Positions 1-32,000 of a stretch of DNA of 32,000 bases are shown here, piece by piece (the stretch's first letter is position 1; every line of letters begins with the position of its first letter). This DNA is from Trichodesmium erythraeum IMS101 (lineage in GTDB: Bacteria; Cyanobacteriota; Cyanobacteriia; Cyanobacteriales; Microcoleaceae). The stretch spans positions 1,350,001 through 1,382,000 of the forward strand of contig NC_008312.1 in assembly GCF_000014265.1 (NCBI RefSeq), in the 5' to 3' direction. The notes beneath the pieces were generated by a model. It worked only from the letters and a program-made list of their open reading frames with translations. It made no database searches and was not told the DNA's origin. Both the position numbers and the translations under genes were made by a program.

Positions 1-2
1 TA

Positions 3-455
3 GAAATATCTAGGATGTCAGGTCAAAAAACTATAGCTATCGTTATGAATGCTAAAAGTTTTTCTGAGGCCACTGATATTAACTATTATATCACTAATAG
101 AGAAGACAAATATGTAACTCCTGAGTGGATATATTCTACTTATTCTCAAAGAAATTGGGTGGAAGTTTTCTACAGGGAAGCCAAAGGATGGTTAGGATTA
201 AGAGAATATCAAGTCAGAGATAAAATCAGCCTTAAAAGGCATTTTATTTTAGTATTTTGTGCTTATACATTTATTATCTGGCATCAGTTAACAGGAGGTA
301 TAAGAAGGCGTTGGGCTAACAAACCATTAAATACGTTTACTGATACTTTAGAAGCATTTCGTACCGCAATATCTTATCGTTTTGTTGAGTGGTTAGATGA
401 AAACATCGACGTATTTACCGCTCATAAAGAGAGTTTAGGGTTTGTTTGGGCTTGA
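3..455 (+). CDS. DDE transposase, C-terminal part (IS4 superfamily, IS701-like); 5' end cut by the window edge
   Basis: The frame is open from the window start to TGA at 453-455. YSQRNWVEVFYREAK fits the IS4-type Y-x2-R-x3-E-x6-K catalytic signature exactly. It is followed by GWLGLREYQVRD...RHFILVFCAYTF, which is typical of IS701-like transposase C-termini. Confidence 0.7.
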   Translation, partial: EISRMSGQKTIAIVMNAKSFSEATDINYYITNREDKYVTPEWIYSTYSQRNWVEVFYREAKGWLGLREYQVRDKISLKRHFILVFCAYTFIIWHQLTGGIRRRWANKPLNTFTDTLEAFRTAISYRFVEWLDENIDVFTAHKESLGFVWA

Positions 456-472
456 AATTTGCTAAAGTCCCG

Positions 473-3400
473 TTAGGGATTTTTCATAGAAATTTGGGCT
501 GACAAGGTTTTATTGCGATATGCGCAATAGGAGTTTTTACTCACTTACTTCGGCTCAGTCAGATTAATTCATCTAAATCTCAAATATTGTCTGAGATAGT
601 TTGATTAGGGATTTTTCATAGAAATTTGGGCTGACAAGGTTTTATTGCGGTATGCGCAATAGGAGTTTTTACTCACTTACTTCGGCTGACAAGGTTTTAT
701 TGCGATATACGCAATAGGAATTTTTACTCACTTACTTCGACTCAGTCAGATTAATTCATCTAAATCTCAAATATTGTCTGAGATAGTTTGATTAGGGATT
801 TTTCATAGAAATTTGGGCTGACAAGGTTTTATTGCGGTATGCGCAATAGGAGTTTTTACTCACTTACTTCGGCTGACAAGGTTTTATTGCGATATACGCA
901 ATAGGAATTTTTACTCACTTACTTCGACTCAGTCAGATTAATTCATCTAAATCTCAAATATTGTCTGAGATAGTTTGATTAGGGATTTTTCATAGAAATT
1001 TGGGCTGACAAGGTTTTATTGCGATATGCGCAATAGGAGTTTTTACTCACTTACTTCGGCTGACAAGGTTTTATTGCGATATGCGCAATAGGAATTTTTA
1101 CTCACTTACTTCGGCTCAGTCAGATTAATTCATCTAAATCTCAAATATTGTCTGAGATAGTTTGATTAGGGATTTTTCATAGAAATTTGGGCTGACAAGG
1201 TTTTATTGCGATATGCGCAATAGGAGTTTTTACTCACTTACTTCGGCTGACAAGGTTTTATTGCGGTATGCGCAATAGGAGTTTTTACTCACTTACTTCG
1301 GCTCAGTCAGATTAATTCATCTAAATCTCAAATATTGTCTGAAATAGTTTGATTAGGGATTTTTCATAGAAATTTGTGCTGACAAGGTTTTATTGCGATA
1401 TGCGCAATAGGAGTTTTTACTCACTTACTTCGGCTGACAAGGTTTTATTGCGATATGCGCAATAGGAATTTTTACTCACTTACTTCGGCTCAGTCAGATT
1501 AATTCATCTAAATCTCAAATATTGTCTGAGATAGTTTGATTAGGGATTTTTCATAGAAATTTGGGCTGACAAGGTTTTATTGCGATATGCGCAATAGGAG
1601 TTTTTACTCACTTATTTCGGCTGACAAGGTTTTATTGCGATATGCGCAATAGAAGTTTTTACTCACTTACTTCGGCTCAGTCAGATTAATTCATCTAAAT
1701 CTCAAATATTGTCTGAGATAGTTTGATTAGGGATTTTTCATAGAAATTTGGGCTGACAAGGTTTTATTGCGATATGCGCAATAGGAGTTTTTACTCACTT
1801 ACTTCGGCTCAGTCAGATTAATTCATCTAAATCTCAAATATTGTCTGAGATAGTTTGATTAGGGATTTTTCATAGAAATTTGGGCTGACAAGGTTTTATT
1901 GCGATATGCGCAATAGGAGTTTTTACTCACTTATTTCGGCTGACAAGGTTTTATTGCGGTATGCGCAATAGGAGTTTTTACTCACTTATTTCGGCTCAGT
2001 CAGATTAATTCATCTAAATCTCAAATATTGTCTGAGATAGTTTGATTAGGGATTTTTCATAGAAATTTGGGCTGACAAGGTTTTATTGCGATATGCGCAA
2101 TAGGAGTTTTTACTCACTTATTTCGGCTGACAAGGTTTTATTGCGGTATGCGCAATAGAAGTTTTTACTCACTTACTTCGGCTCAGTCAGATTAATTCAT
2201 CTAAATCTCAAATATTGTCTGAGATAGTTTGATTAGGGATTTTTCATAGAAATTTGGGCTGACAAGGTTTTATTGCGGTATGCGCAATAGGAATTTTTAC
2301 TCACTTACTTCGGCTGACAAGGTTTTATTGCGATATGCGCAATAGGAGTTTTTACTCACTTATTTCGGCTCAGTCAGATTAATTCATCTAAATCTCAAAT
2401 ATTGTCTGAGATAGTTTGATTAGGGATTTTTCATAGAAATTTGGGCTGACAAGGTTTTATTGCGATATGCGCAATAGGAGTTTTTACTCACTTATTTGGG
2501 CTGACAAGGTTTTATTGCGATATGCGCAATAGGAGTTTTTACTCACTTACTTCGGCTCAGTCAGATTAATTCATCTAAATCTCAAATATTGTCTGAGATA
2601 GTTTGATTAGGGATTTTTCATAGAAATTTGGGCTGACAAGGTTTTATTGCGATATGCGCAATAGGAGTTTTTACTCACTTACTTCGGCTCAGTCAGATTA
2701 ATTCATCTAAATCTCAAATATTGTCTGAGATAGTTTGATTAGGGATTTTTCATAGAAATTTGGGCTGACAAGGTTTTATTGCGATATGCGCAATAGGAGT
2801 TTTTACTCACTTATTTCGGCTGACAAGGTTTTATTGCGGTATGCGCAATAGGAGTTTTTACTCACTTATTTCGGCTCAGTCAGATTAATTCATCTAAATC
2901 TCAAATATTGTCTGAGATAGTTTGATTAGGGATTTTTCATAGAAATTTGGGCTGACAAGGTTTTATTGCGATATGCGCAATAGGAGTTTTTACTCACTTA
3001 TTTTGGCTGACAAGGTTTTATTGCGGTATGCGCAATAGAAGTTTTTACTCACTTACTTCGGCTCAGTCAGATTAATTCATCTAAATCTCAAATATTGTCT
3101 GAGATAGTTTGATTAGGGATTTTTCATAGAAATTTGGGCTGACAAGGTTTTATTGCGGTATGCGCAATAGGAATTTTTACTCACTTATTTGGGCTGACAA
3201 GGTTTTATTGCGATATGCGCAATAGGAGTTTTTACTCACTTATTTCGGCTCAGTCAGATTAATTCATCTAAATCTCAAATATTGTCTGAGATAGTTTGAT
3301 TAGGGATTTTTCATAGAAATTTGGGCTGACAAGGTTTTATTGCGATATGCGCAATAGGAGTTTTTACTCACTTATTTGGGCTGACAAGGTTTTATTGCGA

Positions 3401-3866
3401 TATGCGCAATAGGAGTTTTTACTCACTTATTTCGGCTCAGTCAGATTAATTCATCTAAATCTCAAATATTGTCTGAGATAGTTTGATTAGGGATTTTTCA
3501 TAGAAATTTGGGCTGACAAGGTTTTATTGCGATATGCGCAATAGGAGTTTTTACTCACTTATTTGGGCTGACAAGGTTTTATTGCGATATGCGCAATAGG
3601 AGTTTTTACTCACTTATTTCGGCTCAGTCAGATTAATTCATCTAAATCTCAAATATTGTCTGAGATAGTTTGATTAGGGATTTTTCATAGAAATTTGGGC
3701 TGACAAGGTTTTATTGCGATATGCGCAATAGGAGTTTTTACTCACTTACTTCGGCTGACAAGGTTTTATTGCGGTATGCGCAATAGGAGTTTTTACTCAC
3801 TTACTTCGGCTGACAAAGTTTTATTGCGGTATGCGCAATAGGAATTTTTACTCACTTACTTCGGCT
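473..3866. repeat. Hierarchical non-coding tandem array: 55-bp hairpin unit A (36 copies) and 77-bp unit B (18 full + 1 partial), arranged as 187-bp B-A-A or 132-bp B-A higher-order units, with an 880-bp super-repeat
   Basis: The motif ctcagtcag recurs at 554, 741, 928, 1115, 1302, 1489, 1676, 1808, 1995, 2182, 2369, 2556, 2688, 2875, 3062, 3249, 3436 and 3623. That gives 15 intervals of 187 and 2 of 132. The array ends with A-A-A at 3699-3863. The track shows no ORF of 60 aa or more between 455 and 4217. Each A carries TATTGCG-N5-CGCAATA and each B carries ATCTCA-N9-TGAGAT. Confidence 0.97.
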
Positions 3867-3914
3867 AAAATGGATTTAAGAGTAAGATATTGTCAATTTG
3901 TTAATTTTTAAACT

Positions 3915-3957
3915 TAATACCTAACACCTAACACCTGACATCTGACACCTGACACCT
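3915..3957 (+). repeat. Heptanucleotide tandem repeat (TAAYACC/TGACAYC, about 6 copies), STRR-like
   Basis: Direct reading gives taatacc taacacc taacacc tgacatc tgacacc tgacacc. Heptamer STRR-type repeats are a known feature of filamentous cyanobacteria. Confidence 0.85.
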
Positions 3958-4216
3958 CAAAAATTTATCAATTATCAAATAACTTTAATATTATGGAATT
4001 TTAAACAACCATCTTGAAGTTAATTTAAAGACTATCAAAATTACTAATTTGAGGTATCTTTGAAAATTTAAAGTCAGATTAGAGATGTATTACTGTTGTG
4101 CTTTGCAACAAAGTTCTATCCTTTTACAATTATGAGCAATAATCAGAAAAAAATCCTGGACTAAATTCGCTGGTTTACTAGGTGGAGTTGCTGGTGTATT
4201 TGGTGGAGTTGCTGCT

Positions 4217-4837
4217 TTGATTACAGCTATTACTCCTTTTATTAAGTCTGAATCAGAACCATCAACGACACCGATACCTACTCCATCCTCGATGGTTAAG
4301 GAAGTGTCTTCTTTAGAATCTAGAATTAGATTCTTTTGTGGAACTGGTGAGTATCGAGGTAAGAATATTCCGGCAATAATTGTAGAAAATACTCAATTAA
4401 ATGAAGAAATAATTGTTATTTTATGGAAGTTAGACAATTATTATTTTGGTAAAAAGTATCCACCAAAAAAGCGATGCGAAATGGTGTCCCAACGGTTCCA
4501 GAATATATATGATAGAGGCGGGTTAAAATATATTGTTCCTACCTTAGAAACTTGGGTTCCTAATCAGGAAATTCCGGTAGTATGTGGAGTTAAGCAAATA
4601 ATGACTTCTTGTAATAATGAGGATTTACTTTTCACTTTGCAGTCAAATGATGATCCAAATTTAGTGGTGCAAGATTTGATGAACTGCCGGAATTTTCCTC
4701 GTAAAAATCCGCCAATATTAAGAGGGGAAGAACCTCCTAATACTTTTGCTGAAGGTAAACGAGTTTATTACGATTTTTCTAATGTTTTGAATAGGTGGCA
4801 ACTAGAGGAATATTCTCAAGAAAAGCCTGCATTTTAA
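4217..4837 (+). CDS. COP23 (circadian oscillating protein 23) domain protein; true 5' end uncertain
   Basis: RFFCGTGEYRGKNIPAIIVEN...ILWKLDNYYFGKKYPPKKRCEMVSQRFQNIYDRGGLKYIV...PVVCG matches my memory of the COP23 family pattern (FFCG...W...RC..VS.RF...G.L). The track start is a TTG. The frame is open back to 4136, and an ATG at 4132 lies one frame off across an A7 run. Confidence 0.7.
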   Translation: MITAITPFIKSESEPSTTPIPTPSSMVKEVSSLESRIRFFCGTGEYRGKNIPAIIVENTQLNEEIIVILWKLDNYYFGKKYPPKKRCEMVSQRFQNIYDRGGLKYIVPTLETWVPNQEIPVVCGVKQIMTSCNNEDLLFTLQSNDDPNLVVQDLMNCRNFPRKNPPILRGEEPPNTFAEGKRVYYDFSNVLNRWQLEEYSQEKPAF

Positions 4838-4847
4838 AGTTTAATTC

Positions 4848-5109
4848 CATATACTGTCTGAAATAGTTTTATTGCGGATGTCGCCATAAAAATTTTTACT
4901 TATAAGGTTTTATTGCGTATGCCGCAATAGGAATTTTTGCTTGTTTCCAGAGGCTCAATCAGTTTAATTTCATCTAAATATCTAGATATTATCTGAAATA
5001 GTTTTATTGCGGATGTTGCAATAAAATTTTTACTTACAAGATTTTATTGTGTATACCATAATAGGAATTTTGACTTACTTCCAGAGGCTCAATTTTGTAG
5101 AAGTCTATT
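4848..5109 (+). repeat. Diverged mini-array of the same repeat family (two units of about 135 bp, four hairpin modules)
   Basis: The motifs are tgtctgaaatagtttt / ttattgcggatgtcgccata / ttattgcgtatgccgcaataggaattttt / gctcaatcagtttaatttcatctaaat..., repeated with gctcaat at 4952 and 5087. They are homologous to the A and B units of the 473-3866 array. Confidence 0.85.
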
Positions 5110-5186
5110 TCAGAAACCCTAATAACTTATATTGTGTTCAGCTATATTCTGATCAATTATCTTTTCAATTTAAAGGAGTGTTAATT

Positions 5187-5828
5187 ATGAAGCTTTATCA
5201 GTTAACAACAACAGCAATAATTACTTTAGTTTCTATTATTAGTAATCCTCTAGAAAGTTTTAGTCAAAAGAAGTTTTTTATTCCTCCAGCTTTAGGGCAA
5301 GATTCGTGGGTTAATTCTCCTACCCGAATAGAAATCACAAAAAAAACATCATTACAAGAAATTAACTATAAATTAATAGAAATAGATACTATGAGAAAAT
5401 ATAACGCGCCTGTATCCGAAGCAGATAAAAAAGCTATTATAGAAGACTTAGAAAAAATTGAAGCCCTGAGAAAAAGTCGTAATTTAATTATTAATTATAT
5501 ATGTTCAGGCTATAATATTGCTGAAGCTTGGGAAAAGGCAGTTAAAGCTTGTGAAAGAAGCTTAAGAAAGGGAGATGATCCAGATATATTTCACCCAATA
5601 CATGAAGCTTACTTTGGTGCCAAAAAATACAACAAAGCAATTAATTCTCTGAAACAGTCTCTAAATAGTGATAATAATAATTATCCTTTTGTCTCATATC
5701 AAAAACTAGGATTAATGTATTTTAAATTAGGCGATTATCCTGAAGCAATTAGGCAATATCAAAAAGCAGTAGAATCAATAAAAAAATCCTATGAAGGATA
5801 TAATTGTGAAGCTTGCATTCATGATTAA
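5187..5828 (+). CDS. Signal-peptide TPR protein; probably the N-terminal part of an interrupted TPR-CHAT gene
   Basis: AAAGGAG at 5172-5178 lies 8 nt before ATG 5187. MKLYQLTTTAIITLVSIISNPLESFSQ looks like a signal peptide. TPR-like helices follow (YQKLGLMYFKLGDYPEAIRQYQKAVE). The ORF ends at TAA 5826-5828, in the same frame as the next ORF. The track start at 5049 lies inside repeat units. Confidence 0.7.
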   Translation: MKLYQLTTTAIITLVSIISNPLESFSQKKFFIPPALGQDSWVNSPTRIEITKKTSLQEINYKLIEIDTMRKYNAPVSEADKKAIIEDLEKIEALRKSRNLIINYICSGYNIAEAWEKAVKACERSLRKGDDPDIFHPIHEAYFGAKKYNKAINSLKQSLNSDNNNYPFVSYQKLGLMYFKLGDYPEAIRQYQKAVESIKKSYEGYNCEACIHD

Positions 5829-5924
5829 TTTGCTTCTAATCTTTCTTTAATTCAGTCACATTTTGGATTTTCATTACTCCAAAATGGTAAAATAGATGAA
5901 GCTGAGAAAAAGTTTTTAGAGGCT

Positions 5925-7523
5925 ATGAAAAATGATTATAAATCATGGAATCATACAATCGCAAACCTACTCGAAAAAAGTGAAAAATTTGAATTATATG
6001 GTGGTTTCGACTTTCAAGGCTTTTTAGTAGGAGAAACTGGAATATTTACTCATGGATTAACAGAATTGCGAATTAAACAAGGAAAATATACAGAAGCTTT
6101 AGAATTTGCTGAATATGGTCGTACTCGCATACTGTCTTATCTAATCAATAAAAATAAAGAATCATCTATTAATATTGATAAAATTCAAGCCATTGCCAAA
6201 CAGCAAAATGCAACATTAGTTAAGTATTCCATGCCAACAAGTATTAATTATCCTGGCATGAAAAAAACCTACAAACCACAACTTTATATCTGGGTAGTTC
6301 AACCAACAGGAAAAGTTGATTTTGCCAATATAAATCTCAGTTTAGTTAACTCTAAATATAATAGCCTTTTAGCCAATAACAAATCACTAACTCCAGAGAA
6401 AAAATCCAACTCATTCCCTAACCTCATCCCCTTTATTCCCCTACTAATTTTTATTTTCGGAATTTCCCTCAGCCTAAAATTACCAGAGCAACGAAAACTT
6501 ATTTTAATCAGTAGTTATTTCATCATATTTGTAACTACTATTCCCATCATAAATAATCAAACCACCAATTCCAGTAATCAAAACTCAGATCAATCATCAG
6601 CAATTTCCTTAGCTAATATTTCTAGAAATACATTTGTCGAAGTCAGAGGAAATACAAGAAACAATTTATCTGAACCTGTAAAAAAAGGGAACTGTCAAAA
6701 TCAAGATGATTGTTTAAAGCAAATGCACAAAATTTTGATAGAACCCATTGCCAAACTATTACCTAAAAACCCAGAACAAGAAGTAATTATTATTCCCGAC
6801 GGCGAACTATTTCGAGTTCCCTTCGCCGCCCTCAAAGGAAGTGATAATCAATATCTAATTCAAAAACATACCCTGCGAGTATCTCCCTCCATCCAACTTT
6901 TGCAATTCACTCAACAACAAAAAGCTCAAAAAGCTCCAAACTTATTCAATCAAAACTTAGTAGTAGGTAATCCAGTAATGCCCATAGACCACAATGGTCA
7001 ACAACTCAAAGCTTTACCAAATGCCGAAAAAGAAGCATCGGCGATCGCTCAACTATTAAACACTATTCCCATCACAGGTATAAGAGCAACAAAATCCAGA
7101 ATTATCAGACAAATGCCCAATGCTAACATCATCCATCTAGCTACTCATGGAGATCCATCTCGTTTAGCTTTTACCCCTTCAGAACAAGAACAAGGTTTTT
7201 TAGGAGAAGGGGAAATTTATAAATTCAACTTAACAGCAGACTTAGTTGTGTTAAGTGCTTGCGAAACTGGGTTAGGAGAAATTACCAGTGATGGAATAGT
7301 AGGTCTTGCCCGTCCTTTTATTGGAGCAGGAGTTCCCAGCATAGTTGCTTCTTTATGGCAAGTTCCTGATGCAACAACTTCCGAATTAATGATAGACTTC
7401 TATAAAAATCTGAAAGCCAAACAAAACAAAGCTCAAGCTCTCCGACAAGCAATGTTAACCACCATGAAAAAACATCCCGAACCTGTGAACTGGGCAGGAT
7501 TTTTCCTCGTCGGCGAATCATAA
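5925..7523 (+). CDS. CHAT-domain (caspase-like) protein with two central hydrophobic helices; the frame is open from 5829, directly after the upstream TAA
   Basis: The C-terminus has the CHAT His/Cys dyad context IIHLATHG ... LVVLSACETGLG ... VASLWQVPD ... WAGFFLVGES. Codons 5829-5924 translate to FASNLSLIQSHFGFSLLQNGKIDEAEKKFLEA, a further TPR-like repeat. Confidence 0.85.
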   Translation: MKNDYKSWNHTIANLLEKSEKFELYGGFDFQGFLVGETGIFTHGLTELRIKQGKYTEALEFAEYGRTRILSYLINKNKESSINIDKIQAIAKQQNATLVKYSMPTSINYPGMKKTYKPQLYIWVVQPTGKVDFANINLSLVNSKYNSLLANNKSLTPEKKSNSFPNLIPFIPLLIFIFGISLSLKLPEQRKLILISSYFIIFVTTIPIINNQTTNSSNQNSDQSSAISLANISRNTFVEVRGNTRNNLSEPVKKGNCQNQDDCLKQMHKILIEPIAKLLPKNPEQEVIIIPDGELFRVPFAALKGSDNQYLIQKHTLRVSPSIQLLQFTQQQKAQKAPNLFNQNLVVGNPVMPIDHNGQQLKALPNAEKEASAIAQLLNTIPITGIRATKSRIIRQMPNANIIHLATHGDPSRLAFTPSEQEQGFLGEGEIYKFNLTADLVVLSACETGLGEITSDGIVGLARPFIGAGVPSIVASLWQVPDATTSELMIDFYKNLKAKQNKAQALRQAMLTTMKKHPEPVNWAGFFLVGES

Positions 7524-7744
7524 GCAAATTTTACCAAAAAATTGGGTTTAAAACCTCCCCCATAAGCGGGCGACCTTCCATGTTATAATAAAAATATTTT
7601 GAATACCCGCCTTGTCTCATAAATACTGTAGAAAAGAAAATATAGTCAAAACTCCGCCCATTAAGAGATGAATTTCTAAATCTGAAAGCTTTCAAAGCAG
7701 CCTTAGAATTTTTAAAATATGAAGACTAAAAAAGTTAAAACATT

Positions 7745-7805
7745 TGACTGTTGACTTCTTACTTCTTACTTCGGCTTTGTTGCATCAAAGTGGTAGAAGT
7801 CTATT
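7745..7805 (+). repeat. Remnant of the array repeat family downstream of the CHAT gene
   Basis: ttgacttcttacttcttacttcggct...gtagaagtctatt parallels ttgacttacttccagaggct...gtagaagtctatt at 5070-5109 and the A-unit 3' end ctcacttacttcggct. Confidence 0.55.
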
Positions 7806-7897
7806 AAATCAGGATTTATCAATAAATGTCACTAATCCTAAAGTCTTGTAATGCAAGGATTCCAGAATATTCTTACAACAAAGCCATTACTAACTAT

Positions 7898-9337
7898 TTA
7901 CTGAATTAACTTTTCCCAAGCTTGCCATAAAATCTCCACAGCCTCTGCCGGACTATTAGACAAAAATTGCCTTGCCTTCTGCAAACACATTTGTGCTTTT
8001 TGTTCATCTCCAGACTTCCTAATTGCCAAACTTAACCACAACCAAACCATGGGTTGCTCCGACTGAATATCCAAAGACTTAAAATAACATTCCACAGATT
8101 TTTCATACCTATTAGATTGATAAAACAAAACACCTAAATTCCGCCACCCTTGCCAATGATTTGGTTGTAACTTCACCGTTTTTTTATAACAAAAAATAGC
8201 TGAATTATAACGTTTCAACTGATAACAAACCTCAGCCTTCTTATACCAAGCATCATAATTATTAGGTCGAATATTAATAGCCCGGTCATAAGCAGCGATC
8301 GCCTCCTCAGTCTTCCCAAACTCCTGCATAATTCGACCCTTAATAATCTGGGGAATTCCCCCCAACATTTTTGTTAACAAAGAAGGATTATTACCACCCA
8401 TTTGAGAAACAGAATCAGCAAAACTTTTCTGATATTTGATAGACTCTAATTCTTTTAAAACCTGTTCTACAAACTGATACCTTTCATTAATATTCGGAGC
8501 CAAAAGCTGATCAATAACTCTCCCCAAATCTTCACTAATATTAGACTGTAAATATTGTCGCCAAACCCATTGTCCCTCAAGCACATCAAACAACTCAAAA
8601 GGCGCAACTTGAGTCAACAAATATATACAAGTAACCCCCAAACTATAAAAGTCACTAGCAGGAGCAGCCTTTCCCGCCAACTGTTCTGGGGCCACATATC
8701 CCGCACTACCAATCATCGTTCCAGTTTTACCCAAAGAAGAATTCGTAATTACCTTACTCGCCCCAAAATCAACCAACACCAACTGGCCCTTATTTTCCCC
8801 TCCACCATCAGGAAGGGTAATAGAATTGCGCCGAATAATATTTTCTGGCTTAATATCCCGATGAATCACCTGGCGTTCGTGGACAAACTCCAACACAGAC
8901 AACAAATCCCAAAGTAACTCCTGAATTTGATTTTCCGTAAAAGTCCCATTAGCAACCAATTCTTGCTCTAAATTTTGCCCGTCAATAAATTCTTGGACTA
9001 AATATTGTTGTTCCCCCTGTTGAAAATGAGCCATTAATTCAGGAATTTGGGGATGTTGACCCAACTCATCAAGTCTTATAGCTTCCCGACGAAACAACTC
9101 AGCAGCTTTTAGAGCATTAGCACTATTTTGGGGAAAAAATTGTTTAATTACGCACCTGGGCAAAGAAGGTTTATACTCATCCACAGCCAAAAAAGTTTTA
9201 CCAAAGCTACCTTGACCAATAGGTTTAATAGCACGGTAGCGATCGCCCAAGAGCAACTTAGCTCCACAGCTTTGGCAAAATGTATTTCCAGATGGATTAT
9301 ATGGCTTTCGGCATTCAGAGTTGAGGCAGTAACTCAT
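7898..9337 (-). CDS. Ser/Thr protein kinase with N-terminal four-Cys zinc-ribbon prefix and C-terminal TPR repeats
   Basis: CLNSEC...CQSCG occurs at the N-terminus. The kinase motifs are GQGSFGKT, VIHRDIKPENI, VDFG and GYVAPE. C-terminal TPR-like repeats are present (EEAIAAYDRAINIRPNNYDAWYKKAEVCYQLKRYNSAIFCYKKTVKLQPN). Confidence 0.92.
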   Translation of the reverse strand: MSYCLNSECRKPYNPSGNTFCQSCGAKLLLGDRYRAIKPIGQGSFGKTFLAVDEYKPSLPRCVIKQFFPQNSANALKAAELFRREAIRLDELGQHPQIPELMAHFQQGEQQYLVQEFIDGQNLEQELVANGTFTENQIQELLWDLLSVLEFVHERQVIHRDIKPENIIRRNSITLPDGGGENKGQLVLVDFGASKVITNSSLGKTGTMIGSAGYVAPEQLAGKAAPASDFYSLGVTCIYLLTQVAPFELFDVLEGQWVWRQYLQSNISEDLGRVIDQLLAPNINERYQFVEQVLKELESIKYQKSFADSVSQMGGNNPSLLTKMLGGIPQIIKGRIMQEFGKTEEAIAAYDRAINIRPNNYDAWYKKAEVCYQLKRYNSAIFCYKKTVKLQPNHWQGWRNLGVLFYQSNRYEKSVECYFKSLDIQSEQPMVWLWLSLAIRKSGDEQKAQMCLQKARQFLSNSPAEAVEILWQAWEKLIQ

Positions 9338-9704
9338 CCGTTTAACTTAAAAATTTAGTTAGTGATAGCCTATAAACAGGAAATGCTAGATTCCCGAAGC
9401 ACGAAAACCAAAATTTTCAGGAAGGGAAAATTTTTCATACCTTAGCCGAAAGATATTTCAGTTACCAGTCATTAGTATTCTAACTGCTTCATAACACTGA
9501 TATAAAACATCACAACTAGTAATAACAGTAATGTTTACTTCCAGCTTTTACCAGATAGCTAATAATCAGAATCCCATACCAAGAGCAAAAATAGTTTCAT
9601 AGGCATCAACAGTTAAGGAAACCCTATCTCTCAATTATTCCCAGCTAAAATATTAAATGTTCAACCTAAACCAATATTATACCCAATATTTTTAATTTTT
9701 ATTA

Positions 9705-11642
9705 TTATTTAGCTGGTATTTTGTCAGAGTTACTTTCGAGAACTACATTAGGAATAGGTACTTCTTCAACTGCCGGATGTCTTTCTATAGTTAAAGCTGT
9801 TTGCTGAGAACCAGATAATCTTTTCAGAAGTTTAGGTTTTGGGTCATGTAACAAATAAATAATCTGGTCTCTTGGTTGCCAATTTTCACTAGCAGGTAAT
9901 ACTTGAAGACTTCCTTGTCGTTCTACCAAAAGTGGTATTAATGCCCCAGACTGAATCAGTGCTTTAAGATGAGTCTTTTGAAACTCAAATCCCAATTCCT
10001 TAAGCACTGTCTCACCTAACTTCACCTCTTGATCATCAAGATATTGATTCCAACTTTTCAGATTTAATTCAGTTGTAAATGCTTGTTGAACCTTTTCTTT
10101 ATTATGATGATTTTTCTGCTGGGGACTTTTTGGATAAACAGCTAGTACCCTTGGTGGCTTAAACTCCTCTGCTGCTCTTTGAGCCAAAACTAAATTTACT
10201 TCCCCATTGTTAGTCATTGCTAAGAAAGTTCCTACTGATTCTAAGCCAGCTTCTTCTAGGACATTAACATCTAAGGCACTACTTTTATATGCTTGTAAAC
10301 CTTCTTTCTCTGCCTGCTTACAAGATTCTTCATCTGTATCAATTAGTACCATTGATTCACCCCTGTCTTTAAATATCTTTCCAATTAATCGAGATAAAGG
10401 ATTTGAACCTACTATAACAGCACCAGTAGCAGCACTAGAAGTAATTCCTAAAAATTGAGCCACAAATTTTGCTGTCAACCCTTGACTAAAAACTGTCATC
10501 ATAATTGTCAAGAATACCAAAGCTTTAATAGAGTCACCACCATTGATACCATTCTGAGTTAACAAGATAGCAAACAAAGAAGAAACTGAAGCAGAAACTA
10601 TTCCTCTAGGAGCAACCCAACTAACAAACATCTTTTGTCGCCAATTAAGCTGACTATTCCAAGTACAAATTAATATATTGAGAGGACGAACCAGAAACAT
10701 CAAGCTCAAAACTGTAAATATACTTCCCCAACCTAGGGCAACAACACTTGCCAAAGATAGGTCTGCCGCTAATAGAATAAACAATACTGAAACACCTAGC
10801 ATTGTCAGTTGTCCTTTGAAGCGCCTAATTAATCGCAATTCTGGTATTTCAGCAGCTCCAACTACTATCCCGGCTACTACTGTGGCCATTAACCCAGATT
10901 CACTGCCGACTACTTCTGCTAGACCAAACATCCCCCACAAAGCAGCTAAAACCACTAAGTTTGCTAACTCTTCAGAGAGAAATTTGGCTCTTTTCAAACT
11001 AAACCCAAGTAGCCAACCTCCTGTCCCACCAATAATAGTGCCCATTCCTAAGCGCACAACTAGGTCTCTAAATAATCCTATAGGGGCAGCACCTTCATTT
11101 AAGACAATATTAAGTACCAATACGGCTAGAATTGCTCCTATAGGATCAATGAGAACTCCTTCTCCCTCAAGCAAAGTAGCTAATTTTCGGTCTACTGATA
11201 CCTGTTTGAGCAATGGTCCTACTACTGTTGGCCCTGTAACAACTACTAGGGAAGCATACAAAAATGCAATTGGCCAAGGAAATTCTCCTAACCAGTGAGC
11301 AGCCATACCTCCACCAATTAGTGTGATTAATGTCCCTATAGTAACTAAGTTGCGGATACTGCCCGAAACTCTTCCTAATTCTCTTAGTTTCAAATTGAGG
11401 CCACCTTCAAACAAGATTAGGGCTACAAATAGAGAGACTATAACCTCTAGACCACTTCCTAATAGGTTTGGATGTACTAAGCCCAAACCATCTTTACCCA
11501 CTAAAATACCAAATAGTAGCAAAAAGACTATTGCAGGTACTTTAAGGTAGGCAGCCACAACTTGGGAAGCTATACCACTAGCTACTGTAAGGATAATCAG
11601 CAGAGTTATATTAAACGGTATTTCCATAAGCGTTTTTTCCAA
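9705..11642 (-). CDS. Cation:proton antiporter (CPA1/NhaP-type Na+/H+ exchanger) with C-terminal RCK/TrkA domain
   Basis: About 12 hydrophobic helices are present, with LIDPIGAILAV and WVAPRGIVSA motifs typical of Na+/H+ exchangers. A Rossmann-like TrkA-N segment follows (AVIVGSNPLSRLIGKIFKDRGESMVLIDTDEE). The track start is a TTG at 11642. An ATG five codons in (11627, MEIPFN...) is an alternative start. Confidence 0.9.
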   Translation of the reverse strand: MEKTLMEIPFNITLLIILTVASGIASQVVAAYLKVPAIVFLLLFGILVGKDGLGLVHPNLLGSGLEVIVSLFVALILFEGGLNLKLRELGRVSGSIRNLVTIGTLITLIGGGMAAHWLGEFPWPIAFLYASLVVVTGPTVVGPLLKQVSVDRKLATLLEGEGVLIDPIGAILAVLVLNIVLNEGAAPIGLFRDLVVRLGMGTIIGGTGGWLLGFSLKRAKFLSEELANLVVLAALWGMFGLAEVVGSESGLMATVVAGIVVGAAEIPELRLIRRFKGQLTMLGVSVLFILLAADLSLASVVALGWGSIFTVLSLMFLVRPLNILICTWNSQLNWRQKMFVSWVAPRGIVSASVSSLFAILLTQNGINGGDSIKALVFLTIMMTVFSQGLTAKFVAQFLGITSSAATGAVIVGSNPLSRLIGKIFKDRGESMVLIDTDEESCKQAEKEGLQAYKSSALDVNVLEEAGLESVGTFLAMTNNGEVNLVLAQRAAEEFKPPRVLAVYPKSPQQKNHHNKEKVQQAFTTELNLKSWNQYLDDQEVKLGETVLKELGFEFQKTHLKALIQSGALIPLLVERQGSLQVLPASENWQPRDQIIYLLHDPKPKLLKRLSGSQQTALTIERHPAVEEVPIPNVVLESNSDKIPAK

Positions 11643-12056
11643 GTCTTACCAGCTTTTTTCTCAGGGTTCAAATTTTGGCTCTGAAATTTTCTATTTTAAT
11701 TTTTGCTGGTTAGTTTTTCTAGATTTTTTTGATTTAGGGACTAAGTTCTTATTTTTTTTGGTTGATTAATTCTTGATTTTAAACCATATTTTTGGCAGTA
11801 ATTCTTTATATAAAACAATTTAACTACTAAGCTTTTTATTTTTTCATTAATTTATTTGATGGCCTAATTTATTTTTGTATACATTGAATAATTTTTGTCC
11901 ATTTTTTGCTAAAAAGAGATTCATATATTTTTATTATAACTACTATTAACAAAAGTGGAACTATACTGAATTTTTCACTCTTGCAGAAATAGAGATAATT
12001 TATATAATTTTCTAATCGTACACTAATATTAATAGTATTTATGGTGATGGCGTCAA

Positions 12057-12982
12057 TTGATGAAAGCTAATTCTATAGACTTAAGAAAAAGAATACAGAT
12101 ATTTGGGATTATGGAAAAAAATCTACCAATAAACTATATCAAAGGTTTAGAAGGTTTAGGGTTAGTAAAAGTGTTATTCAATGAGTTGAGTCAAAAAGTA
12201 TCAAATAAATGGAGATATTATACCTTGAACTCAAGGTGTAAGCCCTCCTTATAAATTAAATAGTGAAGAGTTAGTAATCTGAGTATAAATAATAGATAAA
12301 AATAATAAGGCAGCTAATGAATAATTATGTAATTTACTGGAACCTGGCACAAAAGTAAAAGGGATAAAAGTATAATTAGTCAAAATTTATGCTATAGCCT
12401 TTAGAAAATATATATACGCCTGAAAAATTAAATTTTAAATTCAATCTGAAAGATTAGAACATCAGGAAATAGTCATAGAAATTAAGGTAGATAATTTAGT
12501 TTTATAGGTTAATTAGGATTGAGTATAACACAGCACTTCGACTATATACTATAGCATTAAAAGAGATAATGGCTAGAGGAGAAACACGGATCAAACTAGA
12601 ACAAAATATTTTGACATTGAGGGGCTATGTATTCAGAAAAAGTTTTTAATATTTATGCAGCAGTGGACGGAGTAATTTTGGGGTGCATAGCATTCGATAC
12701 TAAAGCTTTTCTGCTTAAAGAAGTAGTAATATTAATTGTTGGATAGACTTTTTGTCATAATGGATAACCTTAAAATTCCTAAAAAGGAGAAATAGTAAAA
12801 TAAATTATTGAAGAAATTGAAGATAGTCTCACATATCTACTTAACCTCCTAATTCACCATAATTTTCCTTCTATTAAAATTTTTATCAAGGTTTAATTGA
12901 TGCTATTACCTAAGAGATATTAGAAATTACTCAAAAAAAAGATATTCGCAACTGGTTTACCCATTGTTGTTATTACAACTGA
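12057..12982 (+). pseudogene. Decayed IS630-family transposase (multiple stops and frameshifts)
   Basis: Fragments in shifting frames are SIDLRKRI (N-terminal HTH), FVIMDNLKIPKKE (DDE region, compare IMDNxxIHK) and the terminal KDIRNWFTHCCYYN* ending at 12980-12982. No continuous ORF is present. Confidence 0.6.
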
Positions 12983-14009
12983 ACTTTCCCCCTACAAATG
13001 TACTATAATTTCTAGGAAAAAATATCTATCAATACTTTTACTTACCCTATCTCCTACTTCCATATATGGATACAAAAAATATGTTTTAATTTATGAATAG
13101 GGATTGCCATATAATAAAAATTAATAATAAAAATTATACATATACAACAGCATAGCTCAAGATACTCAAATGGTTAAACATCAGAGCTCTTTTCTTGTGG
13201 ATATTTTTAGTGAAAAAATTGCGGTTAACTACCTTCAAGTGGGAACTTAGTGATTTTTATCAGGAGGAAAGTTCAGTTTTCTTTATGAATAAAAAAACGT
13301 ACTAATTAGTCGGTTAGGTGAGAATAATTTCACTATATCCTATTGCTATAACCAGCTCAAGAACCAAATATTCCACACTTAACGCCGTTTTAAGAGTTCT
13401 TTGATAAATAACTTCTATAAATTTAATCACTAATTAGTTAGTAACTTTCCTGGTTATAGTAATCTATTATTCATCGATAGTTTGCTAATTTATCCGTTAG
13501 TAAATTTATGCATTTTATCCCCAGATAACTGCCGATAAATAGAATAAATTATCCTCACAGGTATATTAGCAAATTGAGCTAAAATCAAATTATATAAATA
13601 ACCATATTGGGGATTATTTTTTAGTAACAAAAGTTCGGAAAATATATAATTTTTTTTAGTTATTCTATATTCACGAGGATTATATTCTATCCTAATTTGT
13701 TCTGGTTGAAGCAGTATATGACCAATAATTTTTCCTTTTTTATAATACCTAGCTTTAATAGAAAGCTCAAGTCATCTATCCAGCTACCAGAAAGGAAAAT
13801 ATTTAAATAGTAAAAAAAATTATTGTATATATAAATATCTGCCAAAGTTGCTTGTAGCATTTGATTATTCCATACTTTTTTCTCCAATTTTTTTGTATGA
13901 CGTATATGCTAATTTTTTATATCCTTGAAAATATATAAAGGATCGAGTTTATTATACAAAGTATAGTTATTTTAAATAAAACTGAGACACTATTTGGCAC
14001 AATAATTAC

Positions 14010-14843
14010 GAATAAATTCATCAAGAGATGTATTGATAGGTGAATATATTCTAGCTCTTTTTAATGCGCTAAAATCATGTTCTTAGTTATTTAAATCAGG
14101 AGAGTATTTTGACAAAAATAGTAATTGGTGACCCCATGCTTCTACTAATTCTCTAATAACGTTTTTTCGTAATTAATGGTGAATTATCCGTGCAGCAGTA
14201 CACTGGGAATTTTTAATGATGGTAATAAATGTTTATCTAACCATTGTTCAAATCCCACAGCATTTAGACTTCCTTTGAATATAATTGGTGCTATTAAATC
14301 TTTTTCCTTTTTTCTTCTCCCGGCTACTAAATTTTCTCTTTTACCTCGTTTTCCCTCTTGCTCACCATAAACTTTTTTCCCTTTTTTTGACTAGGAATAA
14401 ATACAGTCTTGATTCTCTTAAAATTCTAATTCATCAATAAATACAAGGCTTTTACTTCTAAATTTTTTGATTAAATTTCGAGGGAAAGCTGATAATATTT
14501 TATCCTTTCTTCTCTATTTATTTCTCTATAACAAAGTGGTTTCTTTTTTCAAGGAAAATTCATTATTTTTAAAGTATAAAATATAGCTGGTTGATTAACT
14601 CCAAATTTTTTAGCTCTGTCTGACAATGAGCGACTATGGATTTGGTTTTACATCTTTTTCTAATTCTTTCCAATCTAATTTTCTTTGACGACTTTTTACC
14701 TTAGTTGCTGACAATTTTGGGCGAAATAACCATCTATATATCGAAGCTATTCCTATCCCAAATGTATGAGCTGCTTTGGTAATTGTACCGCCATTTTCTA
14801 CAAAATTTATTACTTTTTGTCTGAAGTCTAAACTGTAAGGCAT
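14010..14843 (-). pseudogene. Decayed IS630-family transposase; the N-terminal HTH ORF is intact (14634-14843) and the DDE part is broken
   Basis: MPYSLDFRQKVINFVENGGTITKAAHTFGIGIASIYRW is a typical IS630 OrfA/HTH. Downstream minus-strand fragments read VFIDELEF, KVYGEQEGKRGKRENLVAGRRKKGKDLIAPIIFKGSLNAVGFEQWLDKHLLPSLK and LLENS..KHGVTNYYF. They are interrupted by several stops. Confidence 0.7.
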
Positions 14844-15169
14844 AGTTCAAAATGTTTTCTAGTTGACTTAATTTTATTATACCCAATTCTTGTTTCAATC
14901 TTAATTAAAACGACTATAACTATGATTATTTCTCCCATATAATTTAGTTTTTCACACAATTTTTTATTTTTTTTACTTACATCATAAGTCTTTATCTCAT
15001 AAATATTAGGTACTGCTTCCTAAGGAGATTTTAAACTCGAATCATAACCATATTTTAAGTTTTTTTTCTTGGTATTCAAACCCAACTATCAGAGAATTTT
15101 TTCAAATATTATTTGATTATTTTTGCAATATCTGGATGGATAAGTTCATCACAAAATCCTTGTGAAAAT

Positions 15170-15397
15170 CTATTTTTTTGAGGCATTTATCAGATTAGTC
15201 ATTCTTTGAATTATTTCTCCACAAAATAAGCTATTTATTTCTTGAACTCGCGGGCCGCTAATTGAAAATTTTTTTATTCCTGGAGGATTAACTAATATTA
15301 ATTCTAAATCTCCGTTAATTTTTCATAGAGCTTCGAGCCAATATTCGGGAATTCCTTCTTTGGTGGGGACTACAATTGAGAATGTTGGTTGTCTCAT
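15170..15397 (-). pseudogene. Possible fragment of a family-2 glycosyltransferase (N-terminal part, interrupted by stops)
   Basis: The minus-strand reading is MRQPTFSIVVPTKEGIPEYWLEAL*KINGDLELILVNPPG..., which resembles the GT2 N-terminal FSIVIPT...L..L......E(I/L)I(V/L)V pattern. The evidence is weak. Confidence 0.3.
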
Positions 15398-15967
15398 TTC
15401 ATTTATCAGTTATTAACATTATTAGGATGTCATCGTACTACTATATAACTCCTGGTTTACTACAAACAGTGAAGAAATTTAGGCATTACAAGTTTATTGT
15501 CAAAGAAAAAAAATGTTGGTAGACCTAGAAAAATATCGCCTATAGTGGAAAAAAGTTCATGTCTGAACTCTTTCAAACAGAGAGTTTTAATAGTTATGAG
15601 GTCAAGCGATCGCGCTTCTTCAAGAATGAAACTACCCTACTATATCCCCATTTCCTCATGTCTAGGATGTCCAGCATTTCCAGCTGCTGGAGCTTCTCCC
15701 TCAGAACCCCATATGTCTTTTAAGAGAATGAAAATACCCTGACCCCCCCCAAGAGGGGAAGTCAAAAGCCAAAAGTAAGATTCTATAGGCTCTAAACTTA
15801 GATGCTACAGTAATTTCAGCAAATTATTTCACATATATAGTTTTCAACTATTTGTAATATTCTTTTTTTCACCCTTGGTATTATTTATTAGTGTTTAAAC
15901 AAAAATAATATTAGTAGTTAATATTAGATATAATTTTATCTAACACTAATAACCTAACACCTTCTGA

Positions 15968-18049
15968 TTAAATCCAACGATTTTGACTTTGCTCTAAATG
16001 TTCCAATAATTCCTGTCTACTCAAAGAGGGTTTTTGACAAATCAAACCTTGGCAAACTAACCCCACAGAATTTTCTGGTAAATCAGTTTCTTTCTTATAA
16101 ATAACAGTAGGAAAATACTGAGTAATTAAATTGTTAATTTCTGCATCAGTTGTTCTAACTAAAGTTTGATTTCTGTACCAGTCTAGGGCAACAAATAAAC
16201 TCGGACAAGCCTGGGGAGATTTTTTCATTATGCTACTAAAAGCTGTTAAGGCTGACTCAGCTCGGTCTAGATAATATAATTCTTCAGTTAGTAAAGATAA
16301 ACGTACTAAATTAGCAATTGCTATGCCATTTGCTGCTGGAGTTGCGTTATCAATATAATTTCGTTCTCGTAATATTAATTCTCCAGTAACTTCATAAGAA
16401 GTATTATAATAACCAGCTGTTTCTTGACTCCACAAAAATTCATCAAATTCATCTTGTAATTTTATAGCTGTTTCTAACCAAAAATTAGTATTAGTATTTA
16501 ATTTTGATAAAGTTTCTAAACTAATCGAAGCCTGCTGTAAATCTAGCAATGCTTTAATAAACAAAGCATAGTCTTCTGACTGTGCAGTTACTGCAGGTTT
16601 TCCCTCATAATTTAGCCGATGAAAACGTCCATCAATCTGCTGATTTGTAATAATAAAATGAGCAGCATTCATGGCTAATTCTAGATATTCTAAGCTGTTA
16701 AATACAGTAGCTGTTCTTGCTAATCCAGAAATCATTAAACTATTCCAGGCAACAATCATTTTAGTGTCTGTTACTGCGGGAATTTTGCCAGGCCAGTTGT
16801 TATTTTTTGCCTCTTTATTATTTGTTGCTGGTGGAAAAGTTTCTATATTAAAAGGTTGCACACCATACCGTAGTTTAAATAATTTAGACAGAGAATTTTC
16901 TACAGTTTTACTTAACTCTTCTGCTTGCTTTCTTTGCAAAACAATTTTTCCTTCAAAGTTGCCATTAGGTTCAATAAAAAATTGTTTTGATAGTTCAGAC
17001 AATTCTTCCTTGGTTAACAAATTTTCTAATTCTTTATAACTCCAAATATAGAAAGCTCCTTCTTCTGGTTCGACCTCATCTGGAGTAGTAAAACTATCAG
17101 CATCTTGGGCAGCATAGAAAAATCCAGTGGGTGCTGTCATTTCTCTTTTTAGCCAATTTACTGTTCCAATAATTCCCCGTTTAAAAGCTGGTTTGTGATA
17201 CCCTGCACTCCATAAATTAGCTAAGTACTCAACAATTTGACCGTTATCGTAGAGCATTTTTTCAAAGTGAGGAACTGTCCAATTAGGGTCTACTGTATAA
17301 CGATGAAATCCTCCAGCAACATGGTCATAAATTCCGCCTAATGCTAGATTTAATCCCCTTTCTAAACAAACTTTATTGCTGTTATTTTGAGATTTAAAAT
17401 TTAACTTTTTTCCTTGTAAAGCAGCTTGAGCATAAGGTATCATTGGAAAGCTTTGTTGGGAGTAGCGATCGCCAATTATTTTTGTAATAACTTCTAAACC
17501 TTGTTGTAATATTTCTTCCTTTAAATCTTCTGCTTCTGGCAATAAAACTGACTTCCTTAAACCCTCCAACATTTCGACTTTTAAAGTGTCAAGTTTATTT
17601 TTTTCAAGGTCATAAAAACTCCGAATTTTTTGCAAAACTTCTAAAAAACCTGGTCGTCCATAACGAGGTTCAATAGGGAAATAAGTACCACCAACAAAAG
17701 GTATTAAATCATCAGGAGTTAAGAATATATTTAAAGGCCAACCTCCTTGTCCGGTTAACATTTGTAATGCTTGCATATAAATACTATCGACATCAGGTCT
17801 TTCTTCTCGATCTACTTTAATTGGTAAAAATTTTTCATTTAAATATTGGGCAATTTTTTCATCAGAAAATGCTTCTCCTTCCATAACAGTACACCAGTGA
17901 CAACTTGAATAACCAATTGATAAAAATATTGGCTTATCTTGCTGCTTTGCAGTTTCTAAAGCTTCCTCAGACCACGGCCACCAATCTACAGGATTTTCTG
18001 CATGTTTGCGCAGATAAAGACTTTGGGATTTAGCTAAGCGATTAGTCAT
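15968..18049 (-). CDS. Thioredoxin-domain protein of the YyaL/DUF255 (SSP411-like) family
   Basis: The N-terminus ENPVDWWPWSEEALETAKQQDKPIFLSIGYSSCHWCTVMEGEAFSDEKIAQYLNEKFLPIKVDREERPDVDSIYM is the characteristic DUF255 thioredoxin-like module. A long alpha/alpha-toroid-like C-terminal part follows. The product is 693 aa. Confidence 0.9.
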   Translation of the reverse strand: MTNRLAKSQSLYLRKHAENPVDWWPWSEEALETAKQQDKPIFLSIGYSSCHWCTVMEGEAFSDEKIAQYLNEKFLPIKVDREERPDVDSIYMQALQMLTGQGGWPLNIFLTPDDLIPFVGGTYFPIEPRYGRPGFLEVLQKIRSFYDLEKNKLDTLKVEMLEGLRKSVLLPEAEDLKEEILQQGLEVITKIIGDRYSQQSFPMIPYAQAALQGKKLNFKSQNNSNKVCLERGLNLALGGIYDHVAGGFHRYTVDPNWTVPHFEKMLYDNGQIVEYLANLWSAGYHKPAFKRGIIGTVNWLKREMTAPTGFFYAAQDADSFTTPDEVEPEEGAFYIWSYKELENLLTKEELSELSKQFFIEPNGNFEGKIVLQRKQAEELSKTVENSLSKLFKLRYGVQPFNIETFPPATNNKEAKNNNWPGKIPAVTDTKMIVAWNSLMISGLARTATVFNSLEYLELAMNAAHFIITNQQIDGRFHRLNYEGKPAVTAQSEDYALFIKALLDLQQASISLETLSKLNTNTNFWLETAIKLQDEFDEFLWSQETAGYYNTSYEVTGELILRERNYIDNATPAANGIAIANLVRLSLLTEELYYLDRAESALTAFSSIMKKSPQACPSLFVALDWYRNQTLVRTTDAEINNLITQYFPTVIYKKETDLPENSVGLVCQGLICQKPSLSRQELLEHLEQSQNRWI

Positions 18050-18308
18050 ATTAATGTTTATCCTAATTATGAATTATCTTGTCACCCCGTCAGGTTTTTA
18101 ACAATTGATAATTAACTTTCCTGAAGATTATAACCTATTTATATTTTTTTTACTTGATTGAAGTAAACTATTATGATTTAATTAGAATATTTACTGTTTA
18201 TTTAATCCTCAAAAGAAGCATACTAAATATTTGGTAGCTAAAATATTATTTGACTCATTTAAATTTATCTTTACCTTGACTTTAAAAAATACTGATGGGA
18301 GAAGATAA

Positions 18309-19092
18309 GGTGGAAATATTGTTTCTGAATTATATCCTGCTAGATTCAATAATAAAATATTTTTAGCAGCAGGTTCGGATCATATTTATGGTATTGATAT
18401 TGATAGTAAAAAGATAGTTTAATATTTTTATATAGGTTCCGATTTGGATGGTACTTTTGCTATTTCTAAAAAAGGTAAATTATTTTGCGCCATAGAGAAA
18501 AAGTTTATTCTTGGAAATGGTGGGATGGTGGGTTAGTAAAATTAAATCCTAATAAAATACCTCATAAAATTGTCAAATTTTCAAATGGTTCTTGCCTACA
18601 GGTAATATTAAATTTCCTAGTTGGTTAGGGGGTATTTTTGGGTCAGTAGCATTGAATGATGAATATAATAATTATGGAAAATTTACCGCTTTATTTGCTA
18701 CTAACGCTATTGATGGATATCTATATATTGGTTGCCAAAATTTAACTATAGAAAATCAAGTTAAAGGACTGTTGAAAAAATTTAATTATGATACTCCTAT
18801 AATTAAATTTAAGCATAAAATAGGACCTTCTATTTCAATACCAATTTTTACTGATGGAAAGAAATTGGTAACGGTTGGATACAATGGGGTTTATCTCTTT
18901 AATTTGAATTGGGAATATGCTAAATCTGACGAGAAAAATGCTTTATCTAATAACAAAAAATAATTTTTTCGTTTAAGAGTTGAAGTAGCCGGCAAATTTG
19001 CTGGTCAAATTTATTTTGAATCTACTCCTATTGTTTGGGATGGAATTATTAGAATTTGTGGTCTAGATGGTTAGTTATATAGTTTTGGTTGA
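18309..19092 (+). pseudogene. Decayed beta-propeller (PQQ/BamB-like repeat) gene; the track ORF 18592-18963 is its longest open piece
   Basis: Blade-like repeats are spread over different frames and broken by stops: NKIFLAAGSDHIYGIDIDSKKIV*YFYIGSDLDGTFAISKKGKLF, TNAIDGYLYIGCQN, TDGKKLVTVGYNGVYLFNL and STPIVWDGIIRICGLDG*LYSFG. Confidence 0.5.
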
Positions 19093-19251
19093 AGTAGATA
19101 TTGCTATTGGCTGAAAAGACTTTTTGTTCAATTTATTCTTTAAAAGAGGAGCTTATTTTTTGAGAATATCTCTTTGTAGGGGAGCAAAAGCATGCTCTCC
19201 TATTCGCCATGTGAAATGCTCCCAAATTTACTATCTAAAACCTAAAACCTA

Positions 19252-20169
19252 CTACCTTTTTAAAAGAAAATTATCAAATGTTTTTCTATCGGGCATTGCA
19301 GGTTGAGCGCCTGGTTTTGTAGTACATAAAGCACCAGCAGCAGCCCCCCATTTAACAGCTTCTTTTAATGATAAACCTGTATCTAATGCTGCTGCTAAAC
19401 CACCATTAAAAGCATCGCCCGCAGCGACAGTATCGATCGTTTTTACTACAAAGGCAGGTTGAAAAAATGCTTCTTCTTTAGTTGCACAAATAACTCCGCG
19501 ATCGCCTATTTTCACCACAGCATTTTTTACACCACGGTGACATAATTCAACAGCTGCCTCCATAGCAGTTTCTTGATTATTTACTTCAAACCCAACCAGT
19601 TGACTTGCCTCAATTTCATTAGGAGTAATAATGTCAATCAAATTATAAAAATCATTAGGAAAATTTGCTGGCATTGGTGCTGGATCTAGAATAACTTTAA
19701 CCCCCATTTCTTGAGCTACTTTTGCTGCACTTATAGCAACTTCCACGGGAATTTCTAATTGTAAAAGTAAAGCTGTAACATCCGATAGCAAATTTTTTAG
19801 GCGTTCTACATCTGTATTATTAATACTATGGTTAGCACCAGGAACAACAATAATATTATTTTCTCCACTAGCACCCACAGCAATAACTGCCACCCCCGTA
19901 TGAGTATTCTCATCAACTAACACATCTGTTGTATCAACATTAGCAGTGGACAAACTGACTAGAAGTTGTTGCCCAAAGCTATCATTTCCGACTCGCCCCA
20001 CTATTTTTGTGGGAATGCCAAGGCCAGCAGCAGCAACAGCTTGATTTGCTCCTTTACCGCCACCTGCGGTAAAAAAGTTGTTGCCATTAATAGTTTCTCC
20101 TGGAGTCGGTAAACGGGGAGTAGTTGCAATTAAGTCAATGTTGACACTACCAAAAATAATTATGCTCAT
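19252..20169 (-). CDS. rbsK: Ribokinase (PfkB family)
   Basis: The motifs are MSIIIFGSVNIDL...PGETI.G..F....GGKGANQAVAAA and the C-terminal DTVAAGDAFNGGLAAAL. The product is 305 aa. Confidence 0.88.
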   Translation of the reverse strand: MSIIIFGSVNIDLIATTPRLPTPGETINGNNFFTAGGGKGANQAVAAAGLGIPTKIVGRVGNDSFGQQLLVSLSTANVDTTDVLVDENTHTGVAVIAVGASGENNIIVVPGANHSINNTDVERLKNLLSDVTALLLQLEIPVEVAISAAKVAQEMGVKVILDPAPMPANFPNDFYNLIDIITPNEIEASQLVGFEVNNQETAMEAAVELCHRGVKNAVVKIGDRGVICATKEEAFFQPAFVVKTIDTVAAGDAFNGGLAAALDTGLSLKEAVKWGAAAGALCTTKPGAQPAMPDRKTFDNFLLKR

Positions 20170-21358
20170 AAGTTATTAGTGCTTTGAAAAGAATTACTTA
20201 CTGCTGGTAGTATATTGTAATAGTGGTCTATTGTAGTTATCAAGAGTTACCCAAAAACACCATATATAGTGCATAACAATTTTGGCTATTTTTACATTCT
20301 GTGAGTGTGGAAACCCAGCTAACGCCACGGGGAGTGAGGACTGAAATATTTATTCAAAAATCTTTAGTTATTATAATTAAACAAGTTTGATTCTAATTAA
20401 AAAATATTTCAATTCTAACACCAGATAATCCACTGATAATTTATGTGTAACCTTGTCAATAGTTTTTCCTATTTTCACTGCTAACTTTTTTAGAAAATTC
20501 CATACTAATACCCTAGAAGTTATAAGGTTTATTTGGATTTGTATGAGATGAAATTGACAATAATTTAAACATGTTAATTGTTTGATAATAGTATGAAATT
20601 TTCCATTTTTTATCTATATTGATAGACTCAAATTTTACAGCTCTAAGTAAGATTTAATTGAGGTAATATTTTGAAATATATTCTGCTTAAGCTGGCATAA
20701 ACAAAGAAAAAAAACACTTTTTAATGCTGTAAAAAGCCTTTCATAATTGATTATTTTTCCTAATATTTTTTCATTTATATACCCTAGGTTAAATGTTAAA
20801 AATTTTGTATTTTTTGAAATATTTTATATGATTAAATGCTAGGATTAATGTTTAAGTAAGAATCATATTTTTTTTCTAAATAATCTATTAATTTAATTAA
20901 TATTTTTATTGCATATACACTATATATTCATACAGTTTTAAATAATATTAATTATGATTTAAAGCTATTTTGCATAATTTAAATTTTAGTCAATATTGAC
21001 GAGTTATAAGATTATTAAATTAATATTTTTGCCACTAATATAATTATATCATTCTTGTCTAATTATTAAAGATATTCAGAAAATTAATTTGACAAATTGT
21101 CATTTATATTTTTAGATTTTTTGTTCTCTTATTGTTATAGCAATCCTAAATAATATTCGATAAAATATGATATTTAGTCAAATTAGCTATCCTAAAAAAA
21201 TATACTTTTTTATGATAATTTATCTTCAAAATAATTTAGTCTTAGTATATATAATATATTTTAAAAGTAATATCTCTCAAAGACTTTGTTGTACAAAATA
21301 TGATTAGATAGTAAAAATTAAGAAGTGAAAATGGTACAAAAAACTATAGTCAATAGGT

Positions 21359-21507
21359 ATGAGCAATAGTAAACCTAAGTCCAATTTCAAGTCCTTTTAT
21401 CGGCTCAAAAACTGGTCTGAGTATGATGCCTCCTTAAAACAGCAAGGAAGTATAACTTTTTGGCTGGCTCCCGAGGTGTTTCAGGAGTGGCTTAATCAGA
21501 CAAAAAC
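21359..21507 (+). pseudogene. N-terminal fragment of an IS5-family transposase, truncated at about 21507
   Basis: YRLKNWSEYDASLKQQGSITFWLAPEVFQEWL matches the conserved IS5-type N-terminus (NWxEYNxxLxxRGSLTFW). The reading frame then runs into reverse-complemented COP23-like sequence. Confidence 0.6.
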
Positions 21508-21616
21508 TGAATGCAGGCTTTTCTTGATAAAATTCCTCTAGTTGCCACCTATTTAAAACATCAGAAAAGTTGCAATAAACTCGTTTACCTTCAGCCAAAG
21601 TATTAGCCAGTTCCAC
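21508..21616 (-). pseudogene. 3' fragment of a second COP23-like gene (inverted relative to 4217-4837)
   Basis: The minus-strand reading NTLAEGKRVYCNFSDVLNRWQLEEFYQEKPAF compares with NTFAEGKRVYYDFSNVLNRWQLEEYSQEKPAF at the C-terminus of the 4217-4837 ORF. Confidence 0.8.
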
Positions 21617-21642
21617 AAAAAAATCTAACCCTAGATGCTAAA

Positions 21643-21677
21643 GGTGTTAGGTATTAGGTGTTAGGTATTAGGTTTAA
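21643..21677 (-). repeat. Heptamer repeat GGTRTTA x5 (reverse complement of the TAAYACC repeat at 3915-3957)
   Basis: The sequence reads ggtgtta ggtatta ggtgtta ggtatta ggtttaa. The flanking 21678-21725 is also homologous, in reverse complement, to 3866-3914. Confidence 0.85.
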
Positions 21678-21776
21678 GAATTAACAAATTGATAACATCT
21701 TACTACCAAATCTATTGATTTTGGCCATGCTGTTAAATCTCAATAACTTTTTACTCAAAATCAATTCTTTCTAACA

Positions 21777-21846
21777 ACCTGAAATCTAAAACCTGAAGTC
21801 TAAAACCTGAAATCTAAAACCTAAAATCTAAAACCTGAAAAATCTC
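21777..21846 (+). repeat. Tandem 14-mer (two alternating heptamers AAAACCT/GAAATCT), about 5 copies, upstream of the chelatase gene
   Basis: Direct reading gives cctgaaatctaaaa cctgaagtctaaaa cctgaaatctaaaa cctaaaatctaaaa cctgaaaaatct. Confidence 0.85.
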
Positions 21847-21919
21847 TGTCAAGTTGGCAAATACTTGTGACATCTTTAAACTGTATTTGTTTGACATATC
21901 TTTTTCAAAAAAATTGGCC

Positions 21920-24900
21920 ATGAAACGTATTGTTTTAATCGCAGGTTTTGAATCATTTAACACCGGACTCTATCGCCAAGCTGCTCAGTTAGCAACTTCT
22001 CGATGTCCAAATTTAGATATCCAAGTATTTAGCGATCGCGCACTTTCCACAGAACCAGAAAAAGTAGCCACCGCCTTAGAAAACGCTGATGTATTTTTCG
22101 GCAGTCTCCTCTTCGACTACGACCAAGTTCTGTGGTTACGCGAAAGAATACAACATATTCCCATCCGTCTCGTTTTTGAGTCAGCACTAGAATTAATGGC
22201 ATTAACAAAATTGGGAAAATTTATTATCGGCGACAAACCCAAAGGAATGCCAAAACCAGTCAAATTTATTCTCAGCAAATTTTCTAGCGGGAGAGAAGAA
22301 GACAAACTTGCAGGTTATATCAGTTTCCTGAAAACCGGTCCAAAATTACTCAAATTTGTACCAGTCAAAAAAGTGCAAGACCTCCGGAACTGGTTAATAA
22401 TTTACGGTTATTGGAATGCCGGCGGTACAGAAAACGTCGCTGCCATGTCTTGGGTATTGGCAGAAAAATATTTAGACTTAAAAGTAGGCGAAATACCTCC
22501 ACCACTCGAAACTCCCAATATGGGTTTACTCCATCCAGACCACCATGGTTATTTTGAGTCTCCCCGAAAATATCTTGAATGGTATCGCCAACAGAAACCA
22601 ACTTCCCCCACCCCAGTTGTCGGTATTCTACTCTACCGCAAACACGTCATTACCAAACAACCTTATATTCCCAAACTTATCCACAAATTTGAAGAAGCAG
22701 GTTTAACACCTCTTCCTATATTTATTAACGGTGTGGAAGGTCATGTTGCGGTCAGAGACTGGATGACCACCGCTCACGAAAGTCAGAAGTCAACCCCCCC
22801 ACTTACTCCCAAAGAAGGAAATAAAAAACATAATACCACTAATAGGTCAAAAAATTTGTCTCCTATTAGCAATAAACCAATACTTTCCCTATCTCCCGAA
22901 GCAGTGGAAGTCGATGCAGTTGTTTCTACTATTGGGTTTCCCTTGGTGGGAGGTCCTGCAGGTTCTATGGAAGCAGGGCGACAGGTAGAAGTTTCCCAGG
23001 CTATTCTCAATGCCAAAAATGTTCCCTATCTTGTAGCAGCACCCTTACTTATTCAAGATATCTATTCTTGGACTCGCCAAGGAGTGGGAGGTTTACAAAG
23101 TGTAGTCTTATATGCCTTGCCAGAATTAGATGGAGCAATAGATCCAGTTCCCCTAGGTGGTTTAGTAGGAGAAGATATTTATTTAATTCCCGAACGAGTA
23201 AAACGCCTCACAGGTAGAGTCAAAAATTGGATTAAACTACGTCAGACACCCCCGGCACAAAGAAAAATTGCTGTTATTCTCTATGGTTTTCCTCCCGGTT
23301 ATGGTGCTACAGGTACAGCAGCTTTATTAAATGTGCCCCGCTCGCTCCTGAAATTTCTCCATGCTCTCAAAGAGGAAGGTTACAATGTTGGGGAAATTCC
23401 TGAAGATGGGGAAGAACTGATTCGTCAAATTAAGGAGGCAGATGAGGCAATACAAAAAGCAGACCTATCGAAAGTAAATTTTAAAAGTCTCGAAAAATGG
23501 TTAGGCTATCTATCAATAACTCGCATGGAAAAACAATGGGGAAATCTCACAAATACTGGCATAAAAACCGATGGTAAAAATTTCCATATTGGGGGAATTC
23601 AATTAGGAAATATTTGGCTGGGGGTACAACCACCTCTGGGAATTTCTGGCGACCCTATGCGCTTAATGTTTGAAAGAGATTTAACACCCCATCCCCAATA
23701 TGCTGCTTTTTATAAATGGCTCCAAAATGAATTTCAAGCTGATGCTGTTGTTCACTTTGGTATGCATGGAACTGTGGAATGGTTACCCGGTTCACCTTTA
23801 GGAAATACTGGCTATTCTTGGTCGGATATTCTGTTAGGAAATATGCCACATCTATATATATATGCTGCTAATAATCCCTCAGAATCTATGTTGGCAAAAC
23901 GTCGGGGTTATGGGGTTTTGATTTCTCATAATATTCCTCCTTATAGTCGGGCAAGTTTGTATAAAGAATTGGTGAGTTTGCGAGAGTTAATTTCTGAATA
24001 TCGGGAAGATACACAGAAAAATTCTGGGTTACGGGAAGGAATTTTTAAGAAAATTTTTGATACTGGTTTAAATTCTGATTGTCCGTTTGAGTATGGGAAA
24101 AAATTAGGAATTGAATTTACTCCGGAAAATGCTCGGATGTTTAGTGCGGATATGGTTAATTCCTATTTTGTGGAGATTTATAACTATTTACAGGTTATAG
24201 AACAAAGATTATTTTCTTCTGGTTTACATACTTTGGGAGAGGTGCCGAACGAGGAAGAATTAAAATCTTATTTGGAGGCTTATTTTGGAGAAAAAATCGG
24301 AGATATAACTCAGGATTTTAGGGAAAGAGATACAGATAATTTAGTTAATAAAGATGCTGAAAAAATTCGGGAGCTGTTAATGCAAAATACTGATGAGTTG
24401 ACTAATCTTTTGCGGGGATTAAATGGAGAATATATTCCGGCTGCTCCAGGAGGAGATTTATTACGGGATGGTCCTGGAGTTTTGCCAACAGGAAGGAATA
24501 TTCATGCTTTGGATCCCTATCGAATGCCTTCTCCTGCTGCTTATGAAAGAGGACGAGAAATTGCTAGGAAAATTATTACTCAGCATCTGGAAGAAAATGA
24601 TAATTATCCTGAAACTGTGGCAGTAATGTTATGGGGTTTAGATGCTATTAAAACTCGTGGTGAATCTATAGGAATTTTATTAGAATTAGTAGGTGCTGAA
24701 CCAGTAAAAGAGGGTACCGGTCGTATTGTTCGTTATGAATTAAAAAGTTTAACTGAAGTCGGTCATCCCCGGATTGATATTTTAGGAAATTTATCGGGAA
24801 TTTTCCGGGATAGTTTTGTGAATATTATTGAATTATTAGATGATCTATTCCAACGAGCGGCAACAGCAGACGAACCTGTGGAGCAGAATTTTATCCGCAA

Positions 24901-25666
24901 ACATGCTTTAGCATTACAAGAGCAAGGAGTAGAAAATATTTCGGCGCGGTTATTTTCTAATCCTGCTGGTGATTTTGGTTCCTTGGTAAATGACCGAGTT
25001 GTTGATGGAAACTGGGAGTCTGGGGATGAGTTGGGCGATACTTGGCAAGGGCGAAATGTTTTTAGTTACGGTCGTCAAGATAAAGGTCAGGCACGACCAG
25101 AAGTTTTGCAGGAGTTGCTCAAGGGTTGCGATCGCATCGTTCAAGAAATTGATTCGGTGGAGTATGGTTTGACGGATATTCAGGAATATTATGCTAATAC
25201 TGGTGGGTTGAAGTTGGCAGCAGAAAAACAAAGGGGTAAGAAAGTCAGTGCGAGTTTTGTGGAAAGTTTCTCAAAGGATACCACCCCCCGAAAATTGGAA
25301 GATTTGTTGCGGATGGAATATCGCACAAAATTATTGAATCCTAAGTGGGCAGAGGCAATGGCAAATCAAGGTAGTGGAGGAGCTTACGAGATTTCTCAAC
25401 GGATGACGGCGTTGATAGGTTGGGGGGGTACCGCTAATTTTGTGGATAGTTGGGTTTATGATGGTGCAGCTGAGACTTATGCTTTGGATGCAGAGATGGC
25501 GAGGAAATTACGGGAGGCAAACCCGGAGGCGTTTCGGAATATTATTGGGCGGATGTTGGAGGCTAACGGACGGGGTTTTTGGCAAACAGATGATGAGAAG
25601 TTGGAGAAGTTGCGGGAGTTGTATGATGTGGTAGATGAGAATATTGAAGGTGTGAGTGTTGGGTAG
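21920..25666 (+). CDS. chlH: Magnesium chelatase subunit H family protein (ChlH/BchH-type, CobN superfamily), about 1248 aa
   Basis: The N-terminal layout IVLIAGFESFNTGLYRQAA...DVFFGSLLFDYDQV is of ChlH type rather than CobN type. Internal IGFPLVGGPAG and HFGMHGTVEWLPG are present. The C-terminal EANGRGFWQTDDEKLEKLRELYDVVDENIEGV resembles ChlH C-termini. I prefer the ATG at 21920 (MKRIVLIAG) to the track start at 21854. At this length it may be a second, shorter paralogue. Confidence 0.8.
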   Translation: MKRIVLIAGFESFNTGLYRQAAQLATSRCPNLDIQVFSDRALSTEPEKVATALENADVFFGSLLFDYDQVLWLRERIQHIPIRLVFESALELMALTKLGKFIIGDKPKGMPKPVKFILSKFSSGREEDKLAGYISFLKTGPKLLKFVPVKKVQDLRNWLIIYGYWNAGGTENVAAMSWVLAEKYLDLKVGEIPPPLETPNMGLLHPDHHGYFESPRKYLEWYRQQKPTSPTPVVGILLYRKHVITKQPYIPKLIHKFEEAGLTPLPIFINGVEGHVAVRDWMTTAHESQKSTPPLTPKEGNKKHNTTNRSKNLSPISNKPILSLSPEAVEVDAVVSTIGFPLVGGPAGSMEAGRQVEVSQAILNAKNVPYLVAAPLLIQDIYSWTRQGVGGLQSVVLYALPELDGAIDPVPLGGLVGEDIYLIPERVKRLTGRVKNWIKLRQTPPAQRKIAVILYGFPPGYGATGTAALLNVPRSLLKFLHALKEEGYNVGEIPEDGEELIRQIKEADEAIQKADLSKVNFKSLEKWLGYLSITRMEKQWGNLTNTGIKTDGKNFHIGGIQLGNIWLGVQPPLGISGDPMRLMFERDLTPHPQYAAFYKWLQNEFQADAVVHFGMHGTVEWLPGSPLGNTGYSWSDILLGNMPHLYIYAANNPSESMLAKRRGYGVLISHNIPPYSRASLYKELVSLRELISEYREDTQKNSGLREGIFKKIFDTGLNSDCPFEYGKKLGIEFTPENARMFSADMVNSYFVEIYNYLQVIEQRLFSSGLHTLGEVPNEEELKSYLEAYFGEKIGDITQDFRERDTDNLVNKDAEKIRELLMQNTDELTNLLRGLNGEYIPAAPGGDLLRDGPGVLPTGRNIHALDPYRMPSPAAYERGREIARKIITQHLEENDNYPETVAVMLWGLDAIKTRGESIGILLELVGAEPVKEGTGRIVRYELKSLTEVGHPRIDILGNLSGIFRDSFVNIIELLDDLFQRAATADEPVEQNFIRKHALALQEQGVENISARLFSNPAGDFGSLVNDRVVDGNWESGDELGDTWQGRNVFSYGRQDKGQARPEVLQELLKGCDRIVQEIDSVEYGLTDIQEYYANTGGLKLAAEKQRGKKVSASFVESFSKDTTPRKLEDLLRMEYRTKLLNPKWAEAMANQGSGGAYEISQRMTALIGWGGTANFVDSWVYDGAAETYALDAEMARKLREANPEAFRNIIGRMLEANGRGFWQTDDEKLEKLRELYDVVDENIEGVSVG

Positions 25667-25673
25667 TTTTTTC

Positions 25674-25850
25674 TGTTGGGTTTCGTGAGCTCAACTCTAC
25701 CTACAAAAGCATCAAGCTAGACGTAGGTGGGGTAGAACGGAGTGAAACCCAAGAAAAACATATTTTCAAGTCAGAAGTAGGTTAGCTTGAATAAACTGAG
25801 ACTGAACAAAAACATCTTTTGTTGGTTTTCGTGACTTCAACCCAACCTAC
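25674..25850. repeat. Three REP-like hairpin elements (+, -, +); the first two form an inverted doublet just after the chelatase stop
   Basis: tgttgggtttcgtgagctcaactctacctac lies at 25674-25704. Its near reverse complement cgtaggtggggtagaacggagtgaaacccaag lies at 25722-25752. ttgttggttttcgtgacttcaacccaacctac lies at 25819-25850. Confidence 0.75.
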
Positions 25851-25885
25851 AAAACTACAAAACTAATAATTATTATTTTAATTTT

Positions 25886-26391
25886 ATAGAATATCGTAGG
25901 GCAAAAAATACCAGGGGCAATTTATTTTTTCACAGCAGTAAAATACAAACGCTAGAAAGTTTTGTGTCAACCTGAAAATATAGATTTACTAAGAAAAGCT
26001 TTTCGATATGTTATGCAAAAATATCCATTTTAAATAGATGTTATTGTCATCCTGCTAGATTACCTCTATACTCTTTGAAAATTACCTAAAAATGATGCGG
26101 ATTTTTCTAATTGTTGGCAGTTAATTAAAAATTATTTTAGTCGTCAATGCTATTCTCAATATGAGGATAAAATTTTAATATCTCGACAATATACAAGGGA
26201 AAAAATTGTTCGGCAATGTAGGTTTTGGGAGCATCAAATTCAAAGGAATTTAGATTTTGCTAATCATATCAAATATATTGATTATCATCCAGTACATCAT
26301 GGATTAGTGGCTGCTCCCAAAGATTGAGAATACTCTAGTTTTATCGTTATATAAAAATAGGAATTTATGACAAAATGTGGGAGTCTTCATA
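25886..26391 (+). pseudogene. Decayed REP-associated tyrosine transposase (RAYT, IS200/IS605-like Y1 family)
   Basis: With stops and frameshifts it reads EYRRAK.IPGAIYFFTAVKYKR*KVLCQPENIDLLRKAFRYVMQKYPF*IDVIVILLDYLYTL*KLPKNDADFSNCWQLIKNYFSRQC...REKIVRQCRFWEHQIQRNLDFANHIKYIDYHPVHHGLVAAPKD*EYSSF. This matches the RAYT pattern (PDHLH...W..RFWEH.IRD..DF..H.DYIHYNPVKHGLV..P.DW.YSSF). Confidence 0.75.
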
Positions 26392-26775
26392 AACGATTAT
26401 TTTTGATAGTAATTTTTCCAGAGAATAAAACTATAATTTTTGCCAATAATTAAGGATATTGAGGGTATTATTATTGGGTAGTTTCTTAAGCAAAAATTTT
26501 ACATTTTCAAAGGGATTTAGATTTTGCTAATCATATCAAATATATTGATTATCATCCAGTATATCATGGATTAGTGGCTGCTCCCAAAGATTGAGAATAC
26601 TCTAGTTTTTATCGTTATATAAAAATAGGAATTTATGACAAAATGTGGGAGTCTTCATAAACGATTATTTTTGATAGTAATTTTGCCAGAGAATAAAACT
26701 ATAATTTTTGCCAATAATTAAGGATATTGAGGGTATTGTTATTGGGTAGTTTCTTAAGCAAAAATTTTACATTAC
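26241..26775 (+). repeat. Two-copy tandem duplication of about 267 bp (RAYT 3' end plus the region upstream of the HEPN gene)
   Basis: caaaggaatttagattttgctaatcatatc... at 26241 recurs as caaagggatttagattttgctaatcatatc... at 26508. Both copies run through ...gggtagtttcttaagcaaaaattttacatt with only a few substitutions or indels. Confidence 0.9.
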
Positions 26776-26790
26776 AGGAGGTAGATTTTT

Positions 26791-27237
26791 TTGGATAATA
26801 ACTCAGATACTTATGGCAGAACTATTTATTTAGGTGCTTCTCGACGTCGCCTTGAAGATGCTGAAGCGCTCTATAATCAAGAACGTTGGAATGGTGCTAT
26901 TTACATGGGTGGTTATGCTATTGAATGCGCTCTCAAATCTCTCCTTTGTCATGAGGAAGACATAGTGAATTTTAAGAAGACAAAAGTATTTAAGCGCTTA
27001 AAAGGTTCAAATTTACATGATTTAGAACAGCTATTAGAAGCTTCGTATATATGTAAAGGAGTTAAAGATTCAAAAAAAGATCAATCTCTTAAAAAGGCAT
27101 GGGACACAGTTAAATTATGGCAAAATGATAAGTTACGATACTCAGATAAAAAGGGTGATAAAATTGAGGCTAGCAAGTTTATTTATGCAGTAAAAATACT
27201 ACATGGATATTTCTTGGCAAAACTACAAGCTTATTGA
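26791..27237 (+). CDS. HEPN-domain protein (148 aa)
   Basis: AGGAGG at 26776-26781 lies 9 nt before the TTG start. The helix pattern is ASRRRLEDAEALYNQERWNGAIYMGGYAIECALKSLL, NLHDLEQLL and LWQNDKLRYSD...EASKFIYAVKIL. This matches the classical HEPN layout (A..L.....W..A......A.E.ALK.LL / H.L..L / ...RY). Confidence 0.6.
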   Translation: MDNNSDTYGRTIYLGASRRRLEDAEALYNQERWNGAIYMGGYAIECALKSLLCHEEDIVNFKKTKVFKRLKGSNLHDLEQLLEASYICKGVKDSKKDQSLKKAWDTVKLWQNDKLRYSDKKGDKIEASKFIYAVKILHGYFLAKLQAY

Positions 27238-27288
27238 TGCAGTAAAAAAACTACATAGATATTTATTGAGCAAACAAGGAGAAGGCTA

Positions 27289-29997
27289 ATGACGGATAGA
27301 AAACTCTTAATGGAACAAATTCAGGACCACCTAAACCAGAGTTTACAACTTCAAGATTCACAAGTTCAAGTAAACGTAATAAGAATGTCAACAGGTGGGC
27401 TAAAAATTATAATTATTACTAGTTTATTTCAGGAACAATCTTTAGAAGAGCGAGAAGACAAAATTGATGAAATATTAGCAAATATAGATTTGAATTTGAA
27501 TAAATATCCAATTTTAAGCTATGATTTGTTAACTCCTGAAGAAGCAATAGAAGAACCTTTTGAATCTACTCAACCTCAGTTACCTTTGTGGTCAAATATT
27601 TTAATGGCACCAGAACCTGATGTACAAAAAAAATCAGATGAAGAAGATATTTTTAAAACTCCTTTAGTTGTGACATTCTATTCTTTTCGAGGAGGGGTTG
27701 GTCGTTCTACGGCATTGGGTTTAGTTGCTGGAATATTAGCTACTGAAAAAAAACGTCGAGTAGTAATACTAGATTTTGATTTAGAAGCACCAGGAATTTC
27801 AATTTTATTGGAGCCAGATATTTCTAAATTGAGTCCAGAAAATTATGGTGTATTAGATTATTTATACCAACGCTTTATCTCCCCGGAAGAAAATTTTCCT
27901 CCCATTGAACGTTGTATTTATCAAGTAAAATTAAAAGCCCGCGGTGACTTATTTGTGGTTCCGGTTGGGGAATATGATGAATATTATATTCATCGTTTAG
28001 CTGAACTAGACAGGGGTACTTTGCAGGCTTTTTATCATCGAGAAAATAATCCAGTTGAACAACTAATTGAAGATATTAAAAAGCAATTAAATCCTGATGT
28101 GATTTTAATTGATGCCCGTCCTGGATTTAATGATACTAGTGCTATTGCTTTATTAGATTTAGCTGATACAGGAATTATCTGTTTTTCACCTACTGACCAA
28201 AGTTTTAAAGGATTAAGTTGGGTGGTAAAAAGTGTTCGTAAACAATGGGAATATCAAGGGAAACCAGATTTGAGTTTTGTCCTAACACCTATACCTCCTG
28301 TTGCTCAAGAACAACGTCAAGTTTGGATAAGTAATGTTGAAGATTGGATAGAAGAAAACTGGGGGTTACCAAATGATAAAACAGTCAGCGACACTTACTA
28401 TGAAGTTAACTACAATCCTACCCTTAGCACTTTATCAAGTCTAGTTAATAATTTACCTAAAAGTTTACTGGATAATTATCTTTCAATTGCAGAATCAATT
28501 GATGCTAGTTTGCCAGATATTAAACCTCATTTAAAAACCACTAATGTTCTTAATAAAGATACTAAAGAAGCTGTTTTAAAGGAGTTAAAATTTTCAGCAG
28601 TAACAGCACAAGATATAGAAGTAGAAAAGATTCCAGATATATTCCAACGCACAGGAGATTTCCCCAATTTTTTAAACGATAAAACTTGGTTGATTCGAGG
28701 TGCAAAAGGAACAGGAAAAAGCTTATTATTTAGACTTTTTGTAGAACAAACATTAAAAGACAAAGCAAAAAAATTAGCTGAAGAATCTGGTAAAAACATA
28801 GATAATTTTTATTGTATTCCTGGTCATGGTAAAGCTACAATAAAAAGGTCTATTTTAGAGGGTACCGCCCTAGCTAGTTATGAAGAGCAGGCGGGAGATA
28901 ATTGCTGGAGATGTTTTTGGTCAAATTATGCTTTATTACAATTATGTTATTCTTTGCCACAAAAGTCGCTCCCTAATATTAATGAGAATTTAAAAGCTTT
29001 AATAGATACTGAGGAACCCAGAAGCGGTGATATAGTTTCGTGGTTAGTTGACCAAGCAAAATCATCAACAGCTAGTGTCGAAACTCTTGATCAACTACGA
29101 GATGTTAACTCATACTTACAAGAAAATAATCGGCGAGTGTGGCTCCTCTATGATGAGTTAGATACAGGATTTGGCCATAGTCAAGAAGACTATCGGCGAC
29201 GAAGAGAAGCATTAGAAGCTTTGCTGGCTTGGTGGTTAGAAAGTGGTATCAGCCTGGAATATATTGTGCCTAAGATATTTTTACGAGAGGATATTTGGAA
29301 TAAACTTAACTTTACTAACAAAGGACATTTTGCCAGTGGGCGAACGCTTGAATTGAAGTGGGAAGAAGCTGATCTGTGGCGACTTGTACTGCGCCAAGCT
29401 CTTCAATTATCTGATAGTCTTAGTCAAACTATTAGTCAGGAGTCAGGAGTAACAGTTGAACGACTTGAGAAGACTGAATTAAAGCAATTACGCCAAAGCC
29501 TTTTTCCTCTGTGGGGAGAAAAGATGGGTAGTGGCAACAAGAGTTACATTTACAACTGGATACGGAAACGAACCGCTGACAGCCAAGATAATAGTTTTCC
29601 CCGAAGCTTGATATTACTTTTAGAGCAAGCAGTCGAAAGAGAGAAAAATTACTCCAAAGAATATAGTGATCCAAGAATTTTGCGCCCAAAGTCATTAACT
29701 GATGCTTTGCCAGAGGTATCTAAGCAGCGTGTCGATGAAGTGTGCAACGAATATCCCGAACTTGAGGCACTGTTAAAGAAACTCCGGGGTGAACGCTCAC
29801 CTATTGATGAAAAACAACTAACAAAAATATGGAACATTAAAGGTACAAAGTTAAATGCTCGTCTCCAGGAAATGATTGATGCAGGTATTTTTAAAGAGTA
29901 TTCACGCCGTAAAAATGTCTCCCCAGATGTCCGGGTTTATAGTGTTGCTGAACTATATTTGTATGGATTGGGTATGACTCGTAAGGGACAGCGCTAG
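27289..29997 (+). CDS. 902-aa three-module NTPase: small N-terminal domain, ParA/MinD-fold P-loop with variant RGGVGRS Walker A, and a second P-loop ATPase with helical C-terminus
   Basis: AAGGAG at 27276-27281 lies 7 nt before the ATG. The first Walker A is SFRGGVGRST (27682-27711), with VILIDARPG at 28099-28125. The second Walker A is GAKGTGKS (28699-28722), with Walker B VWLLYDELD at 29137-29163. From memory these resemble the NCBI families named 'KGGVGR-motif variant AAA ATPase' and 'P-loop ATPase, Sll1717 family'. That recollection is unverified. Confidence 0.8.
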   Translation: MTDRKLLMEQIQDHLNQSLQLQDSQVQVNVIRMSTGGLKIIIITSLFQEQSLEEREDKIDEILANIDLNLNKYPILSYDLLTPEEAIEEPFESTQPQLPLWSNILMAPEPDVQKKSDEEDIFKTPLVVTFYSFRGGVGRSTALGLVAGILATEKKRRVVILDFDLEAPGISILLEPDISKLSPENYGVLDYLYQRFISPEENFPPIERCIYQVKLKARGDLFVVPVGEYDEYYIHRLAELDRGTLQAFYHRENNPVEQLIEDIKKQLNPDVILIDARPGFNDTSAIALLDLADTGIICFSPTDQSFKGLSWVVKSVRKQWEYQGKPDLSFVLTPIPPVAQEQRQVWISNVEDWIEENWGLPNDKTVSDTYYEVNYNPTLSTLSSLVNNLPKSLLDNYLSIAESIDASLPDIKPHLKTTNVLNKDTKEAVLKELKFSAVTAQDIEVEKIPDIFQRTGDFPNFLNDKTWLIRGAKGTGKSLLFRLFVEQTLKDKAKKLAEESGKNIDNFYCIPGHGKATIKRSILEGTALASYEEQAGDNCWRCFWSNYALLQLCYSLPQKSLPNINENLKALIDTEEPRSGDIVSWLVDQAKSSTASVETLDQLRDVNSYLQENNRRVWLLYDELDTGFGHSQEDYRRRREALEALLAWWLESGISLEYIVPKIFLREDIWNKLNFTNKGHFASGRTLELKWEEADLWRLVLRQALQLSDSLSQTISQESGVTVERLEKTELKQLRQSLFPLWGEKMGSGNKSYIYNWIRKRTADSQDNSFPRSLILLLEQAVEREKNYSKEYSDPRILRPKSLTDALPEVSKQRVDEVCNEYPELEALLKKLRGERSPIDEKQLTKIWNIKGTKLNARLQEMIDAGIFKEYSRRKNVSPDVRVYSVAELYLYGLGMTRKGQR

Positions 29998-30008
29998 GCC
30001 AAAAATAT

Positions 30009-30250
30009 TCAGGGCTTACTTATAGCCACCTTAATATAGTAGGGTTTTTCATCTTGTGGAGCACTCCGTTGACCTTTACAAATTTGATATATTGTTACCC
30101 TTGCCCTTGTAATTGGAGTAGTGTTTTATAGTTTAGCGATCGCCGATGCCTTTTTTTCGCCATTGGTTAAACCTTTGAGTTGTTGAGCATTATAGTAAAT
30201 AATCATAACTCGAGTAGCTACTACTAAGTTGAGTCTGACAAAACAACCCT
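30009..30250 (-). pseudogene. Remnant of a second CHAT-domain gene (middle part only, with an in-frame stop; catalytic part missing)
   Basis: The minus strand reads FVRLNLVVATRVMIIYYNAQQLKGLTNGEKKASAIAKL*NTTPITRARV. The intact CHAT ORF in this window has LFNQNLVVGNPVMPIDHNGQQLKALPNAEKEASAIAQLLNTIPITGIRA. Confidence 0.65.
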
Positions 30251-31088
30251 ATATAGTTGAGATATTCCCCGCTACCCTTAACAAGGGGGGAGCTAACAAA
30301 AAGTTCCCCTTTTAAAAGCAGGGGATCGTAAATTTACCCCATAAGTGTGGAAGTTACTATCTTTTTTTAATTCAACTTTTGCACCGTTGCCCAGCCTAAA
30401 CTATTCACCTTACGGGGTGACAAGCAGCTCAAAACACGGGCAGGTCAGGGAAAGCCAGGAAAGCTGAAGGGCGGGGAACCTGTGTTTGTTTTTTTTATTC
30501 GCGTCCGCGTCCTGCATATCTATCGTAGTATCCCACCTGTTGAACCCCCCTGGCGCCCTTGGAGCCCTACCCTAGAGGAGTGACTAACAGTCTATTCGCT
30601 ACAAGAAATTGACTTACTACCCTTGCTATTTGTTTATTTTCCGGCATTACCGTCAGCAGAAAGTCAAAAAGGGCTGACTTCTTCTTAGTAGAGCGAGAAT
30701 TTTAGCCATGGATGTCGTTAGCAATATCCCCTCAGGGCAACCCAAGCAAAATAGGTGCAGGTGTAAGTATAAATTGAGCGATCGCCTCCTTTGAGTACAC
30801 TATAAATAATTAAATAAATTTGGTTAGGACTCATTACAGTTTGAATAAATACATACTTAAAAAACCTAGCGTTGGTTATTTTCGCGCGTAATTGTACTTT
30901 AATAGCGATCTCCTAAACCCCTTTTTCTTACTAGAAAAACATTTTCTATTTTGCCAAATTATGATTTCATCATGATTCACCTATTTAATGGCAAAATTTA
31001 GGTTTCAAAAGGTTTTTAATATTATGAAGTGGAGATGTAGCTACCCCTGAGCTTTGCCTTTCATATTAGCAATAGTCAAAACCCTAAA

Positions 31089-31135
31089 AAAACAGAAAAT
31101 AAACAGAAAATAAACAGAAAATAAACAGAAAATAA
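31089..31135 (+). repeat. 11-bp tandem repeat (aaacagaaaat) x4
   Basis: acag recurs at 31092, 31103, 31114 and 31125. Confidence 0.9.
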
Positions 31136-31352
31136 TTAGTTTTGTTCTTTAAGTTCCTAGGCAAAATTAATTACCTGATTTTATTCACAAATCATTATAG
31201 AATATATACTTTTTTCATTTAAATATGTGTAATTAACTCCGTATAACTAGTTAACTATAGATAAAATTTTTACCACTATTTCACCACTAATTATTAAACA
31301 GATTAATATCTGAATCAATAATTATTTTAGCGCAATTCCATCATTTAAAGAC

Positions 31353-31381
31353 TTGACATTTTTAACAAAATAATGTAAATT
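31353..31381 (+). promoter_or_regulatory. Candidate sigma70-type promoter: TTGACA-17 nt-TAAATT
   Basis: A consensus -35 TTGACA lies at 31353-31358. An exact 17-nt spacer follows, then a -10-like TAAATT at 31376-31381. This is a sequence pattern only. Confidence 0.35.
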
Positions 31382-31399
31382 TATATACATTATTAAACT

Positions 31400-31440
31400 A
31401 ACAGCCCTATTTGTTTGAAATAAAGGGGCTGTTTTTTATT
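31400..31440 (+). terminator. Rho-independent terminator-like hairpin
   Basis: aacagccc (31400-31407) pairs with gggctgtt (31426-31433). The loop is about 18 nt and the stem is followed by a T-run (ttttttatt). Confidence 0.55.
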
Positions 31441-31499
31441 GATTTTTACTAAACTTAGAAGTCAGTCAAACTCAATTATACTCAATTACCTAACAATTT

Positions 31500-32000
31500 A
31501 TGCAACCAATATCTCATCAATCAAATAAATGGTTTGTTATTGGAATAGCTAGCATATTTCTATTTTCAGCAATTCTGAGATTTTGGCAATTAGGTCGTTT
31601 TAATACCCTCGTTTTTGACGAGGTTTATTATGCTAAATTTGCTAATAACTATCTTACTCAAACTGAATTTTTTAACGCCCATCCTCCCCTCAGTCAATAT
31701 ATAATTGCAATTGGTATTTGGATAGGTTCTCATTTACCCTTTGGGCAAGAAATAGTTAATAATGAAACAGGTTCTACTTTAGCCGCTTGGAGTTATCGGT
31801 GGGTAAATGCTTTAACAGGTTCATTTATTCCTCTGGTAGTGGGAGCGATCGCCTATAAATTAACACACCGTTGGAGTTATAGTTTGATAGCTACTTTACT
31901 CATGGCTTTAGACGGATTATTTTTAGTTGAGTCTCGTTATGCTCTGAATAATATTTATCTAGTAATTTTTGGATTATTAGCTCATTTGTGTTTAATTGTT
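31500..32000 (+). CDS. Dolichyl-phosphate-mannose-protein mannosyltransferase-like (GT39/PMT_2) membrane glycosyltransferase; 3' end beyond the window
   Basis: From ATG 31500 there are 167 codons open to the window end; I checked them codon by codon and found no stop. The product reads MQPISHQSNKWFVIGIASIFLFSAILRFWQLGRFNTLVFDEVYYAKFANNYL...FFNAHPPLSQY. The FDE(V)YYA...HPPL motif is typical of PMT-family transferases. The ORF is absent from the track because it has no stop in the window. Confidence 0.8.
   Translation, partial: MQPISHQSNKWFVIGIASIFLFSAILRFWQLGRFNTLVFDEVYYAKFANNYLTQTEFFNAHPPLSQYIIAIGIWIGSHLPFGQEIVNNETGSTLAAWSYRWVNALTGSFIPLVVGAIAYKLTHRWSYSLIATLLMALDGLFLVESRYALNNIYLVIFGLLAHLCLIV

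Follow-up and report, generated by a model that had tools for sequence, protein, structure and literature searches.

BOX elements of Streptococcus pneumoniae (boxA, n boxB units and boxC) and the MIRU-VNTR loci of mycobacteria are modular intergenic repeats, in which tandem units of about 45-55 bp, variable in number, stand between a head and a tail. They occur at multiple loci and their copy number varies between strains. The F-plasmid sopC locus and iteron sets consist of tandem direct repeats, each with a 7-bp inverted repeat. REP, BIME and REPIN elements are short intergenic palindromes forming higher-order clusters that include their flanks, while intrinsic terminators, including tandem ones, combine a stem-loop with an immediately following U-run on one strand only. 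Among cyanobacteria, Nostoc has 12 NsiR1 copies in tandem upstream of hetF (PMC9045159). In T. erythraeum IMS101 (PMC4143802), 45% of primary reads come from one tandem array, and four 34-nt hairpin direct repeats that lack cas genes give transcripts which undergo processing.

The whole stretch of DNA analysed here (32,000 nt, referred to as the window) carries two arrays of one hairpin, located on both sides of a gene for a COP23-domain protein. The hairpin apparently belongs to an undescribed family of terminator-shaped intergenic repeats. We consider it the best explanation, with a probability of roughly 0.45, that it is a Microcoleaceae module amplified locally, whose units would stop or attenuate transcription of the + strand and whose arrays would thereby insulate their neighbours.

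Anatomy of the 3.4-kb array

The features of the main array and its left border are as follows.

15..455, + strand: C-terminal part of a DDE (IS4-like) transposase, with weak matches to Pfam DDE_Tnp_1 and DDE_Tnp_1_4
473..497, + strand: truncated B unit (last 25 nt), with TTAGGGATTTTTCATAG first found at 473; the left edge seen in the window
498..552, + strand: example of an A unit, with a 10-bp stem UUUUAUUGCG / CGCAAUAGGA including two G·U pairs, a 5-nt loop, then GUUUUUAC
553..629, + strand: example of a B unit, its first 47 nt homologous to the head of the cassette downstream of COP23, with 30 nt extra (TTTGATTAGGGATTTTTCATAGAAATTTGG)
630..816 and 817..1003, + strand: two identical 187-bp A-A-B blocks (0 mismatches)
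1675..2554, + strand: 880-bp higher-order block, copy 1 (B-A plus four B-A-A), with 4 mismatches per 880 to copy 2
2555..3434, + strand: 880-bp higher-order block, copy 2, near-identical to copy 1

The array (498-3866, + strand) consists of 36 A units of 55 bp and 18 full B units of 77 bp, which follow each other without gaps from 498 to 3863 and are all on the + strand; the last three letters are 'gct'. A units were counted with up to 4 mismatches allowed to the consensus of the original prediction, which was made from the sequence of the window and had given the same numbers together with one partial B unit; its unit boundaries differ from ours by an immaterial 1 nt. There are 13 variants among the 36 A units and 3 among the 18 full B units. 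The unit order is A B AA B AA ... B A ... B A ... AAA, the predominant cassette being B-A-A (187 bp). Unit mapping agrees with the order proposed earlier: the distance between successive B units is 187 bp in 15 cases and 132 bp, corresponding to B-A, in two (1675 to 1807 and 2555 to 2687), and the 3' end is A-A-A. A third B-A is present at the left edge.

The periods of the array are thus nested (55, 187 and 880 bp). At the top level, the segment 1808-2555 recurs at 2688-3435 with exactly 4 mismatches per 748, where about four had been predicted. Nested periods with a near-identical top level also characterise satellite higher-order repeats of eukaryotes, from which this array differs by its small scale and just two top-level copies. 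The 187-bp A-A-B pair at 630-1003 is best read as a recent duplication, and the 187/880-bp nesting is most simply attributed to recent unequal crossing-over.

A perfect TATTGCG-N5-CGCAATA is found in all 36 A units, as had been noticed before (39 matches against 0.06 expected). The inner inverted repeat ATCTCA-N9-TGAGAT, formerly ascribed to every B unit, is present in 17 of the 18, the exception being the unit 1301-1377, in which TGAGAT is changed to TGAAAT. All frames are closed, as expected: there is no ORF of 60 aa or more between 456 and 4216. The end of the IS element breaks into a B unit, and B homology picks up again at 473, which lies 18 nt past the transposase stop codon (453-455), also in agreement with the original prediction. 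Since the IS element cuts the left edge, the array may run on past the left side of the window.

Every short-read assembly breaks inside the array, so the array length rests on one assembly. Other arrays of the family hold runs of N. Both length and higher-order pattern could be assembly artefacts. This we find hardly credible. Independent short-read contigs from many samples share one right junction (L007, L008) and stop within the last A units, related lineages have diverged B-A units, the 13 A variants form a consistent nested pattern and the junction with the IS element is well defined. In practical terms, such arrays break short-read assemblies at predictable places and may serve as strain markers.

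The invariance of the stem among variable surroundings had been taken as a sign of selection. The invariance is real, but the A units of the array have 7 variable sites, and the probability that none of them falls on the 14 stem positions by chance is about 0.11, so that within the array alone the argument is not significant. The weight for a putative constraint on the stem is carried by the comparison between genera given below.

A CRISPR array was considered and rejected, as the linkers are identical within the array and there is no cas gene in the window.

The second array and the origin of the cassette

Between the main array and the next genes the following features were found.

3915..3957, + strand: heptamer repeats TAACACC / TGACACC, between the array and COP23
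4217..4837, + strand: COP23-domain gene (Pfam COP23, E = 1e-24), with arrays on both sides
4838..5117, + strand: second, small array of the same hairpin family, two copies of head + two hairpins + tail
5118..5186, + strand: conserved non-coding leader before the TPR/CHAT genes (ATG at 5187)
5187..7523, + strand: TPR protein and CHAT protease-like protein (Pfam TPR and CHAT, E = 2e-67)

The four hairpins of the small array (4870-4888, 4911-4929, 5005-5023 and 5045-5063) lie outside the span of the original prediction. Its tails, CCAGAGGCTCAAT, are located at 4947 and 5081, and the head TCTGAAATAG (4857, 4992) forms a 10-nt inverted repeat with CTATTTCAGA (5105). An array of 5 to 19 units occupies the orthologous position in Okeania. 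Between head and tail at this COP23 to TPR/CHAT locus there are 19, 12 and 8 units in Okeania, 5-8 in P01_H01_bin.35 and 2 or 2+2 in Trichodesmium; a more distant COP23-CHAT pair lacks the hairpin and represents an empty site. With a conserved head and tail, 2 to 19 units at the COP23 locus and a presence at several intergenic loci, the family behaves like BOX or MIRU elements. It differs from them in belonging to another phylum, having no sequence relation, being built of terminator-shaped units without small ORFs and showing the extra 187/880-bp hierarchy.

The large array upstream of COP23 is missing in Okeania and is found in three Trichodesmium lineages (the window, L072 and L045), with diverged B-A units preceding COP23 in the latter two and IS elements adjoining the array in two lineages. 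The original prediction had advised searching other genomes for both units. An exact A 33-mer has no match in species-representative genomes and an exact B 41-mer none in JGI metagenomes. Linkers and the B unit can be traced to the local tail and head sequences. The large array appears to be a copy of the COP23-downstream cassette (head, two hairpins, tail) that is specific to Trichodesmium and was expanded by unequal recombination. The 3.4-kb array is best described as an extreme recent expansion, not as a plasmid-type centromere.

The hairpin family in cyanobacteria

The core of the family is TTT-TATTGCG-N5-CGCAATA-GGAGTTTTTAC-TYA, i.e., the hairpin and a T-run. It was found at 36 genome loci in Okeania, Dapis (both placed in Microcoleaceae), Trichodesmium and other Microcoleaceae, mostly as tandem arrays. 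Linkers are locus-specific and identical inside one array; periods include 44, 49, 52, 65, 67/68 and 121 bp, some being longer. Besides the COP23 locus there are at least ten further locus families; at the leuD locus, the core is present in Okeania and Dapis and absent from Trichodesmium. The 30-nt core is exactly preserved between genera and loci although linkers diverge, which supports the earlier view of the hairpin as a constrained element, more than a young repeat. The apparent invariance of the stem is inflated by the search pattern, in which the stem sequence was fixed; relatives were recovered only via a looser hairpin pattern and neighbouring proteins.

The original prediction knew of no described element of this form, and neither do the resources searched here. 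Rfam covariance models gave no match at gathering score for the window and 7 related loci (chance-level matches only up to E 10), and a literature search by concept and by sequence string returned nothing relevant to the hairpin or the array. About 40% of the Trichodesmium genome is non-coding. The family provides one concrete recurrent building block of this DNA, which is common to the benthic relatives Okeania and Dapis, constant in sequence, and expands and contracts at fixed intergenic sites.

Identical cores at many unrelated loci with different flanks might also be left by a selfish REP-like or single-stranded DNA element, spread by an enzyme that recognises hairpins (a HUH/Y1 transposase, for example), with arrays as by-products. 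The patchy leuD locus and the IS elements next to the array in two lineages fit such an origin, and the tolerance of G·T pairs described below is also compatible with a one-strand ssDNA hairpin. All units end in TTAC or TTGC, resembling the TTAC target of IS608 (a lead only), and the window holds a pseudogene of a REP-associated tyrosine transposase (25893-26345). However, the exact-pattern scan found the core on 1 to 5 contigs per genome, not at hundreds of loci (a looser pattern could find more), and it was not found in the viral contigs searched. Several loci are orthologous across genera, so vertical inheritance is favoured, and linkers derived from local flanks are expected from local duplication, not from repeated insertion. 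Like REP elements, the family is palindromic and intergenic, but it is low-copy, arranged in direct rather than alternating orientation and devoid of the 5' GTAG, and the repeat on the flanks of the transposase pseudogene is another one (GTTGGGTTTCGTGA...). A mobile origin thus seems quite unlikely to us.

Two specific versions of it were dropped: a link with the transposase pseudogene, in view of the different repeats on its flanks, and an IS200/IS605-type (TTAC target) origin, as the hairpin does not delimit the TnpB genes close to two of the loci (L038 and L041), and the guide-like flanks lack conservation.

Strand asymmetry and terminator-like shape

A scan for terminator-like sites found 36 in the array against 2.8 expected, one in each of the 36 A units and on the + strand only. 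All of them have the geometry of an intrinsic terminator, a G-C-containing stem-loop followed by a U-run within 0-2 nt. The predicted folding energy of the A hairpin is -9.5 to -11.5 kcal/mol, its 10-bp stem containing only 3 G-C pairs. Covariance model scores are 57-60 bits on the + strand and 22-25 bits on the - strand. Across the family, a T-run adjoins 279 of 282 core palindromes; in 269 cases it is confined to a single side.

Substitutions are asymmetric as well. When only one side of the stem changes, the outcome on the + strand is compatible with G·U in about 21 locus-events and is A·C in about 4; positions opposite the 5' U's show purine-purine variation only, and one compensatory change from C-G to U-A was observed. 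The loop-closing pair is frequently broken, the array being retained nonetheless. Among 70 distinct units, 92% are paired, but covariation does not exceed that of shuffled controls, so that the case for RNA structure is carried by strand asymmetry and the single compensatory change. Taken together, the one-sided T-run, the model scores and the G·U-tolerant substitutions point to a single-stranded + strand hairpin, of RNA or ssDNA, and not to a symmetric DNA-binding site.

These data bear directly on the analogy with plasmid centromeres and iterons drawn in the original prediction. It would make TATTGCG-N5-CGCAATA a double-stranded site and the arrays clusters of such sites for a dimeric protein, as in a centromere, iteron set or nucleoid organiser. 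The dyad is perfect (7+7, 5-bp spacer), with both arms invariant and the central 5 bp variable, and its tandem repetition (36 units) does formally resemble F sopC. However, the context is chromosomal (ChlH, ribokinase, Na+/H+ exchanger and kinase genes, with a STAND NTPase downstream) and contains no adjacent par, sop or rep gene, the sole ParA-like domain being that of a 902-aa protein 23 kb from the array. The family is present at multiple loci in each genome, and the conserved block lacks symmetry, the T-run on one side being part of it. The bias of arm substitutions towards G·T over A·C is not what a symmetric dsDNA site predicts, and arrays are retained with a broken loop-closing pair. 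The analogy is therefore not supported, and we regard duplex binding as very unlikely.

The upstream gene is co-oriented with the array for COP23 and in about 10 locus families, and not in about 6, a bias which is not significant. Since orientation is not strictly tied to genes, many arrays are not simply terminators of the preceding gene; several directly follow a co-oriented gene or immediately precede a promoter. The family shares the stem-loop, the immediate U-run and the single strand with intrinsic terminators, and differs from them in reusing one sequence at many loci and in several genera, in reaching tens of tandem copies and in being placed not strictly at gene 3' ends.

A multi-hairpin ncRNA precursor, the alternative named in the original prediction, may exist, but no sigma-70-like promoter was found on the + strand of the array (7 sites against 17 expected overall, in a scan limited to this promoter type). 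A promoter in the B unit or the head was rejected: the spacing of the TTAATT / TGAAAT-like hexamers varies from 12 to 22 nt and the scan is negative. The same applies to a second small hairpin in the tail (GAGU-UUUU-ACUC), which shows no consistent covariation.

Proposed mechanism of array formation and action

We propose that the A units are single copies of a conserved module of about 36 nt, which would fold on the + strand into a 10-bp stem-loop followed by a U-run, like an intrinsic (Rho-independent) terminator or an RNA 3'-end hairpin. The module occupies intergenic DNA, often at orthologous positions in different genera, and would be amplified in place together with a bit of local flank, giving rise to tandem arrays with a genome-dependent copy number in the manner of a VNTR, BOX or MIRU element. 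The ancestral member in the window would be the cassette after COP23 (head, hairpins, tail). In Trichodesmium only, a diverged copy of this cassette lies upstream of COP23, where a tail fragment, the head, 30 extra nt and two hairpin units make up B-A-A. Through unequal crossing-over or replication slippage, this copy would have grown to at least 18 cassettes; the 880-bp and 187-bp duplications and then the IS insertion were presumably the latest steps.

When transcribed from the + strand, every unit is predicted to halt or attenuate transcription in one direction. Given such a one-directional stop at every unit, the pair of arrays would therefore shield COP23 from upstream transcription and TPR/CHAT from COP23 read-through. 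Most of the 36 copies are probably redundant, having arisen from an expansion that would be neutral. If the units do terminate transcription, the arrays may offer a simple heritable means to insulate or tune neighbouring genes.

Some observations sit uneasily with termination. Termination needs structure, not sequence, and the stem is nonetheless constant letter for letter; such constancy without extra covariation fits a sequence-specific factor or concerted evolution better. Thirty-six copies are also well beyond what termination needs, and the G-C pairs of the stem, three in all, are few.

A sequence-specific factor is central to another explanation, in which the arrays are multi-copy RNA loci, their hairpin and tail being recognised by sequence by an RNA-binding protein or nuclease, and give rise to numerous small hairpin RNAs or serve as a sponge. 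Both arms and the tail are conserved in sequence across genera beyond structural demand, G·U pairs are tolerated on the + strand, and the COP23-TPR intergenic block is 97.8% identical between the window and L072 while the COP23 coding sequence is only 90.8% identical. CHAT stands for 'Caspase HetF Associated with Tprs', HetF being the founding CHAT protease. The arrays here precede a TPR/CHAT gene pair just as NsiR1 precedes hetF, and in both cases short tandem units each end in a terminator-shaped hairpin; the NsiR1 sibling-sRNA array and the highly expressed tandem arrays of T. erythraeum are comparable cases. However, NsiR1 units own a (DIF) promoter each and have no sequence similarity to the hairpin family, which also occurs at loci unrelated to CHAT genes. 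No unit here has a sigma-70-like promoter on the + strand, units of 44-55 bp are too short for a promoter each, and downstream units would hardly be transcribed if every unit terminates. There is also no Rfam match, and the T. erythraeum IMS101 entry in the genome set scanned lacks the exact core, this COP23 and the kinase. On balance we think that the arrays are unlikely to be RNA loci of this kind. If a factor does read the units, a new RNA-protein system is to be found.

We speculate that the module may be an undescribed Microcoleaceae-specific structured RNA or ssDNA whose sequence is read by a dedicated trans-acting factor. The arrays would then be multi-terminator 'rheostats' tunable by copy number, or RNA sponges, setting the expression of neighbours (COP23, TPR/CHAT, STAND NTPase and others), and the 3.4-kb array would be a selected high-dosage locus, comparable to the hyper-expressed tandem ncRNA array of T. 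erythraeum. We consider this improbable too, and retain the terminator-shaped, locally amplified module as the preferred reading.

Two related ideas were discarded. Synteny with the 7-repeat array of T. erythraeum IMS101 fails on the COP23 and kinase genes not being found in that entry. A type III toxin-antitoxin (toxI-like) array does not agree with the downstream genes (COP23, TPR/CHAT, STAND NTPase and others) or with each unit having its own terminator-like hairpin.

Variation in the neighbouring genes

The heptamer stretch between the main array and COP23 is longer in L072. The ATG at 4131, upstream of the gene, is not in the COP23 reading frame owing to an A7 run, which is shared by L007 and L008, while L069 has A6, giving a 234-aa protein. 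The leader 5118-5186 is 97.8% identical to L072 and nearly identical in Okeania. The TPR and CHAT proteins, encoded by separate ORFs here, correspond to a single fused ORF in Okeania (776-785 aa).

Architecture of the large array

The large array is built from 55-bp hairpin units (A) and 77-bp units (B):

15-455, DDE transposase fragment adjoining the left edge of the array
473-497, + strand, truncated B, starting 18 nt past the stop codon of the transposase fragment
498-3863, + strand, main array of 36 A (55 bp) and 18 B (77 bp), parsed with the two consensus units of the original prediction

All units of 498-3863 lie on the + strand and abut with zero gap bases; the consensus-unit parse found no further A or B copies on the - strand or elsewhere in the window. 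Successive B units are spaced by 187 bp (15 intervals) or 132 bp (two intervals). The 880-bp block 1675-2554 shows 4 mismatches to 2555-3434, 630-816 is identical to 817-1003, and Tandem Repeats Finder recovered the same periods. No ORF of at least 60 aa overlaps the array. The unit counts, order, 187/132-bp spacing, 880-bp level and closed frames proposed originally are therefore borne out by the parse and comparison, as are the units themselves, with an immaterial boundary offset of 1 nt. Since the truncated B lies beside the transposase, a B unit has been interrupted by an insertion sequence, and more of the array may lie to the left, outside the window.

TATTGCG-N5-CGCAATA is perfect in each of the 36 A units (39 matches against 0.06 expected). 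The stem had been described as invariant and indeed none varies, but with just 7 variable positions in A, the probability that all 14 stem positions escape is 0.11, which is not significant within the large array. The inverted repeat ascribed to every B is present in the other full units and lost from one (TGAGAT to TGAAAT). B is nearly invariant as well; the large array is young and homogeneous.

Reality and age of the locus

Although the copy number itself rests on one assembly, an assembly artefact is very improbable. Two independent contigs bearing the COP23-domain gene (4217-4837 in the window), L007 and L008, begin within the last A units and have the same right junction as the window; the L008 contig occurs in at least 8 samples, with 14 similar places besides. 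Diverged B-A units are found upstream of COP23 in two further Trichodesmium lineages. In L072, COP23 is 88% identical and the array ends 31 nt nearer the heptamer repeats; in L045 (Trichodesmium sp. MAG_R02) the array adjoins a 5'-truncated COP23 and an IS remnant. The shared junction and the diverged units indicate that the locus is real and predates the species. Residue-for-residue copies of the window's CHAT and ribokinase proteins occur on contigs of Tara Oceans, other marine assemblies and several metagenome-assembled genomes. Runs of N occur inside the arrays of two related loci (L042, L044), whose public assemblies are scaffolded across with gaps.

Small array downstream of COP23 and origin of the large array

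A second array of the same hairpin family directly follows COP23:

4838-5117, small array, (head, two hairpins, tail) x2, directly past the COP23 stop codon (4837); hairpins start at 4870, 4911, 5005 and 5045

The orthologous position in Okeania and one related genome holds 5 to 19 units of 51/52 bp or 77 bp. They are preceded by the head of the small array (..TTAATT..TGTCTGAAATAG) and closed off by its tail (CCAGAGGCTCAATTTTGCAG..GTCTATTTCAGAAAC), which runs into the leader of the TPR/CHAT gene. Head and tail contain a 10-nt inverted repeat. The 101-nt COP23-CHAT spacer of a more distant genome has no hairpin. Module B corresponds to the tail fragment GGCTCA, the head and 30 extra nt, while the A linker (ACTCACTTACTTCGGCT) is the tail minus 4 nt. 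As B and the A linker derive from tail and head, and no array lies upstream of COP23 in Okeania, the large array is best read as a paralogue of the downstream cassette that is specific to Trichodesmium and was multiplied as B-A-A. Unequal crossing-over would have multiplied this 187-bp cassette, nested near-identical blocks being its expected residue.

The non-coding block between COP23 and TPR (4838-5186: small array, tail and leader) shares 97.8% identity with L072, compared with 90.8% for the COP23 coding sequence and 86% for the upstream spacer; tail and leader are near-identical in Okeania too. This suggests real constraint on the block, or else a recent recombination tract. The block could be a cis-regulatory RNA or a leader for the TPR/CHAT genes, if not such a tract.

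A family of hairpin repeats in Microcoleaceae

The A-unit hairpin has the stem UUUUAUUGCG / CGCAAUAGGA with two G·U pairs and a 5-nt loop, and is followed by GUUUUUAC. A simple scan found a terminator-like site in each A unit, only on the + strand (36 vs 2.8 expected). Searching one genome per species with TATTGCG-N5-CGCAATAGRRRTTTTTAC matched 36 loci in Okeania, Dapis, Trichodesmium and other Microcoleaceae, and a looser pattern added members in one mat metagenome; the hairpin core was not found in viral contigs. Most loci are tandem arrays, each with a locus-specific linker, with periods including 44, 49, 51/52, 65, 67/68, 121, 189 and 300 bp. The conserved block covers about 36 nt (TTT TATTGCG N5 CGCAATA GGAG TTTTTAC TYA), with variation in the loop and in the GGAG purines. 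Several arrays occupy orthologous intergenic positions across genera:

after COP23
beside SMC
between leuD and a 290-aa gene (hairpin absent from the leuD locus of Trichodesmium)
ahead of a STAND-type NTPase gene

The hairpin is not specific to the large-array locus. The element belongs to a Microcoleaceae family of tandem, terminator-shaped hairpin repeats that appears not to have been described before, and the large array is an extreme, recent and lineage-specific expansion of it.

Among units of L013-L048 and the window, different loci have reverse-complementary loops (TATGT/ACATA, TATGC/GCATA, TATTG/CAATA, TATAT/ATATA), which hints at hairpin origin or loop inversion. The CAATA and TATTG forms are a 7-nt arm duplication of the perfect palindrome TATTGCGCAATA. 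Two Okeania hairpin arrays contain a small MITE-like element (L019, a ~94-nt insertion in a 49-bp array, and L026) with terminal inverted repeats CAGGACTTACGC..GCGCATAAGTCCTG and the inner palindrome GGGGCGAATGSCATTCGCCC.

Strand asymmetry

An alignment of 70 distinct units shows the 10-bp helix formed in 92% of cells, with no covariation above shuffled controls; the stem is maintained by sequence. Of 282 palindromes, 279 have an adjacent T-run, confined to one side in 269, and two of the three palindromes lacking it run into assembly gaps. The units were also used to build a covariance model, which gives 57-60 bits for the + strand vs 22-25 bits for the - strand. When a change is counted only once for each locus and chance metagenome hits are removed, the one-sided stem changes yield G·U on the + strand in about 21 cases and A·C in about 4. 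As these changes are complementary transitions, equal frequencies would be expected in a double-stranded site. A caveat for the asymmetry data is that the stem was set by the search pattern and that units sharing an array are not independent. Opposite the 5' U's only G and A occur, and the hairpin at 5045-5063 has a compensatory C-G to U-A change common to three lineages. An array of double-stranded DNA binding sites is improbable given the one-sided T-run, the model scores and the stem changes; the sequence data favour a single-stranded hairpin of the + strand, the simplest candidate being an RNA with a U-tail, over a symmetric DNA operator.

Comparison with known systems

No Rfam family matches the hairpin, and literature searches by concept and by sequence gave no match. 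In architecture the family comes nearest to pneumococcal BOX elements and mycobacterial MIRU loci, and its unit is shaped most like an intrinsic terminator. The sopC/iteron analogy of the original prediction is not supported by context, number of loci or symmetry, the strand asymmetry arguing against it. A link to the REP-associated tyrosine transposase pseudogene of the window was rejected too, as that pseudogene is flanked by a different repeat. The element is an intergenic hairpin repeat or VNTR.

The hetF product is the founding CHAT protease. The closest cyanobacterial precedent, similar by architecture, is the NsiR1 array located upstream of hetF (PMC9045159); its units have their own promoters whereas the A/B units do not, no sigma-70-like promoter being found on the + strand of any unit. 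In T. erythraeum IMS101 a 7-repeat array is hyper-expressed, and four 34-nt hairpin repeats that lack cas genes are transcribed (PMC4143802). COP23 and the kinase of the window were not found in IMS101, nor was an exact core copy in the pattern scan of one genome per species.

Possible role

We consider terminator-shaped repeats expanded by recombination the leading reading, with a probability of about 45%. Read on the + strand, each unit is shaped as an intrinsic terminator, and most simply the arrays would insulate neighbouring genes in one direction. The small array separates COP23 from the conserved TPR/CHAT leader, the large one lies 350 bp upstream of COP23, beyond its likely (predicted) promoter, and an Okeania 49-bp array stops 75 nt ahead of a gene with a promoter-like site between. 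Against insulation, orientation to neighbours is mixed (about 10 co-oriented vs 6 not), letter-for-letter stem conservation exceeds terminator needs, 36 copies are far above a useful number and the units lack sigma-70-like promoters on the + strand. A functional RNA locus read by a factor is an unlikely alternative to terminator-shaped repeats, and a selfish hairpin element is less likely again.

Other features of the window

An A7 run at 4131-4216 shifts the conserved COP23 N-terminus (MSNNQKK..) out of frame. A7 also occurs in L007 and L008, while the related locus L069 has A6 and an intact 234-aa protein; A7 could reflect either a natural frameshift or phase variation of the homopolymer. 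TPR and CHAT are separate ORFs at 5049-7523 (259 aa, or 213 aa as called elsewhere, plus 532 aa) and a single ORF in Okeania (776-785 aa) and the related locus L073 (1018 aa); the separation is a gene split or pseudogenisation.

Heptamer tandem repeats (TAACACC/TGACACC, AGGTATT, CTAAAAC) at 3915-3957, 21642-21673 and 21770-21840 are of a short type common in filamentous cyanobacteria; the 3915-3957 tract is far longer in L072 and L069. Two AT-rich regions (26-29% GC), 11650-15960 (~4.3 kb) and 20170-21850 (~1.7 kb), have no ORF of at least 100 aa and no tRNA or Rfam match.

The REP-associated tyrosine transposase pseudogene (25893-26345; NCBIfam NF047646, E = 6e-40) is broken by three in-frame stops. 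A tandem duplication at 26239-26773 (268 bp x 2, 98% identical) comprises its 3' part and the sequence downstream, and REPIN-like repeats (GTTGGGTTTCGTGA..CCTAC), unrelated to the array hairpin, lie upstream at 25675 and 25821. At 26791-29997 a HEPN-domain gene (148 aa) precedes a gene for a 902-aa protein with ParA/AAA_31-like and ORC/CDC6-like ATPase regions; the pair is conserved on metagenome contigs (L001) and is a possible defence or conflict gene pair.

Follow-up and report, generated by a model that had tools for sequence, protein, structure and literature searches.

The HEPN gene and the 902-aa NTPase gene that follows it in Trichodesmium erythraeum IMS101 are a unit that is co-inherited across phyla, was ancestrally translationally coupled, and encodes co-diverging proteins. 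The pair is real and uncharacterised, and it is already listed as the candidate system PDC-M28, so it is not unnamed. Tentatively, and with a little less than even confidence, we read the locus as that candidate with its components B and C fused: a two-gene conflict module in which an NTPase controls a HEPN RNase. Within the window (i.e., the whole 32,000-nucleotide stretch that was analysed), both ORFs were found on the forward strand where the sequence-only reading had put them, 26791-27237 and 27289-29997, and the sequence also bore out its start signal and the 51-nt gap between the genes:

26776..26781, + strand: Shine-Dalgarno AGGAGG, 9 nt before the HEPN-gene TTG, read from the sequence
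26791..27237, + strand: HEPN gene, 148 aa, TTG start, PF05168 / HEPN-T type
27174..27274, + strand: 52-bp tandem duplication of the HEPN 3' end and intergenic spacer, from TRF and the sequence
27289..29997, + strand: 902-aa three-module NTPase gene, ATG start

Copy 2 of the 52-bp duplication encodes the ancestral HEPN C-terminus, AVKKLHRYLLSKQGEG*, and has a TAATG stop/start overlap; the present gap and the broken translational coupling are thus due to this duplication, which also occurs in a Trichodesmium MAG (L018) and is absent from Okeania (L001).

Conserved adjacency had been set beforehand as the test of the pairing, and the outcome was strongly positive. An HEPN ORF lay directly upstream and on the same strand at 61 of the 80 loci in the genome scan using the first profile, and at 69 of the 80 after iteration; the loci span at least seven phyla (Cyanobacteria, Chloroflexi, Proteobacteria, Actinobacteria, Firmicutes, Bacteroidetes, and Spirochaetes). 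A 4-nt stop/start overlap was present in 29 of 64 pairs, and spacing was between -4 and +21 nt in 50 of the 64. The divergence of the two proteins was correlated overall (Pearson 0.95, Spearman 0.78), the value being 0.63 where ATPase identity is below 40%. Streptomyces, Frankia, myxobacteria, Chloroflexi, and filamentous cyanobacteria are well represented. Among the best 150 representatives the fused B+C form is the commonest, and true three-gene versions occur at L028, L071, and L080; the L028 genome has both forms, split and fused, at a distance of 2 kb. Cyanobacteria hold two divergent clades of the pair, both of which are carried by Scytonema UIC 10036, and in Microcystis a GmrSD_N/DUF262 protein takes the place of the Sll1717 module. 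No phage copies were found, and the only full-length plasmid copy adjoins hsdR.

Each part of the pair matched a PADLOC PDC-M28 component: the HEPN protein PDC-M28A (E = 1.2e-10), ATPase residues 8-319 PDC-M28B (E = 8.9e-38), and residues 462-858 PDC-M28C (E = 1.3e-30). Component A is a HEPN protein, B a BolA-like domain plus KGGVGR ATPase, and C an Sll1717 ATPase; the order here is the same, but B and C form one polypeptide. PDC-M28 is a phage defence candidate (cassette CAS_00115; Payne et al., bioRxiv 10.1101/2024.01.29.577857) with 121 instances; the prediction was made by "guilt by embedding", from genes lying inside BREX, DISARM, or type I R-M systems. A rule that expects three separate genes may leave the fused form unreported. 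The sequence-only reading could match the composition to no named system; this view is overturned by the PDC-M28A/B/C matches, by the NCBIfam names of both ATPase modules, and by the prediction, published in 2013, that a HEPN (MAE_18760 family)-ParA/Soj dyad is a toxin-antitoxin (Anantharaman et al. 2013, PMC3710099).

That the 148-aa protein is a HEPN protein, as had been proposed, was upheld by a PF05168 score of 27.5 bits (cut-off 22) and by structure prediction. The AlphaFold (AF2) model has a HEPN fold (pLDDT 88), and its best PDB matches by Foldseek are all HEPN proteins, the top ones being 1wol, 1ufb, 4nqf, 1o3u, 2hsb, sacsin, AbiV, and Csm6. The family does not conserve the canonical Rx4-6H motif, which counts against an RNase conflict module; the residues invariant across phyla are R20, D23, E45-x3-K49, C46, H76, and R116-Y117, of which the polar ones are compatible with the alternative active site of PF05168/AF0298/AbiV-type HEPNs. 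As a small stand-alone HEPN of the nucleotidyltransferase-associated clade (PF05168/HEPN-T), the protein resembles that of HepT-MntA (HEPN-MNT), and 1wol, 1ufb, 1o3u, and 2hsb come from HEPN-MNT-type proteins, but its partner is the 902-aa NTPase and there is no minimal nucleotidyltransferase partner. AbiV, the HEPN RNase of a Lactococcus two-component antiphage system (PDB 9bj5-9bj7, deposited as antiphage-system RNase), matches in fold, although the TM score is low (0.4-0.5), sequence similarity is lacking, and its partner protein is a different one.

Full-length homologues of the ATPase number more than 120 in cyanobacteria, with identities of 57-95%, and there are 213 representatives (50% clustering, E < 1e-30), mostly of 850-900 aa. 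Its proposed three-module architecture, with an Arg-variant ParA/MinD P-loop followed by a canonical one, and the positions given for all four nucleotide-binding motifs were borne out by the translation and by two NCBI models that had been named beforehand, each scoring above its cut-off: NF047398, 'KGGVGR-motif variant AAA ATPase' (167 bits, cut-off 90), and NF047389, 'P-loop ATPase, Sll1717 family' (134 bits, cut-off 75).

27289..27552, + strand: module i, BolA-like (class II KH-like), residues 1-88
27553..27660, + strand: low-confidence linker, residues 89-124, motif P99-L100-W101 (LPLW)
27661..28518, + strand: module ii, ParA/MinD-fold KGGVGR-variant, residues 125 to ~410
27682-27711, + strand: module ii Walker A SFRGGVGRST, R139 at the ParA/MinD P-loop Lys position
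D162-x-D164 (residues): module ii Walker A'
28099-28125, + strand: module ii Walker B VILIDARPG
28609..29904, + strand: module iii, Sll1717-family P-loop ATPase, residues 441-872
28699-28722, + strand: module iii Walker A GAKGTGKS, K477
29137-29163, + strand: module iii Walker B VWLLYDELD, D622

Module i had earlier been left unplaced and is now assigned as BolA-like. Its profile (A6) matched 17 solved BolA structures (best E = 6.9e-6) over the 88 N-terminal residues, including the VVSxxFxGxxxxxR core, and its AF2 order is alpha-beta-beta-alpha-beta-alpha; PF01722 was matched by 8 of 25 relatives, the module of the window protein not reaching it by itself. In the alignment with BolA, only the invariant R55 is left of the BolA 'RHR', and the Fe-S ligand His near the C-terminus is missing; judging from these residues, an Fe-S/glutaredoxin role is therefore unlikely. 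In the linker, residues 89-122 have a pLDDT below 50, and W101 is invariant across phyla with P99 and L100 strongly conserved; all three are invariant among the cyanobacterial homologues.

Module ii resembles ParA, MinD, Soj, McdA, and FleN in fold (Foldseek, target-normalised TM 0.7-0.78), glycine-rich loop, Walker A' DxD, and Walker B Asp. It differs in that Arg invariably replaces the P-loop Lys in the present family (GR[ST]), the window protein likewise having Arg at the signature-Lys position, in having no ParB, MinE, or centromere partner, and in lying within a multidomain protein. Module iii, with a helical/winged-helix-like C-terminus, gave weak ORC-CDC6-like and NACHT matches, every one below cut-off. 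Its GxxGxGKS and hhhhD-E-L-D Walker B resemble the NACHT of STAND/NLR-like (Avs) proteins, but the NACHT score was 15-18 against a cut-off of 26.7 and the repeat-type sensor domain is absent. DS41_1 (NF053860) of DS-41 (DefensePredictor, PMC13092281) weakly matched the C-terminal 115 residues of module iii (E = 5e-5), with a score of 22 against a cut-off of 370, and hhalign against a partial DS-41 sequence aligned only 45 columns around the P-loop at a probability of 5.6%. Invariance was scored on an alignment of 26 homologues, down to 26% identity; G135, G136, V137, G138, R139, T141, D162, D164, P168, R277, and G279 of module ii, and G471, G474, G476, K477, and D622 in the motifs of module iii, are invariant, and the motifs are thus not due to chance.

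The pair had been taken for an inserted accessory cassette between mobile-element debris. Its surroundings include:

21854..25666, + strand: BchH-type magnesium chelatase H-subunit paralogue, conserved upstream neighbour
26115..26327, + strand: decayed RAYT (REP-associated tyrosine transposase) remnant in the bchH-HEPN spacer
26239..26773, no strand: 268-bp tandem duplication, 2.0 copies, 98% identical, from TRF
30060..30230, - strand: CHAT-domain gene remnant, convergent with the ATPase gene

The debris itself is real. NF047646 matched the RAYT remnant at 55.9 bits (profile positions 76-142 of 146). The upstream tandem duplication has two copies as described, with a period of 268 rather than 267 bp, and stops 3 nt before the Shine-Dalgarno sequence. 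In a tblastn search with the CHAT protein encoded in the window itself (5925-7523), residues 344-400 matched the CHAT remnant at 54% identity (E = 9e-11), and the decayed reading frame of the remnant reaches to within ~12 nt of the ATPase stop codon, as had been noticed. A DDE transposase fragment lies at the window start. Recent delivery of the pair as a cassette, to which all four remains could point, is nevertheless highly improbable. The BchH-type paralogue (TIGR02025, 1570 bits, cut-off 829) is also the neighbour at L002/L003, L005/L006, L020, and L094, and the bchH-like, HEPN, ATPase order occurs in four cyanobacterial lineages: Hormoscilla, Coleofasciculus, and Tolypothrix-type Nostocales have it too, in the same orientation. 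It follows that the pair stood here before the RAYT remnant and duplication came into the spacer and the CHAT debris came to lie beside the pair, which makes the debris the later arrival; in addition, the exact protein was found on at least 23 contigs with the same neighbours. The spacer is 250 nt in Hormoscilla and holds an MNT-HepT pair in Coleofasciculus.

The pair looks vertically inherited in cyanobacteria, as judged by identity that drops with taxonomic distance and by common bchH synteny. NG86 dN/dS for the ATPase was 0.07-0.15 in four of five comparisons, indicating strong purifying selection, and 0.35 in the least-diverged one (window versus Okeania). Conservation is uniform along the ATPase, which has no hypervariable module of the immune-sensor kind. 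In the Nostocales clade of Tolypothrix-type genomes and Stigonema, the 5' two-thirds of the HEPN gene are gone, and E45, K49, and H76 with them; the 60-codon remnant has a dN/dS of 0.14, and the ATPase is intact beside it (dN/dS 0.074, dS ~1.3). The ATPase is thus of value without a catalytic HEPN. These observations, the largely housekeeping immediate neighbours at ~60 loci (a handful match defence models), the lack of phage copies, and the single plasmid copy were all counted against a conflict module. Counted for it were the PDC-M28A/B/C matches and their embedding origin, the split and fused forms, the two clades, the GmrSD_N swap, and the hsdR plasmid; the families and the conserved adjacency support the proposal of a self-contained HEPN plus large double-P-loop NTPase pair of conflict-system type. 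Variant MinD/ParA-like domains have, moreover, been listed among the conflict-system components of multicellular bacteria and, within such systems, are regarded as inactive (Kaur et al. 2020).

Two other functions were weighed. The pair might be a toxin-antitoxin in which the large ATPase neutralises an HEPN RNase toxin by a nucleotide-dependent conformational change or phosphorylation, as Anantharaman et al. 2013 postulated for HEPN-ParA/Soj dyads, the role being addiction or stress dormancy and not dedicated phage sensing; we consider this rather unlikely. It would fit a tight, translationally coupled, co-diverging two-gene unit, the plasmid-borne copy, the insertion of MNT-HepT pairs into the same neighbourhoods, and the loss of a toxin's catalytic half with the partner kept, as with orphan antitoxins. 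The published prediction for the HEPN-ParA/Soj dyad also favours it: in both cases a small HEPN gene adjoins a ParA/Soj-type SIMIBI ATPase gene, and the MAE_18760 family is named after a gene of Microcystis, whose L083 locus is a relative of the present pair. The two families were compared by description, however; the 2013 family was described with Rx4-6H and with the ATPase 5', whereas the present pair has HEPN first, contrary to the positional argument made in 2013, and the 2013 description leaves a second ATPase and a BolA-like domain unmentioned. Moreover, a 900-aa protein that combines two NTPase modules with a BolA-like domain and a conserved C-terminus far exceeds what neutralisation needs, and an orphan ATPase held at dN/dS 0.07 over dS ~1.3 is hard to explain with nothing to neutralise. 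A domesticated or housekeeping regulatory machine, mostly of filamentous or multicellular bacteria, has a similarly small chance of being correct. Here the BolA-ParA-like-Sll1717 NTPase would have its own role, e.g., in RNA- or nucleoid-associated regulation or positioning, with HEPN as an accessory RNA-binding or RNase subunit and with a possible link to the biology of tetrapyrroles or Mg-chelatase H. The vertical-looking inheritance, selection, uniform conservation, neighbourhoods, survival of the ATPase and HEPN remnant, and prominent taxa all agree with this, as does the position directly downstream of the BchH-type paralogue in four lineages; in Limnothrix, likewise, a clade-2 pair of 29% identity follows a 1338-aa ChlH-type gene after 90 nt. 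Against it, the pair is patchy across phyla at 25-30% identity in unrelated neighbourhoods, several paralogous systems are possible per genome (split and fused side by side), a GmrSD_N protein can replace module iii, and the family is found embedded in R-M, BREX, or DISARM loci and beside hsdR; the bchH neighbour is missing at 13 other clade-1 loci, and DUF2470 and AAA neighbours are not general.

If the locus is the NTPase-controlled conflict module that we prefer, the HEPN and ATPase proteins would act in one complex. HEPN would be an endoRNase of the 'alternative histidine' HEPN-T type that works without metal. Its site would consist of H76, R116, and E45-x3-K49, in line with what has been proposed for AF0298 and AbiV, and, like other HEPN RNases, it would be active only with two HEPN domains side by side. 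The large protein would be the switch. Its KGGVGR module, in which the glycine-rich loop and both Walker A' and Walker B are retained but Arg stands for the P-loop Lys, may serve as a device that dimerises in a nucleotide-dependent manner and hydrolyses slowly or not at all; the Sll1717 module, whose Walker A and B are canonical and whose winged-helix-like C-terminus is conserved, may be a hydrolysing sensor or timer; and the BolA-like domain may bind nucleic acid or a partner. By analogy, the logic would be that of PrrC/RloC and RNase L/Ire1, established HEPN family members in which a nucleotide-binding or dimerising module controls a dimeric HEPN endoRNase, although their own HEPN is fused to the regulator (ABC ATPase or pseudokinase) and those regulators showed no homology to the ATPase modules described here. 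In this reading, phage infection or some other stress would cue nucleotide-driven dimerisation or oligomerisation of the ATPase, joining or freeing two HEPN subunits that would then cut RNA and arrest growth.

Judged by its profile matches, the pair is a fused variant of an already catalogued phage defence candidate of PADLOC, PDC-M28, and there is nothing categorically new about it; it is a genuine, widespread module of an HEPN protein plus a double NTPase. The sequence-only reading had been right about the module and wrong in regarding it as unmatched, and its view of the pair as an insertion was not supported. The two ORFs are laid out as had been described, with AGGAGG 9 nt before the TTG start of the first and a gap of 51 nt between the HEPN and NTPase genes.

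Features of the window, by nucleotide position
15-455: DDE transposase fragment
5049-7523, + strand: TPR protein, then a full CHAT-domain protein
7898-9337, - strand: Ser/Thr kinase-TPR protein, convergent with the CHAT gene
21854-25666: BchH-type Mg-chelatase H paralogue (TIGR02025, 1570 bits), the immediate 5' neighbour of the pair
26115-26327: RAYT remnant (NF047646, 55.9 bits)
26239-26773: 268-bp tandem duplication, copies 98% identical, which includes the RAYT remnant's 3' end and stops 3 nt short of the HEPN Shine-Dalgarno
9 nt 5' of the HEPN TTG, + strand: Shine-Dalgarno AGGAGG, read from the sequence
26791-27237, + strand: HEPN gene, TTG start, 148 aa
27174-27274, + strand: 52-bp tandem duplication, spanning the HEPN 3' end and the HEPN-ATPase junction
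27289-29997, + strand: NTPase gene, ATG start, 902 aa
30060-30230, - strand: CHAT remnant, a decayed paralogue that matches part of the window's own CHAT protein at 54% identity
31086-31135, non-coding: 11-bp tandem repeat AAATAAACAGA in 4.5 copies, lying after the CHAT remnant and before a PMT-family gene starting near 31500

Overall, the window holds few genes and many decayed elements. There is no ORF of at least 90 aa in 11643-15967 (4.3 kb) or in 29998-31500 (1.5 kb). Rfam gave no family at the gathering score over the whole window, and promoter and terminator scans yielded counts not above those of shuffled controls; we therefore claim no operon signals.

That the small protein is an HEPN protein had been proposed from its helix pattern, and this held: PF05168 (HEPN-T clade) scores 27.5 bits against a Pfam gathering score of 22, and the AF2 model (pLDDT 88.1, pTM 0.84) is an all-alpha up-down helical bundle whose top 11 Foldseek matches in the PDB are all HEPN proteins (TM 0.54-0.71, probability 0.97-1.00, E = 0.014-0.5). 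At the head of the matches stand ST0689, TT1696, 4NQF, TM0613, AF0298, SsR10, and sacsin HEPN, and AbiV and Csm6 come after them. A sequence search of the PDB with the HEPN profile found spurious matches only, namely a designed Kelch-like repeat protein and a ribosomal protein. The polar residues conserved across the family (198 members from many phyla) are R20, D23, E45, C46, K49, H76, R116, and Y117; of these, H76, R116-Y117, and E45-x3-K49 are invariant. The window does contain R69-x6-H76, but the family does not conserve R69 (the commonest residue there is Gly), and the canonical Rx4-6H is thus not a feature of the family. An alternative active site, consisting of E-x3-K in helix 2, an upstream invariant His, and, at the motif position, a basic residue that is likewise invariant, was proposed for HEPN proteins of the PF05168/AF0298 and AbiV types in the 2013 census of these domains (Anantharaman et al. 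2013, PMC3710099). Because the residue pattern found here matches that proposal, endoribonuclease catalysis by the window HEPN is plausible.

The large NTPase divides into three modules and a linker, all encoded on the + strand.

Modules of the 902-aa NTPase, by residue
1-88, + strand: module i, BolA-like by family profile
89-122, + strand: linker of low model confidence, containing P99-L100-W101
125 to about 410, + strand: module ii, NCBIfam 'KGGVGR-motif variant AAA ATPase'
441-872, + strand: module iii, 'P-loop ATPase, Sll1717 family', with canonical Walker A and B

All four P-loop and Walker motifs lie where they had been placed by eye: SFRGGVGRST at 27682-27711, VILIDARPG at 28099-28125, GAKGTGKS at 28699-28722, and VWLLYDELD at 29137-29163. 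They are not chance occurrences, because their residues are invariant across 26 homologues aligned down to 26% identity; the invariant positions are G135, G136, V137, G138, R139, T141, D162, D164, P168, R277, G279, G471, G474, G476, K477, and D622. Module i, which the sequence-only reading had left unplaced, appears BolA-like from its family profile, which matched 17 BolA structures among solved structures (best E = 6.9e-6). Taken singly, 8 of 25 relatives matched PF01722, but the window's own domain did not; in the alignment, module i has no counterpart of the His ligand found in true BolA proteins. Within the linker, W101 is invariant across phyla, and P99, L100, and W101 are all invariant among cyanobacterial homologues.

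Both NCBIfam models that had been suggested for the NTPase match it, NF047398 to module ii at 167.2 bits (cut-off 90) and NF047389 to module iii at 134.3 bits (cut-off 75). Module ii has GGVGR[ST] in place of GGxGK[ST], and its predicted fold is that of MinD, Soj, ParA, McdA, and FleN (Foldseek E = 5e-8 to 1e-5; target-normalised TM 0.7-0.78). The Arg noticed earlier at the position of the ParA/MinD P-loop Lys is R139, which is invariant, so that the Lys of KGGxGK[ST] is lacking; module ii scores only 15-25 bits with the ParA_partition, MinD, and VirC1 models, against cut-offs of 180-508. Despite the Arg, module ii retains Walker A' (D162-x-D164) and Walker B (D275), which argues for a modified nucleotide switch and not a dead domain. 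No ParB/centromere or MinE/MinC partner lies near the pair in the window, and, with respect to HEPN-MNT systems, no minimal nucleotidyltransferase (MNT) ORF adjoins it, in keeping with what had been said of MNT and ParB/centromere partners. Module iii has weak, sub-threshold similarity to ORC/CDC6-like proteins and NACHT. Searched alone by sequence against the PDB, it gave nothing below E = 0.6, and it could not be placed by fold because the top 50 Foldseek matches of the whole 902-aa model are MinD/ParA-type chains only. Two candidate affiliations were rejected. For a STAND NTPase, the NACHT model gave 15.3-17.7 bits vs 26.7 and nSTAND_NTPase5 12.5 vs 34, there are no repeats, and the C-terminus is uniformly conserved. 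For DS-41 (NF053860, a validated anti-phage system), the match to module iii was 22.4 bits vs 370 and confined to the C-terminal 115 residues, and hhalign returned a 45-column P-loop alignment at a probability of 5.6%; module iii is not a member.

The pair had been thought to correspond to no named system, a view overturned by the PDC-M28 profiles. PDC-M28A matches the HEPN protein (E = 1.2e-10, 40 bits, residues 13-112 vs profile positions 5-100 of 138), PDC-M28B matches residues 8-319 of the 902-aa protein (E = 8.9e-38), and PDC-M28C its residues 462-858 (E = 1.3e-30). The window thus has A>>B>>C in the catalogued order, whereas the cassette consists of three separate genes, FAM_01482>>FAM_02546>>FAM_01036, and B and C are a single 902-aa ORF here. 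PDC-M28 is cassette CAS_00115, with 121 RefSeq instances, one of 145 'phage defence candidates' predicted from genes that lie inside BREX, DISARM, or type I R-M systems (Payne et al., bioRxiv 10.1101/2024.01.29.577857). We found no later anti-phage test of this candidate in the literature, and a cold-seep paper assayed other PDCs, M28 not among them. Literature searches gave no main-text match for KGGVGR, Sll1717, or PDC-M28, nor any for HEPN combined with ParA-like and anti-phage ATPase.

Among 1.84 billion cluster representatives, 213 relatives of the ATPase were found with E < 1e-30, and the best 150 of the 213 are mostly full-length fusions of 850-900 aa. Scanning one genome per species with the ATPase gave at least 583 loci in at least seven phyla; the listed loci include Cyanobacteria, Chloroflexi, Gamma-, Delta-, and Alphaproteobacteria, Actinobacteria (Streptomyces, Frankia), Firmicutes, Bacteroidetes, and Spirochaetes. 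In a sample of 80 loci fetched out of these, the ORF immediately 5' of the ATPase on the same strand belongs to the HEPN family at 61 with a close-relative profile and at 69 after profile iteration, so that the adjacency of the two families is indeed conserved in other genomes; the exceptions are mostly contig ends or KGGVGR-only proteins. Stop and start codons overlap by 4 nt in 29 of the 64 complete pairs, and the spacing is -4 to +21 nt in 50 of them. The pairwise identities of the HEPN protein and the ATPase correlate (Pearson 0.95, Spearman 0.78 overall; 0.63 for pairs with ATPase identity below 40%), and no third gene recurs among about 60 related loci.

The architecture also varies. Three related loci (L028, L071, and L080) carry split, three-gene versions; in L028, an Oscillatoriales MAG, 2 kb separates the split version from a fused two-gene one, both encoded on the same strand (1027-4346 and 6499-9658). 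In Microcystis sp. LSC13-02 (L083, 3989-6958), the HEPN gene is followed by that for a 426-aa BolA-KGGVGR protein and then by one for a GmrSD_N/DUF262 protein, which replaces the Sll1717 ATPase; in a Calothrix locus (L079) the third module is missing altogether. Because split forms exist and because of the swap in Microcystis, module iii looks exchangeable, and the core looks to be the HEPN plus the BolA-KGGVGR protein. The KGGVGR domain is also found at the N-terminus of 630-650-aa TPR-repeat proteins without HEPN or Sll1717, in Bryobacterales and Vicinamibacterales loci (L085, 7010-8899; L086, 6908-8851).

In the window, the two genes are 51 nt apart and no longer translationally coupled because of the 52-bp duplication at the junction, copy 2 of which holds the ancestral HEPN C-terminus, AVKKLHRYLLSKQGEG up to its stop, and the TAATG in which that stop overlaps the start codon of the ATPase. 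The same duplication occurs in a Trichodesmium MAG (L018, 96% between copies) and is absent from Okeania (L001). The HEPN and ATPase ORFs of the window are still full length, with every family-invariant residue present, and an ATPase identical to that of the window is found on at least 23 public contigs, its neighbours unchanged.

The flanking debris had suggested an inserted accessory cassette. The RAYT remnant, the CHAT remnant, and the tandem duplication are real, the period of the last being 268 bp and not 267 bp, and this duplication leaves the region just 5' of the HEPN gene present twice. The order bchH-like, HEPN, ATPase, in the same orientation, is found in four cyanobacterial lineages (window; L002/L003, L005/L006, L020, L094): Hormoscilla has it with a bchH-HEPN spacer of 250 nt, Tolypothrix-type Nostocales share the order, and Coleofasciculus has the synteny with an MNT-HepT pair inserted in the spacer. 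The spacer of the window is 1.1 kb and contains the RAYT remnant as well as the 268-bp duplication. Because the synteny is shared with three other lineages and the debris sits inside the spacer, the evidence from gene order says that the pair is an old resident of the site and that the RAYT remnant and the duplication are the apparent newcomers; a recent insertion of the pair is very improbable. The chelatase neighbour is lacking at 13 other loci of clade 1, the cyanobacterial clade of the window. In clade 2, the divergent sister clade, a Limnothrix pair that is only 29% identical (L038) follows a 1338-aa ChlH-type gene at a distance of 90 nt. MNT and HepT were seen beside the bchH-like gene in both Coleofasciculus (L094 4837-5497, in the bchH-HEPN spacer) and Hormoscilla (L006 2798-3443, upstream of bchH), as separate insertions, and the bchH flanks look like an insertion hot spot. 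A wider tetrapyrrole-themed neighbourhood in Microcoleus (L093; GUN4-kinase, DUF2470, AAA-545) recurs only in L011 and so is not general.

At about 60 loci, the adjacent genes are mainly housekeeping (tRNA synthetases, CTP synthase, RuvB, chaperonin, and others), and few match defence models (IetA twice; a type I specificity subunit, PD-T4-2, and TnpB once each). A search of a phage collection found no copy. The sole full-length plasmid copy found (L087, Nostoc sp. UHCC 0870 plasmid NZ_CP091916.1) lies about 550 nt from a divergent type I R-M hsdR; genes for a recombinase and an SMC-family ATPase are close by. Among cyanobacteria, identity follows taxonomy: 76-78% for Okeania and Dapis, 64% for Hormoscilla, about 60% for Nostocales, and 54% for Leptolyngbya. 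Purifying selection on the ATPase is strong (NG86 dN/dS 0.07-0.15 in four of five comparisons, and 0.35 in the least-diverged pair, window vs Okeania); the corresponding HEPN values are 0.10-0.51. Conservation is even along the NTPase, and no part of it is hypervariable in the manner of a sensor.

The most informative case is a natural HEPN deletion. Tolypothrix-type genomes and a Stigonema MAG have lost the 5' two-thirds of the HEPN gene, including E45, K49, and H76, at the same breakpoint.

HEPN remnants in related loci, of which the last ~60 codons survive
L002: 7756-8001
L003
L004
L008: about 1517-1699

Beside the remnant, the ATPase has stayed intact, with 82% identity between the Tolypothrix-type genomes and Stigonema (dN/dS 0.074), and the ~60-codon remnant is itself constrained (dN/dS 0.14). 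An HEPN deletion with an intact ATPase complicates a simple defence reading, and the cyanobacterial data make it a real question whether 'defence' is the whole story.

The best-supported reading, which we consider possible rather than probable, is that of an NTPase-gated HEPN RNase module, on the basis of joint inheritance, translational coupling, co-divergence, invariant candidate catalytic residues, two differently built P-loops, and conflict-type relatives and contexts. The HEPN protein and the NTPase would form a complex; the HEPN would need dimerisation, the KGGVGR module may serve as a nucleotide-dependent dimeriser, and the Sll1717 module with its C-terminus would sense and hydrolyse. 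Activation would lead to RNA cleavage and then to growth arrest, the same logic as in PrrC/RloC and RNase L/Ire1. A toxin-antitoxin pair is an unlikely alternative to such gating. It has a possible precedent in the dyad of a MAE_18760-family HEPN with ParA/Soj, which was predicted to be a toxin-antitoxin pair (PMC3710099); compared by description, that dyad keeps Rx4-6H and has the ATPase 5', both of which differ from the present family, and a search for Microcystis HEPNs turned up no source name with the MAE_18760 tag. Predicted-inactive MinD/ParA-like domains have been described among the conflict-system components of multicellular bacteria (Kaur et al. 2020).

Doubtful to the same degree is a domesticated or housekeeping regulatory NTPase with the HEPN as an accessory. 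It is quite improbable that the cyanobacterial BolA-KGGVGR-Sll1717 NTPase, vertically inherited and strongly constrained, has a cellular function of its own beyond that of a suicide-RNase sensor. The HEPN would then be a regulated RNase output, the whole an NTP-driven RNA or stress switch of a novel type in multicellular bacteria, possibly tied to tetrapyrrole or photosynthetic status, and the label 'defence candidate' would fit only mobile relatives. Behind this stand the survival of the NTPase after loss of the HEPN catalytic half and its recurrence directly 3' of BchH-type genes in four lineages and of a ChlH-type gene in the 29%-identical sister clade. Vertical inheritance, chelatase synteny, and a clade that has the ATPase but no catalytic HEPN are atypical of defence genes, and they provide handles for distinguishing immunity from toxin-antitoxin and housekeeping roles.

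The fused form is the commoner one in nature, and tools seeking three separate PDC-M28 genes may miss it; its abundance is thus probably underestimated. If the pair is functional as a system, a widespread NTPase-plus-HEPN module would join the prokaryotic conflict systems, with an unusual control unit in which a ParA/MinD fold whose catalytic Lys is always Arg is fused to a canonical ATPase and a BolA-like domain.
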